From the NCBI GenBank assembly GCA_001767955.1, contig MEMO01000021.1:8344-72343 (forward strand): a DNA stretch of 64,000 nt, given 5' to 3'. The notes below the pieces were generated by a model. The model saw only the letters and a list, made by a program, of their open reading frames with translations, made no database searches and was not told the origin of the DNA. Origin of the DNA: Alphaproteobacteria bacterium RIFCSPLOWO2_01_FULL_40_26. Lineage in GTDB: Bacteria > Pseudomonadota > Alphaproteobacteria > Rickettsiales > UBA1997. Positions within the stretch are counted from its first letter, which is position 1; the number at the start of each line of letters is the position of its first letter. This document shows, one piece after another, positions 1-64,000 of this stretch. Position numbers and translations under genes: made by a program.

Positions 1-901
1 TTTTTAGCGCATTTTCTGATGTGCCGCAGGTGATTATAACATCACATGAGAAATTTTTTAGCATCTTTGCCGCTGAAATTTTTGTGATCATACCTCCAGT
101 TCCAACCAAAGAACCAGCACTTCCAGCCATATTTTCAATTTCCTTGGTAATTTCAAAAACTTCCGTGATCAGATTAGAGCCTGTATTCAAACCCACCACA
201 TTTCGCTTTTGCCCAAATTTTGGCTCGTTTTTTGGCAAAATTTTTTGCAGTATGCCAGATACAGCGGCAAAATTTTGCCAAAAAGTCGCACAAAATTTGG
301 ACAAAATCGAAACGCGCTGGGTTTGAATACAGGCTCTGGCATTTTTGTGAGTTCTGGGATTTTTTTCATAAAGCCCATCGATATCGGAAAACAGAATAAG
401 CAAATCAGCATCAGCCATTTGCGCCACGCGCGCAGCGAGACGATCATTATCTCCAATTCTGATTTCATCGACCGCCACCGAATCATTTTCATTGATGATT
501 GGAATTACCGAATTCTTCAGCAAGGTTTCAACGGTATTTTTGCAGTTGAGATAGCGATCACGCACATTGCAATCAGAAGCGGTGAGAAGAATTTGTGCCG
601 CCTGCAATTTCTGCCTGAAAAAAAAATCGCGATAAAAACCCATGAGATGGATTTGCCCAATCGCTGCCGCCGCCTGTTTTTCTTCCAAAGAAAGTTTTTT
701 GTTTACTGTTTTTAAAGCTTGACGTCCCAGGGCAATTGCTCCCGAAGAAACAATGATGATCTGAAAATTTTTTTTCACCAAATCGGCAATATTTGCGGTA
801 AAATTTTTCAGCCATTTTTCGCGCAATTTTCCTTCCGAAACCAAAAGCGATGAACCGATTTTTATGACCAGTTTTTTTTTCTCTTTGAGATCAAATTTCA
901 T
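1..901 (-). CDS. proB: Glutamate 5-kinase ProB; its C-terminal end runs off the window start; contains an in-frame 162-nt palindromic-element insertion
   Basis: Manual translation from ATG 901-899 (absent from the ORF track because there is no stop in the window): MKFDLKEKKKLVIKIGSSLL..IIVSSGAIALG..INENDSVAVDEIRIGDNDRLAARVA..GTGGMITKISAA. The frame stays open down to nt 2. Confidence 0.8.
   Translation of the reverse strand, partial: MKFDLKEKKKLVIKIGSSLLVSEGKLREKWLKNFTANIADLVKKNFQIIIVSSGAIALGRQALKTVNKKLSLEEKQAAAAIGQIHLMGFYRDFFFRQKLQAAQILLTASDCNVRDRYLNCKNTVETLLKNSVIPIINENDSVAVDEIRIGDNDRLAARVAQMADADLLILFSDIDGLYEKNPRTHKNARACIQTQRVSILSKFCATFWQNFAAVSGILQKILPKNEPKFGQKRNVVGLNTGSNLITEVFEITKEIENMAGSAGSLVGTGGMITKISAAKMLKNFSCDVIITCGTSENALK
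177..336. mobile_element. 160-bp palindromic MITE-like element, family A copy A1 (inside proB)
   Basis: Termini GAGCCTGTATTCAAACCC / GGGTTTGAATACAGGCTC. Its reverse complement matches 19991-20150 with only a few mismatches. Confidence 0.85.
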
Positions 902-1932
902 CGTTTTAATCCTTTTTGCTCACGAGCGCGGCGTATTTCTTCGCGATAAACAATATTTTCAAGTAATGGCAATGGATATGATGAAAATGATCCTTGGCCC
1001 TTTAAAACATAAATTCCGACAGTGCGATTTACTTGCTGCTGCATGCCATCTTTAGTAATGATATCTGGAAAATCTTCGCCAACTGAACGTAATTCAACCA
1101 GATCTTTGGCAACACCATTTTTGATCAGATAATTTTTAATCACATCAGCGCGGTCCAAAGCGATATTCTGGTTGTATAATTCAAGACCAGCGCGGTCTGC
1201 GTTGCCAACCAGTAAAATTCTAAAATCACCATTTAAGGTTTTGAGATATTTTAGAATCTTCACCAACTCTTTGCTGGCACGGTCATTGAGTTTGAAATTG
1301 TTAAAATCGAAAAGAATTTCAAAACGCTCAAATTCCGGCTCTTTGATTTCAACTTTAGGGGTTTTATCTTTTTTGAGGTCATCAATGTAATGCTCGATTT
1401 CATCAAGCAGCTTCACGAAACGTTCACGACATTCGGCAAGTTCACTATTGCGAAAAATTACTTTCGATTCACGCGCAATCCAGCAATCGTAGAGATAAGA
1501 CAAATGGGCGGTTTGAATGGGAAGATAGAACGTCACATGTGAGTTGGAGTGTAAAATATTTTCCAATCTCTTTTGCATCAGAATCATCTCTTCCATTTGC
1601 CCCAAATCAGCTTTCCAACCCATCGGATTTTCTGGTACAAACTCTTCTCCCGCAGCAATTTTTAAACCTTTTTTGGCAAAATAGTCAGAAGCATTTTTAT
1701 CCTTAACCACAAGCAATCTGCGCGAAAAAGACAGATATTCCAAAGCCAAATAGGATTTGTATCCACCTTTGGTTTTAAGCGATAATCCTTCGTTAGATAA
1801 AAGCTGCAGGGACGTGGTGCAGGAGGTGATTACGAGTATGGTGGTTAATGTCAGAATTATTTTCGTGCTTCGTGTAGCCTGCGCTGAACTTGTTTCAGTG
1901 TGCTTCGTGCTTCGTAAATTTTTAAAGAACAT
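898..1932 (-). CDS. OmpA/MotB-domain (peptidoglycan-associated) lipoprotein-like protein
   Basis: C-terminal OmpA-like block LLVGNADRAGLELYNQNIALDRADVIKNYLIKNGV; N-terminal hydrophobic segment ending in Cys (ILVITSC). The stop overlaps the proB start (ATGA). Confidence 0.6.
   Translation of the reverse strand: MFFKNLRSTKHTETSSAQATRSTKIILTLTTILVITSCTTSLQLLSNEGLSLKTKGGYKSYLALEYLSFSRRLLVVKDKNASDYFAKKGLKIAAGEEFVPENPMGWKADLGQMEEMILMQKRLENILHSNSHVTFYLPIQTAHLSYLYDCWIARESKVIFRNSELAECRERFVKLLDEIEHYIDDLKKDKTPKVEIKEPEFERFEILFDFNNFKLNDRASKELVKILKYLKTLNGDFRILLVGNADRAGLELYNQNIALDRADVIKNYLIKNGVAKDLVELRSVGEDFPDIITKDGMQQQVNRTVGIYVLKGQGSFSSYPLPLLENIVYREEIRRAREQKGLKR
1863..1915. repeat. Heptad-arm hairpin repeat, subfamily C' (copy 1), inside the N-terminal coding region of the OmpA-like gene
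   Basis: TCGTGCTTCGTGTAGCCTGCGCTGAACTTGTTTCAGTGTGCTTCGTGCTTCGT is the reverse complement of 18359-18413 with 2 mismatches. Confidence 0.8.
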
Positions 1933-1935
1933 CTA

Positions 1936-3387
1936 TCATGAATTCATTGCCTTAAAAAACTCCTCATTCGTCTTAGTGTGCTCGATTTTTTGAAGCAAGA
2001 ATTCCATTGCCTCAACCGGACTCATTTGATTAACAATTCTGCGCAACATCCAAACTTTTGACAAAGCGGCGCGATCGACCAGGAGCTCTTCTTTTCTGGT
2101 TCCGGATTTAGTGATATCAATGGCCGGGAAAATTCTTTTGTCGGAAATTTTGCGATCCAAAACAATTTCGGAATTGCCGGTGCCTTTGAATTCTTCAAAA
2201 ATCACCTCCTCCATTCTTGAACCGGTATCAACCAGCGCAGTTGCAATTATGGTTAGTGATCCGCCTTCTTCAATATTGCGCGCAGCGCCGAAAAATCTTT
2301 TTGGTTTTTGCAGGGCGTTGGAATCAACACCGCCGGTCAAAACCTTTCCCGATGAAGGAATAACAGTATTGTAAGCGCGAGCAAGACGGGTGATTGAATC
2401 AAGCAGAATCACCACATCCTTTTTTGCTTCAACCAACCGACGCGCTTTTTCGATGACCATTTCAGCAAGCTGAACATGACGTGTTGCCGGTTCATCAAAA
2501 GTTGAACTAACCACTTCGCCTTTAATAGTGCGTAGCATGTCGGTTACTTCTTCCGGACGTTCGTCGATCAATAATACCAACAAAACCACCTCGGGATGAT
2601 TGGTGGTAATGGCATGAGCAATGTTTTGCATCAGGGAAGTTTTACCGGTTTTTGGCGGCGCCACAATTAACGCGCGCTGGCCTTTGCCTAAAGGAGCAAC
2701 CATGTCGATGATGCGGGTGGAAATATCGTTATTCAGCGGCTTGTCTTCTTCCAGCTGCAATTTTTTGTTGGGATAAAGCGGAGTTAAATCATCAAACAAA
2801 ACGCGATTTCTGACTTTTTCGGGAGCGTCAAAATTCACTTCATTAACACGAAGCAGGGCAAAATATCTTTCACCCTTTTTTGGCGCGCGAATTTGGCCTT
2901 TCACGGTGTCGCCGGTTCTTAAAGCAAATCTTTTGATTTGACTTGGTGAAACGTAAATATCGTCTGAACCAGGGAAATAGTTGGTTTCCGGCGCTCTTAA
3001 AAAACCAAAACCATCTTCCAGAACTTCCAAAACACCTTCGCCAATAATGACATTTTCCGGGCTTTGATCAGAAAAACTTTTGAGAATATGATAGATAATA
3101 TCCTGACGACCAAAATCGCCGATATTTTCCAAACCATGCTGTTTAGCGATTTCAATCAGCTGCTCGGCGGATTTTGTTTTTAGGGATTTTAGCTCAAGAG
3201 TTTTACCATTAACGCCGACCTTACGTTCAAAACGCGCATTTTCTTCTTCATCATCAACAGAGGTTTGTTGATGGGTGAAATTTTGTTGACTGCTACGGCT
3301 GATCAGATTTCCGCTATGCAAACGGGAAGATTCATTATTTTCAGGAGTGCCGCTATTATAGCGCAAGGTAAGAGTGTTGGAAGACAT
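1936..3387 (-). CDS. rho: Transcription termination factor Rho (with ~60-aa N-terminal extension)
   Basis: Walker [19 protein letters not shown] and conserved Rho C-terminal blocks ([35 protein letters not shown]). Confidence 0.95.
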
Positions 3388-3496
3388 TATGTTTGGAAAA
3401 GTTTAATTTGGATTGGAAGAGAGGAGCTGAAAACTGCTTATGAAAGCTGGCACAAAGAGGCCGCGCTTTGTAAAAAGCATTTTTTGGCCTGTCAAG

Positions 3497-4108
3497 TTAA
3501 AACAAAAAACTTTTAACAAAACTTATCGCTTCAACCCCAAGAATTATGGTTGCAACAGAGATAAAAACACCGGTCATCCCAACTGTCATTCCAAGAATAA
3601 TCACCAAGCCATCCTTGCCAAGCAATCCAAAGGAAATAATCAAAACTCCAAGCCCCGGAATCAGGTTGGAAAAAGGAATTGGCAGCAAAATGAAGCTGGA
3701 AAAAAGCAGAACAAAAAGCCCGATTATTTTTTCGGCGAAAGGAACCGTCATGAAAAGAAGACGTGGCTTTAGAATGCGCTCAACTTTGCGAATTATCGGC
3801 GAGGATTTTTGTACCAACATCGCCAAAACCGATCTCTTGACTGTCATATCACAAAATCTTTTTGGCAATTTGGGAGCGGAATAACCAAAAGTCATCTGCG
3901 CAGAAAATATCAAAAGTGGAATAGCAATCACGCTTGGAAAAGGCGGTGGAAGCGGGACGATAATGCCAAGCGAAAAAATCATCATCGCCAAACCAAAACC
4001 GATTGAATCCATGGCGTCAATCAAATCGCGCAACGGCACACGATCGGAAGATGATTTATTGACAACATCTTCAATTACCTGAGTTGTGATTATTTTTTGT
4101 TGATCCAC
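3497..4108 (-). CDS. ExoD-family (exopolysaccharide synthesis) membrane protein
   Basis: ~200 aa, multi-TM. The N-terminal RVPLRDLIDAMDSIGFGLAMMIFSL..PLPPP pattern is typical of ExoD. Confidence 0.5.
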   Translation of the reverse strand: MDQQKIITTQVIEDVVNKSSSDRVPLRDLIDAMDSIGFGLAMMIFSLGIIVPLPPPFPSVIAIPLLIFSAQMTFGYSAPKLPKRFCDMTVKRSVLAMLVQKSSPIIRKVERILKPRLLFMTVPFAEKIIGLFVLLFSSFILLPIPFSNLIPGLGVLIISFGLLGKDGLVIILGMTVGMTGVFISVATIILGVEAISFVKSFLF

Positions 4109-4142
4109 GGAGATTGGTTGTGAGTTGTGAGTTACGACAACC

Positions 4143-4313
4143 CTATTTTTGTTCCTGTTCAGATTTATCGGATTTTTCCTCTTCCTTCAATCCTTTCCTC
4201 ATACTCTTAATTCCTTTGCCAATATCATTCATAACTTGCGGCAATTTTCCAGCACCGAAAATCACGAAGACAATCAACAAAATTAACAATAATTCACCGA
4301 TACCAACAGACAT
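4143..4313 (-). CDS. tatA: Sec-independent translocase subunit TatA/E
   Basis: MSVGIGELLLILLIVFVIFGAGKLPQVMNDIGKGIKSMRKG; strong AGGAGG Shine-Dalgarno upstream of ATG 4313. The longer ORF-track start is unlikely. Confidence 0.8.
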   Translation of the reverse strand: MSVGIGELLLILLIVFVIFGAGKLPQVMNDIGKGIKSMRKGLKEEEKSDKSEQEQK

Positions 4314-4324
4314 ATTTCCTCCTT

Positions 4325-5260
4325 TTAAGAAATTAATTTTATTAACTCGTCCCACTCTCTGATGCTCAAACCTGATCCTTCTTGCATAACCTCTTCACCT
4401 TTCAACATTTTTTTAATCACCGCCAAAGCTGGGCCAGAGAGGTTTTTGCCGCCTTGCCTGTTTTTGACAAACGCTTCATGGCAATGCGGAACCCATTTTT
4501 TGACAATATCCAAAATCACTTCAGCATAAACGCGGATTTCATATTGCGCATGGGAATCGGCACGCAAACGCAGAAAATGCAAAAGATTGTGCAGATCAAT
4601 TTTCCAATACCATTGCGTGTAGCAATTAAGCGGCAAATTCATGCGCGCCAGCTCGCGCGCCAAACCTTCGTCTTTTTCATCAATCACATTGCCATTTTCA
4701 TCCTGATTAATCATCGCAAGATAATGTCCGTAAGCTTGGGCTGAATCTTTTTTTAGAATTTCCAAAACACGTTTTGATTCCCGCTCGTTCAAAATTTTAT
4801 TTTCGTCACGCCCCTGATGATTCACCTTTGATTGCGCTGATAAAACCTCGGTGCGCGGAATATAAAATTCATCTTCCACGATCGAATAGCGCGCTGAATA
4901 TTCATTGATGGAAGCGGTGCGATGGCGAATCCATTGCCGCGCCACAAAAATCGGCAATTTGATGTGAAATTTGATTTCGCACATTTCAAAAGGCGTGGTG
5001 TGATAATGCGCCATGAGATAGTTGATCAAAGCCTTGTCAGCATTAATTTTTTTTGTTCCGGCGCCATAAGAAACGCGTGCCGCCTGCACCACCGAAGCAT
5101 CATTTCCCATATAATCAACCACGCGCACAAAGCCATGATCGAGAACTTCAAATGGTTGATATAAAATTTTTTCCAATTCTTCTGAAACTGGTCGAAAAGT
5201 TTGATTTGACTGATCGCGCAAAGATAAGATTTCCTCAAGCTGCGATTTTTTTATGACCAT
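4325..5260 (-). CDS. thyX: FAD-dependent thymidylate synthase ThyX
   Basis: ThyX signature [14 protein letters not shown]. Confidence 0.9.
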
Positions 5261-5267
5261 TAATTAA

Positions 5268-5324
5268 GAATTATGAATTACGAATTGTTATGTTTTAATT
5301 CGTAATTCGTAAATCGTAATTCGT
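5268..5324. repeat. Imperfect palindrome with (ATTCGTA)n heptad arm in the thyX/uvrC divergent intergenic region
   Basis: GAATTATGAATTACGAATT..AATTCGTAATTCGTAAATCGTAATTCG has the same architecture as the family C heptad hairpins but a different heptad. Confidence 0.5.
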
Positions 5325-5710
5325 TTTTCTGATGCCAGTTTCGATTATCCAAAAACGGTTAAATTCAATACCACCCACTACCGGCATCTATCAGTTTTTT
5401 GATGACAAAACCCAACTCCTTTATGTCGGCAAGGCCAAGAATCTGCACAAACGCGTCAGTAGTTATACCAAGGAAAATCTGCTTTCGCCGCGCATTGCCC
5501 GCATGGTTCTTCTCACAAAAAAAATTGAGATAATTCAAACCGAAAATGAGGTGGAAGCGCTTTTGCTTGAGCACAATCTCATCAAAAAATTCCAACCCAA
5601 ATTCAATATTCTGCTGCGCGATGACAAAACCTTCCCACAAATTCTAATCACCAATCACAACTTCCCCCAAATCACCAAATTTCGTTCATTAAGATTGGAT
5701 AATATCGAGG

Positions 5711-5738
5711 CACAAAGCACGAAGCACGAAGCACGAAA
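5711..5738. repeat. Family C heptad arm (AGCACGA)x3 translated in frame inside uvrC
   Basis: CACAAAGCACGAAGCACGAAGCACGAAA encodes ..AQSTKHEARN.. Confidence 0.75.
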
Positions 5739-6460
5739 CCTGCATTTCGGACCATTCGCTTCAGCCCATGATGTCAATTACACCATCGATATTTTACGCA
5801 AAATTTTCCGCCTGCGCAATTGTTCCGATGCCGAATTCAAATCGCGCAAAAAACCATGTTTGGAATATCAAATAAAAAGATGCTATGCGCCATGTGTTGG
5901 CCTGATTTCACAAGAAGAATATGGCAGTGAAGTGCAAAATGCGCTAAATTTTTTAAGCGGAAAATCAGCTAGGTTGCAACATGATCTGACGCAAAAAATG
6001 CAACAATTCAGCGATAATTTTGAATATGAAAAAGCGATGCAAATTCGCGATCAGATCAAAGCATTAAACTCGATTCAAACCAAACAAAACATCAATGTTG
6101 GCGAAACCAAAGATTTCGACATAATCACCATTGCAACGAGTGGTGATATGGTCTGCGTTTATGTTTCATTTTATCGTGGCGGGCAAAATTTTGGAGCAAA
6201 ACCATATTTTTTTGAAAACAAAGATGAAGAAATTCTCAATGAATTTCTTGGTCAGTTTTATTTGTCAAACGCTCCTCCGAGCTTGATTATGATGAATCGC
6301 AAACTTTTGGAAAAAAAGTCGATGGAAGATTTTATAACAAGAATCGCTGGCAAAAAAGTTGAGATAATTTCCCCCAAAAAAGGCGCTAAATTTGAGTTGA
6401 TTACAAATCAGGAAAATATCGCCAGACAAAATCTCGAACAAAAAATTTCACAAAATTTAA

Positions 6461-6620
6461 GAACCTGTCCTGAATCTTTTTTAACCCCAGATTTTAGCAT
6501 GTTTTTAGCGCTTTTTTGACAAAATTACGAAGCGTATCTGGAAATACGGTGAGTAATTTTGTCAAAAAATAAGCAAAAACAGGGTAAAATATGGGGTTAA
6601 AAAAGATTTAGGACAGGTTC
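6461..6620. mobile_element. 160-bp palindromic MITE-like element, family B copy B1 (reverse orientation), interrupting uvrC
   Basis: IRs GAACCTGTCCTGAATCTTTTTTAACCCC / GGGGTTAAAAAAGATTTAGGACAGGTTC, flanked by a TAA direct repeat. The core matches 41077-41236, 49737-49896 and 59547-59706. Confidence 0.9.
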
Positions 6621-7145
6621 TAAGCATAAAAGAATTGCTGCTCGAAGTGAAAAAAATTTTCAGCCTGCCAAAAATTCCACAAAAAATTGAAGTTTATGAC
6701 AATAGCCACATTAGCGGAAGCAATGCGGTTGGCGCTATGATTGCCGCTGGTTTGGAAGGGTTTATCAAAAGTGGATATCGCAAATTCAATATTCGTTTTG
6801 AACACAAAAATCGCGATGACACCGCAATGCTTTATGAAGTTCTAAAAAGAAGATTTTCCAAGCAACATGATGGCCGGCCAGATTTCGTTATTATCGATGG
6901 TGGTTTAACTCAATTAAAGGCGGCACAAGAAATTTTCGACGAGATGAAAATCAAAATCCCTTTTGTCTGCATGTCGAAAGGAAAAAACAGAAATGCCGGA
7001 GAGGAAAATTTTCACATGATTGGAAAACAGTCTTTTACGCTACCAAAACATTCGCCAATAATGCACTATTTACAACGCTTGCGCGACGAGTCTCATCGCT
7101 TCGCCATCATGACTCACAGAAAAAAACGCGGGAAATTCTTATTTC

Positions 7146-8663
7146 TTACTTCTCAATAATCTCATCAACCACCATCTGATATTTACCACCAATCTGTTCT
7201 TCAAACACTTCCAAATGTTCGCCAAACCGGTCGTGAATTTTAAAAATAATTTTTGGGTTTTTGTCGTTTTTATTGACCTTGTACAAATCCCATAATTCAT
7301 AGTGCCGATGCCCGTTTTCATAGGCCACTTCAACTTTGATTTCACTGTCAAAAATAACCTGTAAAATTGTCATCTCCCATTTTTTGCCACGCTTTTGTGC
7401 AATAGCAGAAAGGCTGGTGATATTGGCAAAATCCGGCCCCAAAATATCATCAGTACTGTCGCGTAGAAGATACAAATTAAACGCCAAAGTCAGAGATTTG
7501 TTTTTTACTCTCCAAAGATAAGTGGTTGAAAGATTCTCGATGGTGTTTGCGGCAACATTGTGCTTCAAAAAAAACTTTTCGATTTTTTTGGTCAAATCAG
7601 GATATTTTTTAAAATCTTCGCGCCAGGAAATCTGATGATTGCGACTATCCGCAGCAATAAGGCGCGCATCTTCCGCTACATGTCCGCCTTCAATATTATA
7701 AAAATTCAAACTTCTTTGCCATTTAGTCACATAATTGCGATCAATGATTTTGTTTTTCTCAAAAAACTTTGCTTTGCCCACAAAAACTTTCCCGAGATTT
7801 TTTTTATCATGAATGCCGGTATAGTTTTCCTGCAGAAATTTTTTTAACGATTCTTGCGATTTGATTGAGGTTTTTTGCTGCGCTAATTTCTGCAATTCTT
7901 TGTCTTTCTTGAGTTCATCTGCCACAAAGGCAAAACTTTTTGTGTTTGATCTAACTGCAATTTTGACCAATTTTTTATCAGCCCTGATTTTTGGCGGCGC
8001 AAACTCAAGCAACAGACCATTATCTTCAAAAGCATCAGCTGCAATTTCAGGAATTTCTTTGAGACGATCAGAAGCAAATTTGTAATTGCGCGAGTCAATT
8101 GCAATCATCCGCTTCATGAAAAGTTTATTATCGAGCAAACTCCAACTTGCATATTGCAAAGAATCGCGGCTCAAATAAGTGGCCTTCTCCATAAAAGCCT
8201 GACTGGAGCGTAATTCCGGCGCGGCAAATTTCAAAGTTTCTGGACTAATTTTGAGCAGACGTTCAACAAAAACGGCATCTTCGCGCAAAGAATCATCGGC
8301 ATATTGAAACTGTTCGTAATCAAGCAATACCGCCTTTAAAATCAAAGTGCGGTCACGCCTGAAACATTCCGGCAAATCTTTGATGGCGTTTTGATTTTTC
8401 TTGCCGAGCTCTTCAAGAATTTTGTCGTAATAGCCACTGATATTGTTGCAATAATCCTCAGCAAAAAGGGAAGAACAGCAGAAGAAAAAAACAGCGGTGA
8501 AAATATTGATAAAGATTGTTCTCAAAATCCTGTGTCTTGTTCGTGCTTCGTGCTTCGTGCTTCGTGCTTCGATAATTTTAATCCACGAAGCACGAAGCAC
8601 GATGCACGATGCACGAAATATTCCGGACACAAAATTTTGCTTAATAACCTTGATAAACTTCAT
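7146..8663 (-). CDS. Secreted DUF4116-repeat protein of unknown function
   Basis: Repeated ..L.(Y/F)A...L..D...V..A(V/I).. units (LILKAVLLDYEQFQYADDSLRED, LLLEFAPPKIRADKKLVKIAV). A hydrophobic signal-like segment follows the repeat-encoded N-terminus. The start overlaps the nuoK stop by 1 nt. Confidence 0.5.
   Translation of the reverse strand: MKFIKVIKQNFVSGIFRASCIVLRASWIKIIEARSTKHEARTRHRILRTIFINIFTAVFFFCCSSLFAEDYCNNISGYYDKILEELGKKNQNAIKDLPECFRRDRTLILKAVLLDYEQFQYADDSLREDAVFVERLLKISPETLKFAAPELRSSQAFMEKATYLSRDSLQYASWSLLDNKLFMKRMIAIDSRNYKFASDRLKEIPEIAADAFEDNGLLLEFAPPKIRADKKLVKIAVRSNTKSFAFVADELKKDKELQKLAQQKTSIKSQESLKKFLQENYTGIHDKKNLGKVFVGKAKFFEKNKIIDRNYVTKWQRSLNFYNIEGGHVAEDARLIAADSRNHQISWREDFKKYPDLTKKIEKFFLKHNVAANTIENLSTTYLWRVKNKSLTLAFNLYLLRDSTDDILGPDFANITSLSAIAQKRGKKWEMTILQVIFDSEIKVEVAYENGHRHYELWDLYKVNKNDKNPKIIFKIHDRFGEHLEVFEEQIGGKYQMVVDEIIEK
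8531..8631. repeat. Family C heptad-arm hairpin (full copy C3), translated at the 5' end of the DUF4116 gene
   Basis: TGTGTC..(CTTCGTG)x4..CGATAATTTTAATC..(CACGAAG/CACGATG)x5..GACACA. Confidence 0.85.
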
Positions 8664-8974
8664 CAGCCTTTCATTGAAGAGATGCTTTCGATTTCAATAT
8701 TTTTGCGATTGTTGAAATAAATCACGAGAATAGCCAAGCCAATTGCGGCTTCAGCGCCTGCTACAGTTAAAACAAAAATGGCAAAAATCTGTCCGACTAA
8801 ATCCTGCAGAAAAGAAGAAAATGCTACAAAATTGATGTTGATTGAAAGAAGCATCAACTCAATTGACATCAAAAGCGAAATCACATTTTTGCGATTCAAA
8901 AAAATCCCGCTAACGCCAATGCAAAAAAGCAGAGCAGAAAGAATGATGAAATGATTTAGTTCCAAGCCATTCAT
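8663..8974 (-). CDS. nuoK: NADH-quinone oxidoreductase subunit K
   Basis: ~100 aa, 3 TM; [29 protein letters not shown]. Confidence 0.9.
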
Positions 8975-9582
8975 AGATCTATTCCCTCACCGATTTTTAC
9001 TTTAATGATCGAAAGTGAATTTGCCTTATTGCGCATAACCTGATTAGAAATTTTTTGTTTGCGAATGAAGCGAGTTTCGTCTTTCAAAGTCAAAACAATA
9101 GCACCAATCATCGCCACAAACAACACCGCGCCAGCAAGCTGAAATGGTAGCATGAAATCGGTGTAAAGAATATTGCCAATCGCTTTGGTGTTGTGAATTT
9201 CCATCTGTATGGGATAGAGCATTTTCGTTTCATAATGTTTGATAGTGGAAAATTTTGTGATCAGAAAAATTTCACAAAACATCACTGCTCCAATGAGGAT
9301 AAGGATTGGACGCTTGCGATTTACTTCTTCTTTTATCTCGATGTCGATGTTTAGCATCATCACCACAAACAAAAATAAAACTGCAATGGCGCCGACATAG
9401 ACAACGATCAAAAGCATCGCCAAAAATTCTGCACCAAGCAAAACAAAAAGTGCCGCCGCATTTAAAAATGCTAAAACCAAAAACATCACCGCATGCACCA
9501 TATTGCGCGTGCTAACAACCACGATGGAAGAAGAGATGAGGATGAAGGAAAAAATGTAAAAAAGCGTGAGTGTGAAATTCAT
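8971..9582 (-). CDS. nuoJ: NADH-quinone oxidoreductase subunit J
   Basis: 203 aa, multi-TM; position between nuoI and nuoK; [48 protein letters not shown]. Confidence 0.85.
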
Positions 9583-9618
9583 GTTAAGTGCAATTTACCA
9601 AATTAGTTATGCAAAATT

Positions 9619-9706
9619 TGTGTCGGCGCATTTCGTGCTTCGTGCTTCGTGCGTCGTGCTTCGGTAGTTCTAAACCACGAAGCACGATGCACGAAATAAA
9701 GACACA
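9619..9706. repeat. Family C heptad-arm hairpin (copy C4), intergenic between nuoI and nuoJ
   Basis: TGTGTC..TTTCGTGCTTCGTGCTTCGTGCGTCGTGCTTCGG..CCACGAAGCACGATGCACGAAA..GACACA. Confidence 0.85.
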
Positions 9707-9727
9707 AGATTTTAAGAACAATGCAAT

Positions 9728-10213
9728 TTACCGATATTTGGCATCAGCCTCAATAGCGTGATTCAGCGCATATTCATAGCGCTCGCCATTGGCCAAAAGT
9801 TTTTCCTTGTTGTAATAAAGCTCTTCGCGTGTTTCGGTGGCGAATTCAAAATTTGGCGATTCAACAATGGCATCAACGGGGCAGGCTTCCTGGCACAGAC
9901 CGCAATAAATGCATTTTAGCATGTCGATGTCGTATTTGGTGGTACGGCGCGAACCGTCTTCTCTCTCTTCAGCTTCGATTGTAATGGCCTGCGCCGGACA
10001 AATTGCTTCGCAAAGTTTGCATGCAATGCATCTTTCTTCACCATTGGGATAGCGTCGCAAAGCATGTTCACCGCGGAAGCGCGGGCTTATTTCACCTTTT
10101 TCATAAGGATAATTGATGGTTACTTTTTTCTTAAAAAAATATTGCAGCGTTTTTAGGTGACCGAAAAAAATTTCTTTAAGAAAGAAGGCGTAGGCAGTTT
10201 TTAAAATTTTCAT
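9728..10213 (-). CDS. nuoI: NADH-quinone oxidoreductase subunit I
   Basis: Two 4Fe-4S motifs: [12 protein letters not shown] and [12 protein letters not shown]. Confidence 0.95.
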
Positions 10214-11229
10214 TTCAGATAAACTACATAGGCAGCTGTGCCAACAACCCAGGTTAATGAAAGAGGTAAAAATACTTTCCAGCCTAAACGCATCAACTGG
10301 TCATAGCGGTAGCGCGGCAAAGTTGCACGCACCCATATGAAACAGAAAAGCAGGATAAAAATTTTGATGCAGAGCCAGATGAAACCAGGAATTGCCTGCA
10401 AAATTTCAATATCAAAAGGTGGTAGCCAGCCGCCAAGAAAAAGGACAGAAGCAAATGCTGAAATCAAAATCATGTTGGCATATTCGCCAAGGAAAAACAT
10501 TGAAAATGGCATGGAGCTATATTCGACATTATAGCCGGCGACCAGCTCGGATTCTGCTTCGGGAAGGTCAAAAGGATGGCGGTTTGTTTCAGCTAAAGCG
10601 GAGATAAAAAATAACAAAAACATCGGAAACATCGGCCAGACAAACCAGCCATTTTTTTGCGCGATGACAATTTCAGAAAGATTGAGCGAGCCGGCACAAA
10701 GCACCACGGAAATGATGATTAATCCGATTGAAACTTCATAAGAAATCATTTGCGCCGAAGAGCGAATAGCGCCCAAAAATGCATATTTTGAATTGCTGGC
10801 CCAACCGGAAATTATGATGCCATAAACGCCAAGAGACGAGGTGGCAAGCAGATATGTGACACCGACATTGATATCGGCAATGACAAAAGTTTCAGAAAAG
10901 GGAATCACTGCCCAGCCAATCATGGCAAGAACAAAAGTGATAATTGGCGCCAGTAAAAATAGCCCTTTATTGGCTTTGAAAGGGATGATCACCTCCTTAA
11001 ACATGAGTTTTACGCCATCGGCCAATGGTTGTAACAAGCCAAACGGACCAACAACATTTGGACCTTTACGCAACTGCATGGCGGCGATGACTTTTCTTTC
11101 CATCAAAGTTAGATAGGCGACAGCGCCAAGCAAAGGCAGGATGATGAGTAAAATCCAGCCAAAAGTCGGAAGAATTTTTACTAAAAGAAGATTTAAAATC
11201 TGATCCATTGAGGGAAAGTTTTCGGGCAA
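10210..11229 (-). CDS. nuoH: NADH-quinone oxidoreductase subunit H
   Basis: 339 aa, multi-TM; [29 protein letters not shown]. Confidence 0.95.
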
Positions 11230-11234
11230 AGTAT

Positions 11235-11741
11235 TTACAGTTTCACCAATGTCAACAAAACCGCGGCGACTAGAGCTGCAGCAATTCCAGCAAGTATATC
11301 ATCGAGCATTACTCCAAACGGGTTTTTAAAATTGCGATCGCAATAACCGATAATAAATGGTTTTTTTATGTCAAAAAAACGAAATAGAGCAAAGCATAAA
11401 ATCAGATATTCCGGCAAAAAATTGTCATCACCATAAATCAGAAAAAACGGCAATTGCAGTGCAATTATTTGCCCAACAACCTCATCGGCTACGATTGACT
11501 TGTGATCAATTTCACCAATTTTTTTTGCATAAACCGGAATGGCAAATAGGGAACATGAGACAATCACAACCAAAAAAACTGCCCAAAAGGAATATTGCCA
11601 TAATAGCGAAATTTGCTGACTTGCAAAACATCCAACAACAAAAAACCACAAAATCACAGAAGCAACAGAGCCAAACGTTCCTGGCGCTTTTTTGATTTTT
11701 CCGATATAGCAAAATGTAAGAAAAAATTTGGCGAAGCTCAT
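11235..11741 (-). CDS. pgpA: Phosphatidylglycerophosphatase A
   Basis: GTFGSVASV and DEVVGQ motifs. ATG 11741 lies 1 nt from element G1. Confidence 0.75.
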
Positions 11742-11742
11742 A

Positions 11743-11902
11743 GGCACTGTTAACTAATTATTTTTTTCGGGATTTTTCGCTAATTTTTAGCGACTTTTTT
11801 AAAAAATTTCGCCGCTGTATCAGATATACTGCAAGAAATTTTTTGAAAAAATGAGCAAAAATTTGCGGAAAAGCACGGAAAAAATAATTAGTTAACAGTG
11901 CC
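11743..11902. mobile_element. 160-bp palindromic MITE-like element, family G copy G1
   Basis: IRs GGCACTGTTAACTAATTATTTTTT / AAAAAATAATTAGTTAACAGTGCC with TA flanks. The core is similar to family A and G2. Confidence 0.85.
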
Positions 11903-13648
11903 TAAGATAATCCTGATTTCACTGCCTTCACTTTTCTGCGATTTGATTTCCAAAATTCCGCCCTGCTTTTCAATCAGATATTTTATGACCGGAAGCGAGA
12001 AAGTGAGAGAATCGACATTCTGAATATTTCTTGTGCTTTGTAACGCGATTTTTATTTCATTTTCTGTCATGCCACAACCTTGATCTTTAACGATGATTTC
12101 AATTGCCTTCGATTTTTTTACTCCACAGGCAATATGAATTTTTTTGAGCTCATTTTTATTTGAAATATTGCGAGCAATCACTTCAACCACGGTGCCGTTT
12201 TGGCTGTATCTTACAGCATTTCCTATCAGGCTTGTGATAATCTGCTTCATGCGCTTTTGATCAAGTGATGGCAGTTCATACAGCTTGCTATCAACTTTTG
12301 CCGTCAAAATGATGTCGCAACTTTCCGCATATTTTTTCGATTCATTAATCACCTTGTTAATGATCTTTGCCAAATTTATTGCTCTTGAGCTTTTTCTGAT
12401 TTTAAGACTGTCATTTTTGATGTGATTCATATCAAGCGCCTCACTCAAAAAATTGTGAAAATCATATGAAATAGTAATGATGTTTCGGCTCAATTCCAAA
12501 TTTGTTTTCAGCTTTTGCAATGCTTGCTGATCCTCATTTTTTAGATTTTTAACAAGTGAACCAAGATCATTTTTTATAATTTCTGCACAACCCTGAATAC
12601 CAAAAATAAAATTTTTAAATTCATGCGCGACTTTAACCAGAAATTCGGTTTTTTCTTCATTTGCCAACTCTGATTCCTGCTGTAGTCGTAAAATCCGTGA
12701 AGTCTGCTGTTTTTCACGCAAAACTAAAACCATTAGAACTATCAACCCAAACAGGGTCGAAAAAATTTCAAATAATCGTAAATGAGTGGTACGGAGTATC
12801 TCCATGGCTATGGCTTGCGGGTTGTATTTCAAAATTAAAACATATGGATAGGACTTTACCTTCTTCACTAAAAAAGCATGGCGATTTCCAAATAAAGCAA
12901 TGTCAAAAAATTTCTTATCCTCATGCAAATAAATTTGATTCAAAATCTTGCTGATCTTCGTGTTGTTAGCGGCATCATCATTTGATCTGTCAACTCCAAA
13001 GAATTGATGATCCCCATATAAAATCGGCACTTCATTTTTGCCAAAAAGACTAAATTTTATTTCCGGATTTTGTATCACCTCATGCATCAACTTCGCAAGA
13101 GTCTTCACTTCAAATCCGAGAACCAAAGCTCCAAGATATTTACCATTTTGATCTCTCAATCCCATAGCTGCCGGAATCAGCCATTTTTTTGTGCTCAAGC
13201 CAATTATCGGAGCTTCAAAATGCAAAATGCCAGGATATTGCTCTGTCATCGCGATATAAGACCGGCTCGAAACATCCATTGGTTTTGCCAGAATTCCATC
13301 ATTGGAAGTGATGACAAGTTGATAATTTTTGTCTATCCATGAAAGCACAGTCCAAGAAAAATTGGCAGAAAAATTTTCTCCGGTGCGATAAATGCGTAAA
13401 ATCCTTCCGATATAATCTTTATCAAACGGATTTTCTGCGATATTGAGATTGATATTTTTCATCATCAAAGTGGTGTAGTTCATCCTATCGCTGAAATTTC
13501 CTTCCAGCCTTGCCATTTCTACTTCCAGATCTGATCTAATTTTATCTTGCGCACTATTTTTTATGCGAATTGCAAACCAGGTTAAAAACAAGATTATGGT
13601 AAGAAAAATAACCAAAAATATCAGAGAAATTTTGTAATCTTTTTTCAC
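11888..13648 (-). CDS. Sensor histidine kinase with periplasmic Cache-like domain (no adjacent response regulator)
   Basis: H-box VAHEFKNFIFGIQG; ATP-lid VKDQGCGMTENE; an N-terminal TM and a second TM before the H-box. The last 4 codons and the stop lie in element G1. Confidence 0.8.
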   Translation of the reverse strand: MKKDYKISLIFLVIFLTIILFLTWFAIRIKNSAQDKIRSDLEVEMARLEGNFSDRMNYTTLMMKNINLNIAENPFDKDYIGRILRIYRTGENFSANFSWTVLSWIDKNYQLVITSNDGILAKPMDVSSRSYIAMTEQYPGILHFEAPIIGLSTKKWLIPAAMGLRDQNGKYLGALVLGFEVKTLAKLMHEVIQNPEIKFSLFGKNEVPILYGDHQFFGVDRSNDDAANNTKISKILNQIYLHEDKKFFDIALFGNRHAFLVKKVKSYPYVLILKYNPQAIAMEILRTTHLRLFEIFSTLFGLIVLMVLVLREKQQTSRILRLQQESELANEEKTEFLVKVAHEFKNFIFGIQGCAEIIKNDLGSLVKNLKNEDQQALQKLKTNLELSRNIITISYDFHNFLSEALDMNHIKNDSLKIRKSSRAINLAKIINKVINESKKYAESCDIILTAKVDSKLYELPSLDQKRMKQIITSLIGNAVRYSQNGTVVEVIARNISNKNELKKIHIACGVKKSKAIEIIVKDQGCGMTENEIKIALQSTRNIQNVDSLTFSLPVIKYLIEKQGGILEIKSQKSEGSEIRIILGTVN

Positions 13649-13655
13649 CTGTTTG

Positions 13656-14810
13656 TTAAAAAATTTTTAAAATTTCCAAATAGGTTTGTTGTAGTTGTTT
13701 GACCTCGTTTACTTCAGAAAATTCATCAATCTTATGCGCTGTTTTATTGATCATTCCAATCTCCACAACTTCAGCATAATCCTTGATAAACCTGGCATCT
13801 GAAGTTCCTCCGCTTGTGCTTAAAGCCGGTTTTATTCCACAAATCTTTTCAACAGCATTAACTACAATTGGCGCCAAAAATTTTGGTTCACTTAAAAAAG
13901 CGTCTCCGCTAGCGCGATTGGAAAGCTCATATTTTGCGCCGAGTCCGACAGTTTTCTTGCACGCATAATCAACCAAGTCAATGATTGATTGCGAAGTATG
14001 AGCATCATTAAAACGCACATTAAACTCAGCCCACGCTTCATTTGGAGTCACATTGCCGCCAAGATTCTGTGAGGAAATCGCTGTGATTTCAAGATTGCCT
14101 GGATCAAAGAATTTAGTGCCTTCGTCGAATTTATGATCTTTCAAAATCTTCAAAAGATTAATCAAAATAGTGATCGGATTTAGCGCGTTTTCCGGATAGG
14201 CAACATGGCCTTGCTTGCCGATGATTTTGACCTTGAAACTAATTGAACCACGCCTTCCCACCTTTATCATTTCACCAAATTTTTGCGGATTTGTTGGCTC
14301 ACCAACTAAGCAATGTGAAATTTTTTTGTCCTGTTTTTCCATCCATTCCAAAATCTTTCTTGTGCCGTTTATGCTGTCATTTTCTTCATCATTGGTGATT
14401 AAAAATCCGATGCCAAAATCAGGATTTTTATTTTGTGCAAGAAATTCAAAAACCGCAGAAACAAAAGCGGCAATCGCACATTTCATGTCGGCCGCACCGC
14501 GACCAAAAATTTTGCCATCAGAAATTGTGGCGGAAAACGGATCATATTTCCACAAAGCCAAATCGCCTTCTTTTACCACATCAGTATGTCCGGCAAAATA
14601 CAAAATCCTGTTGGAATTTTTTGGATTGAAAACAGCATGTAAATTGTTGACCGGATAAGAATCATCACCATCAAATTCAAGCATGTCGCAGGCAAAACCA
14701 AGATTTTGTAAAATGCCGGAAAGAAAACTGATTATTTCGCGATTAACACCGCTGTAGGAAGGAATTCGGATTAAATCTTGCGAGAGCCTGATTACGTCAA
14801 GTTTCGTCAT
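13656..14810 (-). CDS. dapE: Succinyl-diaminopimelate desuccinylase (M20 family)
   Basis: LIRIPSYSG, FAGHTDVV, GRGAADMK, ITNDEE motifs; ~380 aa. Confidence 0.75.
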   Translation of the reverse strand: MTKLDVIRLSQDLIRIPSYSGVNREIISFLSGILQNLGFACDMLEFDGDDSYPVNNLHAVFNPKNSNRILYFAGHTDVVKEGDLALWKYDPFSATISDGKIFGRGAADMKCAIAAFVSAVFEFLAQNKNPDFGIGFLITNDEENDSINGTRKILEWMEKQDKKISHCLVGEPTNPQKFGEMIKVGRRGSISFKVKIIGKQGHVAYPENALNPITILINLLKILKDHKFDEGTKFFDPGNLEITAISSQNLGGNVTPNEAWAEFNVRFNDAHTSQSIIDLVDYACKKTVGLGAKYELSNRASGDAFLSEPKFLAPIVVNAVEKICGIKPALSTSGGTSDARFIKDYAEVVEIGMINKTAHKIDEFSEVNEVKQLQQTYLEILKIF

Positions 14811-14859
14811 TGAATTTTTTTCAGATAGGAAAAATATGGCTTATGCCAAAATAGAGTTA

Positions 14860-14955
14860 CCCCTCACCCCAACCCTCTCCCACAAGGGGAGAGGGAGTTG
14901 CACCGAATTCGGATTAACTCCCTCTCCCCTTGTGGGAGAGGGTTGGGGTGAGGGG
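14860..14955. repeat. 96-bp GC-rich palindromic element, family D copy D1
   Basis: CCCCTCACCCCAACCCTCTCCCACAAGGGGAGAGGGAG..loop..CTCCCTCTCCCCTTGTGGGAGAGGGTTGGGGTGAGGGG with TA flanks. It matches 59328-59423 in reverse orientation. Confidence 0.9.
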
Positions 14956-15005
14956 TAGTTAATATTCTACGCCGACTATTTTAACTCTACGTCATTTTCA
15001 AATCA

Positions 15006-16268
15006 ATGTTAGACATAAAGTGGATTCGTGAGAATCCGGAACAATTTGATTCAGCGATGTACGCACGCGGAGCTGATTTCAGGGCTTTGGAGCTTATTGC
15101 TCTTGATTTGGAAAAAAGAAAAAAAACTTTTTTGATTCAGGAATTGCAAGCCAGAAGAAACAAGCTGGCTCAAGAAATCGCCAAAGCAAAAAAAGCCGGA
15201 GATAATGTAAATTCATTGTTTGAAGAGTCGAAAAAAATCAACATTGAGCTTGCCGACGCTGAAAATAATTTTGCGCTTGATGACGAGTTAAGCGAGATTT
15301 TACTCACCATTCCAAACCTTCCCGATCAATCAGTTCCGCTCGGTAAAAGTGAAGATGAAAATGTTGAAATCGAAAAATTCGGCGAGCCAAAAAAATTTTC
15401 CTTCACACCGAAATCTCACGATGAACTTGGCGAAAAATCCGGAATGCTTGATTTCGAGCAATCAGCTTTGATGTCCGGCGCAAGATTCTCAACATTGACA
15501 GGAAATCTGGCGCAGCTTGAACGCGCGCTTTCCAATTTCATGCTTGATGTGGCAAATGAATTTGGCTACGCGGAAGTTTCACCGCCAAATCTTGTAAAAA
15601 GCGATGCAATGAAATTTTCCGGACAATTGCCAAAATTCGCCGAGGAAGCATTTTCAACATCTGACGGTTATTGGCTGATCCCAACTTCTGAAGTTTCTCT
15701 GGTCAATCTCGTTGCCAAAAAAACTCTAGCTGAAAATGAATTGCCGCTACGTTTCACTTCCTACACACCATGTTTCAGGCGCGAAGCCGGTTCTGCCGGC
15801 AAAGACACGCGCGGCATGATGCGCCAACATCAATTCAAAAAAGTTGAACTGGTTTCAATCACAACAAGCGAGCAATCGAAAGAAGAGCATGAAAGAATGA
15901 CCAATGTCTCCTGCGAAATTTTGCGTCGTCTCGAATTGCCTTTCCGCAAAATTTTATTGTGCAGCGGTGATATGGGATTTTGCGCGCAAAAAACTTATGA
16001 TCTGGAAGTTTGGCTGCCTTCACAAAACAAATATCGCGAAATCTCCAGCTGCTCAAATTGTGGCGATTTCCAGGCGCGACGCGCTTCAATCAAATATAAA
16101 ACCAAAGATGGCAAAACACATTTTTCTCACACTCTAAACGGATCCGCCTTGGCCGTTGGCCGAACCCTGATTGCAATTCTGGAAAATTATCAAAATGAAG
16201 ATAGATCAATCACAATGCCAAAAGCGCTCACGAGCTATATGAGCGGAGTTGATAAAATTTCTTGCTAA
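15006..16268 (+). CDS. serS: Seryl-tRNA synthetase
   Basis: N-terminal coiled coil MLDIKWIRENPE; class II motifs FRREAGSAGKDTRGMMRQHQF and GSALAVGRTLIAILENYQ. Confidence 0.95.
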   Translation: MLDIKWIRENPEQFDSAMYARGADFRALELIALDLEKRKKTFLIQELQARRNKLAQEIAKAKKAGDNVNSLFEESKKINIELADAENNFALDDELSEILLTIPNLPDQSVPLGKSEDENVEIEKFGEPKKFSFTPKSHDELGEKSGMLDFEQSALMSGARFSTLTGNLAQLERALSNFMLDVANEFGYAEVSPPNLVKSDAMKFSGQLPKFAEEAFSTSDGYWLIPTSEVSLVNLVAKKTLAENELPLRFTSYTPCFRREAGSAGKDTRGMMRQHQFKKVELVSITTSEQSKEEHERMTNVSCEILRRLELPFRKILLCSGDMGFCAQKTYDLEVWLPSQNKYREISSCSNCGDFQARRASIKYKTKDGKTHFSHTLNGSALAVGRTLIAILENYQNEDRSITMPKALTSYMSGVDKISC

Positions 16269-16320
16269 ATTTAGCTGCGTTCATATTTTCCGCCGCCTCA
16301 CAATTTTTAAAATTTTTAAA

Positions 16321-16590
16321 ATGGCTAACACGAAATCGGCAAAGAAAGCGCTTCGCTCAAGCGCCAGAAAAAATTCTGTTAATTCAGCAAGAGAAAATCG
16401 CATCAGAACTTTTGTCAAAAAGGTTGGTGATTCAATCAAGGCAAATGATGAAAAAAAAGCGCGCGAGGCCTTTAAAACTCTGGAAGTAGAAATTATGCGC
16501 GGCGTCACAAAAAATGTTTTAAAACTCAATAATGCCGCAAGAAAATTAAGAAGACTATCTGCGGCAATTCGCAAAATTAAGAAATCTTGA
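16321..16590 (+). CDS. rpsT: 30S ribosomal protein S20
   Basis: MANTKSAKKALRSSARKNSVNSARENRIRTFVKK. Confidence 0.9.
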   Translation: MANTKSAKKALRSSARKNSVNSARENRIRTFVKKVGDSIKANDEKKAREAFKTLEVEIMRGVTKNVLKLNNAARKLRRLSAAIRKIKKS

Positions 16591-17498
16591 GCATTCTTTC
16601 CTCACTTCGCTCCTCTTTAAGCAAAACCAACATCGATTTCATGAAAGTGCATAAGCCTGCGCTTGTGATGTCGGTGATTTTTATTTTTGCCTCTTTAGCC
16701 ATAGTTTTTGTCAAAGGTTTGAATTTCGGTATTGATTTTGCCGGCGGTATTTTGATTGAAGCGCGTATCGAAAAAAATTTCGATGTGGCAAAAATCCGCG
16801 AGCTCTTAACAGCGCAAATCCGCGATGTGCAAATTCAAAACATCGATCAAAAGGACATTTTAATCCGCGTCGCCAAAACCGATGAAGAGCAATCTTTGGT
16901 AATTAAAAAAATTGAAGAAATTTTAAACGCGAATTTCAAAAACATTGAATATCGTAAAATTGATTATGTTGGTCCGCAGGTGGGTTCTGAGCTGATTCTT
17001 AAAGGCGTGATGGCATTGCTGCTATCCTTCATCTTCATCATGATTTACATCTGGGTTCGATTCGATTGGCAATTTGGACTCGGGGGAATTTTTGCCTTGT
17101 TGCATGATACGGCTCTAACACTTGGATTTTACGCTGTTACCGGCCTTGAATTCAACCTTACTTCTATAGCCGCCATCCTCACTATCATTGGCTATTCCAT
17201 CAATGACTCAGTGGTGATTTATGATCGCATTCGTGAAAATCTGCGCCGCTATAAAAAAATGGATTTGTCTTACATCATAAACTCCAGCGCCAATTCAACA
17301 TTGAGCAGAACGGTTTTAACATCTGGCATCACTTTGATCTCACTTCTGGCATTAATTCTCTTTGGCGGCGATGTTCTTTTCAGTTTCAGCATGGCAACAT
17401 TTTTTGGCATCACAGTTGGAACTTACTCCTCGATCTACATTTCAGCGCCAATCTTGCTTTATTGCGATCCACGTAACAAAAAAAATGATAATTTATGA
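16587..17498 (+). CDS. secF: Protein translocase subunit SecF (no adjacent secD)
   Basis: IDFM..LNFGIDFAGG and YSINDSVVIYDRIREN. Probable TTG start overlapping the rpsT stop. Confidence 0.85.
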   Translation: MSILSSLRSSLSKTNIDFMKVHKPALVMSVIFIFASLAIVFVKGLNFGIDFAGGILIEARIEKNFDVAKIRELLTAQIRDVQIQNIDQKDILIRVAKTDEEQSLVIKKIEEILNANFKNIEYRKIDYVGPQVGSELILKGVMALLLSFIFIMIYIWVRFDWQFGLGGIFALLHDTALTLGFYAVTGLEFNLTSIAAILTIIGYSINDSVVIYDRIRENLRRYKKMDLSYIINSSANSTLSRTVLTSGITLISLLALILFGGDVLFSFSMATFFGITVGTYSSIYISAPILLYCDPRNKKNDNL

Positions 17499-17821
17499 GA
17501 AGAAGACGTTCCGGAACAATTGCCAGTTTGAGTGAATTATCGCCGGAAGAAAGATTGACTTTAGGTGTTACCGATGAAGAAATTAAAGCAGAAGCAGCGG
17601 CGGCTAGTGGCCAAGCATCTGCATCATGGTCAGAATTTGCTTTCACATTAGAACCACGACGCACTGTTGGCGCCTCTTTGCCTGTAATAGCAGAAACCGA
17701 TGTGGAAACATCCGAAGAAGAAGAGACGGAAGACAATAAGAGAGAGGAAGCGTCGCCAACAGCCAGTCCGAAACATCCACAACCTGAAGCAGCTCCAACA
17801 CCTAATCACACCAGGACATAA
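17495..17821 (+). CDS. Hypothetical acidic, low-complexity protein (GC-rich ORF)
   Basis: The ATG overlaps the secF stop (ATGA). 108 aa rich in E/A/S/T/P; no recognisable domain. The opposite strand is also open because of composition. Confidence 0.35.
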   Translation: MRRRRSGTIASLSELSPEERLTLGVTDEEIKAEAAAASGQASASWSEFAFTLEPRRTVGASLPVIAETDVETSEEEETEDNKREEASPTASPKHPQPEAAPTPNHTRT

Positions 17822-17910
17822 TTCTCATTCAAACGTCAACAACCCGTCATCCTTGGCCACTTTAGTGGCCCGAGGATCTCTTGGGTTTGAAAACAGGCTC
17901 TAGACAGTTT

Positions 17911-18438
17911 CTAATCAGCTCCAAACACTTCGCTCTTCTGCACCCACCCCTTTTTGCTTTCCATCTTCATCGCACACCATTCATCAACACATTTCAAATA
18001 ATCGCCAATCACATTGTTTTCCAATCGCAAGATGATGCGCGACTTCTCGTTTGGCTTGCTATGCATATTGATAAAATCCTTGGTGGTAAGCGCCATTAAG
18101 GTTCGTTTTTTGGTAAGCAGACTTTGCATAGCCCAACCGCTCTGTCCTTCATAATCCTCAATTTCACTCCAATTGTCATATTCGCTAATCACATGAACCG
18201 GCAAGCCGCGCAATTTGAAAGTGAATTTAACCGGATAATTCTGCCCAGGCCCGGAGCGAATATTGGTTTCATTCGAACGCAACGAAGCAAAATAATTTAC
18301 TTCAGAGATTTGTTTGGCAGCAAAAGCGGGGGAAACAACAAAATACAAACTCAACAACCCACGAAGCACGAAGCACACTGAAACAAGTTCAGTGCAGGCT
18401 GCACGAAGCACGATTTTATTTATTGGATTTTGTTTCAT
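17911..18438 (-). CDS. SH3-like domain protein (DUF1058 type), secreted
   Basis: NIRSGPGQNYPVKFTFKLRGLPVHVISEYDNWSEIEDYEGQSGW plus a second SH3-like half; signal-like N-terminus from MKQNPINK. Confidence 0.6.
   Translation of the reverse strand: MKQNPINKIVLRAACTELVSVCFVLRGLLSLYFVVSPAFAAKQISEVNYFASLRSNETNIRSGPGQNYPVKFTFKLRGLPVHVISEYDNWSEIEDYEGQSGWAMQSLLTKKRTLMALTTKDFINMHSKPNEKSRIILRLENNVIGDYLKCVDEWCAMKMESKKGWVQKSEVFGAD
18359..18413. repeat. Heptad-arm hairpin repeat, subfamily C' (copy 2), in the N-terminal coding region of the SH3 protein
   Basis: Reverse complement of 1863-1915; encodes ..RAACTELVSVCFVLRG.. Confidence 0.8.
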
Positions 18439-19753
18439 GAAATTTTTTTCCACCCCGTGGAATTGAAACCTGTTTGGCGCGAGCAACCGCCAAGTCATCC
18501 ATGATTACATCTTTTGTAATCACGCTTCCAGCGCCAATCACGGCGCTGTCGCCGATTTCAAGCGGCGCAACTAAAGCCGTGTTTGAACCAACAAAAACAT
18601 TTTTGCCAATTGTGGTTTTGAATTTGTTATAGCCATCGTAATTGCAGGTGATTACGCCAGCACCGATATTGGAATCTTCGCCAATTTCAGAATCTCCAAC
18701 ATAACTCAAATGATTGATTTTTGCACCGCGTTTTATGTTGGATTTTTTTACTTCGACAAAATTTCCGATGCGCACATTTTCTGAAATTTTTGTTTGCGGA
18801 CGAATTCTTGCAAATGGCCCTACAACAACGTCTGACGCGATTTCAGCGCCTTCGATATGACAGAAAGATCTGATCTCAACATTTTTTTCAATCACAACTT
18901 TAGCGCCGAAAAAAACATGCGGATGAATCACGACATCATGCGAAATTTTAGTGTCGAAAGAAAAATAAACTGAAGATGGATCAAGCAAAGTTATGCCTTC
19001 ATCCATCATTTTTTTTCTGATTTGGTTTTGTTTTATTTCTTCAATTTTTGCCAGTTCAGCACGCGAATTTACGCCTAAAACTTTTTCCATCGAAGTTTTG
19101 ATGAATGTGCGTTTCAGGCCCATTTTACCAGCTATGGTAACGATGTCGGTTAGATAAAATTCGCCGGCTTCGTTGTTGTCGCCAATTTGTGAAATCATTT
19201 CAGAAATTTTTTCGCCATCAATTGCCATCACGCCAGAATTGCACAAAGCGATTTTTCTTTCTTCAGCGCTGGCATCTTTGAATTCAACGATACTTTCAAT
19301 ATGACCTTTCTCATCAATAATCAGGCGACCGTAGCGATTTTCCTCCTCATCATCAAAACCTAAAATGCAAAGCGAAAAACTATCAAGTTTGTCAACCATT
19401 TTTTTTAAAGTGATGTGCTCGATTAGTGGCGTGTCGCCATAAAGCACCAAAACTTTTTCACCAAGATTTTTGATTTTTCCAAGAGCTGTTTGAACTGCAT
19501 GCGCTGTGCCTTTGCGCTCTTTTTGTATAACAAAGGAAATTTCCGTTTTTGGGTGAGCGGCAAGAATTTTTTCCACAGAATCTTTCATCTCATCCGAAAT
19601 GACGATGGTGATATTTTGTGGATGCAAAATCTTCGCCTCATCAATCACCATATTGAGCATCTCGCGACCAGCAATTTTATGCATCACTTTCGGCAAATCC
19701 GATTTCATTCTCGTTCCTTTACCAGCAGCAAGGATGATGATGGAGAGAGTCAT
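18416..19753 (-). CDS. glmU: Bifunctional GlmU (UDP-GlcNAc pyrophosphorylase / GlcN-1-P acetyltransferase)
   Basis: ILAAGKGTRMKS; C-terminal hexapeptide repeats. ATG 19753 overlaps the yoeB stop (ATGA). Confidence 0.9.
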   Translation of the reverse strand: MTLSIIILAAGKGTRMKSDLPKVMHKIAGREMLNMVIDEAKILHPQNITIVISDEMKDSVEKILAAHPKTEISFVIQKERKGTAHAVQTALGKIKNLGEKVLVLYGDTPLIEHITLKKMVDKLDSFSLCILGFDDEEENRYGRLIIDEKGHIESIVEFKDASAEERKIALCNSGVMAIDGEKISEMISQIGDNNEAGEFYLTDIVTIAGKMGLKRTFIKTSMEKVLGVNSRAELAKIEEIKQNQIRKKMMDEGITLLDPSSVYFSFDTKISHDVVIHPHVFFGAKVVIEKNVEIRSFCHIEGAEIASDVVVGPFARIRPQTKISENVRIGNFVEVKKSNIKRGAKINHLSYVGDSEIGEDSNIGAGVITCNYDGYNKFKTTIGKNVFVGSNTALVAPLEIGDSAVIGAGSVITKDVIMDDLAVARAKQVSIPRGGKKFHETKSNK

Positions 19754-20175
19754 GGCTGATAATGATAGCGACATTGCACAATGATCACACGACCATCTTG
19801 AATCATGTAAACTAGCCGGTGCTCATCATTGATCCGACGCGACCAAAAACCGGATAAATTACCTCTCAACGCTTCTGGTTTTCCGGTTCCAGAAAATGGA
19901 GTACGAGCAATTTCTTTAATTAAAGCATTAATTCGCTTGATCATCGTTCTATCATGTTGCTGCCAATAAACATAGTCTTCCAAGGCATTAGAGCCTGTTT
20001 TCAAACCCAGCGCGTTTCGATTTTGCCCAAATTTTGTGCGACTTTTTGGCAAAATTTTGCCGCTGTATCTGGCATACTGCAAAAAATTTTGCCAAAAAAC
20101 GAGCCAAAATTTGGGCAAAAGCGAAATGTGGTGGGTTTGAAAACAGGCTCTAAAATCAAAACTAATTTGTTTCAT
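19750..20175 (-). CDS. yoeB: YoeB/Txe-family toxin carrying a 54-aa in-frame palindromic-element insertion after residue 8
   Basis: ..ALEDYVYWQQHD..RTPFSGTGKPEALRGNLSGFWSRRINDEHRLVYMI..VIIVQCRYHY. Confidence 0.8.
   Translation of the reverse strand: MKQISFDFRACFQTHHISLLPKFWLVFWQNFLQYARYSGKILPKSRTKFGQNRNALGLKTGSNALEDYVYWQQHDRTMIKRINALIKEIARTPFSGTGKPEALRGNLSGFWSRRINDEHRLVYMIQDGRVIIVQCRYHYQP
19991..20150. mobile_element. 160-bp palindromic MITE-like element, family A copy A2 (inside yoeB)
   Basis: GAGCCTGTTTTCAAACCC..GGGTTTGAAAACAGGCTC with TA flanks. Confidence 0.9.
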
Positions 20176-20425
20176 GTTCGATCAAGTTGTGATGCTGATA
20201 TTTTTCATTTTTTACATTTTCGATCGACTCCATAAGTCTTTTGCGATTTGTCGGACTACGTGTTAAATAGAGGGTTTCTTCGTAACTGCTAAAATCTTCC
20301 AGAGATAACATCACCAACGGTTCTTTTGAATTGCTGGTGATTATTGTTGGAACATGATCTCGCAAAATCTCATTAGCAATTTTAGTAAAATTTTTCTGCA
20401 CTTCAGAAAATTTTCTTACTCGCAT
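20162..20425 (-). CDS. yefM: YefM/Phd-family antitoxin
   Basis: PLVMLSLEDFSSYEETLYLTRSPTNRKRLMESI; overlaps the yoeB start. Confidence 0.85.
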   Translation of the reverse strand: MRVRKFSEVQKNFTKIANEILRDHVPTIITSNSKEPLVMLSLEDFSSYEETLYLTRSPTNRKRLMESIENVKNEKYQHHNLIEHETN

Positions 20426-20434
20426 AATTTCCCC

Positions 20435-21559
<1,125 letters not shown>

Positions 21560-21601
21560 TTAGAGACACAACACTTCTGATAACAACCAAATTTTTGGTT
21601 G

Positions 21602-22231
21602 TTATGCAAAATTTTGTGAAAACTCAACCACTCCGGTAGCCACATTATAAACACCGCCGATGATGGCGATTTCGCCGCTTTTTAGCATATCATTTATAAT
21701 TCCGCTTCTCTGCGGAATTTGTTTTGTCACCTGTTTAACATTGATTGAGGAAACCTTTTCGACAAAGGCGACATTTTGCGAATCGCGTTTTGTTTCGGTT
21801 TTTTCTTCCAAAACCGCCGGCTCGATTTTGGCAAGAAGACCACTCAAATGCCCCATCCACAAATGATCGCAAGCGCCTTTAATCGCGCTGCATTCAGTAT
21901 GACCTAAAACCATGATCAGCTTGGCCCCGCCAATTTTTGCAGCGAATTCCATGCTGCCTAAAATATCATCATTGAGGATATTACCCGCGATGCGGCAGGA
22001 AAAAATATCGCCCAAACCCTGATCAAAAATAAGTTCGGCCGAAGTTCGTGAATCGATGCAACTCAAAACGAAAGCAAAAGGATGTTGTCCTTCCGAAGTT
22101 TCGTTAGCCTGTTTGAGCAAATTGCGATCAAATTGCAGGTTTCTGACAAAGCGTTTATTGCCCTCTTGCAGCAGTTGAATCGCCATTTTTGGCGTTAACG
22201 CGTCGCGCGTTTCTTTAGTTAAAGTTAACAT
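21602..22231 (-). CDS. Beta-class carbonic anhydrase
   Basis: SCIDSR .. VLGHTECSAIKGAC zinc-ligand pattern; ~210 aa. Confidence 0.8.
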   Translation of the reverse strand: MLTLTKETRDALTPKMAIQLLQEGNKRFVRNLQFDRNLLKQANETSEGQHPFAFVLSCIDSRTSAELIFDQGLGDIFSCRIAGNILNDDILGSMEFAAKIGGAKLIMVLGHTECSAIKGACDHLWMGHLSGLLAKIEPAVLEEKTETKRDSQNVAFVEKVSSINVKQVTKQIPQRSGIINDMLKSGEIAIIGGVYNVATGVVEFSQNFA

Positions 22232-22242
22232 GATAAATTCTT

Positions 22243-23760
22243 TTAAATTTTTTTGAGATTTACGCCTTTGACAGTGAGGCTAATATTTTTTGACTTGGCC
22301 TGAACCCTGAAATTCTGGATGATTTCCACTACGTCATAATCGATGAATTTCGATTTGCTGCCATCAATAATGACCATGGAATTTTCAGGAATATCGGCAA
22401 GCGTCTGTAGAATCGCGCCCTTGTTTAGAAACGAAACTTCCTCGGCAAGGCGAATAACATGCTCATGATTTTTTCCTTCCTTATCCTCAATATGCTCGCG
22501 TGAAAGAGCATTGCGGAAATTGTTGTAGAGAATGAATAAAACCGATATTGCCATGCCAAACATAACGCCTTTGAGCAAATCAAAAATCACGATTCCGGCA
22601 ATGGTTACAAAAAATGGTAAAAATTGCTCAAAACCAAGTTTGCGCATTTCATTGATAAGCGAAGGTTTTGCCAGCTTATAGCCAACCATAATCAGAATGC
22701 AGGCCAGACTTGAAAGCGGGATCATGTTGAGCAGATTCGGAATTGCGATTGCCGAAATCAGCAACAAAAATCCGTGCAAAATTGCCGAAGATTTACTGCG
22801 TGCACCAAAGGTGATATTGGCGCTGCTTCGAACAATCACCTGAGTAATCGGCAAACCTCCGATAAGGCCGGAAATTATATTTCCCAAACCCTGCGCCTTT
22901 AGTTCGCGATTGGTCGGAGTAATTCTTTTTAAAGAATCAAGTTTGTCGGTTGCCTCAACACAAAGCAAAGTTTCCAAACTGGCAATGATGGCAATCACCA
23001 TCGCCATTGCGTAAATTTGCGGATTTTTTAGCTGATCGAAATTGGGCAGATAAAATTGTGAAAAAAATTCGCTGAAATTTTCTGCAACAAGAATCTGCAC
23101 AATCTGATGTCCGGCCAGTTCCATAAAATTGCTGGCAAATATCCCGACAATGACAACCGCAAGCGGCCCGGGAATCACGGAAAAAGTTTTGTATTTTTTT
23201 GCCAGAGATTCCCATGAAAGCAAAAGCGACATCGAAATGATGCTGATGATTATTGCCGCGGGAGTAAAATTATTGACGGTTTTTTGCAAAGTGATCAGAG
23301 CTCCTTCATCAAGAAATTCTTCGAAATCTCGCGCCATTCCAGTGTTATAACCAAGAGCATGTGGAATCTGTTTGATGATAATAATTACCCCAATTCCAGC
23401 CAACATTCCCTTGATTACTGATGAAGGAAAATAATAGGCGATGGTGCCAAGCCGCATCATGCCCATGATTATCTGAATGATGCCGGCAAGAAACACCGCA
23501 ACCAGAAAATTTTCGAAAGAACCAAGAGTTGCAACATAGCCAAAAACTATGACGGCAAGACCAGTCGCCGGACCACTAACGCCAAGAGGAGATCTGCTTA
23601 CAGCACCAACTACAACACCACCGATAATTCCGGAAATTATCCCGGAAAACAGCGGCACGCCGGAAACTAAAGCAATACCAAGGCACAATGGCAATGCCAC
23701 AAAAAACACCACGATACTTGCAGACAAGTCGTAGCGCAGATTTTGGATGAAATTTTGCAT
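22243..23760 (-). CDS. SulP-family anion (sulfate/bicarbonate) transporter with C-terminal STAS domain
   Basis: ~500 aa, multi-TM core plus a soluble C-terminal domain; adjacent to the carbonic anhydrase, as in many bacteria. Confidence 0.85.
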   Translation of the reverse strand: MQNFIQNLRYDLSASIVVFFVALPLCLGIALVSGVPLFSGIISGIIGGVVVGAVSRSPLGVSGPATGLAVIVFGYVATLGSFENFLVAVFLAGIIQIIMGMMRLGTIAYYFPSSVIKGMLAGIGVIIIIKQIPHALGYNTGMARDFEEFLDEGALITLQKTVNNFTPAAIIISIISMSLLLSWESLAKKYKTFSVIPGPLAVVIVGIFASNFMELAGHQIVQILVAENFSEFFSQFYLPNFDQLKNPQIYAMAMVIAIIASLETLLCVEATDKLDSLKRITPTNRELKAQGLGNIISGLIGGLPITQVIVRSSANITFGARSKSSAILHGFLLLISAIAIPNLLNMIPLSSLACILIMVGYKLAKPSLINEMRKLGFEQFLPFFVTIAGIVIFDLLKGVMFGMAISVLFILYNNFRNALSREHIEDKEGKNHEHVIRLAEEVSFLNKGAILQTLADIPENSMVIIDGSKSKFIDYDVVEIIQNFRVQAKSKNISLTVKGVNLKKI

Positions 23761-23799
23761 GATTGATAAACTTAAAATTACACGAAATGTGGTGTAATC

Positions 23800-24078
23800 T
23801 TAAACATTAGGGGGAGAGGTTAAAACCGCGGGGAAAAAGCCGGTTTTGAAGGAATGATTGATTGGAAGAAAAGATTTAATCCAACCCATGCAGGTAAAAA
23901 TTTTGTTACTTATATTGGCCAATTCCAGATTTTTATCCTCACCATTTTCTCCAGCTTCAGAAGTGATTTCCATGGATAGCGAGACCTTGGAAAAAGATTG
24001 CATTTTGGAGTTTTGTGAAACCCAAAACATGCAAATTGTCATCAATGTCAGAACTAAAATTTTCATCAGATTTTTCAT
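23800..24078 (-). CDS. Hypothetical small secreted protein
   Basis: N-terminal signal-like MKNLMKILVLTLMTICMFWV; no recognisable domain. Confidence 0.3.
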   Translation of the reverse strand: MKNLMKILVLTLMTICMFWVSQNSKMQSFSKVSLSMEITSEAGENGEDKNLELANISNKIFTCMGWIKSFLPINHSFKTGFFPAVLTSPPNV

Positions 24079-24098
24079 ATTTTGAGAGAAATGTTGGC

Positions 24099-24815
24099 TT
24101 ACAAAACCTTACTCAAAAATTTTAATCCAGCAAAAATTGTCATGATGGCGATACCTTTTTTGAAAGTATCTTCACTGATTTTTAGATGAATCAGATGACC
24201 AAGTTTAATGGCGATAAAAACTGGAATTATTGTCCACCAGATTGTGATAAAAAATTCCAATTGTAGTTGATTTTGCCATAATAATTGCGGGATACGAACC
24301 AAATTCAGCAAAACAAAAAATACTGCCATTGTCGTACGAAGAGAAGATTTATTTTTAAATTTATTTTTAATCGCATTAACCACAAAAGGTCCGCCGAGAC
24401 CAAAAATTCCGTGTGAAATTCCGCCAATAAAAATCAGTTTGTTTTTGAAGAATTTTGGAAAAACAACGCGATCAAAAAATATGGTTTTTACAGCAAGAAT
24501 TATAAGCAAAATTCCAAGCAAAAATGCCAGGCTTTGCGAAGAAAATCTGGAAAAAATCAGCACGCCAAAAACTGTTCCAACCAATGACAGGGGAATCAGG
24601 GAAATAAAGATTTTTTTATCAAATTGCTTGAAATCGGAAGCAGCAATGTAGGCACTGGCAAGAGTTCCAACGTAAAGTCCGGCGATTACCATCTCCTTCA
24701 GATCAATGAAAAATCCGAGAATGGCATAGGCAATTATTCCACCACCAAAACCGATGATGCTTTCAAAGAAAAAACCAGCGGAAAAACTTATTGCGATTAG
24801 AATTGCGAAGGACAT
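24099..24815 (-). CDS. TauE/SafE (DUF81) family membrane transporter
   Basis: MSFAILIAISFSAGFFFESIIGFGGGII and the later GGISHGIFGLGGP are typical of the family. The start was trimmed from the ORF-track 25028. Confidence 0.65.
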   Translation of the reverse strand: MSFAILIAISFSAGFFFESIIGFGGGIIAYAILGFFIDLKEMVIAGLYVGTLASAYIAASDFKQFDKKIFISLIPLSLVGTVFGVLIFSRFSSQSLAFLLGILLIILAVKTIFFDRVVFPKFFKNKLIFIGGISHGIFGLGGPFVVNAIKNKFKNKSSLRTTMAVFFVLLNLVRIPQLLWQNQLQLEFFITIWWTIIPVFIAIKLGHLIHLKISEDTFKKGIAIMTIFAGLKFLSKVL

Positions 24816-24855
24816 AAATTTAGTGGTAAATTGTAAGTCATAATCAGTCAATCTA

Positions 24856-26064
24856 ATGAAAAAAATTTTTTTCTTTTTGCTTGTTTTTTCATGTGAAGTT
24901 TTGGCGCGTGATTTTACCAACCAGGGAATTCTCAACGATCTCGTCACTTTGGACATCAAAAAATTTATAAAAAATATTGATCCAAAAATTACCAACCGCT
25001 TTATCGCTGAAGTTGAATTTGATGACAATTACCAATCAACCAATCGCCGCAATGAATATAAAGAAACTTTGGGAAAAATTCGTTTTTACAGCAATTTTCA
25101 CCTCAACAAAAAGGTGTGGATAAGCAGCTATCTCAAACTCGATCGCTTCGATAATCAGAATAAAACCAACCGCAGAAACGCTACAACAAATGGCGGCGGA
25201 GATCGTGCTTTTGAAAATGTCGGGGTGATCGTTGAAGAATTGAATCTCAACAGCAGTCGCGAAAATTACTCTTTGATCGCAGGAAAATTTAATCTCGATT
25301 TTGGCAGTGCCTGGAGATGGGATCGCGGCATATGGATTCACAATATTGCCGACAATTACAAACAAACTGAAAAACTTGGTTTCAGCGGCGTATACCGTCT
25401 CGGAGATGCTAAAAAAACCGGACGCTACAATTTCAGCGCCACTACCTTCACCAACGACAGAAAAAACTTTGACAATTCAGCAATGGTTGATCGCAATCAC
25501 ACCAGCAGATCCGATGGCAAACCAGGAGATACAAGATCTCTTGAGTCATATAGCGCCTCGTTAAACATCGCTTTTGACTTTAGCGAACGGGAAAAATTGG
25601 CTTATCATTTTTCCTATATCGACCTAGCGGTTAATGAAAAAACCAGCGCAGTTTCGCAAACTAAAATCGATGATCAAAAAGGCTTCACCGCCGGCATGAA
25701 TTATCGTTATCCCGTAGCAGAAAATCTTTCACTTGATGCCTTGCTTGAATATGCCGAAATAAAAAATGTTAACGGTAATTCCGATATCGGAGAGGATTAT
25801 TTCACAGCCAACATCATAACCAAATTCCATCGTAATTGGAGCGTTATCCTTGGCAATGCAAACCGCAGAAGAATGCAGATTGACCAAAATGGTTTTGATC
25901 AAAATTTATCAGAAATTTCTTTCGGTTATGAATTTGATAAAACAAAATTCTTCGACCACTTAACCCTGCAAACCGGATATAAACACCTGCGAACCGACAA
26001 TAAAACCAGCCTTGAAACACAGAATGTTTATGGGGTTTTAGCGAGATATTATAAAAATTTTTAA
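24856..26064 (+). CDS. Outer-membrane beta-barrel (porin-like) protein
   Basis: Signal peptide MKKIFFFLLVFSCEVLA; alternating beta-strand pattern; C-terminal ..ARYYKNF. Confidence 0.5.
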   Translation: MKKIFFFLLVFSCEVLARDFTNQGILNDLVTLDIKKFIKNIDPKITNRFIAEVEFDDNYQSTNRRNEYKETLGKIRFYSNFHLNKKVWISSYLKLDRFDNQNKTNRRNATTNGGGDRAFENVGVIVEELNLNSSRENYSLIAGKFNLDFGSAWRWDRGIWIHNIADNYKQTEKLGFSGVYRLGDAKKTGRYNFSATTFTNDRKNFDNSAMVDRNHTSRSDGKPGDTRSLESYSASLNIAFDFSEREKLAYHFSYIDLAVNEKTSAVSQTKIDDQKGFTAGMNYRYPVAENLSLDALLEYAEIKNVNGNSDIGEDYFTANIITKFHRNWSVILGNANRRRMQIDQNGFDQNLSEISFGYEFDKTKFFDHLTLQTGYKHLRTDNKTSLETQNVYGVLARYYKNF

Positions 26065-26067
26065 TAG

Positions 26068-26706
26068 ATGAAAAAACTCCTACTCGCAGTCCCAAAAGGC
26101 AGAATTCTTGAAGAATTAAATCCGCTACTGCAACGCATAAAAATCATTCCGGAACAGGATTTTTTTGATGAATCCGCACGCAAAATGGTTTTTAAAACAA
26201 ACTTGCCGAATCTTGAAATCATCAAAGTCCGCTCATTTGATGTCGCCACTTTTGTCAAATTCGGCGCTGCCGATCTTGGCATTTGCGGCCTCGATGTTCT
26301 CAAAGAATTCTCTTCAAATGAAATTTTTCCCGTTCTCGATCTTGCGATTGGAAAGTGCCGTTTATCAATTGCAGCAAAAAAATCTGTTGCATTCGATTTA
26401 AAAAAAATGAGCCACATTCGCATCGCCACCAAATACACCGCAATCGCCAACAATTATTTTTCTGCAATCGGAATTCAGGTTGAAGCCATAAAACTCAACG
26501 GCGCAATTGAGATCGCACCAAAATTAAAACTTTGCGATTTTATCATTGATCTGGTCAGCAGCGGCAAAACCCTTGCTGAAAATGGCATGGTTGAGGTGCA
26601 AAAAATTCTTGATGTCACTTCCCACTTGATCGTTAACCGCGCCTCTTTCAAAACCGCCAATTCCAAGATAAATCAGCTAATCAAAATTTTTGATGCGACG
26701 CAGTAG
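26068..26706 (+). CDS. hisG: ATP phosphoribosyltransferase, short form
   Basis: MKKLLLAVPKGRILEE..; ~210 aa; DLVSSGKTLAENG motif. Confidence 0.85.
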   Translation: MKKLLLAVPKGRILEELNPLLQRIKIIPEQDFFDESARKMVFKTNLPNLEIIKVRSFDVATFVKFGAADLGICGLDVLKEFSSNEIFPVLDLAIGKCRLSIAAKKSVAFDLKKMSHIRIATKYTAIANNYFSAIGIQVEAIKLNGAIEIAPKLKLCDFIIDLVSSGKTLAENGMVEVQKILDVTSHLIVNRASFKTANSKINQLIKIFDATQ

Positions 26707-29700
26707 CCTTTTTCATAAGTTCCTTTGTCTACCGCTTGTTTACTTTGTCGCTGTTTCTTCCATTTTGACTCCGAGTCAGGCTTATGCTGTTTATGAAGGT
26801 GTGCGCGGAATCGATGATCATCCGACTTCAGGCACACAACCGGCAATCACTTTTGATGCCGAAAAAAACAAATGTGACACTAGTTCAATCGCCTTTCTTC
26901 CAACCGGTGTTAATGATGATTTCAACATCAAACTTGATAATCCAACCTGTATCGCCTTCATCGCCGCATCAGGCGCGGTGATGCTGGCCGCCGACATCAC
27001 TGCCAGATTATTATGCAAGGCAGCGGTCACCTATCCTCCCAATGCCGCCAAATCAGCGGAAGAAACCGTTTCAGAAACAGCTTTGGGGCCCCCGATACCA
27101 TATCCAACTCCAATACTTCCAGTCAGGCTTGCCATGAAATCCGGTCAATGTGCATTCAGAGCTGGAAGCGCCATTACAGCCTGTGCCGGTCCGCAAGCAG
27201 TAGTTTTATGCGCACCAGCTTCAGCAGATGTAGCCATGTGCTGTGGCAGTGTTGCCGCATATCTTGTTGCTGCTGGTTTAATGATGGCCGCTTTAGCCAT
27301 CATCTGGAATCAGTCGGTAATTGCCTATGAAGACGCCAGAATCTGCGGTCATGGCTGGTCAAGATGGGCACGCTTTTCTCCTGAAATCGGTGGCACCGGA
27401 TCGGATGGTGAAGTTTCAACTGGTGGCAAATGGGTAAAAACCAGAGGTCCGCATCTATTGCGTCTACAACAACTATTTGCCGAAAAATATCCAACCTCTC
27501 CCGAACAAGATGCGATCGATTCCTACAAGAACGATAGCCCAAATCTTTACTGCGATGATTATTCCACCACCCGCAATATCACCAACAGATGTTATCGTGA
27601 ATTTATCTATGGCGGCGTTGAGTTTGAAGATAATGGCGATAATTCATGCGATAATCCAAGCAATTGGGATACAGCGAAGAAAAACCAGATACTTGGCTAT
27701 TCCTCAAACAAACAGCGTTATTACATGACCGGCCCGGGCAATGCGCCGGTTTATGCCTGCCACCGTTTTATCGCCACAACCAAAGATGAATCCGAAAGAT
27801 CAGCAATTCAGGCCGCTTATGATTGCTGCAAAAGGAGAAGCCAAAATGCGGTATGTTTACAACACAGAACCGGATTTGGCGGTATTCGCGGTGAATATCA
27901 GCATGGTTTTTGTGAAATAGGATCAAGATGTTCTGTTGCCAATATCACCTTTGAAGCCTTTGCCAGCCGTAGCCAGCCGAATTATGCCTGCATAAAAAGC
28001 TATTCCGTCTGTCCTTACGACCATCTCCTTGGCGGCGGCACTGAACAAAGAAAATATAACTCATCCGATCCTGCCATAGTCGACAATTTCTGCCAGTTCA
28101 TGAACCATTGCTCAAAATTGCCGGTTTTGCCCTATATCAGAACTCACAATTTTGAAGGTGAGTTCATTTCTGCCGCATGCCATGATATGAAAGGCGATTC
28201 GCAGAATGTTTATGGCTATACCAGTGAATTGGTTCCAATCAATACACGCGGTTTTTCTGCTCCGATGATCCAGTGTTTTAAAGAAACGATGGAAAATGTT
28301 TTTCTGCACAAGGCTGGTCACACCAAATGTCTGAATGCCGACGAAACTCCAAACCGGGATGGGATTTGTCAAAGCGGCTATGTTTATCGCGAAGGGCAAA
28401 CTATGTCCGGAAAATCATTTTTTGTAAAAATTCAGGACAATCTTCAGGAAGTGATCAAAATAGCCTTAACCATGTCAATTGTGCTGTTCGGCATGGCCAT
28501 ATTGCTTGCGGTTCCACAGGCTTATGTCACCAAAAAAGTTCTGCTCATCTATGTTTTAAAAATCGGCCTGGTGATGTATTTCGCCGTGGGTGATGCCTGG
28601 CAAAACCAATTCATGACCGGAGTTCTTAACAGTTCAACTTTTCTGGCTGATCTAACCTTCAAAATTGATGAAAGCGCTCCTCCGGAAAAACTGGATGGAT
28701 GCCAATTCCCACGCTTTAATTATGCTGATTCAAGCGAAGCAACCAAATATGACATTCGGCAATATCCTCCAGACAAAGATTATCTACGGGTTTGGGACAC
28801 TCTCGATTGCAAAATCGCAAGAGCTTTGGGCTTTGGCCCTGAAGTGTCGGTGCCAAATCTGGTGTTGATGATTTTGGGCGGATTTTTTACCGGCGGTCTT
28901 GGCATTGTATTTTTTGTCGGCGCTTTCATTTTTGCCTTTTTCTTAATCGCATTAACAGTCAAGGCGCTGCACATCTTTTTGATGTCAATAACCAGCGTTA
29001 TAATTCTGATTTACGTTTCTCCAATCACCATCACCCTCGCCTTTTTTGCCAAAACCAAAGGAGTTTTTGATGGGTGGTGGAAGCAAATGCTCGGCTTTAC
29101 CCTGCAGCCAATGATTCTTTTCGCCTATCTTGGAATCATGATAACAATTTTTGACAAAATGATAATCGGCGCCGACGTCACATTTAGCGGCACCTCTGAT
29201 GATCCTCACGGTCGCAGAACACCAAAATCAATTGTCTGCAATAGTGCAGCACAGGATAGCAGCATTTACTGCATTTTCAGGATTGCCGACATCAAAACCT
29301 ATACCGGCCTCGAAGTTCTGGGCATAGGTTTGCCAATGCTTGGCTCAATAAATGGAGCAAAGCTTGAAAACATCATAAGAGCAGCGCTGGTTATGTTTAT
29401 CCTCACCAAATTCATGGATAAAATTACCGAATTTGCTGCAGCTTTGGTTGGCGGCGCCGAACTTAAATCAGACTGGAATATTTCCGCCGCCGGCATGGCC
29501 GCCAAATCTTATGCAGCGCTTCGACAAATACAGACGCGCGCTATGCATGGGTTAAAGAAACATGGCGGCAAGGTTGCAAGAAAAGGTGTTGAGGGCATGA
29601 AAGGCTTGGCACACGCTGCTGGCGATAAAGGTAAAGCTATCAAAGCTCCGTCATCACCAGGAGGCGTCACAGCTGCAGTTGGGCCTGAAAAATCAGGTGT

Positions 29701-30169
29701 AACGGAGGCTGTCAGAGAAACTGGTAGTGACGGAGGAGATCAGGCAGTTGCAACCGGCGATTCGCAATCATCAACACCATCAACAGATGAAGGTAGAAAA
29801 GGAGCTGATGCGGCAGTGGCAGATAGAGGAGATGGCGCAGACAGAGCAACCGGTGATGGCGCAGCGAAATCGGAAGAACGCACTCCTGGCGGAAGTGGAG
29901 ATTCTCCGAGTAGCGATGGAGGATCTGCAGAGGAAGCTCGTGATAGTGCTTCATCATCAAATTCTGGCGGAGATGCGGGAAGTGGTGGTGGTAGTCCTAC
30001 AGACGGATCTTCCACTGCTTCTCCATCCGATTCTTCTGCACCAACATCTGCTGGCAGTGCAGGTGGCGATGGAGGTGGTTCTGAAATTCCTACTGCATCT
30101 CCTGATGCTGGTTCTGCTGCATCTGCCACAGATGGCGGCTCCGCCCCTGGTTCAGCCAGCAGCTCCTGA
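26693..30169 (+). CDS. Giant membrane protein. It has a signal peptide, a Cys-rich ~590-aa N-terminal domain, a VirB6/TrbL-like polytopic core and a disordered S/G/D/A-rich tail.
   Basis: About 27 Cys in the first ~590 aa by my count; about 7 TM segments between aa ~600 and 900 with a large loop after TM2; GVFDGWWKQMLGFTLQPMILFAYLGIM. The tail runs from aa ~960. Confidence 0.5.
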   Translation: MRRSSLFHKFLCLPLVYFVAVSSILTPSQAYAVYEGVRGIDDHPTSGTQPAITFDAEKNKCDTSSIAFLPTGVNDDFNIKLDNPTCIAFIAASGAVMLAADITARLLCKAAVTYPPNAAKSAEETVSETALGPPIPYPTPILPVRLAMKSGQCAFRAGSAITACAGPQAVVLCAPASADVAMCCGSVAAYLVAAGLMMAALAIIWNQSVIAYEDARICGHGWSRWARFSPEIGGTGSDGEVSTGGKWVKTRGPHLLRLQQLFAEKYPTSPEQDAIDSYKNDSPNLYCDDYSTTRNITNRCYREFIYGGVEFEDNGDNSCDNPSNWDTAKKNQILGYSSNKQRYYMTGPGNAPVYACHRFIATTKDESERSAIQAAYDCCKRRSQNAVCLQHRTGFGGIRGEYQHGFCEIGSRCSVANITFEAFASRSQPNYACIKSYSVCPYDHLLGGGTEQRKYNSSDPAIVDNFCQFMNHCSKLPVLPYIRTHNFEGEFISAACHDMKGDSQNVYGYTSELVPINTRGFSAPMIQCFKETMENVFLHKAGHTKCLNADETPNRDGICQSGYVYREGQTMSGKSFFVKIQDNLQEVIKIALTMSIVLFGMAILLAVPQAYVTKKVLLIYVLKIGLVMYFAVGDAWQNQFMTGVLNSSTFLADLTFKIDESAPPEKLDGCQFPRFNYADSSEATKYDIRQYPPDKDYLRVWDTLDCKIARALGFGPEVSVPNLVLMILGGFFTGGLGIVFFVGAFIFAFFLIALTVKALHIFLMSITSVIILIYVSPITITLAFFAKTKGVFDGWWKQMLGFTLQPMILFAYLGIMITIFDKMIIGADVTFSGTSDDPHGRRTPKSIVCNSAAQDSSIYCIFRIADIKTYTGLEVLGIGLPMLGSINGAKLENIIRAALVMFILTKFMDKITEFAAALVGGAELKSDWNISAAGMAAKSYAALRQIQTRAMHGLKKHGGKVARKGVEGMKGLAHAAGDKGKAIKAPSSPGGVTAAVGPEKSGVTEAVRETGSDGGDQAVATGDSQSSTPSTDEGRKGADAAVADRGDGADRATGDGAAKSEERTPGGSGDSPSSDGGSAEEARDSASSSNSGGDAGSGGGSPTDGSSTASPSDSSAPTSAGSAGGDGGGSEIPTASPDAGSAASATDGGSAPGSASSS

Positions 30170-30341
30170 TTCTGGTAGTATCGATAGTGGCAGAAACGCG
30201 CCATCAAGATACATGCACGGCACTAATGAAGCAGCGGAAAGAGGAAGAAAAACGGCAACGGAAAGAAGAAGCAGTGGATCTTCCGGCAGCAGAACTCCAA
30301 CTCCACCATCAACTCCAAAACCAACCAGACCACGCTCTAAC

Positions 30342-31016
30342 TCAAATTAGAACCTGCTCTCTAAAACTGAAATAACCCTCTTTCGCAATAATCAGATGAT
30401 CTAACACTTTGATTTCCAAATTCTTCAGCGCGGCGGAAATTTCATTGGTGGTTTTGATGTCATTTGCTGAAGCGCGTAAATCGCCGCCTGGATGATTATG
30501 CAACAAAATCACAAAAGAAGCATGAAGCATCAGAGCCTTTCTCGCCACTGTTTTGGCGCTTACAACAACATGATCATTTTCTCCGATGCCAAGCAATTCG
30601 TCCTCAATGAGACGGTATTTTTTATCGAGAAAAAGCACGCGAAAAACTTCGTAATCCAAATCTTTCAGAGCGACGCTGGCGTAGTCCAAAACTGCTTGCC
30701 AATCATTTAAAACCGGTTTTTTGCGCGCGGAATTTTTTAAAACACGATGCAGAATTTCGCTGATGATTTTGATTTGAGTAATTGCCGCCTCTCCTACCCC
30801 CTCAACACTTCTCAACATTTCAACATCGGCGCTAATCACTGCGGAAATATCGCCAAATTTTGTTATTAATTTTTTGGCGATCGCTTTGGTATCCTGCCTT
30901 GGATGCGCGGCAAAAAGCAGGATTTCCAACAATTCATAATCGTGGAGTTCCTTTCCAAGCGAGGCGAGAAATTTTTTTCTAACGCGTGATCTATGTCCGA
31001 GATAATCGTCTATCAT
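30342..31016 (-). CDS. radC: RadC-family JAB-domain protein
   Basis: ILLHNHPGGD JAMM motif; HhH-like N-terminal half. Confidence 0.85.
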   Translation of the reverse strand: MIDDYLGHRSRVRKKFLASLGKELHDYELLEILLFAAHPRQDTKAIAKKLITKFGDISAVISADVEMLRSVEGVGEAAITQIKIISEILHRVLKNSARKKPVLNDWQAVLDYASVALKDLDYEVFRVLFLDKKYRLIEDELLGIGENDHVVVSAKTVARKALMLHASFVILLHNHPGGDLRASANDIKTTNEISAALKNLEIKVLDHLIIAKEGYFSFREQVLI

Positions 31017-31183
31017 AACCCCAATAACGCTTAAGGAATTATGGCTTAAGTCTACAAACTCTGAGTAAAACCAATAAACTCCACCACACTGTCACCCCGC
31101 GGGGTGACAGTGTGGTGAGATTTGTGATTTAGCTTAGAGTCTGTAAATTTGAATCTGGGTTTCTTAAACGTTATTGGGGTTAT
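31015..31183. mobile_element. Palindromic MITE-like element, family F copy F1
   Basis: IRs ATAACCCCAATAACGCTTAAG / CTTAAACGTTATTGGGGTTAT; centre CCACCACACTGTCACCCCGC|GGGGTGACAGTGTGGTGAG. Confidence 0.85.
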
Positions 31184-31802
31184 CATAAATTCGTGGTGTA
31201 ATTTTATCGGTTGTAAAATTTTTTACTCCCAAAATTTCAAGCTCGCGCATTCTGTTTAAATCATTCACCGTCCAGGCAAAAATTTCAGTATCAGGAAATT
31301 TTTTCATAAAATTTTCATCTATCAGATCATGAAAAATTGACAGGAATTTTATGTTTTTTGGCAATGCATTGATATCTTTATCGCAAACCACGACCAGCTG
31401 CGCATCATCACCAAAAACCTCAATAATTATGGCAAAAAATTTTTCTGCGATTTTGTAGTCGGTGATAAAAGGGGCAAAATAAATTTTTTTTAAATCTATA
31501 AATGCTTTATCAAAATCTTTCTTGACCATAATCATAACTTCCTTCGCATTTTCTTCGGTTAGATTTTTAAAATCTAACCAGTAATCCATTTCATTACCGA
31601 AAAGCAGAAAATCACTAAGACTTGTCAAACTTTCTCCGGCTCTTGGTTGATCATGCGCTAAAACCAGGTTTCTTTTCAGAACCCAAATATCAAACTCAAC
31701 AGCGCGAAAGCCGTGTTTGTAAGCTTTCTTTAAACTTGCAACTGAATGTTCGGCGATATTTTTATGCGGACAAAAACCGCGATGGGCAAATAACCGTATC
31801 AT
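31164..31802 (-). CDS. Glycerophosphodiester phosphodiesterase-family protein
   Basis: FAHRGF..H..ASL..A...GF.AVEFDIW..LVLAHD pattern. The last 6 codons (DNPNNV) lie in element F1. Confidence 0.6.
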   Translation of the reverse strand: MIRLFAHRGFCPHKNIAEHSVASLKKAYKHGFRAVEFDIWVLKRNLVLAHDQPRAGESLTSLSDFLLFGNEMDYWLDFKNLTEENAKEVMIMVKKDFDKAFIDLKKIYFAPFITDYKIAEKFFAIIIEVFGDDAQLVVVCDKDINALPKNIKFLSIFHDLIDENFMKKFPDTEIFAWTVNDLNRMRELEILGVKNFTTDKITPRIYDNPNNV

Positions 31803-31804
31803 TT

Positions 31805-32116
31805 ATGAAATTCATTGTGATTGAAACAACATATCCAAATTTGCAGCAGGCAAAAAATCTAGCGGAAATTCTACTGAAGAATAAATTTGCCGCTTGTGTG
31901 CAGTTTCAAAAAATTGAAAGCACATATGTTTGGGAGGGAAAAATTGAAAATTCCCACGAAATTCTGGTGAGTATAAAAACCATTTCTTCATTTTTTGACG
32001 AGATTGAAAAAATCATCAAAAAACATCACTCATACGAAACACCACAAATCATCGCAACCGTGATAAATCAAGGCTCGAAAGACTATCTGGAATGGGTAGA
32101 GAAATCGCTGGCATAA
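31805..32116 (+). CDS. cutA: Divalent-cation tolerance protein CutA
   Basis: 104 aa; AACVQFQKIESTYVWEGKIENSHEILVSIKT..HSYETPQII. The start is 2 nt from the divergent GDPD start. Confidence 0.8.
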   Translation: MKFIVIETTYPNLQQAKNLAEILLKNKFAACVQFQKIESTYVWEGKIENSHEILVSIKTISSFFDEIEKIIKKHHSYETPQIIATVINQGSKDYLEWVEKSLA

Positions 32117-32315
32117 TTAACTTTCGTTTATATTTTCGCGCGCCACCACAGACAAACTTCAAAAAAATTCCACTTCAAAAAAATCTTTTAAAATTTTAGC
32201 TGCGACACGGTTATTTAAAAATTCACAGGTTTTGATTCTCATGAGAAATTCACTGATAAATCTACTTCTACTTTAAGCGATAACCGTTCCTCACAGCTGC
32301 ATTATTTCGAGGAAC

Positions 32316-34268
32316 ATGACAAACAAAACAATTATCATTGATGCTGCGCATCGCGAAGAAACGCGCGTCGCAGTTTTAGAAAACGGCATTCTACAGGATT
32401 TCGACCGCGAAGCCGTCGCCATCAAGCAAATCAAAGGCAATATCTATCTTGCAAAAGTAATCAGGGTTGAGCCGTCATTGCAGGCATGCTTTGTTGATTA
32501 TGGATCAGATCGTCATGGATTTTTACCCTTTGCCGATATTCACCCCGATTATTTCCAGATTTCCGAAAGCGAAAAACAACGTCTGCGCGAAATAACTCAA
32601 CCTACAAAACAGCAGGAAGAAGAGGAAAATCAGCCTCAAAATAGCAACGAAAATAGAAATAACGATAAGGGTGAAAATGAGGAATCAATCACTACCGGCT
32701 CTTATTCGGTTGAAGATGAAGCCGATCTTTATCGCGGCAATATTCACAGCATCTACAAACGCTACAACATGCAGGATGTCATCAAAGCCGGCCAGATGAT
32801 TTTAGTGCAAGTTGCTAAAGAAGAACGCGGCAACAAAGGTGCTTCGATGACTTCTTACATCTCAATCGCCGGCAAATATTGCGTTTTGATGGCCAACACC
32901 CCAAACAAAGGTGGTGTCTCAAAAAAGGTGGATAATTTCCGCGACCGCAAACTTTTGCGTTCGCTTTTGAATGAAATATCGGTGCCATTAGATCGCTCGA
33001 TAATCATTCGAACCGCAGGCGTCGGCAAAAAGCCGGAAGAAATCAGGCGCGATTATGATTACCTGAGCAGATTATGGGATAACATTCGGCAAATTGCCAA
33101 TTCCTCCACTGCGCCAAATTTTATCCACGCTGAAGATGACGTAATCCGCAGATGCATTCGCGATATCTATAACGAACAGGTCAATGAAGTTGTGGTTGAA
33201 GGCGCAACGGCTTATGAAACCGTGGTAAATTTTGTCAAATTGACAATGCCAAATGCGCCGCAAAACATCAAACTTCATGATGAACGTATTCCGGTTTTCA
33301 ACAAACATCGTGTCGAACAGCAAATCGACGCTCTTTACGAAAAGCAGATTTATCTGCCATCCGGCGGTTCAATTGTGATTGATCATGCTGAAGCTTTGGT
33401 TGCAATTGATGTCAACTCCGGACGCGCCACCAAAGAAAGCGGCGTTGAAGAAACTGCCTTCAGCACCAATCTCGAAGCAGTCAGAGAAATAGCCAGACAA
33501 CTACGCTTACGCGACTTGGCCGGATTGATCGTCATAGATTTCATCGACATGTATGAACACAGACATCGCCGCAACATTGAAAGAGCGTTGCGTGATGAGT
33601 TGCATGATGACCGCGCCCGTATTCAACTTGGCAGAATCAGCGTGTTCGGCTTGCTGGAAATGTCGCGTCAACGTCTTGGAGCAAGCTTTTTTGAAATCAT
33701 CACCGAACCTTGTAAACATTGCGGTGGCACTGGATATGTGCCTTCGGTTGAAATTCTGGCGGTAAGCATTTTGCGCGCTATCAGACATGCCTGCATTGAT
33801 AAGCAGGCCGGTGTTATTTACGTCTACGCCAATGCTGAAACCATCGCCTATATGCTCAACTACAAAAAGAACGACATCGCCACAACCGAAAACAGCTATG
33901 GCATTCATATCTTTATGCATGTCAGCGACGAAGTCGGCGCCCAGGGATTCAACATCAAAAGGCGCAAAAGCCTTTCTGACGACGAAAAACGCGAGATTGA
34001 AATGCAGGTCACAACCGGCAAAGTCAATCAACTTGGATTGGAAAAAAGCTATTTTGAAAGCTACGAAAACCGGACAAGCGAAGAACCGGAAAACTTCAAT
34101 CGTCGTGACCGCAACAAAAAATTCCGCGACAAAAGCCGAAAAAACCGCCGCACTGATAATCGCGATAGAAGAAAATTTACAGAAAGAAGAGATGGGAATA
34201 GAGCGACAAATGAAGGAGTAAAAAAATCTTTCCTCGGCTCTTTATTTTCATTTGGAAAACGGAATTAG
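32316..34268 (+). CDS. rne: Ribonuclease E (E/G family) with acidic S1-domain insert and Arg-rich tail
   Basis: GNIYLAKVIRVEPSLQACFVDYG; DSGGSIVIDHAEALVAIDVNSG-type block (LPSGGSIVIDHAEALVAIDVNSGRA); CxxC CKHCGGTG; tail RRDRNKKFRDKSRKNRR. Confidence 0.9.
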   Translation: MTNKTIIIDAAHREETRVAVLENGILQDFDREAVAIKQIKGNIYLAKVIRVEPSLQACFVDYGSDRHGFLPFADIHPDYFQISESEKQRLREITQPTKQQEEEENQPQNSNENRNNDKGENEESITTGSYSVEDEADLYRGNIHSIYKRYNMQDVIKAGQMILVQVAKEERGNKGASMTSYISIAGKYCVLMANTPNKGGVSKKVDNFRDRKLLRSLLNEISVPLDRSIIIRTAGVGKKPEEIRRDYDYLSRLWDNIRQIANSSTAPNFIHAEDDVIRRCIRDIYNEQVNEVVVEGATAYETVVNFVKLTMPNAPQNIKLHDERIPVFNKHRVEQQIDALYEKQIYLPSGGSIVIDHAEALVAIDVNSGRATKESGVEETAFSTNLEAVREIARQLRLRDLAGLIVIDFIDMYEHRHRRNIERALRDELHDDRARIQLGRISVFGLLEMSRQRLGASFFEIITEPCKHCGGTGYVPSVEILAVSILRAIRHACIDKQAGVIYVYANAETIAYMLNYKKNDIATTENSYGIHIFMHVSDEVGAQGFNIKRRKSLSDDEKREIEMQVTTGKVNQLGLEKSYFESYENRTSEEPENFNRRDRNKKFRDKSRKNRRTDNRDRRKFTERRDGNRATNEGVKKSFLGSLFSFGKRN

Positions 34269-34286
34269 CCCTGATCTGGGATTAGT

Positions 34287-34523
34287 ATAACCCCAATAAC
34301 GCTTAAGGAATTATGGCTTAAGTCTACAAACTCTAAGTAAAACCAATAAACTCCACCACACTGTCACCCCGCACTTGTTGCGGGGTCCATTTGGTCGCAA
34401 CCAATAAAATCAAGTCTTTGACGAGATGGACCCCGCAACAAGTGCGGGGTGACAGTGTGGTGAGATTTGTGATTTAGCTTAGAGTCTGTAAATTTGAATC
34501 TGGGTTTCTTAAACGTTATTGGG
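34287..34523. mobile_element. Family F copy F2 with a nested family E double hairpin (34373-34443)
   Basis: Same arms as F1, but the centre carries ACTTGTTGCGGGGTCC..GGACCCCGCAACAAGT. A 12-bp direct repeat GGGATTAGTATA occurs at 34278-34289 and 34521-34532. Confidence 0.85.
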
Positions 34524-36289
34524 ATTAGTATATCTTCTATCACCATCTGCACTCTCTCAACACCCATCCAACTGTTGACATTCAAGCTTCCGATCAGATT
34601 AAGCGGTTTGGTAAATTTGGGGTCGAGAAGAATTTGCGCAAGCGGTGTATTGGCGCTTCTAAAAGCAATTGCCTGAATTTGTCCGTTAAATCCAAGCGCA
34701 GTTCTGGCAGAAAAAACACAGCTGATATGATCCTGACTTTGTCCAACCAATCTCGCATTCACCTTAACAACATCGCGCAGAAGAAACTTTGGACGCACAT
34801 TGCCAACACCAAATGGCTCTAGCTTCGACAGCTCTTTCAGTAAATCAATATTTACCTGCACCAAATCAAGTGCGATATCAAATTCAGAATTTTTTTTGGC
34901 AGTAATTTCAATAATTTTCTTTCCCAAATTTTCACAAAAAAACTGATGCAACGCCGGAATTTTTTCTGTTAAAATTGAAAATCCTCCAGCCATGGCATGC
35001 CCTCCTCCATCAAGCAATAAGCCGCTTAAACGCGCATTCAGAATTTCCGCGCCAAAATCAATTCCGGCAATTGAGCGACACGAGGCCTTACCTTTTTCTT
35101 CATCAAGAGCAATTACTGCGACAGGCCTATTGTACAAATCCTTGAGCCGTGAAGCAACAATGCCAATCACGCCTTGATGCCAGTTTTTTGATGTAGCAAA
35201 AATCACCGGATCGGAAATTGCAAAACCATTAATACCGGCTTCCAATGACTTTACCGCCTCTTCCAAAACCTGCGCTTCAATGTCTTTGCGCTGACGGTTT
35301 AAAATTTCGAGCTGCGCTCCGATTTCATCAATTTCACTTTCATCTTCGCTTGAAAGAATTTTTGCCCCAAAATCAGACTTGCCAATACGACCGCCAGCGT
35401 TGATGCGCGGACCAATAATAAAACCAAGATGATAGGAATTTGGTTCTTCATCCAAAGAGGCAAGATCACAAATTTTGCGCAATCCGAGATTTTTTCGCTG
35501 CTTCAAAACCTTTAACCCCTGTGCTACGAAAGCACGGTTTAAGCCGGTTAATGACATAACATCGCAAACCGTTCCAAGCGCAACTAAATCAAGTAAATCC
35601 AAAAGATTTGGTTCTTTTTTTTGTGAATAAAAACCGCTTTCACGTAATTTTTTGTTAATCGCCACCGCAAACAAAAACGATACTCCGGCAGCGCAGAGAT
35701 TTTTATGCGGAAAAGTTTCATTAAGAAGATTGGGATTGATAACCGCGATGGCTTCAGGTTTTTCAAGCACTCCGAGATGGTGATCAATGACGATAATTTC
35801 CAAACCGGCGAGCTTTGCATCTTCAAGTGGCTTAAAAGCTACAGTGCCACAATCAACGGTGATCACCAAATCAGTGCCATTTTTTTTAAGATTTAAAAGC
35901 GCCTGCGAATTTGGACCATAACCTTCGAGGATGCGATCTGGAATGTAGATATTAACTTCAATTCCAATCTCACGAAAGAAGCGTTTAAGCAAAGCTGCGC
36001 TTGTTGCGCCATCAACATCATAATCAGCAAAAATTGTGATTTTTTTTCGCGCCTGAATCGCTGCAATTACATGTGAAACTGCCTTGCCCATATCGCTCAA
36101 CTCAAATGGATCTGGTAGAGAAATTTTGATTTTTGGCTGCAAAAAATTCTCAACTTCATCAAGAGAAATTTCACGCGAAGCAAGAAGATTACTTAAAATT
36201 TCTGAAAGCTGAAAACGCTGGCAAATCGTTGTCGCATGGCGTTCATCAAAATTTTTTTGTTGCCAATTAAAACCGAGAACTGAATGCAT
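34364..36289 (-). CDS. recJ: Single-stranded-DNA exonuclease RecJ with ~50-aa element-encoded C-terminal extension
   Basis: DHH motifs (FADYDVDGATS, VIDHH) and DHHA1 GGGHAMAGG. Start at [11 protein letters not shown] (36289), overlapping the ilvD stop by 1 nt. Confidence 0.9.
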   Translation of the reverse strand: MHSVLGFNWQQKNFDERHATTICQRFQLSEILSNLLASREISLDEVENFLQPKIKISLPDPFELSDMGKAVSHVIAAIQARKKITIFADYDVDGATSAALLKRFFREIGIEVNIYIPDRILEGYGPNSQALLNLKKNGTDLVITVDCGTVAFKPLEDAKLAGLEIIVIDHHLGVLEKPEAIAVINPNLLNETFPHKNLCAAGVSFLFAVAINKKLRESGFYSQKKEPNLLDLLDLVALGTVCDVMSLTGLNRAFVAQGLKVLKQRKNLGLRKICDLASLDEEPNSYHLGFIIGPRINAGGRIGKSDFGAKILSSEDESEIDEIGAQLEILNRQRKDIEAQVLEEAVKSLEAGINGFAISDPVIFATSKNWHQGVIGIVASRLKDLYNRPVAVIALDEEKGKASCRSIAGIDFGAEILNARLSGLLLDGGGHAMAGGFSILTEKIPALHQFFCENLGKKIIEITAKKNSEFDIALDLVQVNIDLLKELSKLEPFGVGNVRPKFLLRDVVKVNARLVGQSQDHISCVFSARTALGFNGQIQAIAFRSANTPLAQILLDPKFTKPLNLIGSLNVNSWMGVERVQMVIEDILIPITFKKPRFKFTDSKLNHKSHHTVTPHLLRGPSRQRLDFIGCDQMDPATSAG

Positions 36290-38040
36290 TAAATTTTGTC
36301 GTAAGAAGTTTTTTCCTTCTTGGCTCCAGGATGAGTAATGGCGCCGAAACGCGCCGAGCCAACGGTTTGAGCATATTTCCACAATGTGCCGCTTTGATAG
36401 TCATTTTGGCACTCCTTCCACTTTGCTTTACGCCTGGCAATTTCTTCAGCAGATAAATCAACATCAATTGTGCCTTTAATGGCATCGATGATGATTTTAT
36501 CGCCATCGCAAAGAAGTGCGATCATGCCACCAATTGCAGCTTCGGGAGCAACATGTCCGATGCAAAATCCGCGCGTACCGCCGGAAAATCTGCCATCAGT
36601 GATCAGTGCAACTTTATTGCCCATGCCCTGCCCATAAATTGCCGCGGTTGTCGCCAGCATTTCGCGCATGCCGGGCCCGCCTTTTGGACCTTCATAGCGG
36701 ATCACCAAAATATCGCCTTCGTGATATTTTTTTTGTTCAACAGCTTTGAAACATTCTTCCTCGGAATCGAAACAGCGCGCGGTCCCGACAAATTTTAACG
36801 CATCATTTTGCATACCGGCAATTTTCACAACCGCTCCGTCTTCAGCCAAATTTCCTTTCAAAACCACAACGCCACCATTTTTGGAAAGTGGCTTTTCGGG
36901 ACGATAAACTACATCCTGCTTTTCGTTAAATTTTACATTCGCCAGATTTTCGGCCATGGTTTTTCCAGTGACAGTCAAGCAATCGCCATGAATAAATCCG
37001 GCATCAAGCAAAAGTTTTAAAATCATTTGCACGCCGCCGGCTTCGTATAAATCCTTGGCGACGTATTTTCCGCCTGGTTTCATATCGGCGATGTAGGGCG
37101 TGCGCGCAAAAATTTTGCCGATTTCAAAAGCATCAAAATCAATTCCACATTCGGAAGCTATCGCTGGCAAATGAAGAACAGCATTGGTTGAGCCGCCAGT
37201 TGCAGCAACGATTGCCGCGGCATTTTCCAAAGCTTTTCTGGTTACGATATCGCGCGCTTTGATGTTTTTTTCGATCAAATTCATCACTGCTTTTCCAGAT
37301 TCAAAGGCATATCCGTCTCGCGATTCGTAAGGCGCCGGAGTGCCAGATGATCCGGGCAAGGCAAGACCGATTGATTCAGAAACGCAAGCCATAGTATTGG
37401 CGGTAAACTGCCCTCCACATGCGCCAGCACCAGGACAAGCGGCTTTCGCCAAAATATTCAAATCGGCATCTGACATTTTTCCGGCGTCTCTTTGCCCCAC
37501 TCCCTCAAAGACATCGACGATGGTCACATCTTTTCCATGAAATTTCCCCGGCAAGATCGAACCGCCATACATAAAGACGGAAGCTATATTCAAGCGACAC
37601 ATTGCCATCATCATTCCTGGCAAAGATTTATCGCAACCGGCAATTCCAACAAGAGCATCATAGCAATGCCCGCGCACCGTGAGCTCAATTGAATCGGCGA
37701 TAATTTCGCGCGAAACCAGCGAAGATTTCATGCCTTGATGTCCGTTGGCAATGCCGTCTGTCACCGTGATTGTCGTGAATTCGCGCGGCGTGCCTCCATT
37801 TTCTTTCACGCCCTTTTTTGCCGGCTGCGCCTGACGTTGCAATGCGATATTGCATGGCGCCGCCTCATTCCACGCGGTTACAACTCCGACAAAAGGTTTT
37901 TGTAAATCATCTTCTGCCAAACCTTGTGGATAGAGATCGGTTTGAATGTTGTAGAGCATTGTTTTTCGCGCTTCGCAACCATGCGAATTTGTGACATAGC
38001 GTGAGGGGAGATTTGATTTGTTAAACTTTTTCATGAACAA
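36289..38040 (-). CDS. ilvD: Dihydroxy-acid dehydratase
   Basis: [42 protein letters not shown]. Confidence 0.95.
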
Positions 38041-38085
38041 AATTTATTTTGGACGGGACACAACAAATCATAAATTTTTTTAAGA

Positions 38086-39189
38086 TCAATTTTTCAAAAC
38101 CACCTTACCAAAACCAATCTCAATTCTATCCGCCAACTCAAGCTGCACCAATGCAATGTTGGTAAGCCTTACCGAGATTTGTAGTTCGCTGATAATTTGA
38201 TCAATTTCTATTGGAACAAAAGTCAATCTCGCCAGAATTTCTTCACGCACTTTTGTGATTTCAGCATCTGATGGCATTTTGGCTTGCGGCGCGATGAATT
38301 CTTCCGCTTCCGGTTCGCTTAATTTTCCAACATCCTTGAAACGCGCTTTTAAACTCGGAAGTTCGTTCAAAATATCTTCAACCTTTTCAAACATGTTGGC
38401 GCCATCTTTGATGAGGCGATTGGTGCCGTGATTTCTTGGATCAAAAGGCGAACCTGGAACCGCGAAAACTTCTCTGCCCTGTTCGGCGGCAAAACGAGCT
38501 GTGATCAAACTTCCGGATTTAACTCCGGCTTCAATCACAATTACCGCAAGGGATAATCCGGAAATAAGACGATTTCTTTGCACAAAATTTCCGCCCTTTG
38601 GCGGCGCGTTAAAAGGAGATTCGGTCACTAGCAATCCATGACGCGATACATCATCATAAAGTTTACGATTTTCTGATGGATAAATTGTGTTGATACCACC
38701 GGCAATCACACCAATCGTGCCACTTAAAATTGAAGCCTCATGCGCAGCAGCATCAATGCCACGCGCCATCCCTGAAACTGTGATTATCGAATTCTGGCCA
38801 AGATCGAGGGCAACCCTTCTGGCAAAGGAGGAAGAATTGAAAGAAGCATTTCTTGCGCCAACAATCGCCACGCAATCATGATCAAAAAATTCAATATTGC
38901 CTTTGACTGTTAAAATTGGTGATGGATCGGGAATTTCGCGTAAAAGACGCGGATATTTTTCATCAGAAAATAATAAAATTTCCGCGCCGAATTTGCGCGA
39001 TTTTACCAATTCTTCTTCAGCATCTTTTTGTGAACAGATTTTGATTTTTCGCAAAGAAATTTCGCCCAAATGCTCAAGCGCGGCAGAAGGCGTGCCGAAA
39101 ATTTCGACGAGACGGAAAAAAGTTGATCTTCCGATATTTTCGCTTCTAGCAAGACGCAAAGAAACGATTAATTCTTCATTGCTTATCAT
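38086..39189 (-). CDS. dprA: DNA-processing protein DprA
   Basis: VSGMARGIDAAAHEA, VIEAGVKSGSLITARFAAEQGREVFAVPG. Confidence 0.9.
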   Translation of the reverse strand: MISNEELIVSLRLARSENIGRSTFFRLVEIFGTPSAALEHLGEISLRKIKICSQKDAEEELVKSRKFGAEILLFSDEKYPRLLREIPDPSPILTVKGNIEFFDHDCVAIVGARNASFNSSSFARRVALDLGQNSIITVSGMARGIDAAAHEASILSGTIGVIAGGINTIYPSENRKLYDDVSRHGLLVTESPFNAPPKGGNFVQRNRLISGLSLAVIVIEAGVKSGSLITARFAAEQGREVFAVPGSPFDPRNHGTNRLIKDGANMFEKVEDILNELPSLKARFKDVGKLSEPEAEEFIAPQAKMPSDAEITKVREEILARLTFVPIEIDQIISELQISVRLTNIALVQLELADRIEIGFGKVVLKN

Positions 39190-39221
39190 GGTGATATGGG
39201 TTGGTTTAAATTCTGATTTGG

Positions 39222-39989
39222 TCAGTTTTTGATACGATAGCCCCGCTTAATCATGCCATAAAGCACAATTGCAAGAGCGGCGTTGAGAAATAAAATGTAG
39301 ATCGCTCCTGTCAATAAATTTCCGTCATGATGTCCGGTAATGCCAAAACGAAATCCGTCAATCATGTAAAAAAACGGATTTAGGTGCGAAACTTTTTGCC
39401 AGAATTCCGGCAAAACATTTGTTGAATAAAAGGTGCCGGACAGGAAGGTGAGGGGTGTGATGACATAGCTAGTCATCGCCGACATCTGGTCAAAAGTTTC
39501 AGAAAAAACTCCACATAAAACTCCAAGCAAAGCCAGAAACATGCAGGCAAAAAACAGATAAAAAATTGCGTGAAAAAAACTGAAAATCGGCAGCGCAACA
39601 AAAAATGAGATCGCCACAAAAGCTACAATCGCCACACAAATTCCGCGCAAAATCGCGCCGAAAGTGAAAGCAAAAAGCAACTCAAACGCACCAAGCGGCG
39701 GCATCAGATAATCAACAATATTTCCCATCACACGACCCATCACAAAAGATGAAGAAGAATTGGCAAAAGCATTTTGCATCGAAGCCATCATGATCAGGCC
39801 TGAAGCCATGAAAACAGCGAAGGGAACGCCCTCAATAGTTTCTACCGCATGACCAACCGATAGCGAAAAAACCGCCAGAAAAAGTATGATGTTAATAACG
39901 GGAGAAAAAAGTGTCTGATGATAAACTTTTAGAAAGCGCATTGTTTCTTTTTTGAATACAGTAAGAGCGCCGAACCAATTTATTGACAT
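39222..39989 (-). CDS. ABC-2 type transporter permease (no adjacent ATPase)
   Basis: 255 aa, 6 TM; YadH-like pattern. Confidence 0.65.
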   Translation of the reverse strand: MSINWFGALTVFKKETMRFLKVYHQTLFSPVINIILFLAVFSLSVGHAVETIEGVPFAVFMASGLIMMASMQNAFANSSSSFVMGRVMGNIVDYLMPPLGAFELLFAFTFGAILRGICVAIVAFVAISFFVALPIFSFFHAIFYLFFACMFLALLGVLCGVFSETFDQMSAMTSYVITPLTFLSGTFYSTNVLPEFWQKVSHLNPFFYMIDGFRFGITGHHDGNLLTGAIYILFLNAALAIVLYGMIKRGYRIKN

Positions 39990-40055
39990 GTAGTTTGATT
40001 TTTTATGAATTGACGAAACTTCATCCTAAAACAAATTCAGAATGACAAAAAGAAT

Positions 40056-41090
40056 ATGACCGATTTAGAAAAACTTTTATCCGATTTCAATTCGCAAGTT
40101 TTTGCAATTAAAGACAAGAAAAGCCTTGAGGAAATTCGCATTAGTTTTCTTGGAAAAAAAGGTTTGGTAACCGAGCTTTTTTCACAGCTAAAAAATCTTG
40201 CCGCTGAAGAAAAAAAATCATTTGGAGCAGGAATAAACCAGCTTCGCGATCAAATCACAAAACAACTCGACGATAAAAAAGATGAATTTGAAATAGCTGA
40301 ATTAAACGAAAAATTAAGTGACGAAAAAATTGATCTTACCGAACCGGTTCGCAAAAAAAGCATTGGCCTGATTCATCCAGTCAGCAAAGTGATGAGAGAA
40401 ATCGAAGAAATTTTTTCACAGTTTGGATTTGAATTTGCTCAAGGCCCGGAAATTGAAGATGATTTTCACAATTTCACCGCACTCAATATCGACGAAACCC
40501 ATCCGGCACGCCAGATGCAAGACACTTTCTATCTCAAAAATTCTGAATTATTGCTGCGCACTCACACTTCAAATGTGCAAATCAGAAAAATGCAAAATTC
40601 CAAACCACCTTTTAGAATTGCGGCTTTGGGACGCGTTTTTCGTTGTGATTCCGATCAAACTCACGCACCGATGTTTCACCAGTTTGAAGGATTTGTTGTC
40701 GATGAAAATATCACAATGGGACATCTCAAATGGACGTTAGAAAATTTTTTACAGAAATTCTTTGGGGATAGAAATCTTGAGTTGCGTTTTCGTCCAAGCT
40801 TCTTCCCATTCACCGAACCATCAGCCGAAGTTGACATAAATTACACCATCGAGCAGGAAAAAATTAAAATTGGCAATGGTGATAAATTCATGGAAATTCT
40901 TGGATGCGGCATGATTCATCCAAATGTTTTAAGAAACTGCGGAATTGACGATGAAAAATTTCAAGGCTTCGCCTTCGGCATAGGAATAGAGCGCCTCGCC
41001 ATGCTAAAATATGGCATTGCTGATTTGCGGATGTTCTTTGAAAATGATGTGAGGTTTTTGAATCATTTTGGGTTTAGAAACTGTTTATAA
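40056..41090 (+). CDS. pheS: Phenylalanyl-tRNA synthetase alpha subunit (no adjacent pheT); last 4 codons and stop lie inside element B2
   Basis: HPARQMQDTFY, FRCDSDQTHAPMFHQFEG, GFAFGIGIERLAMLKYGIADLRMFFENDVRFL. Confidence 0.95.
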   Translation: MTDLEKLLSDFNSQVFAIKDKKSLEEIRISFLGKKGLVTELFSQLKNLAAEEKKSFGAGINQLRDQITKQLDDKKDEFEIAELNEKLSDEKIDLTEPVRKKSIGLIHPVSKVMREIEEIFSQFGFEFAQGPEIEDDFHNFTALNIDETHPARQMQDTFYLKNSELLLRTHTSNVQIRKMQNSKPPFRIAALGRVFRCDSDQTHAPMFHQFEGFVVDENITMGHLKWTLENFLQKFFGDRNLELRFRPSFFPFTEPSAEVDINYTIEQEKIKIGNGDKFMEILGCGMIHPNVLRNCGIDDEKFQGFAFGIGIERLAMLKYGIADLRMFFENDVRFLNHFGFRNCL

Positions 41091-41236
41091 TCTTTTTTAA
41101 CCCCATATTTTACCCTGTTTTTGCTTATTTTTTGACAAAATTACTCACCGTATTTCCAGATACGCTTCGTAATTTTGTCAAAAAAGCGCTAAAAACATGC
41201 TAAAATCTGGGGTTAAAAAAGATCATAAACAGTTTC
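41077..41236. mobile_element. 160-bp palindromic MITE-like element, family B copy B2
   Basis: GAAACTGTTTATAATCTTTTTTAACCCC..GGGGTTAAAAAAGATCATAAACAGTTTC, flanked by a TTA direct repeat. Confidence 0.9.
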
Positions 41237-42175
41237 TTAGAACCAGTATTTAAAAAGCTCTGGCAATTTGGTTTTAATTTTCAGTTTCCCAATTTTGATT
41301 TCATGGGCATGAAGACAAAGACGATCTGAAATATCTTTTCGCAACACTTTTTTTCCGCCGTATTTTACATCATTGATGATGGGATGTCCGATTTCCTTGC
41401 AATGAACACGGAGCTGATGGGTGCGGCCAGTAAGCGGTTTTAACTCAAGCAATGAATAATCTGTAAAACTTTTTAAAACTTTAAATTCAGTAATCGCCTC
41501 TTTTCCCTCCTCAAAATCAGGAGAAACTTTTTCGTTTTTGCCTTGAATTTTTTTGCGCAGAGGAATGTTAATTATGCCATGCGATTTTTTTGGAATGCCG
41601 TAAACCAAGGCTAGATATGTCTTCTTGATGGTTTTGTTTTTAAAAGCTTCAGTCAGAAATTCAGTGGATTTTGCATTTTTGGCTATAAGTAAAATACCAG
41701 AAGTGTCTTTGTCGAGACGGTGAACTAATTGCCATTTCTCGTGCTTCGTGCTTCGTGCTTCGTGCTTCGGAATTATGGAATTTTGGTGAAATAAAAAGTC
41801 ATCAACCGAAACATCTATGCCGCTTCCTCCTTGAGTGGCAAGGCCTGAAGGCTTATCAAGCGCGATCAGATTTTCATCTTCAAAAATTATCCACGACAAA
41901 AATTTTTGCATTTTTGCGGTAGAAATTTTTGTTCTTTGTTTCTGATTTTCACGACGGTTTTTTAGATCAGAAAAAATTTCTACCTGATCTGCATCTTTGA
42001 TTTTATAGGCTGAATCAACTCTTGCGCCATTGACTTTCACTTTCTTTTCACGAATCAGTTTTTGCGCCAGAGCAAAAGAAATATCAAATTTTTTACAGAG
42101 AAATTTATCGAGACGAAGGCCTGCTAACTCTTGATTAGCATGGCTTAGGGCGTGTTGACATTCATTTTTATTCAC
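41237..42175 (-). CDS. RluA-family pseudouridine synthase (RluC/RluD-like) with S4 domain and in-frame heptad-repeat insertion
   Basis: S4 LRLDKFL..; catalytic HRLDKDTSG; TGRTHQLRVH. The GTG start lies inside element G2. Confidence 0.85.
   Translation of the reverse strand: MNKNECQHALSHANQELAGLRLDKFLCKKFDISFALAQKLIREKKVKVNGARVDSAYKIKDADQVEIFSDLKNRRENQKQRTKISTAKMQKFLSWIIFEDENLIALDKPSGLATQGGSGIDVSVDDFLFHQNSIIPKHEARSTKHEKWQLVHRLDKDTSGILLIAKNAKSTEFLTEAFKNKTIKKTYLALVYGIPKKSHGIINIPLRKKIQGKNEKVSPDFEEGKEAITEFKVLKSFTDYSLLELKPLTGRTHQLRVHCKEIGHPIINDVKYGGKKVLRKDISDRLCLHAHEIKIGKLKIKTKLPELFKYWF
41748..41770. repeat. Family C heptad arm (GTGCTTC)x~4, translated in frame in the pseudouridine synthase gene
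   Basis: CTCGTGCTTCGTGCTTCGTGCTTCGTGCTTCGG encodes ..PKHEARSTKHEK.. immediately upstream of the HRLD motif. Confidence 0.8.
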
Positions 42176-42307
42176 AGTTTTTCAGAAATTTTTAGCGACT
42201 TTTTTGAAGAATTTTGAAGCTGTATTAGACATACTGCAAAAAATTCTTCAAAAAAATGAGCAAAAATTTGTGGAAAAATGGGAATAAAAATGAATGTCAA
42301 CACGCCC
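42148..42307. mobile_element. 160-bp palindromic MITE-like element, family G copy G2
   Basis: IRs GGGCGTGTTGACATTCATTTTTATTC / GAATAAAAATGAATGTCAACACGCCC with TA flanks. The core is shared with G1 and family A. Confidence 0.85.
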
Positions 42308-42699
42308 TAATTGCATATCAATTTCATCAAATGAAAACCGAAAAACAAAGCGACAATTGAAATTACGACAGAAGAAATCGCATAAATCGCGGCTTGAGGA
42401 TATTGGCCGGCAGTGGCTAGACGGAAGAAATCAAGCGAAAAAGATGAAAAGGTTGTGAACCCTCCGAGAAAACCGATGAGCAAAAAATTCTTCAAACGCG
42501 GATCAAAATTGTCAAAATTTTTGATGATGAAATAGTAGATAATGCCTGCAAACATTGATCCCGCAACATTCACAAAAAAAGTTCCCCAAGGAAAATTTGT
42601 TAGAGAATGGTTGAGTTTCGTGATTGCTTCCGACGAAAGATAACGCGCAACAGAACCTAAAGCACCACCGATTGCGATTAAAATCAAATTTGTCATCAA
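42307..42699 (-). CDS. crcB: Fluoride ion channel CrcB
   Basis: 130 aa, 4 TM; [10 protein letters not shown] and [12 protein letters not shown]. Confidence 0.9.
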
Positions 42700-43853
42700 A
42701 TAAGTTTTTTTAACCTCTCCGCCAAATCGGTTTTTTCCCAGCTGAAACCGCCGTCGGCTTCAGGATTGCGACCGAAATGTCCGTAGGTTGCGGTACGTTT
42801 GTAGATCGGCTTGTTTAAACCAAGATGGGTTCTGATTCCGCGCGGCGAAAGATCAATCAACTCATTGATGATTTTAACCAAATCTTCACCAGCAACACCG
42901 GTTTTGTGATTATTGACATAAAGTGAAAGTGGCTTGGAAACGCCAATCGCATAAGAAATTTGAATGGTACAACGCGTGGCCAAACCAGCAGCCACCACGT
43001 TTTTTGCCAGATAGCGCGCCATATAGGCAGCGGAGCGATCAACCTTGGTTGGATCTTTTCCGGAGAAAGCGCCGCCACCATGCGGAGCTGCACCGCCATA
43101 AGTATCAACAATGATTTTACGACCGGTTAATCCGGCATCGCCATCAGGTCCGCCAATCACAAATTTGCCGGTTGGATTGACCAAAAATTTTTCTTCTTTG
43201 CACATCCAACCTTTGGGCAAAGATTTTTTAACATAAGGGTGGATAAGCTCGCGCACTTGTTTTTGCGTCATGCCTTCTTTGTGCTGAATTGAAACCAGAA
43301 CATTTTCAGCGCGCACTGGCATGCTATTTTCATACCACAAAGTCACCTGGCTTTTTGCATCGGGACCAAGACCACAAATCTCGCCAGCTCTGACTGCATC
43401 CATAATGTTATGCAAAATTCTGTGCGCATAATAAATCGCTGCCGGCATAAAAACTTCAGTCTCATTTACAGCATAACCAAACATGATGCCCTGATCACCA
43501 GCGCCTTCATCTTTAGAGCCACTAGCATCAACACCAATAGCAATATCTGAAGATTGACCATGAATCAGATTGGTAATTTCAAGATTTTGAAAGTGAAAAC
43601 CTTCTTGCTCATAACCAATTTCCTTCACTGTTTTGCGAATCAAATTTTCAATTTCAGATTTAGAAATTTCCGGCGCGCGCGTTTCGCCGCCAATTATCAC
43701 GCGGTTGGTAGTGGCAAAAGTTTCGATGGCTAAACGCGAATATGGATCTCTGGCCAGATAGGCATCGACAAGAGTGTCAGAAATTTGATCACAAATTTTA
43801 TCGGGATGACCTTCAGACACTGATTCCGAAGTAAACAAAAAGTTTTTTGGCAT
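42696..43853 (-). CDS. metK: S-adenosylmethionine synthetase
   Basis: [57 protein letters not shown]. Confidence 0.97.
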
Positions 43854-43891
43854 TACGCAAAAAATTGAGATTCTGGAAGGCTTTCCAAAAG

Positions 43892-44593
43892 TTAAAAAGA
43901 TCTTAAATAGCCGATACGAACAGTGCTATAGTGCGAGTCAAGCAAGGCCAGTTTGCCGTAATATTTTTGCACTGAAAAACGAATTGCATTGTTTTCATTT
44001 AAAGTGAGCTGAAAGCCGGCACCGTAGAGCCCGGTGGTTTCATGCGCTTTTCTTTCCAAAAAAACTCCACTGGCATTTGCGTAATTCAGCTTGCTTGTCA
44101 TGTCAGAAACTCCGCCTTCAGCAAAAACTTCAAATAAATTTTCAACCAGCGGAACATAAAACAACGCGGAAAAATTATATTGATCAATTCTGAAATTAGC
44201 CTTGCGCGAAAGCGCTCCAACATCTTGCAAAGATGCGTTATCGAGATCGCTTTGCACCCAATTTGCATTAAATCCGAGATAACGATGAAGACGAAAATTG
44301 AAGCCAAGCGCAATATTTTCAATTTCACGCAATTGGTGAAAGAGATCATCGGAAGTTTTGAAATCAGTGTTGGTTCCACCGCCAGAAACTTCGGGAGCGT
44401 TATATTCAATTGACAAGGATGGTTTGAAAAAAAATCCGTGAGTTGGCGCAGTTTTAACTCTAATCGTGTTAACAGAAGGAAGAGGCGGCTGTTTAGAGCG
44501 CGGAGTTTTTTGATAATCATCAGCTGGTGATTGCGCAAAAACCTGGCAATTCAGGAAAGCAAAAATTGCGGTGAGAAAAAATATTTTTTTCAA
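43892..44593 (-). CDS. Small outer-membrane beta-barrel protein (OmpA-like/porin family)
   Basis: Signal peptide [20 protein letters not shown]; C-terminal ..RIGYLRSF. Confidence 0.55.
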
Positions 44594-44934
44594 AAGAACC
44601 TCTCCAATAAATAAAAAAATCCGACAACGGCGCTGACTATTGTGCCCATGCGGATTGTAAGTCGCATTTCCATTTCTCTAAATCTGCTTTCAAACTTTAA
44701 TTCCATTTCTTTCATATCTCGTCTTAAGGCTGTCTCCAACTCTTTAAGATCCCTCTTAAGATCTTGCTTGGTTGCAAGAGTAGCTTCGATTTGTCCTGAT
44801 TGTTCAGAAAGAATCTCAACCTGAACCTCCGCCTGTTTCTCCGTAAAACCCGCTTCTTTCAAGCGATGAAGAATTTTAACCGGATTGGAGAGAAAATGTG
44901 AAAACATTGGTGAGTCGATAGCAAGTGTAGTCAT
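44590..44934 (-). CDS. DUF1640 (CCDC90-like) coiled-coil protein with C-terminal TM anchor
   Basis: ..LKEAGFTEKQAE..LATKQDLKRDLKELE..; terminal hydrophobic GTIVSAVVGFFYLL. Confidence 0.5.
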   Translation of the reverse strand: MTTLAIDSPMFSHFLSNPVKILHRLKEAGFTEKQAEVQVEILSEQSGQIEATLATKQDLKRDLKELETALRRDMKEMELKFESRFREMEMRLTIRMGTIVSAVVGFFYLLERFF

Positions 44935-45008
44935 GGCTGTGATTTGGTTTTGAGTTAAATGAAGTCAGTGATTCAAAGGTGAATCGTAATGCAACTTATC
45001 AAAGCGCT

Positions 45009-46382
45009 CTAACAATTTTCAAGAGCAAAGTTGATGCGCGCTAGAACTTCATGCTTTCCCAAAATTTCAATCACATCAAAAATTCCACCGGCAGATGAGG
45101 AGGAAAAAGTTAGAATCAAGCGCAAAACTGGCCCAAAATCCTTGATTTTTAAACCTCTAAAATTGGCAAAATCATTTAAGGAATTTTTTATACCATCATG
45201 AGACCAATCCTCTAAATCATTGAAAATCACGCGCAAATCACCAATCAAAGATTTTTTTTCAGCGATAATTTTTTTATCAGCCTCATCAAATTCACCGCGA
45301 AAATCATCGTGATAAGTTTCCAGCCATTTTTCCAAATCGGTAAGCAATTCTGCCCTTTCTTTCAAAAATTTTAAAGCCCGTAAAAACTTTGTTTTCTGCA
45401 CCAATTGGTAATTGAGGTAATTCAATAACTCCTCCTCGCTCTTCCCTCTAATGTAATGCTTATTAAGCGATTTGAGTTTAGCAAAATCAAAACGTGAAGG
45501 CGATTTCCCGACTTTTTCCAAGCCAAACCATTCTATCGCCTGCGCATCGGAAATGATTTCAGCATCGCCATGCGACCAGCCAAGACGTAGCAGATAATTG
45601 CGCATCGCTTCTGGCAAATAGCCCATGTTTTTATATTCAATCACTGAAATAGCGCCATGGCGCTTTGACATTTTAGTGCCATCTGACCCATGAATCAGCG
45701 GGATGTGAGCAAATTCAGGATTTTTCCAGCCCATCGCCTCATAAATTATTTTTTGGCGGAAGGCATTGGTTAAATGATCATCACCGCGAATCACGTGGGT
45801 TATTTCCATATCATGATCATCAACAACAACCGCAAGCATGTAAGTTGGAATGCCATCTCCGCGCAATATTACCAGATCATCAAGCTCGGAATTTTTTACC
45901 CGCACTTCACCTTGCACCAAATCATTAATTACGCTTTCGCCTTCAAGTGGAGCTTTGATGCGAATTACCGGCTTAACGCTGGAACTTTGCGACATCACCT
46001 TATCGCGCCACGGGCTTCTGAAACGAAAAACCTCTCCTTTTTTTTCAGCAAATTCTCGCATACAGACAAGCTCTTCTGCAGAAACATAACACAAATAAGC
46101 CTGATTTTTTTCGAGCAACTTTTTGGCAATTTCCTGATGGCGCAAAAAATTTTTTGATTGCAAAACAAAATTTCCATCATGCTTAAGACCAAGCCAGTCA
46201 AGACCTTGTAGAATTGCATCAATTGCTTCCGTGGTTGATCTTTTTTCGTCGGTATCTTCAATTCGAAGTAAAAATTTTCCGCGATTATGACGAGCAAAAA
46301 GATAATTAAACAACGCGGTGCGAGCGCCGCCGATATGCAAATATCCGGTTGGAGAAGGAGCAAATCTGGTAATAACCGACAT
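45009..46382 (-). CDS. gltX: Glutamyl-tRNA synthetase
   Basis: MSVITRFAPSPTGYLHIGGARTALFNY, KMSKRHG. The longer ORF-track N-terminus is repeat-derived. Confidence 0.95.
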   Translation of the reverse strand: MSVITRFAPSPTGYLHIGGARTALFNYLFARHNRGKFLLRIEDTDEKRSTTEAIDAILQGLDWLGLKHDGNFVLQSKNFLRHQEIAKKLLEKNQAYLCYVSAEELVCMREFAEKKGEVFRFRSPWRDKVMSQSSSVKPVIRIKAPLEGESVINDLVQGEVRVKNSELDDLVILRGDGIPTYMLAVVVDDHDMEITHVIRGDDHLTNAFRQKIIYEAMGWKNPEFAHIPLIHGSDGTKMSKRHGAISVIEYKNMGYLPEAMRNYLLRLGWSHGDAEIISDAQAIEWFGLEKVGKSPSRFDFAKLKSLNKHYIRGKSEEELLNYLNYQLVQKTKFLRALKFLKERAELLTDLEKWLETYHDDFRGEFDEADKKIIAEKKSLIGDLRVIFNDLEDWSHDGIKNSLNDFANFRGLKIKDFGPVLRLILTFSSSSAGGIFDVIEILGKHEVLARINFALENC

Positions 46383-46390
46383 AAATAAAT

Positions 46391-46450
46391 TTTGTGCTTC
46401 GTGCCTCGTGCTTCGTGCTTCGTTAATTTTGAACCACGAAGCACGAAAAC
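46391..46450. repeat. Family C heptad-arm hairpin (copy C7) just upstream of gltX
   Basis: TTTGTGCTTCGTGCCTCGTGCTTCGTGCTTCGTTAATTTTGAACCACGAAGCACGAAAAC. Confidence 0.8.
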
Positions 46451-46539
46451 ATAAAACTTTAGGAACAATCAAAAAATCATTTTACATTTTGCATTACATT
46501 TTGATTTTTGCATTTTGATTTTGCATTCGAAATTAATTA

Positions 46540-48240
46540 ATGATCACTTCTTCTACTAACACAGATATCGGCGCCAAACTTCTGGAAAAAAAAGTAATTT
46601 CCGATGATCAGCTAGCCATTGCCGTCAAAGAGTGTGAGCGCATTAAAGGCGCAAAAACCGTCGGCGCAATTTTGATTGAGATGGGTTTTATTTCCGAAGG
46701 CGCACTCGGTGAAATCCTCAATGAATCAACCGGAGTTAAAAAATTCGACATCAAATCAGCCATCATTGATGCCAAGCTGGTCAAAAAAGTGCCAAAAGAT
46801 TTTGCCACTCACAACAAGCTGATTACGGTTTCATACACTCACGATTCGATCACCATCGGCATGAATGATGTTTTTGATATTGTTGCTATCGATCAGGTTC
46901 GGCGCTTCTTTCCGCCAAATTTTCATATCAATCCGGTTTTTGTTCCTGAAACCGATATCATTGCCGCCATTGATCAGTATTATGGCTATGAGATGTCAAT
47001 CGAGGGCATACTCAAAGAAATTGAAAGCAACGCCAATAAAACCTTCGACGAAACACAACTCAAAGGTGATTATAAAAGCCCGATGGTACGTTTGGTTGAC
47101 GCGATTTTAACCGATGCGGTGCATCGCGGCGCCTCGGATTTACACTTTGAACCGGAAGCATTATTCCTGCGCATCCGCTACCGCATTGATGGCAAGATGA
47201 TGCAGATTCGCAGCATTCACAAGGAATATTGGTCGGCAATTGCGGTGCGCATAAAAATCATGTCCGGCATGAATATCGCAGAAAGCAGGAAACCACAGGA
47301 TGGACGCATCAATTCCGAAATTCTCGGACGCAAAATCGATTTTCGTGTTTCCACTCAGCCAACAATCAATGGGGAAAATATCGTGATGCGTATTCTCGAT
47401 GAAAAACAATCGATCATTTCGCTCGACAAGCTTGGCTTCTCTGATATTAGCATCAATTTGATGAAGAAAATGGTGCAACGTCCGGAAGGGGTGATCATAC
47501 TCACCGGTCCTACAGGTTCAGGTAAAACCACCACTCTATACACGGTTTTAAACTACATCAACTCCATCGACAAAAACATCATGACTCTCGAAGATCCGGT
47601 GGAATATCATATCCCGCTGGTTCGGCAATCAAACATTCGTTCCGATATTGGCATGGATTTTGCCGCTGGCATCAAAGCCTTATTGCGTCAGGATCCGGAT
47701 GTAATTCTGGTTGGTGAAATTCGCGATAAAGATACAGCAATCACCGCCATTCAGGCGGCGATGACTGGTCATCAGGTTTACAGCTCGCTACACACCAATG
47801 ATGCGCTTGGTGCAATTCCGCGCCTGATGAATATCGGCGTGCCAAATTATCTGATGTCCGGCTCATTGATTGGTGTGGTAGCACAACGTTTGGCACGCAA
47901 ACTCTGTCCACATTGCAAAAAAGAATTCCCGCTCGACTCATTTGAAAAAAAGCTGCTCGGCCCTAAATACACCAATGCTGAAAAAATTTTCAAAGCCGTT
48001 GGCTGTGAAAAATGCCGCAGCGGCTATAAAGGACGCGTGGTCATTTGTGAAATTCTTCCCTTTGATCGCGAATTTGATGAGCTCGTTACCAACGCCGCCA
48101 GCCGCAAGGAGATGTTGTCCTATGTCTTAAAACAAGGCTTCGTGCCAATGGTTGAAGACGGAATACAAAAGGTGATAGCAGGAATAACCGATATAAAAGA
48201 ACTGATGCGGGTTGTTGATATGACAGACCGGATGAGTTAG
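46540..48240 (+). CDS. GspE/PilB-family secretion ATPase (type II secretion / type IV pilus assembly) with MshEN-like N-domain
   Basis: Walker A LTGPTGSGKTTT, Asp box, Walker B ILVGEIRD, tetracysteine CPHC..CEKC. Confidence 0.85.
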   Translation: MITSSTNTDIGAKLLEKKVISDDQLAIAVKECERIKGAKTVGAILIEMGFISEGALGEILNESTGVKKFDIKSAIIDAKLVKKVPKDFATHNKLITVSYTHDSITIGMNDVFDIVAIDQVRRFFPPNFHINPVFVPETDIIAAIDQYYGYEMSIEGILKEIESNANKTFDETQLKGDYKSPMVRLVDAILTDAVHRGASDLHFEPEALFLRIRYRIDGKMMQIRSIHKEYWSAIAVRIKIMSGMNIAESRKPQDGRINSEILGRKIDFRVSTQPTINGENIVMRILDEKQSIISLDKLGFSDISINLMKKMVQRPEGVIILTGPTGSGKTTTLYTVLNYINSIDKNIMTLEDPVEYHIPLVRQSNIRSDIGMDFAAGIKALLRQDPDVILVGEIRDKDTAITAIQAAMTGHQVYSSLHTNDALGAIPRLMNIGVPNYLMSGSLIGVVAQRLARKLCPHCKKEFPLDSFEKKLLGPKYTNAEKIFKAVGCEKCRSGYKGRVVICEILPFDREFDELVTNAASRKEMLSYVLKQGFVPMVEDGIQKVIAGITDIKELMRVVDMTDRMS

Positions 48241-48249
48241 AGCCTGTTA

Positions 48250-48409
48250 GAGCCTGTCTTAAAACCCAACGTGTCTCGATTTTCCATAAATTTTGAGCGA
48301 CTTTTTGGCAAAATTTTGCCGCTGTATCTGGCATACTGCAAAAAATTTTGCCAAAAAACGAGCCAAAATTTATGGAAAAGCGAGGCGCGGTGGGTTTTAA
48401 GACAGGCTC
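48250..48409. mobile_element. 160-bp palindromic MITE-like element, family A copy A3 (intergenic)
   Basis: GAGCCTGTCTTAAAACCC..GGGTTTTAAGACAGGCTC. The core is identical to A2 and the arms differ by paired substitutions. It is preceded by a 10-bp duplication TTAGAGCCTG (48237-48246 / 48247-48256). Confidence 0.9.
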
Positions 48410-48450
48410 TAGCTAATTATTTTAAACAAAATTCGTAAATAGAAAATTTT

Positions 48451-48912
48451 ATGACTCGTCTTTCCAAATCAGATAAACAGCAAAACAACGCGCTCGATCT
48501 GCTCTTTACACAAAAGCCTTATACAACAATCACCAACAATATCGAGGTAACAGTATGGGCTGAATTTATTGACAGCAAATACAGCATTATCGGTGATTTT
48601 TTTATCTGGGCTTATCACGTACGAATCGACAATAGGCGGGAAAAGCCAATACAGCTGATAAACCGCCACTGGCGCATCATTGACGAAAAAGGCAATGTGC
48701 AGGAAGTTGATGGCGAGGGCGTTGTCGGAGAACAGCCAGTAATTGCGCCATATTGCTCATATCAATATTCAAGCGGAATTCATCTGCGCCACCCTTCCGG
48801 AATCATGACCGGAAAATACCAAATGAAACATGTTGATGGCAGCGAGATTTTTGATGTTTCAATTCCAACATTTTCTCTTGATGTGCCGAGCGTGAAAAGC
48901 GTGATTAACTGA
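48451..48912 (+). CDS. apaG: ApaG (DUF525) protein
   Basis: ITNNIEVTVWAEFIDSKYS..WAYHVRIDNRREKPIQLINRHWRIIDEKGNVQEVDGEGVVGEQPVI. Confidence 0.85.
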   Translation: MTRLSKSDKQQNNALDLLFTQKPYTTITNNIEVTVWAEFIDSKYSIIGDFFIWAYHVRIDNRREKPIQLINRHWRIIDEKGNVQEVDGEGVVGEQPVIAPYCSYQYSSGIHLRHPSGIMTGKYQMKHVDGSEIFDVSIPTFSLDVPSVKSVIN

Positions 48913-48916
48913 TGTC

Positions 48917-49711
48917 GTGAAAATTCTTGCTTTTGATACCACCTCTTTCGGCCTTTCCGTAGCCCTTTTGAACAATGAAAAAATAATCCCAGATCCGTCA
49001 TTAGAACCGTCCAGAATTCCGCTAAGCCACGATTCTCCTGGCCTCGAGCGAGCACCGCACCGGAAGCGTATCATGCATACGCTGACGGAGCGGAGCGCAG
49101 AACGAGGTCAAGAGAATCGTGGATTAGTAGGAATTATGGGCAGTTCTAATGACGGATCTGGGATAATTGTAAAAAGCCTTATCTCTGAAAGTGGAAAGCA
49201 GTCGGAATTTTTAATTCCGGAGATCGAAAAAATTCTGCGCGCACAGAAAATCTGGTATCAGGATTTGGCTTTAATCGCAACAACCAATGGTCCCGGAAGC
49301 TTCACCGGAACTCGCATCGGACTCACCACAGCACGCACAATAAAAGCCGCAATTAATCTACCGCTGATTTTGGTTAATTCCTGCGAAGCAATCGCTTTCA
49401 AATATCGTAAAAAATCGGGGAAAATTTTTGTTGTGCTTGACGCATCAAATGATGAATTTTTTTGTGCCGGCTTTCTTGCTGAAAACGAAAAACTCATACA
49501 AATCATGAAGCCTTGTCTGGCAAGGGAAGATGAGCTACCAAAAATTCTACCACAGGAAAATTTTTTTCTCTGCGGCACTAAAAATGGCGATGTTGTTGCA
49601 GCAGATTTGATAGGAGTTTTGGCTTATGAAAAATTCAAAAATGGTGAGATTTCGCAGAATCTTGATCCCCTCTATTTGAGGATGCCAAGGATTAGCGAGA
49701 GAAAGAAATAA
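48917..49711 (+). CDS. tsaB: tRNA t6A modification protein TsaB carrying a 60-aa in-frame palindromic insertion
   Basis: (V)KILAFDTTSFGLSVALL..; ATTNGPGSFTGTRIGLTTAR. GTG start. Confidence 0.85.
   Translation: MKILAFDTTSFGLSVALLNNEKIIPDPSLEPSRIPLSHDSPGLERAPHRKRIMHTLTERSAERGQENRGLVGIMGSSNDGSGIIVKSLISESGKQSEFLIPEIEKILRAQKIWYQDLALIATTNGPGSFTGTRIGLTTARTIKAAINLPLILVNSCEAIAFKYRKKSGKIFVVLDASNDEFFCAGFLAENEKLIQIMKPCLAREDELPKILPQENFFLCGTKNGDVVAADLIGVLAYEKFKNGEISQNLDPLYLRMPRISERKK
48986..49164. mobile_element. ~180-bp palindromic element, family H (single copy in window), in frame inside tsaB
   Basis: ATCCCAGATCCGTCATTAGAAC..GTTCTAATGACGGATCTGGGAT, with further internal complementary blocks (CCACGATTCTC / GAGAATCGTGG). 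Confidence 0.8.
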
Positions 49712-49737
49712 TTTAAGATTTAGGATTTAGGATTTAG
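49711..49737. repeat. (GATTTAG)n 7-bp microsatellite abutting the left end of element B3
   Basis: ATTTAA GATTTAG GATTTAG GATTTAG; the last G is the first nt of B3. Confidence 0.8.
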
Positions 49738-49896
49738 AACCTGTTCAGGATCTTTTTTAACCCCATATTTTACCCTGTTTTTGCTTATTTTTTGACAAAA
49801 TTACTCACCGTATTGCCAGATACGCTTCGTAATTTTGTCAAAAAAGCGCTAAAAACATGCTAAAATCTGGGGTTAAAAAAGATCCTGAACAGGTTC
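49737..49896. mobile_element. 160-bp palindromic MITE-like element, family B copy B3
   Basis: GAACCTGTTCAGGATCTTTTTTAACCCC..GGGGTTAAAAAAGATCCTGAACAGGTTC with TTA flanks. Confidence 0.9.
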
Positions 49897-49924
49897 TTAG
49901 AATTTGGGTTTAAAAGTTTTCATC

Positions 49925-49998
49925 GGCTGGGTAGCAAAGTGGTAATGCAATGGCCTGCAAAGCCTTCATCGCCGGTTCGATTCCGGCCCCGGCCTCCA
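49925..49998 (+). tRNA. tRNA-Cys (anticodon GCA), CCA encoded
   Basis: Acceptor GGCTGGG/CCCGGCC (one G-U pair); anticodon loop CTGCAAA; T arm GCCGG-TTCGATT-CCGGC; discriminator U then CCA. Confidence 0.9.
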
Positions 49999-50008
49999 TA
50001 AATTTTCA

Positions 50009-51211
50009 ATGAATCACTCTCTTCACTCACAATATTTTCTCAACATTTCCACGACAAAAAAATTCCTGCAAATCTGCCGGAAATCTGCCGCAATTTTACG
50101 CAGTGAAATCAAAGCAAAAAAAATTGCCGCTATTGACGAGGTTTTTTCCAATCAGGACTTTTTAGAATTGGTTAAAAAGATTTCTCCTTACCAGAAAATT
50201 CTGGTTTTAGGTGTAGGTGGATCAAGCCTTGGTGGCAAAACTTTAAGTGCTTTAAAACCGCAAAATAAGCTGGAATTTCTGGAATCAATTGATCCTGCAA
50301 CTGTTAAAAATTGTTTGTCAAAAATTGATTTGAGAAACGCCTTTTTTTTAGTCATCAGCAAATCCGGCGAGACAATTGAAACCATCTGCCAAACCTTGAT
50401 CATAGTTGATCAGCTGCACAAAGAAAAAATCAGAAATTCTGCCAAACAATTTTTATTTATCACCGAATCGCAAACAAATTCTCTGGCTAAAATCGCCAAA
50501 AAAATCGGCGCCGAAATCGCCAATCATCCAAACAAAATCGGTGGGCGTTATTCATGTTTTTCAATAGTCGGATTATTGCCTTCATTGCTTTGCGGACTTA
50601 ATATCAAAAAAATCCGCGATGGCGCAAAAAAAACTTTGGGAGAATTTTTAAGTAAAAATGAAATTGCTGATTCATGCGCCATTCAACTCTCTTGCTACGA
50701 AAAAAACATCAGTGGCAATGTCATCATGCCTTATGTTGATAGTCTGAAAAATTTCACCGACTGGTATCGTCAATTATGGGCAGAATCTTTAGGAAAAAAT
50801 AATTTCGGCTCAACTCCAATCAACTCAATGGGCACCATAGATCAGCACAGTCAATTACAGCTTTACCTTGATGGTCCAAAAGACAAATTTTTCACCTTCA
50901 TCACTACTAAAAATCATCAAAATGATTTTGCCATCAAAGATCTTCCCGACTGCAAAACATTGTTCGGCAAAAAAAAATTAAGCCAAATTGTTGCGATTGA
51001 ACAACAAACAACCATCGAAGTTTTAAACCGCAAAAAACTACCAATCAGAATTTTTGAAATCGAAAAACTCGATGAAGAAATTTTAGGCGCTCTGATGATG
51101 CGGATATTTCTTGAAACCATTGTGATTGCTTACGCCAAAAACATAAATCCCTTTGATCAGCCTGCCGTTGAGTTGCGCAAAAATTTGGCGAAAGAAATTT
51201 TAAAGAAATAG
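50009..51211 (+). CDS. pgi: Glucose-6-phosphate isomerase (short ~400-aa type)
   Basis: ILVLGVGGSSLGGKTL, FLVISKSGETIET, GGRYSCFSIVGLLP. Confidence 0.8.
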   Translation: MNHSLHSQYFLNISTTKKFLQICRKSAAILRSEIKAKKIAAIDEVFSNQDFLELVKKISPYQKILVLGVGGSSLGGKTLSALKPQNKLEFLESIDPATVKNCLSKIDLRNAFFLVISKSGETIETICQTLIIVDQLHKEKIRNSAKQFLFITESQTNSLAKIAKKIGAEIANHPNKIGGRYSCFSIVGLLPSLLCGLNIKKIRDGAKKTLGEFLSKNEIADSCAIQLSCYEKNISGNVIMPYVDSLKNFTDWYRQLWAESLGKNNFGSTPINSMGTIDQHSQLQLYLDGPKDKFFTFITTKNHQNDFAIKDLPDCKTLFGKKKLSQIVAIEQQTTIEVLNRKKLPIRIFEIEKLDEEILGALMMRIFLETIVIAYAKNINPFDQPAVELRKNLAKEILKK

Positions 51212-51274
51212 ATCCTGAAACAAGTTCAGGATGACGGAGTTTGAAATTTGTCATCCTGAACTTGTTTCAGGATC
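51211..51274. repeat. Double-hairpin palindrome, family I
   Basis: GATCCTGAAACAAGTTCAGGATGAC..GTCATCCTGAACTTGTTTCAGGATC with TA flanks. The first G completes the pgi TAG stop. Confidence 0.85.
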
Positions 51275-51288
51275 TAAAAATCAAAAAA

Positions 51289-51798
51289 ATGCCCAAAAAA
51301 ATGTCAATTAAAACCAATAAAAACCTGCTGATTTTTTTATTTTCCGCCGCCGCTTTGGCACTTATCTTCGCCTATATTTCACAATTTGTTTTTAACTATC
51401 AGCCTTGCATTTTGTGTCTTTATCAACGCAAGCCATTCTTTGCCATTATTGCTTTGACATTGAGTGCATTAGTTTTTTTCAAAACAGAAAAATCACAAAA
51501 AACCATCATTTTTTTCTGCATAATTTTTTTAATCATCAATGCAGGAATCGCCTTTTATCACGTTGGAGTTGAGCAGAAAATCTTCAAAGGTTTTAGCGGA
51601 TGTTCGTCACAAAATCTCAACGAAATCAATGATCTTGAAGAATTGAAAAAAGCCCTGCTTGCAACAAAAGCAGTGCGTTGTGATCAGCCGCAATTTTTCC
51701 TGCTTTCACTTTCGATGGCGGCATGGAATCTGATTTATTGCATCACAATTGCATTATTCTCATTTCTGCATTTGCAAAAGCGTGTTAATCGTGGTTGA
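51289..51798 (+). CDS. dsbB: Disulfide bond formation protein DsbB-like
   Basis: 4 TM; CILCLYQR (CxxC) in the first periplasmic loop and a second Cys pair (GCSS..VRCD). Confidence 0.65.
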   Translation: MPKKMSIKTNKNLLIFLFSAAALALIFAYISQFVFNYQPCILCLYQRKPFFAIIALTLSALVFFKTEKSQKTIIFFCIIFLIINAGIAFYHVGVEQKIFKGFSGCSSQNLNEINDLEELKKALLATKAVRCDQPQFFLLSLSMAAWNLIYCITIALFSFLHLQKRVNRG

Positions 51799-52614
51799 AA
51801 ACATCGCAAATAAATTGGAAGAATTTGCTGCTCCGCCGACAGTGAAAGGTAACAAAACTGTCGCGATATTGGTTTTTTTGCTTAAGTGCAACGCCGATTC
51901 TTTATTCTCATAAGCGGCAAAAATTATCACTTTGGCACGATTTTTGTTCAGATTTCTTGCCAGTTTGTTCATGTAATAATTGTAGGAAATATAGCCTTTC
52001 GGAGCGTCAATTTTTGCCACCACATCAAGTTTTAACCAATCAGTCAAAGCAAGCCACGAATCAGAGTTAACAACAACTTTCATGCCTTTAAGCGGCTGTG
52101 CTTCTTCCTCCCATTTTTTAATCGCCTGATTCCATCTTGCTGCAAAATTTTCGTAAGATTTCTGATAAAAATCAGAGTTATCTATATCGGATAATATTAC
52201 CAAACGCGTAAATTCCGCAGCAATCGGCAGGATATTATGCGGATTAAGATGAACACGCGCACCCTTTGGTTTTGTCGTGGCAAAATTAAAAGCGAATAGA
52301 AGCTTGTCCGGATCAGTCATCACATGAAAATTATCACCACCGCGAATGGCGCGCGTAACCCATTTATCTTCAAGACCTCCTCCCGAGCAAAAAATCATGT
52401 CAGCGATTCCGAAGCGATCTTCCAAAATATAGTTATATGGGATATCCACCGGATTTTGATTTGCCGAAGTGATATTGATCACATCAGCCTTATCAACAAC
52501 AATCTCCTTCACCAAACTTTGCCATTCCGGCTCGCAAGTCAGTACGGTGATTTTTGCTTCAACAGTGATTGAAGAAAAAAATAATAGAAAAAAAAGATAA
52601 AATTTTTTCATCAC
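51760..52614 (-). CDS. ZnuA/TroA-like periplasmic metal-binding protein homologue (canonical His ligands partly replaced)
   Basis: Signal peptide; the pattern ..VLTCEPEWQSLVKEI..ADMIFCSGGGLEDKW..VHLNPHN.. resembles cluster-9 solute-binding proteins. Confidence 0.4.
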   Translation of the reverse strand: MMKKFYLFFLLFFSSITVEAKITVLTCEPEWQSLVKEIVVDKADVINITSANQNPVDIPYNYILEDRFGIADMIFCSGGGLEDKWVTRAIRGGDNFHVMTDPDKLLFAFNFATTKPKGARVHLNPHNILPIAAEFTRLVILSDIDNSDFYQKSYENFAARWNQAIKKWEEEAQPLKGMKVVVNSDSWLALTDWLKLDVVAKIDAPKGYISYNYYMNKLARNLNKNRAKVIIFAAYENKESALHLSKKTNIATVLLPFTVGGAANSSNLFAMFSTTINTLLQMQK

Positions 52615-53111
52615 TCAATAACTTTAAAATTCACACGAATATCCTGTATAAACACTTTCAAACTAGAATCAAACTTCCAATTTCTCAAAGATTTCAAAAG
52701 CAGATGATTCAATCTTGGATTGGCACAAGGCTTGATCAATTTCACATCAGAAACACTGCCGTCTTTAGCGATATAAAACCGCGCCACGGCAGAAGAATTA
52801 AAAGCCTCAAAACGCAAATCTTCGGGAATTTCCGGCAGCGGTTGATAGATCGGCGCAACCATTTTTGCCGGAGAATCTTGTTCTGCGTAAACATGATGCT
52901 TGTTGGCTGACGTCTCATCACGCCTCATTTCCTTGTGCAAAACTTTTTTATCTTTGCCGTTTTTTGCCATATCAGAAATTATCCTCGCTTCCAAAACTAA
53001 TGACACTTGCGGAATTTCCTGCCGATTTAAATTTTCAAGAACCAGAACAGCCAAAGCCATGAGGTGAATGACGAGGCTGAAAATGAAGCTTTTGATTGAA
53101 TCACTTCTCAT
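52611..53111 (-). CDS. TonB-like energy transducer (short)
   Basis: N-terminal TM anchor; C-terminal TonB domain PEIPEDLRFEAFNSSAVARFYIAKDGSVSDVKLIKPCANPRLNHLLLKSLRNWKF. Confidence 0.65.
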   Translation of the reverse strand: MRSDSIKSFIFSLVIHLMALAVLVLENLNRQEIPQVSLVLEARIISDMAKNGKDKKVLHKEMRRDETSANKHHVYAEQDSPAKMVAPIYQPLPEIPEDLRFEAFNSSAVARFYIAKDGSVSDVKLIKPCANPRLNHLLLKSLRNWKFDSSLKVFIQDIRVNFKVIE

Positions 53112-55174
53112 TGATTAAAAGTTTTACTGGCAATCAGGTAAAAAGTCCGTCTTGGCGCATATTGCGAGGCATTAATGCCAATTCCTCCGCCATCGTGATA
53201 TTGGTAAATCCGGTCAAATAAATTTACGCCGGCAAAGCGAAAATTGGTTTTGCCTAAAACCGGCAATTCAAAATCACGCGCTATTGCGGCGTTAATTTGC
53301 CAGTATGAAGGCATGGTGTTTTTGTTATTTGCACCAGTTTGAAGACCAGAACCGTAAAGCGCATCAGCAGAATATTTCGTACCACAAAGCAGATAAGACG
53401 CACCAATCGCGGCAGTATAATTTTGCGCATGATCAGGGCGGACATAATGATCTCGCACATAATCAAGCTCTTCAGCCTCGTGAATATATTGGCCGGAAAT
53501 GATATTTTTTGCATAAACTCTTTGCGCCGAAAAATTGGCATAGGAGGAAAAATCGTTTTTGCGATAATCAAGTTTTAGCTCAACGCCATAAGCCTTGCCC
53601 TCCTCATAATTGAACGGCGTATAAATCAAAGAATTACCAAACTGATGCTCATCAAGCATGTTTTTGATGCGCTTGTAATAGCCATCAACTGCCAAAGTTA
53701 ATTCCGGCAAAATTTTGTGAGCGATGCCGATGTCGTAATATGAGCTGCGCTCGGCTTTAACTTTGCCGTTTAACTCACTTTCCGAAGCATTGCTGGTATC
53801 GTTAAATTTCTGACGATTGGTTTCAGAAATTGCCGCAACCGGCGGCGGAGTAAAATAGCGCGCAAAGCCGGCATGGATTTTGGTATCCTTGCTTAAATCA
53901 TAAACCGCGCCAAGCCGCGGGCTGATTTGGCTTTCATTGACATAAGCGCGCGAAAGATCAAAGCGTGCGCCATAATTCAACGTCAAATCCTTCAAAGCTC
54001 TCCACTCATTTTGCAAATAAACGCCGTAAAGTTGTGAATTTTTGGCGCTGTTTTCATCAATTAAAAATGGAGTTGTTGAGGTTTGAGTTCCACCGCTAAC
54101 GGGGAAAACCCAATTTTCGCTGTCGCTTTTAACACGATCATTGCTCGCAAAAAATCCGGCACGCAAAATATTTTTATCATTCAACTCATAGCTAAAATCG
54201 CTTTGCATGGAATTGGCAAAAGAACTGCGATTGAGATTGGAAGAAATACCATTAAAAATCAGGCCGCCGTTAAAATCAGGACGATATTGCAAATCGCCGT
54301 ATCGCGTCAAAAACGAAATCTGATAATCAACCTCCGAATCACTCACCCCCTGCAAAGAAATGATGGCAAAATGATCAGCATCTTTTTGCTTTTCGTTTAG
54401 ATAAGATGAATTTGCGCTCTGACCATTAAGCTGATATTTCGCCGCCTTATTTGGACTATTTGGAATTTCAAAACGATTAGTGGCGTTTGAAACAATCACG
54501 CTCAAACGTTTTGAGGCATCAAGAAAATAGGAAAAATAGCCGAAAATATTGTCCTGTCCGCTATCATCATGATTGGGATTTCTTGCTTTCGTAGTTGATT
54601 CAATACCACGATTATTCTGCAAATATGACGCGCTTAAGTAATAATCGAGATTACCAAAATTGCCGCCAACCTGCTGATTTACTAAAGCGGTTTCATTTCC
54701 GCCAAGCATCACTTCCGTGCGATTTTTTTTGGCAAAACCTCCCGATTTTGTTTTGACATCAACAATCGCCGCATTGCGAAAGCCATATTGCGCCGGCATC
54801 GCACCAGTTAAAAAATCAACATTTTCGGCAATATGCGTATCAAAAATCTGCCCAAAACCATTGACAGCGGAAGGCAACATCACACCATTCAGGCGATATT
54901 GCACATTTTTGTGATCACCGCGCACATGAATCTGATTCTGCGTATTTTGCACAACAGACGGCGCGCGCGCAAGAAGCTGATTTAAAGGCGTGGCCTGACC
55001 TTGCGGCAAATTTTCAACATCCTTTTGCTCAAAAACAAAAGCACTGCCTCCAGTTTTTGGCGAAAGATTATTGCGCGATTTATCCAGTTTTTTAGCGGTG
55101 ATTTCATAGTGAAAAGTTTCAGCAAACGCTGATTGCGCCACAAAAATTGCGGCTAGAAATAAAAAATTTTTCAT
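53108..55174 (-). CDS. TonB-dependent outer-membrane receptor
   Basis: Signal peptide; plug domain (IHVRGDHKNVQYRLNGVMLP); long beta-barrel with a C-terminal aromatic-rich strand. Confidence 0.85.
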   Translation of the reverse strand: MKNFLFLAAIFVAQSAFAETFHYEITAKKLDKSRNNLSPKTGGSAFVFEQKDVENLPQGQATPLNQLLARAPSVVQNTQNQIHVRGDHKNVQYRLNGVMLPSAVNGFGQIFDTHIAENVDFLTGAMPAQYGFRNAAIVDVKTKSGGFAKKNRTEVMLGGNETALVNQQVGGNFGNLDYYLSASYLQNNRGIESTTKARNPNHDDSGQDNIFGYFSYFLDASKRLSVIVSNATNRFEIPNSPNKAAKYQLNGQSANSSYLNEKQKDADHFAIISLQGVSDSEVDYQISFLTRYGDLQYRPDFNGGLIFNGISSNLNRSSFANSMQSDFSYELNDKNILRAGFFASNDRVKSDSENWVFPVSGGTQTSTTPFLIDENSAKNSQLYGVYLQNEWRALKDLTLNYGARFDLSRAYVNESQISPRLGAVYDLSKDTKIHAGFARYFTPPPVAAISETNRQKFNDTSNASESELNGKVKAERSSYYDIGIAHKILPELTLAVDGYYKRIKNMLDEHQFGNSLIYTPFNYEEGKAYGVELKLDYRKNDFSSYANFSAQRVYAKNIISGQYIHEAEELDYVRDHYVRPDHAQNYTAAIGASYLLCGTKYSADALYGSGLQTGANNKNTMPSYWQINAAIARDFELPVLGKTNFRFAGVNLFDRIYQYHDGGGIGINASQYAPRRTFYLIASKTFNQ

Positions 55175-55214
55175 GAAGAAATTCTTAAAAATTAGAACCT
55201 TTTGCGGTGAATTT

Positions 55215-55544
55215 TTAAGAATTGAATGGAGGAGCGCGCGGAGCTTTGGAGAAAAGGAGATAGGAGAGTTTTACGCGATCAAAAATCCACGCAAAAAATG
55301 CCAGATAAAAAACCGCCGCAACAAAAATTGTATCAACCGGCGCAAAAATATGATTTTGAAAATTTGCCGAAAAACACAAAACACAATTTTGATCATGATG
55401 TTTTTTTAGCGGCTGATCTGCAGTAGAAATTTCATGATGTGAAATATTGTGAGACAGCGCCAAGCCTTGATCGGCAACAAAGAATGTCAGCGCCAGAAGC
55501 GGAAATATAACTTTAAAAATGAATTTGATTTTTGTTTTGAACAT
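55215..55544 (-). CDS. DUF2946-like small membrane/periplasmic protein (His/Cys-rich)
   Basis: Signal-like MFKTKIKFIFKVIFPLLALTFFVA; HNISHHE..HHDQNCVLC; C-terminal ..KAPRAPP. Located upstream of the TonB-dependent receptor. Confidence 0.35.
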   Translation of the reverse strand: MFKTKIKFIFKVIFPLLALTFFVADQGLALSHNISHHEISTADQPLKKHHDQNCVLCFSANFQNHIFAPVDTIFVAAVFYLAFFAWIFDRVKLSYLLFSKAPRAPPFNS

Positions 55545-55597
55545 AAAAAAAGCGCCGGGCAATATGTTTTGGTTTTCAAAAAATTCAACCTTGGCAA

Positions 55598-56380
55598 ATG
55601 ACAAAAATTTTTATCCTCCTCGAAAAAATCGGCCATTTCACTCTCATCAATCTGGCCAAGCTTGGTGAAATGGTTTTGTTCACCGCAAATTCTGTCGTTC
55701 ATTGCTTTACCCCACCCTTTTATCCACGCCTGATTTTGCGCCAGTTTTTGCAAATTGGATATTTTTCATTGCCGGTTGTCGGCCTCACTGCCATCTTTTC
55801 CGGCGCAGTTCTCGCTTTGCAAAGCTATTCCGGATTTTCGCGCTTCAATGCTGAAAGCACCATCGCCACTGTCGTAGTTTTATCAATCACGCGTGAACTT
55901 GGCCCAGTGCTTGCCGGCCTTATGGTCGCAGGTCGCGTCGGCGCGGCAATGGCCGCTGAAATCGGCACTATGCGCGTTACTGAACAAATCGATGCTTTGC
56001 GCACTCTTTCAACCAACCCTTTCAAATATCTCATCGCACCACGCGTAATCGCTGGTGTTTTGATGTTACCGCTTTTGGTTGTGATTGCCGACATTATCGG
56101 CGTAATGGGCGGCTATTTGGTCAGCGTGCATTCACTTGGCTTTTCACCCGGCCCCTATATCAGCAACACTTTCAAATTTTTGGAAAGAATCGATGTCGTT
56201 TCCGGCCTTACAAAAGCAGGATTTTTTGGCTTCATCATTTCGGTCATGGGCTGTTATTTCGGCTATAATTCCAACCGCGGCGCCGAAGGTGTTGGAGCCG
56301 CTACAACCAACGCTGTCGTGGCCGCATCAATTGTTATTCTGTTGCTAAATTACATCATCACTGGCTGGTTCTTCGGATAG
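55598..56380 (+). CDS. mlaE: Phospholipid ABC transporter permease MlaE (no adjacent mlaF)
   Basis: 260 aa; RELGPVLAGLMVAGRVGAAMAAEIGTMRVTEQIDAL. Confidence 0.8.
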   Translation: MTKIFILLEKIGHFTLINLAKLGEMVLFTANSVVHCFTPPFYPRLILRQFLQIGYFSLPVVGLTAIFSGAVLALQSYSGFSRFNAESTIATVVVLSITRELGPVLAGLMVAGRVGAAMAAEIGTMRVTEQIDALRTLSTNPFKYLIAPRVIAGVLMLPLLVVIADIIGVMGGYLVSVHSLGFSPGPYISNTFKFLERIDVVSGLTKAGFFGFIISVMGCYFGYNSNRGAEGVGAATTNAVVAASIVILLLNYIITGWFFG

Positions 56381-57001
56381 TCATCTTAGAAACTGTTCAA
56401 AATCTTCCAAATTCAATCTGTGTCCCAGATCAAAAAACATTTCGTCATGAGTTGTCATGATCACCAACCCGTCTTCCTTGATGCGGGTTTTGATGAGTCC
56501 GTAAAGTTTTTCTTTTCCATCCTTATCGAGATTATTTGAGGGTTCATCCAAAAGCCAAATCGTCGCCGGACATGCCAGAAGCTTCGCCAACATCACGCGC
56601 TTTTGCCATCCGGCGGAAAGTTTTTTTATCTTTTCATCAGCAAAATTTTGCAGCTCAAAGAAATTAAGCGCGGAATCGAGAGCCATTTCAGTGTCGGATA
56701 ATTTGCTGTAAAAGCGCAGATTTTCAAATGCGGTGAGTTCCGGTTTTAAAAAATTTTTATGACCGATGAATTGTGTATCACCGTTAAAATCAGCGCGAAA
56801 ATTTTTTACATCTTCACCGCCCCACAAAATTCTTCCCGAAGTTGCATCAGAAATTCCGGCAATAATTTTAAGCAAACTGGTTTTACCACAACCATTTCGA
56901 CCCCTGATTATCAAGGCTGAATTGATGCTAACAGAAAAACCAAGAGCGCTGAAAATTTTCTTGTCATCTTTGAAAAGCGACAGATTATCAATTGTGAGCA
57001 C
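56381..57001 (-). CDS. ccmA: Cytochrome c biogenesis (heme exporter) ATPase CcmA
   Basis: ~206 aa; GRNGCGKTSLLKIIAG, LSAGWQKRVMLAKLL, WLLDEP. Confidence 0.75.
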   Translation of the reverse strand: MLTIDNLSLFKDDKKIFSALGFSVSINSALIIRGRNGCGKTSLLKIIAGISDATSGRILWGGEDVKNFRADFNGDTQFIGHKNFLKPELTAFENLRFYSKLSDTEMALDSALNFFELQNFADEKIKKLSAGWQKRVMLAKLLACPATIWLLDEPSNNLDKDGKEKLYGLIKTRIKEDGLVIMTTHDEMFFDLGHRLNLEDFEQFLR

Positions 57002-57019
57002 GTCTTTTTCTTTGAAATA

Positions 57020-57691
57020 ATGTTGAAATTTTACGAATATTCCGACGCAAAAAATCCCAAATATCTAGTCGTTTTTTTGCATGGCTATGGCGCCAATGGC
57101 GAGAATCTCATCAATCTTTCCTACGAATTCAAACATGTTTTGCCTGATGCACATTTCATTGCGCCAAATGCAATTGAACCATGGGAAGGCGGATTTCCAC
57201 ATTCATATCAATGGTTCTCGCTCTATGACGGAGTTGATCGCAAAGCGCTTTTAGAAATTTCCAACAACATCAAAAGCGCCAATCGGATTTTAAAAAAATT
57301 TATCGATGAACAGCTTTCGCGTTTCAAATTAACACCGCAAAATTTGTTGTTGGTCGGTTTTTCGCAAGGAGCGATGATGTCAGTCTATCAAGGCCTGATC
57401 ATGGCTGAAAAGCCGATCGGCATTATTTCATTTTCCGGAAAAATTATCCTGCCGGAAGTTCTTGGAGAAAAATCAATTTCCAAACCGGAAATTTGTTTAA
57501 TCCACGGCGAATCTGATTCGGTTCTACCTTTTGAAAATTTTCTCGAAGCCAAAAAAATCCTAGAATCACAAAAAATTTCCCACGAAGCCCATTCCTTCCC
57601 GCATCTTGATCACTCTATCGACATTCACGGGGTAAGAGTGGCGCAGAATTTTATCAAAAAACAAATCCGGGAAAATGAAAAGCTACAATAA
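57020..57691 (+). CDS. Phospholipase/carboxylesterase-family alpha/beta hydrolase
   Basis: VVFLHGYGANG, nucleophile elbow GFSQGAMM, late HG..D..; ~220 aa. Confidence 0.75.
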   Translation: MLKFYEYSDAKNPKYLVVFLHGYGANGENLINLSYEFKHVLPDAHFIAPNAIEPWEGGFPHSYQWFSLYDGVDRKALLEISNNIKSANRILKKFIDEQLSRFKLTPQNLLLVGFSQGAMMSVYQGLIMAEKPIGIISFSGKIILPEVLGEKSISKPEICLIHGESDSVLPFENFLEAKKILESQKISHEAHSFPHLDHSIDIHGVRVAQNFIKKQIRENEKLQ

Positions 57692-57807
57692 ATCACAATA
57701 ACAAAAAGGGAGCACCTCATAAGGACTAACCCCTACAATTCGCTCCCCCATCGTGATTTTTAAAAGGTAATCGGGGTTAACAAACTTGCAAGAAACGTAA
57801 TTTTAAA

Positions 57808-59076
57808 ATGAAACTCTCTCAATACTTCCTCCCAACTCTCAAAGAAAATCCGCTCGATGCTACCATTGTCTCGCATCAGTTGATGATCCGCGCTGGCATG
57901 ATACGCCAAACTGCTTCTGGAATTTATTCCTGGCTGCCTTTGGGGTTAAAAGTTTTGCGCAATGTCGAAAAAATCATCCGTCAAGAGATGGATAAATCCG
58001 GTGCGCTAGAAGTTTTAATGCCAACAATTCAGCCAGCAGAATTATGGCAGGAATCGGGACGCTATGACGCTTATGGCAAAGAAATGCTACGCATCAAAGA
58101 TCGCCACGAACGCAATATTCTCTATGGCCCAACGCATGAAGAAGTTATAACCGACATCTTCAGAAAAAACATAACTTCCTACAAAGATCTGCCAAAAAAC
58201 CTCTATCAAATCCACTGGAAATTTCGCGATGAAATTCGCCCGCGCTTTGGCATGATGCGCGGCCGCGAGTTTTTGATGAAAGATTCCTACTCGTTTGATT
58301 TGGACGAAGCGAACGCAAAAAAAACCTACAATCTGATGTATGAAACCTATTTCAAAATTTTCCGTCGCATGGGTTTAAAACCAATGGCAGTGCGTGCCGA
58401 TACAGGAGCAATCGGCGGAGATTTGTCGCATGAATTTCACATTTTAGCCAACAGCGGCGAAAGCGCGATTTACTACGATAAAAAATTTGAAGATGAAAAT
58501 TTAAGCATTTCTGAAATGCAGAAACTCTATGCCATGGCTGATGAAATGCATATTGAAGAAAAATGTCCGATTGCCAAAGAACAGCTCGCCTCAAAGCGCG
58601 GCATTGAAGTTGGTCATATTTTTAATTTCGGTTTAAAATATTCCAAAGCGATGGAGGCAAATGTGATGGGACAAAATGGTGAAAAAATTTATCCAAATAT
58701 GGGATCTTATGGCATCGGCGTTTCGCGTGTTGTTGCGGCGGCGATTGAAGCCAATCACGATGCAAATGGCATTATCTGGCCAAAAGAAATTGCACCATTT
58801 CAATTTGCTTTGATCAATGTGCGCCAAAGCGATGAGCTATGCGACAAAATTTGCGAAGAAATTTATCACAAAATTCCAGACATGATTTATGACGACACCA
58901 AAGCCAGTCTTGGGCAAAAATTTTCAATCGCCGACCTCATTGGAATTCCAACTCAAATTATCGTCGGACCCAAATCAGCAACGGCTGGAAAGGTTGAAGT
59001 AAAAAACAGAAAAACCGGTGAAAAAATCGAAACAGAAATTTCAGCGCTTCAAAACATTTTGAATTTTAACCGCTAA
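57808..59076 (+). CDS. proS: Prolyl-tRNA synthetase (short alphaproteobacterial type lacking the editing insertion)
   Basis: MKLSQYFLPTLKENP..SHQLMIRAGMIRQ; FRDEIRPRFGMMRGREFLMKDSYSF; GSYGIGVSR. Confidence 0.95.
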   Translation: MKLSQYFLPTLKENPLDATIVSHQLMIRAGMIRQTASGIYSWLPLGLKVLRNVEKIIRQEMDKSGALEVLMPTIQPAELWQESGRYDAYGKEMLRIKDRHERNILYGPTHEEVITDIFRKNITSYKDLPKNLYQIHWKFRDEIRPRFGMMRGREFLMKDSYSFDLDEANAKKTYNLMYETYFKIFRRMGLKPMAVRADTGAIGGDLSHEFHILANSGESAIYYDKKFEDENLSISEMQKLYAMADEMHIEEKCPIAKEQLASKRGIEVGHIFNFGLKYSKAMEANVMGQNGEKIYPNMGSYGIGVSRVVAAAIEANHDANGIIWPKEIAPFQFALINVRQSDELCDKICEEIYHKIPDMIYDDTKASLGQKFSIADLIGIPTQIIVGPKSATAGKVEVKNRKTGEKIETEISALQNILNFNR

Positions 59077-59298
59077 CACAATCGAAGACAAAGTCAGAGT
59101 AACAATGTTGGCAACAATGATGATACGGTTTGAAAGCAAAATACCGTAGAGCAGCCAAAACACCACTCCCGCAACAAACATCGAATACATAACCAGTGAA
59201 ATTCCAGAAGTATCGCGGGTTTTAATGGTTTTTATAGCTTGCGGCAAAAAACAAAAGGTTGTGAGAAAGGCGGCGATAATGCCGATGAGGTCGGTCAT
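59041..59298 (-). CDS. SemiSWEET / PQ-loop family small transporter
   Basis: 85 aa, 3 TM; FLPQAIKTIKTRDTSGISL. Confidence 0.7.
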   Translation of the reverse strand: MTDLIGIIAAFLTTFCFLPQAIKTIKTRDTSGISLVMYSMFVAGVVFWLLYGILLSNRIIIVANIVTLTLSSIVLAVKIQNVLKR

Positions 59299-59327
59299 AA
59301 TTTACTTTACTCTCCCTAGCTCATTTA

Positions 59328-59423
59328 CCCCTCACCCCAACCCTCTCCCACAAGGGGAGAGGGAGTTAGTCCGAATTCGGTGCAACTCCCTCTCACCTTG
59401 TGGGAGAGGGTTGGGGTGAGGGG
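59328..59423. repeat. 96-bp GC-rich palindromic element, family D copy D2
   Basis: Reverse-orientation match to 14860-14955 with TA flanks. Confidence 0.9.
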
Positions 59424-59475
59424 TAAATATTTTGTGAGGGGTAAATATTTTGTGAGGGGTAAATATTTTGTGAGG
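59418..59475. repeat. 18-bp tandem repeat x3.2 (GAGGGGTAAATATTTTGT) that starts within the end of D2
   Basis: Three exact units at 59418-59435, 59436-59453 and 59454-59471, plus a partial GAGG. Confidence 0.9.
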
Positions 59476-59490
59476 AAAGTGATTACAAAT

Positions 59491-59514
59491 TTTCTTAAGC
59501 GTTATTGGGGTTAA
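59491..59514. repeat. Solo right terminus of a family F element
   Basis: TTCTTAAGCGTTATTGGGGTTAA matches the F1/F2 inverted repeat; no left partner nearby. Confidence 0.7.
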
Positions 59515-59547
59515 TTTAGGATTTAAGATTTAGGATTTAGGATTTAG
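59513..59547. repeat. (GATTTAG)n 7-bp microsatellite (~5 units) abutting the left end of element B4
   Basis: AATTTAG GATTTAA GATTTAG GATTTAG GATTTAG. Confidence 0.8.
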
Positions 59548-59706
59548 AAACTGTTTATGATCTTTTTTAACCCCATATTTTACCCTGTTTTTGCTTATTT
59601 TTTGACAAAATTACTCACCGTATTTCCAGATACGCTTCATAATTTTGTCAAAAAAGCGCTAAAAACATGCTAAAATCTGGGGTTAAAAAAGATCATAAAC
59701 AGTTTC
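59547..59706. mobile_element. 160-bp palindromic MITE-like element, family B copy B4
   Basis: GAAACTGTTTATGATCTTTTTTAACCCC..GGGGTTAAAAAAGATCATAAACAGTTTC with TTA flanks. Confidence 0.9.
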
Positions 59707-59739
59707 TTAGATTTGCGCGTCCAGTAATCCACTTCAAAA

Positions 59740-61242
59740 ATGAAATTATCTCAAATTAAATTATCTTGCAGACCAGTTCTGCTTTGCGTTCTTGATGGCT
59801 TTGGCATTGGCAATGATGCTGATGAAAACAATGCTATTGCACGGGCAAAAATGCCAAATTATCAGCGGTTTTTATCACAATATCCACATTCGCAACTCGC
59901 AACTTCCGGACTTGACGTTGGCTTGCCGGAAGGCCAAATCGGCAATTCGGAAGTTGGCCATATGACGATTGGCGCGGGAAGAATTATTTTTCAGGATCTG
60001 CCGCGCATCAACAATGCAATTCGCGATGGCTCTTTGATTAAAAATTCAAAATTACAAAAAATAATTTCCGATTTGAAAACTTCCGGCAAGGCTTGTCATT
60101 TGATGGGGTTGCTTTCTGATGGCGGCGTTCATTCACACATTGATCACATAATTTTTCTCGCCGATTTATTTGCAAAAAACGGGGTAAAAGTTTTTTTGCA
60201 TTGCTTTCTTGACGGACGCGATGTCGCGCAAAAAAGCGCTTTGAAATATCTGGAAGCGGTGAAAAATTTTAAAATCGCAACTATCTGCGGACGCTACTAT
60301 GCCATGGATCGCGATAAAAAATGGGATCGCACCAAACTGGCAATTAATGCCATAATTTCCGCTCAAGGTGAAAAATTTTTTGATGCAATTTCAGCAGTCA
60401 AAAAATCTTACGAAAACAACATCACAGACGAATTCATAAAACCATGCACAATTGGTGATTATCGCGGCATTGAAGCAGGAGACGCTCTGCTCTTTTGCAA
60501 TTTCCGCGCTGATCGCGCACGCCAAATTTCAGAAAAACTTTTCGAAAATAAAAAATTTTCCAACGCTTTGGCGCTCACCAAATATTCAGAAAAGCTGGAT
60601 CAATCTTATGAAATCCTTTTTCCTGCATTTGAGATCAAAAATTCTCTGCCAGAAATTTTAGCCACAAATGGCCTTACGCAGCTTCGCATTGCTGAAACGG
60701 AAAAATATGCTCATGTCACTTTTTTCTTTTCCTGCGGCCGTGAGCAGGAATTTTCTGGCGAAACAAGAATTCTGGTAAAATCACCATCGGTTGCCACCTA
60801 TGATCTCAAGCCGGAAATGTCGGCACATGAAGTCGGAGATAAATTGCGCGAAGCAATCACGGAAGAGAAATTTGATTTTATCATCGTCAACTACGCCAAT
60901 CCCGACATGGTTGGACATAGTGGCCTGCTTGAGCCATCAATCAAAGCCTGCGAGACCATCGATTATGAACTTGGCGAGTTGGAAAAAATAATTTTGGAAA
61001 AAAACGGCATGATGATAATTTCAGCAGATCACGGCAATATTGAATGCATGCTTGATAAAAATCGCGAACCGCACACTTCGCACACTACAAATCCGGTTCC
61101 GTTCATTCTGATTGGTAAAAATATTCAAAACACAAAACTGCAAAATGGCCGCTTAAGCGATATCGCACCAACAATTTTGCATCTAATGAAGATTGAAAAA
61201 CCAAGTGAAATGGATGGAAAAAATTTGATACAAAATGCATAA
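59740..61242 (+). CDS. gpmI: 2,3-bisphosphoglycerate-independent phosphoglycerate mutase
   Basis: LCVLDGFGIG, GNSEVGHMTIGAGR, NYANPDMVGHSG, SADHGN. Confidence 0.95.
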   Translation: MKLSQIKLSCRPVLLCVLDGFGIGNDADENNAIARAKMPNYQRFLSQYPHSQLATSGLDVGLPEGQIGNSEVGHMTIGAGRIIFQDLPRINNAIRDGSLIKNSKLQKIISDLKTSGKACHLMGLLSDGGVHSHIDHIIFLADLFAKNGVKVFLHCFLDGRDVAQKSALKYLEAVKNFKIATICGRYYAMDRDKKWDRTKLAINAIISAQGEKFFDAISAVKKSYENNITDEFIKPCTIGDYRGIEAGDALLFCNFRADRARQISEKLFENKKFSNALALTKYSEKLDQSYEILFPAFEIKNSLPEILATNGLTQLRIAETEKYAHVTFFFSCGREQEFSGETRILVKSPSVATYDLKPEMSAHEVGDKLREAITEEKFDFIIVNYANPDMVGHSGLLEPSIKACETIDYELGELEKIILEKNGMMIISADHGNIECMLDKNREPHTSHTTNPVPFILIGKNIQNTKLQNGRLSDIAPTILHLMKIEKPSEMDGKNLIQNA

Positions 61243-61978
61243 AACTCATAAAACAAAGCACGAAAAAAAATCTCTCGGCTTCTTTCCAACCCTACTCATC
61301 GCTCTCGTCTGCGCTGGCTTTGTGCGTTCATTTTTTTTTGAACCATTTCACATTCCATCAAGCTCGATGAAACCAACATTGTTGATTGGCGATTATATTT
61401 TCGTTGCCAAATATTCTTACGGCTACAGCCGCTATTCCTTTCCTTTTGGTTCAAATTTTAATTTTTTCGAAGGGAGATTTTGGCAAAAAAATCAGCCACA
61501 GCGCGGTGATGTTGCAGTTTTTCGTTTGCCAACTGATCCAAGCATCAACTACATCAAACGCATAATCGGATTGCCGGGAGACCAAATTCAAATGCAAAAT
61601 GGCAAACTTTATATCAACGATGAAGAGATTGAAAAAATTTCCGACGGAATTTTTTTTGATGAAGATAATAAAACAGAAATCAGAAAATTTCTTGAAACTC
61701 TGTCTGACAAAAAAACTATTCACACACTTGATCAAACAATCACTCCTCAGGACAACACCGGAATTTATCAGGTTCCGCGCGGGCATTATTTCATGATGGG
61801 AGACAACCGCGATAATTCACAAGATAGCCGTTTTCTAAATCATGTCGGATATGTTCCGGAACAAAACCTGATTGGTCGCGCCACCATAATTTTCTTTTCC
61901 AATTCCAAACCGACATGGCAATTTTGGTATTGGCCAACTTCAATTCGTTTCACAAGAATTCTTAACAAAATCAACTGA
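61235..61978 (+). CDS. lepB: Signal peptidase I
   Basis: IPSSSMKPTL, YIKRIIGLPGD, GDNRDNSQDSR. Confidence 0.95.
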   Translation: MHKTHKTKHEKKSLGFFPTLLIALVCAGFVRSFFFEPFHIPSSSMKPTLLIGDYIFVAKYSYGYSRYSFPFGSNFNFFEGRFWQKNQPQRGDVAVFRLPTDPSINYIKRIIGLPGDQIQMQNGKLYINDEEIEKISDGIFFDEDNKTEIRKFLETLSDKKTIHTLDQTITPQDNTGIYQVPRGHYFMMGDNRDNSQDSRFLNHVGYVPEQNLIGRATIIFFSNSKPTWQFWYWPTSIRFTRILNKIN

Positions 61979-62661
61979 TGAACTCTGATTTCAAAAATTT
62001 CTGCAAAAAAATTTCCTACGAATTCAATAATGAAAAACTGCTGGAAGAGGCGCTGACACATCCGAGCCTTTCCAAAGAAAATAAATCGCGACCAAATTAT
62101 CAGCGTCTGGAATTTTTAGGCGATAAAGTTCTTGGTTTGGTAATTGGCGAATTTCTGATGAAAAAATATCCACATGAGATGGAAGGCCCACTATCAAGAC
62201 GTCAAGCCGCTTTGGTTTCTGGCGAAGCTTTGGCAGAAATTGCTTTGATTATCGGGCTGGAGGAAGTTTTACAAATCAGTAATGGTGAAAGAAAGCTTGG
62301 CGGAAAAACCAATAAAAGAAATCTGGAAAATGCCCTCGAAGCCTTGATTGGCGCAATTTATCTTGATTCAAATTTTGACGAGGCAAAAAATTTTATCCTG
62401 AAATTCTGGCGCAGTTTTCTTGAAAAAAATATTGAACCACCAAAAGATCCGGTTTCACAATTGCAGGAATTGGCACAATTCAAAACCAAAAAACTGCCGG
62501 AATATCACACTATTCAGGATGGCGGTTTTGATCATTCTCCAACTTTTACCTCAACAGTTAAAATTTCCGCTCTAGGGTTGGAATTTTCTGCGCACGGCAA
62601 ATCAAAAAAAGAAGCCCAAAAAGAAGCCGCCAAAATTGCTCTTAATCATCTTTTGAAATAA
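61978..62661 (+). CDS. rnc: Ribonuclease III
   Basis: NYQRLEFLGDKVLGLVI, NLENALEALIGAIYLD; C-terminal dsRBD KSKKEAQKEAAKIAL. Confidence 0.95.
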   Translation: MNSDFKNFCKKISYEFNNEKLLEEALTHPSLSKENKSRPNYQRLEFLGDKVLGLVIGEFLMKKYPHEMEGPLSRRQAALVSGEALAEIALIIGLEEVLQISNGERKLGGKTNKRNLENALEALIGAIYLDSNFDEAKNFILKFWRSFLEKNIEPPKDPVSQLQELAQFKTKKLPEYHTIQDGGFDHSPTFTSTVKISALGLEFSAHGKSKKEAQKEAAKIALNHLLK

Positions 62662-62667
62662 AAACAT

Positions 62668-63708
62668 ATGTCACGAAGAATTATACCAGCACCATTAAGC
62701 ACTAAAGCAATATCAGGAGCTATATGCGATATGGCAACGGGCGGAAATTTTGATGGTATTAAATCCTTTCTTGAAGAACGTGAAATAAACGATGGATCAA
62801 TTAATATCGCGGAATGTGAGGATGATTTTGTTGTTAGTCTGTCTAGTATTGGATCACAATATGCAATAAACAAAAGCGTAAAAGACATTTTTAACCTGCT
62901 GTTTAAGAAAATTAATATTGCAACCATGGGCGATAAATGTAGGGGGCACCTTATGTGTTGCCTTGCAAATCATAGAGCTCTTGCGCCTTTTATTACATTG
63001 CTTGATGCCGGTTTTGATCCGAATTTAAAATCAGACGCAAAAAATTCTTTTACAACTTTAGCTGAACAATCATTTGATCGCCCGGATAGGCTACTTTCCA
63101 CGCTTAATGCATTCGACAGAGAAAGATACGAAATGGAAAAAGAAATGATCACAAAAATCATCGCCACCGAAAGACTGCGCGGATTGACAGATCATGATCT
63201 CTGCCAATTTGTCATATTTGCTATTAACAATCGCAAAGATGATGGTCATACCTTTATCTCCATCCGTGAATTAGCAACAAACCTTAGGGAAGAACATGGC
63301 GAATTCACAATTCCCAAATCATTTTATCATGTCTTTGGAAATAGAGAAAGAATGGATGAAATTTTAGATTTCTACCGCGAAGAACCGGAAACCAAAGAAA
63401 GAATCCGAACCGCGCTTACTGCGCAATATCGCACCTATATGGAAAGAGGCGCGGCGGCGGCAGATGTGCCGCCATCTTCAGAAAGAGACGGTGCAGGAGC
63501 TGAAACGTTAACCACCACGAAAATTGCGTCTTCTTTAGGAACAGAAACGAAAGAGGTTAGCGATGACACTGTTTCACCAACTGGACTTGCTTTTACAGAA
63601 GAAGCGAGAAGCAAAGAAGATAGAGATCCGGGTATAACTCCGAATATAGGCTGCATACAGAAATTCTGTAAAATGATTGGCTTGGGGAGAGGTCGGAGAA
63701 ATCATTAA
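62668..63708 (+). CDS. Hypothetical protein with ankyrin-repeat-like segments and a GC-rich acidic disordered tail ending in a basic patch
   Basis: AICDMATGGNFDGIKSFLEE and GHLMCCLANHRALAPFITLLDAGFDPNLKSD resemble the ANK consensus; tail ..GAAAADVPPSSERDGAGAE..GLGRGRRNH. Confidence 0.4.
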   Translation: MSRRIIPAPLSTKAISGAICDMATGGNFDGIKSFLEEREINDGSINIAECEDDFVVSLSSIGSQYAINKSVKDIFNLLFKKINIATMGDKCRGHLMCCLANHRALAPFITLLDAGFDPNLKSDAKNSFTTLAEQSFDRPDRLLSTLNAFDRERYEMEKEMITKIIATERLRGLTDHDLCQFVIFAINNRKDDGHTFISIRELATNLREEHGEFTIPKSFYHVFGNRERMDEILDFYREEPETKERIRTALTAQYRTYMERGAAAADVPPSSERDGAGAETLTTTKIASSLGTETKEVSDDTVSPTGLAFTEEARSKEDRDPGITPNIGCIQKFCKMIGLGRGRRNH

Positions 63709-63710
63709 CT

Positions 63711-63924
63711 AACCCCAGTCGCGCTTAAGGACTTACAACTCGAATCTCATAGACTCTAGCTAAAACAACAAATCTTATCATATTATTACCTCGCACTTGC
63801 CACATGTCACCCCGCACTTGTTGCGGGGTCCATTTCATCACTAACAAAGAAACCCAGTCTTTGACGAGACAGACCCCGCAACAAGTGCGGGGTGACACAT
63901 GTGGGAAAAAGCGCGACTGGGCTT
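63711..63924. mobile_element. Family F-like element (F3, diverged and asymmetric) with a central family E double hairpin
   Basis: AACCCCAGTCGCGCTT..AAGCGCGACTGGGCTT termini; centre TGTCACCCCGCACTTGTTGCGGGGTCC..AGACCCCGCAACAAGTGCGGGGTGACA, as in F2. Confidence 0.75.
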
Positions 63925-64000
63925 GGTATATACCCAATCCTCACTGCATTTCATATTTTTTTACCGCCGATAAAATCGCCTCGTAAGTTCTATCAATATT

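What the first reader, a model, noticed from the sequence alone, without database searches (positions are those of the whole stretch)
177..336. 160-bp palindromic element translated in frame inside proB (RPE-like behaviour)
proB (minus strand, ATG 901) stays open straight through element A1. The translation reads ..LYEKNPRTHKNA[RACIQTQRVSILSKFCATFWQNFAAVSGILQKILPKNEPKFGQKRNVVGLNTGS]NLITEVFEITKEIENMAGSAGSLVGTGGMITK.. The element (160 nt) plus 2 flanking nt gives 162 nt, or 54 codons, so the downstream conserved kinase motifs stay in frame. ORF-track entries 21..326(+), 209..715(+) and 187..492(-), plus the proB frame, show at least two stop-free frames per strand across this AT-rich element. 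That is unlikely by chance. In-frame palindromic selfish DNA in housekeeping proteins is established for Rickettsia palindromic elements. I see no sequence resemblance to those, so this may be an independent family.
Basis: partly seen in the sequence, partly recalled or inferred. Interest (0 to 1): 0.7.

Follow-up and report, generated by a model that had tools for sequence, protein, structure and literature searches.

The report
In-frame palindromic mobile element inside proB
A 162-base palindromic "jumping" DNA element sits inside the proline-synthesis gene proB of an uncultured groundwater alphaproteobacterium without breaking its reading frame, and the same element does this in at least four other genes; this behaviour is best known from Rickettsia, and here it comes from an unrelated new element family.

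Summary
Window 176-337 is one copy of a dispersed, near-perfect 162-nt palindrome: 5 copies in the window and about 29 distinct loci in metagenome contigs of the same population. Every full-length aligned copy is exactly 162 nt, and all loci except proB carry T...A flanks.

The copy lies inside proB on the minus strand and adds exactly 54 codons without a stop. All 119 closest ProB orthologues (369-389 aa, against 425 aa here) lack these residues. PDB glutamate 5-kinases align on both sides of the block. AlphaFold2 places the block as a low-confidence excursion at a beta-hairpin tip of an otherwise confident kinase fold.

The same family is in frame inside yoeB (window 19990-20151). Elsewhere in the population it is in frame inside a HEPN toxin, an Abi_2 protein and an intein in IscU.

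It behaves as a TA-flanked, non-autonomous MITE. Its net length (160 nt + TA) never shifts a frame, and its GC-richer subfamilies are stop-free in 3-4 of 6 frames. I found no similarity to Rickettsia RPE peptides, Rfam families or plasmids, and no parent transposase.

Translation of the insert and activity of the enzyme are not shown. This is a new family of a known kind and is moderately interesting.

The parts
176..337 (-). Element A1: a 162-nt palindromic MITE-like element (160 nt + TA) inserted in frame in proB. It encodes RACIQTQRVSILSKFCATFWQNFAAVSGILQKILPKNEPKFGQKRNVVGLNTGS.
   Evidence: The RNA hairpin is -97.2 kcal/mol, z = -13. It is 98% identical to A3 (I3).
1..901 (-). proB (glutamate 5-kinase), codons 1-300. 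The gene runs off the left end of the window. The full gene is 425 codons in L005:5703-6980.
   Evidence: Pfam AA_kinase, 3.9e-39. PDB glutamate 5-kinases, 1e-48. Full ORF. Orthologue alignments.
19990..20151 (+). Element A3, in frame inside the yoeB toxin gene after codon 8. It is in the opposite orientation to A1 relative to its host gene and is read in the equivalent 'RAC...' frame.
19750..20175 (-). yoeB toxin ORF of 141 aa (87 aa + 54-aa insert). It overlaps the end of yefM by 14 nt.
   Evidence: Pfam YoeB_toxin matches residues 63-139 to profile positions 4-80 of 80. PDB 2a6q matches residues 63-139 to chain residues 8-84. ORF list.
20162..20425 (-). yefM/phd antitoxin gene upstream of yoeB.
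   Evidence: Pfam PhdYeFM_antitox on the same gene in L040.
11742..11903 (.). Element A2 (AT-rich subfamily), intergenic between a histidine-kinase gene and pgpA. The kinase ORF's stop codon lies inside the element.
42147..42308 (.). Element A4 (AT-rich subfamily), intergenic between crcB and a pseudouridine synthase gene.
48249..48410 (.). Element A5 (third subfamily), intergenic. Its terminal 10 nt are duplicated in tandem at 48238-48257.
17880..17902 (-). A solitary terminal repeat of family A (a remnant or partial copy).
6460..6621 (.). Sister-family element B1 inside uvrC. It has related termini (AGAACCTGT) and aligns with family A over its full length. It carries stops in all frames and its net length is 163 nt, so uvrC is split.

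Best explanation
A1 is a copy of a non-autonomous DNA transposon: a MITE shaped as a full-length foldback palindrome. It inserted at a TA dinucleotide in proB, between the codons for the conserved ...KNA and K-LI(S/T)EVFEI... residues. The family's net insertion is 160 nt plus one duplicated TA, which is 162 nt or 54 codons, so an insertion into a coding sequence never shifts the downstream frame. In the GC-richer subfamilies, 3-4 of the 6 possible phase and orientation combinations have no stop codon. A sizeable fraction of genic insertions therefore lengthen the host protein by 54 residues instead of truncating it. Such copies survive only where the host protein tolerates an extra loop or is dispensable. 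In ProB the site is the tip of a beta-hairpin in the C-lobe of the amino-acid-kinase domain, and the peptide is predicted to be a floppy, partly helical surface excursion. The same filter explains the copies in YoeB (after residue 8), a HEPN toxin (between helices), Abi_2 and the non-splicing part of an IscU intein. Shown here: the repeat family, its uniform length and T...A flanks, the exact 54-aa insertions relative to homologues, the intact 425-codon ORF in several independent assemblies, and normal conservation of ProB outside the insert. Inferred: the TA target-site duplication, mobilisation in trans by a TA-targeting DDE transposase (IS630/Tc1-mariner-like or similar) not present in the DNA examined, translation of the insert, and retained enzyme activity. 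I put retained activity at about 0.5-0.6. The -97 kcal/mol hairpin in the mRNA probably lowers expression and would be an RNase III substrate; the window encodes rnc.
For: Repeat family: 5 copies in the window. About 29 distinct loci were found in the window plus metagenome and assembly loci, all flanked by T...A except the proB copy. The 27 family-A copies and 4 family-B copies aligned in full are all exactly 162 nt between AG and CT; one 160-nt variant and some partial copies were left out of that alignment. The palindrome is maintained across subfamilies: 41 of 64 hairpin pairs show compensatory double changes and almost none are broken.

Insertion in proB: PDB glutamate 5-kinases match query residues 5-187 and 240-297 to adjacent chain residues. 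All 119 best homologues are 360-389 aa, mostly 371, against 425 here. The alignments show a clean 54-column gap.

Not an assembly error: the identical 425-aa protein occurs on 6 contigs from NCBI, JGI and ENA assemblies, and L005 and L006 are base-identical to the window across the gene.

No sign of decay outside the insert: ProB deviates at 5 of 154 columns that are at least 90% conserved, against an orthologue mean of 4.2.

Structure: AlphaFold2 gives mean pLDDT 81.7. The insert scores 31-48 and lies between strands at residues 177-178 and 244-245. The kinase domain superposes on 2w21 and 2ako with TM 0.90.

Recurrence: the element is in frame in YoeB. In the HEPN toxin P0141, PDB 1wty matches residues 11-78 to chain 3-70 and residues 132-178 to chain 70-115, and a different element frame is used. 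It is also in frame in Abi_2 and in an IscU intein. All genic in-frame copies belong to the stop-poor subfamilies.

Literature: TA termini, TIRs, stable hairpins and in-frame fusions are typical of bacterial MITEs (PMC5896051, PMC2229807, PMC10969869).
Against: I recovered no empty site in a close relative. The nearest insert-free ProB is only about 79% identical, so the TA duplication and recent mobility are inferred. No autonomous element with these termini was found in the 64-kb window or in about 0.4 Mb of related loci. One of the two TAs is missing at the proB copy (gccAGAG), which requires a later T-to-C change. The centre of the element is more conserved between subfamilies than its termini. 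That is unusual for a transposase-bound MITE and hints at another constraint. Several observations are compatible with proB being dispensable or already impaired. One NCBI MAG (L001) carries a 32-nt duplication inside the element that frameshifts proB. One scaffold (L003) lacks the 3' half of proB. The sister element breaks uvrC.
Confidence: 0.85

Rival explanations
1. The identification as a MITE is right, but the insertion has inactivated proB, or the gene was already dispensable. The open frame then says nothing about function. It is an automatic result of the 162-nt net length and the stop-free frame, and the insertion is too young for decay to show.
For: Frame preservation follows from the element's length, and 4 of 6 frames are open. 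A1 differs from the A3-type consensus at only 3 of 162 positions, so the insertion is young. L001 carries a frameshifting 32-nt duplication in the element, and L003 lacks the 3' half of proB. uvrC is split by the sister element. The mRNA contains a -97 kcal/mol hairpin, and rnc is present in the window at 61978-62661.
Against: The 425-codon ORF is intact and identical on 6 contigs from independent assemblies. Conserved-site deviations are typical of functional orthologues. The insertion site is a hairpin tip away from the conserved GTGGM and NENDS motifs. In Rickettsia, a Gmk protein bearing an RPE insert was shown to be active (as cited in PMC2229807).
Confidence: 0.35
2. The insertion is an assembly artefact: a repeat was wrongly threaded into proB by short-read assemblers.
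For: Contigs often break at or diverge after these repeats. L004 ends inside the element. L002 and L003 diverge exactly at its distal end. L001 has an internal duplication.
Against: Both flanks of the element are proB, in the correct order and frame. The same junctions appear in MEGAHIT-style ENA contigs, ANAN16 scaffolds, JGI contigs and NCBI MAGs. A chimera would not place the two halves of one gene 162 nt apart in phase.
Confidence: 0.03
3. The 54-residue module has been co-opted: it gives ProB and the other hosts a selected new property, such as regulation, localisation or interaction.
For: The same peptide frame ('RAC...GS') is used in proB, yoeB, the IscU intein, Abi_2 and a membrane protein. 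A weakly predicted helix spans residues 197-215.
Against: Identical sequence occurs in intergenic copies. The peptide is not conserved across subfamilies, and many of those have stops. What is conserved is base pairing, not coding. All 3 nucleotide differences between A1 and its consensus change an amino acid. The peptide has low pLDDT.
Confidence: 0.05

Closest known systems
Rickettsia palindromic elements (RPE-1 and related families; Ogata et al. 2000, 2002, as summarised in PMC10969869 and PMC2229807)
   Same: Both are 100-160-nt palindromic repeats with terminal inverted repeats and a long stable hairpin. Both are dispersed in intergenic DNA and repeatedly found in frame inside conserved protein genes, where they add a peptide at sites compatible with the fold. 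The host is an alphaproteobacterium in both cases.
   Different: The host is an uncultured Rifle-aquifer alphaproteobacterium, not Rickettsia. No similarity to RPE-bearing proteins was detected. The length is strictly uniform at 162 nt and nearly all copies carry T...A flanks, whereas RPEs are 105-146 nt and TA is inconsistent. Only about 5 internal genic copies were seen among about 30 loci, against 19 of 44 for RPE-1.
TA-flanked bacterial MITEs (Correia/NEMIS of Neisseria, ERIC/IRU, RUP, Coxiella QMITE1/2, cyanobacterial Nezha)
   Same: They share TIRs, 5'-TA-3' at both termini, small size, stable stem-loops, and occasional in-frame or terminal fusions with host ORFs, including supplying stop codons (PMC2229807, PMC5896051, PMC3184786).
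   Different: There is no sequence relationship: no Rfam family matched above threshold and no plasmid matched. Here the whole element is a near-perfect palindrome maintained by compensatory changes. The centre is more conserved than the ends. No parent IS is known.
IS630/Tc1-mariner-derived MITEs
   Same: TA flanks consistent with a 2-bp TA target-site duplication, and short TIRs.
   Different: No IS630-type transposase gene and no matching full-length IS were found. The assignment is an inference from the TA flanks alone.

Membership tests
Bacterial MITE (non-autonomous TIR element) | Terminal inverted repeats | tested here: met
   AGAGCCTGT(N)TTCAAACCCA... pairs with ...TGGGTTTGAA(N)ACAGGCTCT. 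The arms are 69-73 nt and 84-87% complementary.
Bacterial MITE (non-autonomous TIR element) | Small size (about 100-400 bp) with no transposase gene | tested here: met
   The element is 162 nt. The only ORFs are read-through frames with no Pfam match of their own.
Bacterial MITE (non-autonomous TIR element) | Multiple dispersed copies | tested here: met
   5 copies in the window and about 29 distinct loci overall.
Bacterial MITE (non-autonomous TIR element) | Target-site duplication | tested here: inconclusive
   T...A flanks every locus except one side of the proB copy. The net gain is exactly 54 aa in ProB, YoeB and the HEPN toxin, as 160 nt + TA predicts. No empty site was recovered to prove a duplication.
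Bacterial MITE (non-autonomous TIR element) | A cognate autonomous IS with matching TIRs | tested here: not met
   No TIR pairs at IS-like spacing were found in any held sequence. No transposase Pfam domain appears in the gene maps covering the window. Only a small part of the genome was examined.
Rickettsia palindromic elements (RPE) | Sequence homology to an RPE family, and a host in the genus Rickettsia | tested here: not met
   Peptide searches against 5.8 billion and 1.84 billion proteins returned only this population and a few related environmental ORFs, with no Rickettsia protein. The named hits are Alphaproteobacteria bacterium RIFCSPLOWO2_01_FULL_40_26. I could not compare the DNA directly with RPE consensus sequences.
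Rickettsia palindromic elements (RPE) | In-frame insertion into conserved protein-coding genes | tested here: met
   Found in proB, yoeB, a HEPN toxin, Abi_2 and an IscU intein.
Rickettsia palindromic elements (RPE) | The insert lies at a surface position compatible with the fold, and the protein is made and active | tested here: inconclusive
   AlphaFold2 places the insert at a hairpin tip with pLDDT 31-48, while the domain matches glutamate 5-kinase structures with TM 0.90. Expression and activity cannot be tested with these tools.
REP/BIME elements (RAYT-mobilised) | Short (20-40 nt) imperfect palindromes with a conserved GTAG-type head, and an associated RAYT gene | tested here: not met
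   The element is a 162-nt foldback with TA flanks, and no Y1 transposase appears in the gene maps.
Glutamate 5-kinase (ProB) | AA_kinase domain plus C-terminal PUA domain, with the conserved motifs intact | tested here: met
   Pfam AA_kinase matched directly. PF00696 and PF01472 (PUA) are recorded for the full-length protein. All 52 invariant columns are retained, and 5 of 154 highly conserved columns deviate.

The most novel reading that the evidence does not exclude
Family A is not merely tolerated in genes. It has been shaped for coding-sequence compatibility: 160 nt + TA makes exactly 54 codons, and 3-4 of 6 frames are kept stop-free in the actively spreading subfamilies. That would let it colonise a gene-dense genome. 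It would be an independent, non-Rickettsia origin of 'protein-coding palindromes', and young enough (98-100% identical copies) to test experimentally.
Probability: 0.2. Interest if true: 0.65.

Novelty: new member of a known kind. Interest (0 to 1): 0.45.

Why it matters
Repeated in-frame insertion of palindromic selfish DNA into conserved proteins has essentially one textbook example, the Rickettsia RPEs. Reviews still ask whether the same route of protein evolution operates elsewhere (PMC10969869). This population shows an unrelated, very young family doing the same thing in a biosynthetic enzyme, two toxin genes, an abortive-infection-type protein and an intein. A sister family breaks uvrC. 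The case offers a natural experiment on which protein sites tolerate a 54-residue insertion. It also bears on annotation: NCBI calls yoeB and the 3' part of proB from start codons inside the element, and assemblies break or go chimeric at these repeats. It does not reveal a new kind of mechanism.

Tried and rejected
1. Rfam. The gathering-threshold scan of the window found only one tRNA. The E-value scan of 140-380 gave only sub-threshold matches to long-hairpin miRNA precursors (15-46 bits, against cut-offs of 56-211). No known RNA family matches.
2. Plasmid collection. A distant blastn search found no match.
3. GTDB representative genomes. Scanning with a 23-base core pattern gave one genuine extra copy, at the end of a contig in a Lake Tanganyika Alphaproteobacteria MAG (L007), and one chance hit in Fusibacter. 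The host genome is evidently not a representative there.
4. Metagenome scan. Of 31 loci, 4 were chance matches (L018, L022, L036, L038).
5. Parent IS. I looked for terminal repeats at IS-like spacing in all held DNA and found only solo or partial ends.
6. Promoter inside A1. None was found. One terminator-like site lies on the antisense strand only.
7. Empty site. The 90% clusters of ProB, YoeB, Abi_2 and the HEPN toxin contain no insert-free allele. The shorter members are annotation starts inside the element.
8. L002 and L003 variants, where proB is fused to recR or followed by relB. I read these as repeat-mediated chimeras or unresolved assembly bubbles rather than evidence about proB, but I could not prove it.
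9. The long proteins hit in the representative search (P0152, a TPR protein; P0157, a tandem-repeat protein) are spurious low-complexity matches.
10. '3n length as a superfamily trait'. I rejected this. Family B aligns as 162 nt, but TA-to-TA accounting gives a net 163 nt, which matches the +1 frame shift seen in uvrC.

Full report
**Observation.** Reading window 2-901 on the minus strand gives 300 sense codons from the ATG at 901. The segment 176-337 is a near-perfect palindrome, AGAGCCTGTATTC...GAATACAGGCTCT, of 162 nt. It is a member of a repeat family. Repeat finding and alignment give four more copies at 11742-11903, 19990-20151, 42147-42308 and 48249-48410. A1 is 98% identical to the copy at 19990-20151, in the opposite orientation. 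A 23-nt terminal probe hits 7 sites against 0 in 100 shuffles. As RNA, the proB-sense strand folds into a single hairpin of -97.2 kcal/mol, z = -13.

**It is an insertion.** Pfam finds AA_kinase. PDB glutamate 5-kinases align to residues 5-187 and 240-297 of the query, with adjacent residues of the chain (191/192 in 4q1t, 184/185 in E. coli 2w21), so about 54 query residues have no counterpart. The complete gene, recovered from identical metagenome contigs, is 425 codons with AA_kinase and PUA domains. The 119 best homologues among 5.8 billion proteins are 360-389 aa, mostly 371, which is 425 minus 54. Alignments show one clean 54-column gap between ...KNA(K) and LI(S/T)EVFEITKEIE, in proteins that are otherwise 72-79% identical in the 12-sequence set.

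**It is not an assembly error or obvious decay.** The identical 425-aa protein is on 6 contigs from NCBI, JGI and ENA assemblies. Two ENA contigs are base-identical to the window across the gene. Assemblies do misbehave at this repeat. L004 ends inside it. L002 and L003 diverge exactly at its far end. One NCBI MAG (L001, GCA_001768015.1) has a 32-nt internal duplication that splits proB into 248-aa and 190-aa ORFs. Outside the insert, ProB differs from the consensus at 5 of 154 columns that are at least 90% conserved. That is typical of its orthologues, which average 4.2; 41 of the 119 deviate at least as much.

**Where it sits in the protein.** AlphaFold2, run with the 120-sequence alignment, gives mean pLDDT 81.7. 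The insert (residues 189-242) scores 31-48, with one weak helix at 197-215, and lies between short strands at 177-178 and 244-245. It therefore extends the tip of a beta-hairpin. The kinase domain superposes on 2w21 and 2ako at TM 0.90. This is compatible with a tolerated surface loop but does not prove it. AlphaFold2 would model the conserved domain the same way whether or not the insert is harmful.

**The family.** A core-pattern scan of JGI metagenomes, added to the contigs already held, gave about 29 distinct loci. Two of the 31 flank groups are duplicates of window loci. The 27 family-A copies aligned in full are all exactly 162 nt from AG to CT; one 160-nt variant and some partial copies were left out of the alignment. 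Every locus has T before and A after the core, except the proB copy, which has gccAGAG on one side. Several subfamilies exist. Three have 40-43% GC: the A3/A1 type, the A5 type and a 'CTTCAAACTCATCACAG' type. Several others have 28-31% GC. A sister family B has four copies in the window, termini AGAA(C/A)CTGT, and aligns with A along its whole length. Across all of them the palindrome is preserved by compensatory change: 41 of 64 pairs carry double substitutions and almost none are broken. The central 70 nt is more conserved than the ends. No parent IS, transposase gene or IS-spaced terminal pair was found in the window or related loci. There is no Rfam family, no plasmid match and no Rickettsia protein. 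A few diverged copies occur in other environmental organisms (L007, L034, P0150, P0151).

**Coding compatibility.** The cores of A1 and A3 have stop counts of [0,1,0,0,1,0] in the six frames. The A5 type and the third GC-richer type have 3 open frames. The AT-rich subfamilies and family B have 13-20 stops and 0-2 open frames. Against dinucleotide shuffles, the depletion in A1 has P < 0.001 for total stops and 0.005 for open frames. Against shuffled palindromes, which is the fairer null, P is 0.009 and 0.04. For A3 the values are weaker, 0.07 and 0.14. The more important point is arithmetic. If TA is duplicated, the net gain is 160 + 2 = 162 nt, so the downstream frame is always preserved. Only stop content then decides whether the host ORF survives. 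Family B has a net length of 163 nt when counted TA to TA, and its copy in uvrC shifts the frame by +1 as well as introducing stops.

**Recurrence in genes.** A search with the six-frame peptides found the element inside other real proteins of the same population.
- The window copy at 19990-20151 lies in yoeB. The 141-aa ORF starts MKQISFDF, then reads the 54-aa element, then continues ALEDYVYWQQ.... Pfam YoeB_toxin covers residues 63-139 (profile positions 4-80 of 80), and E. coli YoeB residues 8-84 align to 63-139. The start overlaps yefM as is usual for this operon.
- A HEPN/HI0074-type toxin (179 aa) aligns to PDB 1wty residues 3-70 and 70-115 on either side of a 54-aa block. That block is read in a different element frame (LEPVLKP...).
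- An Abi_2 protein carries the element internally.
- An IscU protein carries an intein with the element inside the intein.
- Other hits are C-terminal or N-terminal run-ons: a membrane protein, recR and a SurA-like gene.

All internal in-frame cases use stop-poor subfamilies. About 5 of about 30 loci are internal to genes. That is far below the roughly 90% expected for random insertion in a bacterial genome (general knowledge). It fits strong purifying selection, with survival at permissive sites or in dispensable genes.

**Mechanism and its status.** The best reading is a TA-targeting, non-autonomous foldback MITE mobilised in trans. Its length and stop-poor frames make many genic insertions non-truncating. 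The family, the exact insertions and the intact ORF are shown. The TA duplication, the transposase type, translation of the insert and ProB activity are inferred. The main rival concerns consequence, not identity: proB may be impaired or dispensable. Supporting that rival, the insertion is young (3 of 162 differences from its consensus, all non-synonymous). The mRNA carries a hairpin of about 64 base pairs, and the window encodes RNase III at 61978-62661. One MAG has a frameshifted copy, and uvrC is already broken by the sister element.

**Comparison and novelty.** The behaviour matches Rickettsia RPEs: palindromic, dispersed, and repeatedly in frame in conserved genes (PMC2229807, PMC10969869). 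Membership fails on host and on detectable homology. The TA termini, TIRs and hairpin place it among bacterial MITEs (PMC5896051, PMC3184786), for which in-frame fusions are described as 'not unusual'. It is a new family of a known kind. Its unusual details are the strictly uniform length, the full-length covarying palindrome, and the insertions in toxin genes and an intein. The organism is the Rifle-aquifer population named Alphaproteobacteria bacterium RIFCSPLOWO2_01_FULL_40_26 and its sibling MAGs. I found no paper that mentions it.

Noticed in passing
window 5332-7159 (element B1 at 6460-6621): uvrC is split into a 395-aa ORF (GIY-YIG, UVR) and a 174-aa ORF (RNase H-like and HhH end) by a sister-family palindromic element. 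The element has stops in every frame and a net +1 frame shift. The gene is either a pseudogene or a two-piece gene.
   Followed up: partly
window 6460-6621, 41076-41237, 49736-49897, 59546-59707: Family B is a second palindromic family of about 162 nt, with termini AGAA(C/A)CTGT. It aligns along its full length with family A, so the two form a superfamily. B3 lies immediately upstream of tRNA-Cys (49925-49998).
   Followed up: partly
window 19750-20175: A second in-frame copy (A3) lies inside the yoeB toxin gene. NCBI annotation of sibling MAGs instead calls an 86-aa YoeB starting at a codon inside the element (P0134), and likewise a 190-aa 3' proB ORF (P0130).
   Followed up: yes
window 1863-1915, 5667-5729, 8540-8616, 9632-9694, 18350-18414, 41738-41800, 46391-46453: A separate family of hairpins has arms made of tandem heptamers, (TTCGTGC)n ... 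(GCACGAA)n. They lie mostly at gene ends and may act as terminator-like or REP-like elements.
   Followed up: no
window 21486-21560, 34361-34464, 63804-63907; flanking repeats at 31011-31192, 34282-34537, 63709-63794: There are GC-rich hairpin repeats (GACCCCGCAACAAGTGCGGGGTGACA) with associated repeats of about 90 nt. This is another dispersed repeat family.
   Followed up: no
window 14847-14957 and 59323-59436; also just 3' of proB in L005:6979-7136: A third palindromic family ('C', ATTTACCCCTCACCCCAACCCTCTCCCACAAGGGGAGAGGGAG...) is present. Together with A, it brackets the segment that differs in scaffold L003.
   Followed up: no
window 17880-17902 and 48238-48257: There is a solitary family-A terminal repeat at 17880-17902. 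At the left end of A5, the terminal 10 nt are duplicated in tandem.
   Followed up: no
window 11888-11903, 42307-42309, 41076-41090: Several intergenic copies abut or overlap gene ends and supply the stop codon. The histidine-kinase ORF ends inside A2, the crcB-like ORF ends at the A4 flank, and the pheS ORF ends inside B2.
   Followed up: partly
L014:7594-7755 (protein P0121): IscU in this population carries an intein (CLPSN...SHN|CGS), and a family-A element is in frame inside the intein. Some database proteins (P0123) are chimeras of this gene and the Abi_2 gene, joined at the element.
   Followed up: partly
L001:11596-11789; L002 and L003 downstream of the element: Three variants occur at the proB copy. 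There is a 32-nt internal duplication in NCBI MAG GCA_001768015.1. Two contigs switch to recR or to relB sequence exactly at the element's end. These are likely repeat-mediated misassemblies or recombinants.
   Followed up: partly
window 61978-62661 (+): An RNase III gene (rnc) is present. This matters because every transcribed copy of these elements forms a long perfect duplex.
   Followed up: no
P0151, P0150 (not in the window): Diverged copies of the element peptide (72-78% identity) occur in ORFs from other environmental organisms. One follows the Walker A region of a LolD-like ABC ATPase. The family is therefore not confined to one population.
   Followed up: no

Follow-up and report, generated by a model that had tools for sequence, protein, structure and literature searches.

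At positions 5332-7159 of the window, by which we mean the whole stretch of 64,000 nt of DNA that was analysed, lies a single UvrC coding region with foreign DNA in between. An earlier note on this DNA had described uvrC as split into ORF 5332-6519 and ORF 6635-7159, and both open reading frames are found exactly there. The N-terminal part of the gene (5332-6460, plus strand) comprises codons 1-376 and the first base of codon 377. According to Pfam, it encodes a GIY-YIG nuclease domain, a UVR (UvrB-binding) motif and the N-subdomain of UvrC_RNaseH; PF01541 and PF02151 both score above their cut-offs in the corresponding ORF (395 aa), and the predicted start, MPVSIIQKRL, agrees with the MPxExIK of homologues. 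The C-terminal part (6624-7159, plus strand) carries the entire RNase H-like 5′-incision endonuclease domain, which is recognized in ORF 6635-7159 (174 aa) as UvrC_RNaseH_dom (PF08459, E = 1.4e-47). The Asp-Asp-His triad of this domain (D402, D468 and H534) is intact, falls in invariant columns of the alignment with homologues, and also aligns to T. maritima UvrC. The start of the C-terminal part is called differently among databases, i.e., at TTG 6635 (174 aa) by NCBI and at GTG 6647 (170 aa) by JGI and ENA.

A single uninterrupted UvrC frame is absent from the locus and is regained in silico only. Excision of 163 nt, corresponding to the inserted element plus one TAA, yields a single ORF of 554 codons that reads ..QNLEQKISQNL-S-IKELLLEVKK.. 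across the join, with ISQNLSIKELLLEVK as the junction peptide. This repaired junction aligns without a gap (MAFFT) with 13 intact homologues, whose consensus is ..QNLEQKISQNLNxKELLLEVKK... The nearest orthologue within the species-genome collection, MAG REEB439 (L002, 69% identity), was used as a proxy for the empty site, and its DNA, AAATTTAGGCGAAAAAGAA, aligns base for base with AAATTTAAGCATAAAAGAA in the repaired window. The proposal of the earlier note that removing 163 nt restores a continuous UvrC is thereby borne out against both the homologous proteins and the orthologous DNA. Deleting 160 nt also keeps the frame but leaves one additional codon (..QNL-IS-IKE..) that is present in no homologue, and deleting 162 nt destroys the reading frame. 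Because only the 163-nt removal matches the homologues, the inserted DNA amounts to 163 nt, composed of a 160-nt element and a 3-bp duplication. Since 163 is not a multiple of three, the frame is lost: it crosses 19 codons of the element before it meets a premature TGA at 6517-6519. By translation, the resulting read-through tail (6460-6519 including the stop, plus strand) is encoded by the element; its sequence, RTCPESFLTPDFSMFLALF, is identical in proteins P0006, P0121 and P0123.

The element itself, the uvrC copy of a repeat termed family B, spans 6461-6620 (plus strand) and is 160 nt long, non-coding and palindromic. It lies, as the earlier note had reported, between two TAA direct repeats, which form the left (6458-6460) and right (6621-6623) copies of a target-site duplication on the plus strand. 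The palindrome is near-perfect, with 78-nt arms that are 85% complementary and a 6-nt loop; the terminal inverted repeats are GAACCTGTCCTGAATC and GATTTAGGACAGGTTC, and the termini read GAACCTGTCC.. and ..GGACAGGTTC. As RNA, the element folds into one hairpin of -90.8 kcal/mol, compared with -30.7 ± 3.5 kcal/mol for shuffled sequences (z = -17). It has no ORF of its own, and the overlapping ORFs of at least 30 aa only extend into it from the flanks. A search of Rfam with the element returned no match, and a scan for promoters and terminators found nothing above chance level within the element or just past it.

Family B is present in four copies within the 64 kb of the window, which share pairwise identities of 92-99%, and its terminal 17-mer occurs four times where 0.14 occurrences are expected. 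The three other window copies are all in the orientation opposite to that of the uvrC copy. The second copy (41077-41236, minus strand) is flanked by a TTA at 41237-41239 that is the TAA stop codon of a minus-strand pseudouridine synthase gene (41237-42175), and this stop is retained; on the other side, the convergent pheS gene (40056-41090) extends 14 nt into the copy for its last codons and stop. TAA stop codons are possible natural "safe" targets for family B. Both remaining window copies are intergenic and adjoin an (ATTTAGG)n heptamer array: the third (49737-49896, minus strand) lies between a tsaB-like gene and a tRNA gene, and the fourth (59547-59706, minus strand) upstream of gpmI. A fifth copy is found at 3787-3946 of L086, a contig of the same organism. 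Once oriented alike, all five copies have TAA..TAA flanks. Their internal 128 nt are almost invariant, with at most one private change per copy and none in the uvrC copy. The copies vary at terminal positions 4 and 9-13, where six pairs are changed on both arms among the five copies. This variation defines three types of terminal inverted repeat (TIR; equivalents of 6461-6476/6605-6620) in which the arms always change together; internal mismatches between the arms are conserved and have not been homogenised. Family B thus comprises TIR subfamilies. Co-variation of the TIRs may stem from the existence of several cognate transposase variants or from selection that maintains the hairpin.

A further view of copy number is provided by Logan contigs of eight runs, in which the depth within the element is ~90-140x the depth of the uvrC flanks, a ratio possibly inflated up to 2-fold by cross-matching of the two arms. 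About 100 copies per genome are consistent with four copies per 64 kb and a genome of 1.5-2 Mb. In two further runs, X10 and X11, only the element is found, at low depth and unaccompanied by its flanks, which is what a high-copy repeat should show where the organism is rare. A scan of GTDB species genomes, among which neither the host genome nor element-carrying relatives are represented, gave 0 matches to the element core. Precomputed Pfam maps of the window and of ~30 kb of flanking DNA beyond it show no transposase gene, and contig sequences diverging inside the element, possibly belonging to a longer relative, were found neither in the window nor at the other loci. Altogether, the element is short and non-coding, carries terminal inverted repeats, is bounded by a target-site duplication for which an empty-site proxy exists, and belongs to many similar copies: it is a MITE, i.e., a non-autonomous DNA transposon. 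Family B constitutes an undescribed MITE family that has apparently been recently active.

Eighteen contigs encode the product of the N-terminal ORF, either exact or with one S/R difference; they belong to groundwater and sediment metagenome assemblies at NCBI, ENA and JGI (NCBI records GCA_001768925.1 and GCA_001768015.1). The locus occurs in no RNA-seq run. Over aligned bases, identity to the window is 99.97% or higher in all contigs that were retrieved, L082 having an additional single 32-nt indel. The nearest other UvrC sequences are merely 68-71% identical, and for this reason phylogeny can date the insertion only to the interval between this divergence and the coalescence of the sampled clone. 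Within this interval, the state of the gene is informative. The repaired protein retains 160 of the 162 columns that are at least 97% conserved across 116 homologues, and its two departures, L335I and A533S, are conservative; it ranks 21 of 117 by this measure, for which the median is 1 departing column and the maximum 6. The earlier note had found neither half otherwise damaged, and indeed no extra stops or frameshifts occur in either of them: 4.7% of all single-base changes in the coding sequence would yield a stop, and none is present. If the gene evolves neutrally, the ceiling on divergence since insertion is 3.75% from the stops (95% level) and ~1.7% from the conserved residues. In the uvrC copy of the element, the duplication is intact and private internal substitutions are absent. 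These observations indirectly support an insertion that would be evolutionarily young; alternatively, decay may have been prevented by purifying selection that still acts on both halves. The earlier note had called the insertion recent on the strength of frame restoration, which alone is insufficient, and the insertion is not polymorphic in the sample; the absence of decay, the neutral bound of 1.7-3.8% and the youth of the family nonetheless speak for recency. An ancient and conserved two-ORF arrangement, raised in the same note as a contrary possibility, was rejected: none of the intact orthologues recovered is split, their UvrC being single-chain, and the inserted DNA is at least 98% internally identical to other copies.

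The best explanation of the locus, and in our view a highly probable one, is a real MITE insertion that disrupts uvrC. A MITE entered a TAA spanning codons 376/377 of uvrC, with duplication of this TAA. Transposition would have depended on a DDE transposase supplied in trans from another locus, possibly an IS5-like enzyme; this suggestion is based on the 3-bp TAA duplication, which is typical of IS1031/ISL2-type IS5 elements and of the related PIF/Harbinger-Tourist system. The product would be a truncated N-terminal protein consisting of the GIY-YIG domain, the UVR motif and a 19-aa foreign tail, and the complete 5′-incision endonuclease domain would be left downstream without its normal start. 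Expression of the downstream half could be depressed in three ways, i.e., by the 78-bp mRNA hairpin, by the premature stop (Rho polarity) and by RNase III, and we infer that expression of the C-terminal half is lowered. The window includes rho (1936-3387), the RNase III gene rnc (61978-62661) and an RNase E/G gene (32316-34268), and RNase III cuts transcripts at the hairpins of other MITEs, the Correia elements (PMC10969869). Because the hairpin, the premature stop and RNase III would all act against the downstream half, full-length UvrC and normal dual-incision excision repair would probably be lost or severely reduced. The rarity of UV-type damage in an aquifer would explain why such a loss is tolerated. 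Neither uvrA nor uvrB was found in the window or in the fetched flanks.

Three other readings of the locus have to be weighed against a disruptive insertion. One is that the assembly is wrong and that the repeat was misplaced within an intact uvrC. Assemblers do break at repeats, and several contigs (L001 and L086-L091) end inside the element, as is usual for short-read assemblers at such places; moreover, seven of the nine Logan runs contain an "opposite strands" joint at 6457/6563, which is the artefact expected of a palindrome. However, four independently assembled scaffolds from different samples (L082-L085) cross the entire element with identical sequence, and the 3-bp duplication is perfect here, as it is at other copies. 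Logan contigs of the nine runs, of which X4 and X7 agree in every number and are probably duplicates of one data set, add further support: in each of the eight runs holding the locus, a left-flank unitig reaches 6485 and a right-flank unitig starts from 6595, with equal flank depths, and unitigs penetrate the element by 25 nt from either side. The earlier note had named assembly error as one of two findings that would refute its claim, and the spanning scaffolds together with both junctions in unitigs rule it out. The search for empty-site alleles that it proposed also came back negative: the joint of 6460 to 6624 is present in none of the 18 contigs and in no contig or unitig of any run holding the locus, Logan contigs being prone to suppress rare variants such as a minority empty-site allele. 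JGI metagenome contigs gave 0 exact matches to the empty-site junction, but also 0 to the positive-control left flank, which is common to both alleles, and this collection is thus without the organism. The artefact reading is effectively refuted, with a probability that is close to nil. Because the empty-site allele was never seen, the insertion is fixed or dominant in a near-clonal population.

A second reading accepts the insertion and holds that the split is tolerated. Bound to UvrB, the N-terminal half would serve as a 3′ nuclease in the manner of Cho, the C-terminal half would be translated separately from TTG 6635 or GTG 6647, both halves would be under purifying selection, and repair would persist. 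E. coli Cho, a natural UvrC homologue, has the N-terminal half only and makes the 3′ incision. The point of insertion is also suggestive: the break separates residue 376 from residue 377 and one Pfam domain from the next. The T. maritima endonuclease domain, which folds independently, was crystallised in constructs (2NRR/2NRT) whose alignment with the repaired protein begins at residues 379-380, 3 residues downstream of the split. A landing near this boundary is nevertheless unremarkable, since it took one of 48 T[AT]A sites in a gene with several inter-domain linkers. Both halves are undamaged, with every catalytic residue kept, and the arrangement is fixed in every sample, yet youth explains the lack of decay equally well and all intact homologues recovered are single-chain. 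Translation of the C-terminal half would have to rely on TTG or GTG, whereas ATG is used by 31 of the 36 genes here, and both candidate starts are located 116-128 nt past the upstream stop and directly behind a hairpin of -90 kcal/mol, 14-26 nt beyond its foot; a promoter-like site is absent within or after the element. The absence of a Shine-Dalgarno sequence was dropped as an argument against separate translation, because just 3 of 36 genes have one: initiation without it is the norm here, and the hairpin is followed by an A-rich region. On balance, a tolerated split is unlikely, though it deserves consideration, and the same low probability attaches to a variant in which ribosomes ending the first ORF would melt the hairpin and expose the start of the C-terminal half. 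The third reading, for which we see hardly any likelihood, invokes removal or skipping of the element after transcription, through a ribosome hop or through RNA cleavage and re-ligation, to give full-length UvrC. A hop from UUA (6457-6459) to the in-frame CUA (6620-6622), both encoding Leu, would give exactly ..QNL-S-IKELL.., the intervening RNA is a compact hairpin, and bypassing is known from T4 gene 60 and from the mitochondrial "byp" elements of Magnusiomyces. However, take-off and landing codons differ at their first base, so that the same peptidyl-tRNA would mispair, the gap, at 163 nt, exceeds that of gene 60 more than threefold, and the take-off codon is not followed by a stop codon; hopping from UUA to CUA is therefore very unlikely. 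As for re-ligation, RNase III products are not known to be substrates for bacterial RNA ligation pathways. Rfam holds no matching family, and the other four copies lie outside the body of reading frames (one clips the last pheS codons), giving no sign of coding-specific adaptation.

Two further peculiarities of this uvrC had been pointed out in the earlier note. The C-terminal part ends without an (HhH)2 domain, at the position the note had given, but this is not peculiar to the genome and is common to homologues of 64-71% identity. HhH Pfam domains are absent from all homologues listed with identities of 61% or more (P0001-P0086), those of them that were aligned end within a few residues of HRKKRxK, and (HhH)2 is retained by about a dozen homologues of ~600 aa each at 57-61% identity. 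This distribution points to an old clade-wide trait; damage to the C-terminus was considered and rejected, as all close homologues stop at the same place. The other peculiarity, an in-frame heptad-repeat insertion, was confirmed and measures 11 aa. IEAQSTKHEAR (about 5704-5736, plus strand) is made of GCACGAA-type heptamer repeats (TRF array 5706-5737) and corresponds to a gap in the 13 aligned homologues and in the 20 of a second comparison, being found only in this genome. The sole population SNP seen in uvrC (S/R) lies within this heptamer tract and is the only difference between P0006 and P0121; orthologue P0094 has its own 21-aa insert at the same site. Other UvrC orthologues of the HhH-less clade carry lineage-specific in-frame inserts of 17-104 aa at recurrent sites, located after window residues ~125, 296, 340, 437 and 512 (carriers: P0004, P0029, P0041, P0047-P0049, P0054, P0056, P0059, P0078, P0094 and P0114). 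The insert of P0004 (..PSPHPSPTRGEGV..) resembles the translation of a palindrome family found in the window at 14858-14957 and 59323-59428, and it seems that palindromic repeats are often translated in this clade.

The 64 kb contain at least 15 palindromic elements. Family A comprises palindromes at 176-337, 11738-11907, 19988-20153, 42145-42310 and 48248-48411, and possibly 31011-31187, with a length of 162-177 nt, arms of 69-73 nt, a 24-nt loop and ends TTAGAGCCTGT.. / GAGCCTGT... It is weakly homologous to family B (nhmmer E = 1e-10 to 1e-7), with which it has GA(A/G)CCTGT-type termini in common. The copy at 176-337 (162 nt, 54 codons) lies within proB, which is one 425-aa protein in some assemblies and two genes in that of NCBI, where 32 extra nt are present; the copy at 19988-20153 separates the antitoxin gene yefM from the toxin gene yoeB. 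A 187-nt inverted repeat (48982-49168) is located inside the tsaB-like ORF 48917-49711, in which Pfam TsaD covers residues 96-203 only and for which the NCBI protein (191 aa) begins past the inverted repeat. It looks like either an in-frame palindrome insertion in the style of the Rickettsia palindromic elements (RPEs) or an N-terminal truncation. The family at 14858-14957 and 59323-59428 is ~100-106 nt long and contains CCCTCACCCCAACCCTCTCCCACAAGGGGAGAGGG; another, of ~95-109 nt with GACCCCGCAACAAGTGCGGGGTGACA, is found at 21476-21570, 34354-34462 and 63805-63897. A perfect tandem repeat of 18 nt x 3.3 occupies 59416-59475. In addition, 7-nt tandem arrays (GCACGAA, TAATTCG and ATTTAGG, 2-5 copies each) are spread over genes and spacers, at 5262-5324, 5706-5737, 8540-8617, 9632-9695, 18360-18376, 41739-41769, 46394-46423, 49711-49737 and 59514-59547. 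Some of them are arranged as inverted pairs (8540-8571 / 8586-8617), and two ATTTAGG arrays lie right next to MITE copies. Within a gene, a change in the number of 7-nt units would alter the reading frame. Finally, gene calls in the rho-tatA interval (~3497-4108) differ among assemblies of one population (L083, L084 and L089 compared with the window), with an ExoD-like gene of 203 aa as against a 110-aa ORF on the opposite strand; since the DNA is at least 99.99% identical, the discrepancy is one of gene calling and not of strain variation.

Family B shares with the bacterial MITEs, such as Correia/NEMIS of Neisseria, RUP of S. pneumoniae and ERIC/IRU of enterobacteria, a short, non-coding body with terminal inverted repeats and a short duplication, ~100 dispersed copies and a long hairpin on transcription. 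The cleavage of Correia hairpins by RNase III (PMC10969869) has a potential counterpart here, the rnc gene being present in the same window. The duplication is TAA (3 bp), whereas that of Correia and RUP is TA, and the whole 160 nt form a single palindrome instead of an unrelated core enclosed by two ~26-bp ends; family B also differs from these MITEs in having no curated Rfam relative and in its host, an uncultured groundwater alphaproteobacterium. RPEs are similar in being palindromic, in their size of 100-170 nt and in entering protein-coding genes, as other palindrome families here do in the proB and tsaB-like frames, and the host is an alphaproteobacterium related to Rickettsiales-labelled MAGs. 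Unlike RPEs, which are translated through, the uvrC insertion of 163 nt brings a frameshift and stops; terminal repeats and a target duplication are also clearly present. Being out of frame, with stops and a target duplication, the uvrC element is not strictly an RPE, although the surrounding genome shows RPE-like behaviour. The 3-bp TAA duplication and the GA(A/G)CCTGT-type termini of families A and B are also suggestive of IS5 elements (IS1031/ISL2-type), PIF/Harbinger and Tourist MITEs, a possible likeness that serves as a lead only. Neither the window nor the other loci retrieved contain a recognizable DDE transposase, and relative to the internal orientation of the element the duplication is TAA and never TTA in 5/5 copies (p about 0.06), a bias that a symmetric cut-and-paste model does not predict. 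At the protein level, the N-terminal ORF has the GIY-YIG and UvrB-binding set of E. coli Cho, and the C-terminal ORF corresponds to the stand-alone endonuclease domain of PDB 2NRR/2NRT. In contrast to Cho and to the crystallised halves, the two predicted pieces here result from a transposon hit in a gene that is single-chain in all intact homologues recovered.

For annotation, the consequence is that the two "UvrC" ORFs of public MAGs represent one gene broken by a mobile element, and the locus provides a clean worked example of such an event, with a perfect empty-site proxy in the nearest orthologue. Were the split tolerated, it would constitute a natural experiment showing that the two UvrC incision activities can work in trans, and selection would account for the position at the domain boundary and for the pristine state of both halves. 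If, as appears far more probable, uvrC has been disrupted, the case would fit with transposon hits in dispensable repair genes being common, and with an aquifer organism that may have a limited need for UV-type excision repair. More generally, the genome is saturated with palindromic repeats, some of them inside reading frames, as in Rickettsia.

Follow-up and report, generated by a model that had tools for sequence, protein, structure and literature searches.

Bacteria commonly carry MITE-like palindromes, among them the Rickettsia palindromic elements, ERIC, and Correia, and for most of these no mode of movement has, to our knowledge, been established. The Rickettsia palindromic elements (RPEs) are 100-150 bp in length, occur as several related families per genome, are found both between genes and in-frame within them (PMC1779305, PMC10969869), and have no known mobilizing enzyme. 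Correia/NEMIS of Neisseria, ERIC of the enterobacteria, and RUP of pneumococcus are TA-flanked MITEs of ~100-200 bp (PMC10969869, PMC3184786), and Correia and ERIC elements act as RNA stabilizers or processing sites (PMC10969869). Long stem-loops, compensatory changes, and the lack of a transposase gene are recognized traits of bacterial MITEs (PMC3184786, PMC10969869).

Here we describe nine repeats within a 64,000-nucleotide stretch of DNA (the window) from a Rickettsiales-like groundwater alphaproteobacterium, the RluD of which is closest (~70%) to that of MAGs labelled Rickettsiales. The repeats are copies of one undescribed family of tiny non-coding MITEs, of a familiar kind, and the family is unusual mainly for the strictness of its 160-base hairpin shape.

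The nine copies and their surroundings

The original prediction listed nine copies of 160 bp that start with G and end with C, and all nine coordinate pairs are exactly so. The flanks it gave (TA for family G and for two of the three copies of family A, TTA for family B) were also borne out, with the refinement that B1, which lies in the opposite orientation to the other B copies, has TAA on both sides. The copies, together with one remnant, are as follows.

177-336, minus strand: A1, 160 bp, 98% complementary to A2, flanked by TA at one end and by TG/CA at the opposite end
6461-6620, plus strand: B1, 160 bp, TAA on both sides, within uvrC
11743-11902, plus strand: G1, 160 bp, ends GGCACTGT...ACAGTGCC, TA on both sides
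19991-20150, plus strand: A2, 160 bp, TA on both sides, in-frame in the toxin gene yoeB
41077-41236, minus strand: B2, 160 bp, flanked by TTA at each end (plus strand), with pheS and rluD converging on it
42148-42307, plus strand: G2, the copy at the center of the finding, 160 bp, ends GGGCGTGT...ACACGCCC, TA on both sides
48238-48249, plus strand: solo-end remnant TA-GAGCCTGT-TA, immediately left of A3
48250-48409, plus strand: A3, 160 bp, flanked by TA at each end, on the downstream side of the T2SSE/MshE ATPase gene
49737-49896, minus strand: B3, 160 bp, TTA on both sides, ending 28 nt upstream of tRNA-Cys (49925-49998)
59547-59706, minus strand: B4, 160 bp, between TTA repeats, upstream of the iPGM gene

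G2 has crcB on one side and rluD on the other, both on the minus strand. The TAG stop of crcB (42307-42309, minus strand) is made up of the TA repeat and the last base of G2, and the predicted GTG start of rluD (42175) lies 28 nt within the element. The folding energy of G2 is -78.2 kcal/mol, compared with -26.7 ± 3.4 for shuffled sequences (z = -15.3), and the core motif common to the A and G types occurs five times in the window against an expectation of 0.13. G1 is flanked by pgpA and a histidine-kinase gene, the reading frame of which enters the element for 12 nt before meeting a TAA stop. The ATPase gene upstream of A3 ends in a TAG composed of the TA of the solo-end remnant and the following G. 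At B4, other assemblies have a different left flank joined.

Two of the copies interrupt genes. A2 lies between codons 8 and 9 of yoeB, where the element and its duplication (160 + 2 = 162 nt) add 54 codons. B1 splits uvrC into ORFs at 5332-6519 and 6635-7159, and removal of 163 nt restores a single reading frame, as checked from the coordinates. TA-type copies that land in genes keep the frame, each adding 162 nt, and in-frame insertions are seen both in yoeB and in the intein of IscU. The A type alone has an open reading frame; in the B type every frame contains stops. Many copies adjoin the 3' ends of genes, with insertion often at the TA of a stop codon, such that the terminal G or C of the element remakes a TAG stop; at 13 junctions the stop codon of the gene is inside the duplication.

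One superfamily on an invariant scaffold

Families A, B, and G were originally taken to be three separate families sharing one geometry, a view that the alignment overturns. The nine copies align without gaps over 160 columns at a mean identity of 77%, and A, B, and G share about 45-60 invariant columns, which take in the apical loop of family B, GTATCTGG(A/C)ATAC. Chimeric subfamilies also exist, one cluster having a G-type core within A-type ends. Judged from these sequence comparisons, the three are homologous members of one superfamily and not independent designs that converged on a single geometry.

The unit is a near-palindrome of 160 bp with arms complementary across ~68 nt. Its terminus is the 8-nt motif G-N4-TGT, mirrored at the opposite end as ACA-N4-C: none of the 41 distinct copies departs from G....TGT at columns 1 and 6-8 or from its mirror, ACA....C, contrary to the earlier suggestion that the data argue against a conserved transposase-binding end. 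Between the termini, arm blocks that are variable but co-varying, of at least eight types, surround an invariant central scaffold. A purine-purine mismatch (position 30 versus 131) and an asymmetric internal loop (6x6, positions 47-52 versus 109-114) are conserved in all families, and the apical loop is likewise conserved. The invariant A/T tracts are phased at ~10.6 bp, with a peak at 10.5-10.75 bp and a power of 2.5 compared with at most 0.36 in shuffled sequences.

The sample was enlarged with nhmmer to 436 kb of contigs from the same population, in which the distribution of lengths is narrow. Thus, 138 of 142 full-length hits (both strands counted, equivalent to ~69 of 71 elements) are 160 bp long, as are ~95% of 51 non-redundant copies. 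The fixed length originally proposed therefore holds as a strong rule but not an absolute one: variants of 104, 158, 205, and 226 bp exist, and copies of 157 and 159 bp are found in related species. The geometry is inherited, since the A, B, and G families are homologous, and pairing in the hairpin would then keep the length constant, an indel in one arm requiring a matching one in the other; paired deletions in both arms are indeed seen in the 157-bp copy. Helical phasing was considered as a cause of the fixed length and rejected: 104 and 160 bp are near whole numbers of turns, whereas 205 and 226 bp are not.

The family is narrow, since a stricter 21-base scaffold pattern, searched for in species-representative genomes (among which the window's own genome is not included), matched only three related MAGs. 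The A/G core motif gave 89 matches in the species-representative genomes, nearly all of them due to chance, with a real element in L050 only. A protein search with the peptide encoded by the A type returned only three short ORFs and so gave no sign of wide spread.

Mobility and target duplication

Movement is seen in nested insertions. In L118, an A3-type copy (6414-6573) is nested in a B copy, and the joined flanks reconstitute a B element at 97.5% identity with only an extra TA. In L113, a B copy (3812-3971) is nested in an A-type copy at CTGTC-TTA-AAACC, for a total of 323 bp. In each case the TA or TTA is present once in the uninterrupted host element. These insertions demonstrate that the units have moved as discrete 160-bp pieces, with duplication of TA or TNA.

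The target duplication is 2 bp (TA) for types A, G, and GACACTGT, often at C/T-TA-G/A targets, and 3 bp (TNA) for type B, even though the ends of type B differ from those of type A by a single base. The flanks of type B match each other as TTA/TTA, TAA/TAA, or TCA/TCA, and it is because the middle base differs between matching pairs that the repeat can be assigned to the target and not to the element.

Loss is also in evidence. Copies have been lost through deletions that run from one short repeat to another at the base of the hairpin, and both deletions associated with the palindrome and solo-end remnants are present. B2 is missing from L091, L093, L094, and L095, which come from other samples and are otherwise 99.9% identical, the difference in length being 163 bp. 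From the sequences, a deletion seems likelier here than a recent insertion; the C-terminal tail of RluD in relatives is too variable for a direction to be read from it. B2 is the sole presence/absence polymorphism found. Elements sit at rearrangement junctions: each break in synteny and each scaffold join observed when assemblies of the same population are compared has an element at it. In L097, toxin-antitoxin modules are bracketed by element ends or half-elements.

Arm covariation and a probable constraint on one strand

Covariation between the arms was measured on 41 distinct copies over 62 hairpin pairs, and it far exceeds what recent duplication would produce, as had been proposed. Paired cells make up 98.9% of the total; column shuffles give 79.3% (none of 500 as high as observed), and slid partners give 37-57%. 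Changes on both sides occur at 39 of the 62 pairs compared with 9-18 for slid partners, and a single position may have up to five pair types. The paired substitutions originally noted between A3 and A2 are present in the alignment, and multi-nucleotide paired changes separate close subfamilies, for example GTC/GAC to AAC/GTT between L102 and L110.

The two strands are not equivalent. States with G·T wobbles number 19 versus six for A·C, and 13 versus one among the states common to at least two loci, these being small counts from subfamilies of common ancestry. In all 51 copies it is the same (top) strand that folds more stably, by ~7 kcal/mol. The orientation of the element relative to incoming genes is evenly divided (18 versus 18), so host transcription does not account for the strand bias. 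Since the wobbles are strand-biased and the same strand is the more stable in every copy, one particular single strand seems to matter. The original proposal that selection or a copying mechanism acts on the folded hairpin, as single-stranded DNA or RNA, gains support from the strand bias.

The search for mobilizing machinery

The claim that no transposase gene is present in the window holds according to Pfam tables that cover most of it (ORF 21602-22231 and short ORFs being left out). The window and ~0.8 Mb of related contigs yielded neither an autonomous or full-length IS element with matching inverted repeats nor a transposase of the IS630 family that has such ends. A scan for terminal inverted repeat pairs 100 to 4000 bp apart returned long pairs that merely bracket host genes or toxin-antitoxin modules, and Pfam analysis of ORFs between paired ends in L097, L134, and L094 gave no autonomous partner. 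All-against-all BLAST of the 0.8 Mb of loci revealed no IS-like multi-copy repeat, and the IS5-type YREK signature was not found by regular-expression search of ORFs. The single transposase seen is a PF01609 gene in L094, the ends of which are unrelated to those of the elements. Many accepted MITE families are also without a known partner.

As for the elements themselves, a promoter and terminator scan of B2 and G2 detected nothing within them. At the gathering score, tRNA-Cys is the only Rfam match in the window and no element passes; under permissive settings the elements resemble long plant miRNA-precursor hairpins at up to 59 bits, a generic, sub-threshold similarity given cut-offs of 80-249. 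Ten element-encoded six-frame peptides had no match in NCBIfam, the open frames encoding low-complexity peptides, and a literature search for the terminal sequences returned unrelated primers only.

Mechanism and alternatives

The best explanation, to which we assign a probability of roughly 0.75, is that the elements are MITEs mobilized in trans, the enzyme being a DDE transposase of IS5/IS427/IS1031-like or IS630-like type, and that the folded strand is under an additional constraint. Such an enzyme would make target cuts staggered by 2-3 nt and would read the G-N4-TGT end. An IS5-family enzyme (IS427/IS1031-like, related to PIF/Harbinger) is more likely than an IS630 enzyme since both TA and TNA duplications arise in sister families whose ends are nearly the same, duplication length and end motif being the sole basis of the family assignment. 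TA duplication had originally been regarded as the hallmark of IS630/Tc1-mariner insertion. It is not exclusive to that group: IS427-group elements of the IS5 family in Alphaproteobacteria make 2-bp duplications (PMC3281130, Table 2), the IS5-related PIF/Harbinger-ISL2EU superfamily makes duplications of 0, 2 (TA), or 3 bp (PMC12730594), and the 3-bp TNA of type B is unexplained by IS630.

Selection, or strand-specific exposure, would act on a single folded strand, the top one, and so preserve the full-length hairpin within propagating lineages; the folded form could be single-stranded or cruciform DNA during mobilization, or an RNA. Constant length would reflect common descent together with the pairing constraint and, more speculatively, the phased A/T tracts might bend the short duplex so that both ends meet. 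The duplex cut-and-paste reaction of DDE transposases does not in itself require a strand-specific hairpin, and so the transposase and hairpin halves of this explanation are not joined mechanistically. Alternatively, in a reading that we regard as rather improbable, the elements would not be carried passively by an ordinary duplex cut-and-paste enzyme but would propagate via a strand-specific folded single strand of DNA or RNA, recognized by its shape with G-N4-TGT at the hairpin base as the sole sequence cue, by an enzyme new to TA-duplicating elements. Were this true, and were the elements related to the RPEs, it would provide the first concrete mechanism for the movement of that class.

It is unlikely, though deserving of serious consideration, that these are ordinary MITEs in which neutral processes at the DNA level alone maintain the palindromy, namely template switching within quasi-palindromes, by which one arm is copied onto the other, plus the need for two similar transposase-binding arms, with no role for a folded single strand. 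The multi-nucleotide paired changes between L102 and L110 are as expected of templated correction, deletions and solo-end remnants show that the hairpins misbehave in replication, and the elements have neither promoter, terminator, nor Rfam family. Templated correction should remove mismatches, however, yet the 30/131 mismatch and the 6x6 loop are kept in all families; nor does it predict the observed bias of G·T over A·C. If binding sites co-evolved, each of the eight or more arm types would call for a transposase specificity of its own, and none was found in the sequence searched. A structured RNA useful to the host, its shape and length maintained by selection, in which hairpins co-transcribed at gene ends act as stabilizers of mRNA 3' ends or as sites of processing by RNase III or RNase E, would account for the many copies at gene 3' ends and the 13 shared stop codons, for the position of G2 within the crcB-rluD gene string, and for a tolerance of G·U that is typical of RNA, and RNase III and RNase E/G are encoded in the same window. 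We nevertheless think it improbable, since with orientations divided equally half of the mRNAs would carry the less stable strand, selection on single insertions does not explain covariation along propagating lineages, and copies also disrupt uvrC and yoeB.

REPIN-like elements, in which an HUH tyrosine transposase of the RAYT or IS200-IS605 type moves a single-stranded hairpin, would be predicted to show a whole-unit hairpin, compensatory evolution of the arms, and strand asymmetry, but the TTA, TAA, and TCA duplications and the nested TA or TTA indicate staggered duplex cuts that are foreign to HUH transposition; with inverted-repeat termini, and with no RAYT or Y1 gene in the Pfam tables of the window, this explanation is very improbable. 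The notion that the units are attC-like sites, bounding gene cassettes as in integrons and serving site-specific recombination, is harder still to credit. Structure more conserved than sequence, fixed unpaired bases, and the bracketed toxin-antitoxin modules of L097 speak for it. It is contradicted by the target duplications (TA or TNA) and by the dispersal of single copies between housekeeping genes, there is neither an integrase nor a cassette array in the window, and the element ends have no GTTRRRY core sites.

Implications

The family constitutes an unusually clean natural data set: many subfamilies place unrelated arms on one invariant scaffold, two duplication lengths occur among ends that are nearly the same, insertions are nested, and the strand bias can be measured. 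With it one could ask whether the mobilizing machinery reads the shape of the hairpin or the sequence of its arms. In practical terms, the copies alter gene ends, split uvrC, and lengthen a toxin gene in frame, and those at synteny breaks and scaffold joins are relevant to the annotation or binning of genomes from the same population.

Comparison with known systems

The elements have the features of bacterial MITEs: they are shorter than 300-400 bp, present in multiple copies (nine in 64 kb), without an internal transposase gene, and bounded by terminal inverted repeats, and their target duplication is apparent from filled and empty sites (the nested insertions, and the 163 bp of B2). Neither the window nor ~0.8 Mb of related loci revealed a cognate autonomous IS with the same ends. 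The strict TA of IS630/Tc1-mariner (Stowaway-like) MITEs is seen in types A, G, and GACACTGT but not in type B with its 3-bp TNA. MITEs of the IS5 family (IS427/IS1031) or PIF-Harbinger have TA or TNA duplications of 2-4 bp, as do the elements here, whereas a DDE transposase (PF01609 or PF13586) with the same ends was not found in the window or the ~0.8 Mb. The inverted repeat of IS5/PIF-Harbinger (Tourist, mPing-like) MITEs is 13-21 bp, and here it extends over the whole length. The ends start with GA or GG and contain a ...CTGT motif that probably resembles Tourist/PIF ends. The end-motif rule used in assigning the transposase family is that of ISfinder. Both TA and TNA/TWA duplications occur within one transposase superfamily, IS5 (IS427/IS1031/ISL2)–PIF/Harbinger (PMC3281130, PMC12730594).

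With REPINs, which are paired REPs moved by RAYT, the elements share a hairpin that evolves as a whole, compensatory changes, and a proposed single-strand form. REPINs have GC-rich REPs and no target duplication; the elements are AT-rich, with duplications and inverted termini, and have no RAYT nearby.

The RPEs (RPE-1 to RPE-10) are found in Rickettsiales, to which the present host is related. As with RPEs, there are dispersed palindromic units, several families per genome, and both intergenic and in-frame locations (yoeB and the IscU intein), and at 160 bp the elements are slightly above the published range. No similarity to RPEs in sequence or peptide was seen, either with the ten peptides against NCBIfam or with the element HMM in three Rickettsiaceae loci, where it had no match. 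The elements also differ from RPEs in their clear TA or TNA duplications and conserved inverted termini.

Correia/NEMIS, ERIC, and RUP resemble the elements: they too have inverted ends and a TA duplication, fold into a stem-loop along their whole length, adjoin gene ends in many copies, vary in size through internal deletion or insertion, and lack an internal transposase. The sequences are unrelated, and what distinguishes the elements described here is that their sister families differ in duplication (2 versus 3 bp) and that they combine diverse arms on an invariant scaffold with helically phased A/T tracts and a strand bias in their wobble pairs.

One family of elements

Nine copies in the window were originally described as three families, A, B and G. 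At every position listed below the length is exactly 160 bp, the first base is G and the last is C.

177-336, 19991-20150 and 48250-48409: A1, A2 and A3
6461-6620, 41077-41236, 49737-49896 and 59547-59706: B1, B2, B3 and B4
11743-11902 and 42148-42307: G1 and G2

Repeat detection in the window recovers the same two groups, together with long inverted repeats within the copies. The window has five occurrences of the core motif of A and G, where 0.13 are expected, and G2 has a folding energy of -78.2 kcal/mol, compared with -26.7 ± 3.4 kcal/mol for shuffled sequences. Once the B copies are oriented by their central loop, all nine align without gaps over 160 columns; the three families are therefore homologous. 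TA is present on both sides of A2, A3, G1 and G2 and on a single side only of A1. TTA encloses B2, B3 and B4, and B1, which is oppositely oriented, lies between two copies of TAA.

Scanning public metagenome contigs with a scaffold pattern yielded 50 loci, 436 kb in all, that belong to the population of the window; in these, a profile built from the nine window copies found ~100 elements. Counting each locus once across samples left 51 full copies in six clusters. The span is 160 bp in 138 of 142 full-length profile matches (both strands counted), the remainder being 158 and 226 bp, and a separate scan for paired termini returned variants of 104 and 205 bp as well as nested composites. Among species-representative genomes, the scaffold occurs in three related MAGs only, with copies of 157 and 159 bp and a third cut by a contig end. 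Conservation of the length is therefore very strong without being absolute. The host RluD is ~70% identical to proteins from freshwater MAGs labelled Rickettsiales.

Columns that never vary among 41 distinct copies comprise the terminus (G at 1, TGT at 6-8, and their mirror at 153-155 and 160), T runs in the left half and A runs in the right. These A/T tracts are phased, with a sharp AA/TT dinucleotide periodicity at 10.5-10.75 bp (power 2.5 versus at most 0.36 in shuffles). The blocks of 5-7 nt between tracts are wholly different among subfamilies, the mirror block always matching. Interruptions of the pairing are likewise conserved at fixed places: purines face each other at 30/131 (G·A in B; A·G in both A and G), 47-52 and 109-114 form a 6x6 internal loop, and 69-92 is the apical region. 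Some subfamilies are chimeric, with a G-type core within A-type ends, and the 104-bp variant has lost an internal segment symmetrically.

Insertion and loss

Two nested cases, in related loci outside the window (L-numbers), provide clean before-and-after pairs for insertion. At L118 6414-6573, an A3-type copy lies within a B copy; joining its flanks gives back a B element (97.5% identity) in which TA is present once. At L113 3812-3971, a B copy lies within an A-type copy at ...CTGTC-TTA-AAACC..., where intact A copies have TTA once. The flanks of B-type copies are variable yet matched (TTA, TAA, TCA), and the flanking repeat is therefore copied from the target. At integration the target is cut with a stagger of 2 nt (TA) or 3 nt (TNA), in the manner of DDE transposases. 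The element is a non-coding unit of 160 bp with conserved 8-nt inverted termini that duplicates TA or TNA on insertion.

B2 is the sole polymorphic copy found, missing from four contigs of other samples that are otherwise 99.9% identical. The "empty" allele, GGGT-TTA-GAAACTGT-ATTT, retains 8 nt identical to the element end, and in the filled allele the element is followed on its right by TTA-GAACCAGT. A single deletion, from TTAGAAaCtGT to its imperfect direct repeat TTAGAAcCaGT, explains the whole polymorphism; an origin by insertion would require two extra substitutions. Solo-end remnants occur to the left of A3 (TA-GAGCCTGT-TA) and in L106 (GAGCCTG|GGCTC), and longer stubs adjoin other copies in L096 and L100. 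Taken together, the fit of a deletion at B2, the solo ends and the 104-bp variant indicate that loss by palindrome-stimulated deletion, at the base of the hairpin, is frequent. The B2 polymorphism looks more like such a loss than a recent insertion.

Assemblies from other samples switch synteny exactly at B copies: pheS is joined to iPGM via a single B copy in L197 and L201, and L200 has a different left flank at B4. B2 and B4 are direct repeats, 97.7% identical and 18.5 kb apart. The switches are either products of recombination or scaffolding errors through the repeat.

Arm covariation and strand asymmetry

The central observation of the original prediction, that the arms co-vary within copies, is borne out. 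RNAalifold predicts 62 pairs, 39 of them with changes on both sides, and 98.9% of cells are paired on this structure. Column shuffles reach 79.3%, none of 500 attaining the observed value, and sliding the partners by 1-3 columns leaves 37-57%. The covariation score of 0.545 drops to 0.177 in shuffles and to 0.04-0.12 with slid partners. Such values far exceed what recent common ancestry of the two arms can give. The hairpin is kept by compensatory change.

The wobble pairs are strand-biased. An A·C on one strand is a G·T on the other, and this is the basis of the strand comparison. Over 59 stem positions and 51 loci, G·T makes up the majority of non-Watson-Crick states (19 distinct, in 84 cells), 13 of the 19 being common to at least two loci, while there are six A·C states in eight cells, one of them shared. 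In 51 of 51 copies, the strand that reads as A2(+) is the more stable of the two when folded, the mean difference being 7.2 kcal/mol (RNA parameters) or 7.8 kcal/mol (DNA parameters), although the copies are not independent because the shared core supplies part of the gap, and the stem counts are the better evidence. Insertion orientation relative to a gene reading into the element divides 18 against 18, so that neither host transcription nor a genome-wide strand bias explains the asymmetry. It must arise in propagating lineages, either because selection acts on a folded single strand or because that strand is preferentially exposed.

Effects on genes

At ~34 of 102 junctions, a gene 3' end lies within -33 to +56 nt. 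The duplication itself supplies the stop codon at 13 junctions (ten TAG, from TA and the G of the element, and three TAA, from the B-type duplication); at others, the reading frame enters the element for 8-56 nt and then stops. G2 follows the stop-codon rule: on the minus strand, C+TA forms the crcB stop. The GTG predicted to start rluD lies 28 nt within G2. In the TA types, an insertion adds 160 + 2 = 162 nt (54 codons); on each strand, one frame of the A type is open. Copies also lie within genes.

Window 19750-20425, minus strand: yefM-yoeB toxin-antitoxin pair; A2 separates codons 8 and 9 of yoeB and adds 54 codons in frame
L105 7021-8559, also L124: IscU/NifU scaffold gene with intein, junctions ...FKTFGC|LPSNN...VMSHN|CGSAIASS...
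Window 5332-7159: uvrC split by B1 (163 nt) into ORFs of 395 and 174 aa

The YoeB toxin ORF (141 aa) reads through the entire A2, with YefM just upstream, and in L105 an A-type element lies in frame in the intein, giving a 512-aa ORF. Removing B1 restores the uvrC frame. The gene is split in every sampled strain (all eight other assemblies examined), and the split is therefore fixed in the population.

Neighbouring repeats and islands

The window also holds other repeats and a large ORF.

31011-31192, 34282-34537, 63709-63907, 21477-21570 and 51206-51279: other palindromic repeat families
14847-14957 and 59326-59436: GC-rich 111-nt palindrome, TTACCCCTCACCCCAACCCTCTCCC...GGGAGAGGGTTGGGGTGAGGGGTA, two copies, 95% complementary to each other
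8540-8616, 9632-9695, 46391-46454, 41738-41770, 1863-1915 and 18361-18413: short hairpins with tandem-heptamer arms, (TTCGTGC)n ... (CACGAAG)n
26690-30169: ORF of 1158-1159 aa, weak TrbL (type IV secretion) match only, preceded by a 402-aa ORF without a family match

One of the palindromic families is ~180 bp long with ends ATAACCCCAATAACG...CGTTATTGGGGTTAT. Small hairpins of the form GACCCCGCAACAAGTGCGGGGTGACA, which presumably resemble the cores of Rickettsia palindromic elements (RPEs), are also present; a pair is nested centrally in the copy at 34282-34537, and A-type termini enclose such a hairpin in a 205-bp element of L145.

At L097 5400-10930 (also L141 and L189), a toxin-antitoxin island comprises PIN/Phd, Fic/HTH and YafQ/RelB modules set apart by element ends or half-elements. 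A 1162-bp unit around PIN-Phd (L097 6781-7942) has inverted termini GAGCCTGTCTT, and two inverted left arms, 100% identical, face the Fic module. In L189, this island takes the place of the N-terminal portion of uvrC, with the junction exactly at the B1 end.

Mobilization

As originally noted, the window has no transposase gene in the Pfam tables, which cover most of it. No IS-like repeat or IS5-type signature was found in ~0.8 Mb of related loci, and the sole PF01609 transposase seen (496 aa) lacks matching ends. It belongs to an insertion sequence (L094 1-1638) that joins pheS sequence at window 40947 and has an end, CCCGACTTCGGCCACC..., unrelated to the 160-bp elements; this join may be genuine or a chimera of the assembly.

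For the TA types, the suggested IS630 link is possible; it does not extend to B, with its 3-bp TNA duplication. The ends of IS1031 and IS427 begin GAG or GA/GG. Those of the sister families here differ by one base (GAGCCTGT versus GAACCTGT), with duplications of 2 and 3 bp, respectively. IS427-group elements of the IS5 family in Alphaproteobacteria make 2-bp duplications (PMC3281130, Table 2), and the IS5-related PIF/Harbinger-ISL2EU superfamily makes duplications of 0, 2 (TA) or 3 bp (PMC12730594). We therefore infer that an IS5-type partner is the better fit.

A DDE transposase reading the termini would mobilize the elements in trans, and at some stage one strand, or an extruded cruciform, would be folded, such that lineages with matched arms spread. 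Constant length would be a by-product of pairing, since any insertion or deletion in one arm has to be matched in the other, as in the 157-bp relative. The phased tracts may bend a duplex of about one persistence length, letting the ends pair.

Neutral correction of the palindrome by template switching accounts for multi-base paired changes but fails on the conserved mismatches and the G·T bias. An RNA hairpin useful to the host would agree with the gene-end positions and with the genes for RNase III and RNase E/G, but the 18 to 18 division of orientations does not fit it. Single-strand transposition of the REPIN/RAYT type agrees with the logic of the hairpin, although not with the target duplications, and integron-like sites are contradicted by dispersed single copies and duplications.

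Relation to known elements

Rfam gives generic long-hairpin matches only, and the terminal sequences are absent from the searchable literature. We file the 160-bp elements as an undescribed superfamily of MITEs (tiny non-coding mobile DNA elements), of which the strand-specific constraint on the hairpin is the one feature worth pursuing. Like Correia, ERIC and RUP, they behave as bacterial TA-flanked MITEs. RPEs, to which no sequence relationship could be shown, are the closest in host range, palindromy, number of families and in-frame insertion (PMC1779305, PMC10969869).
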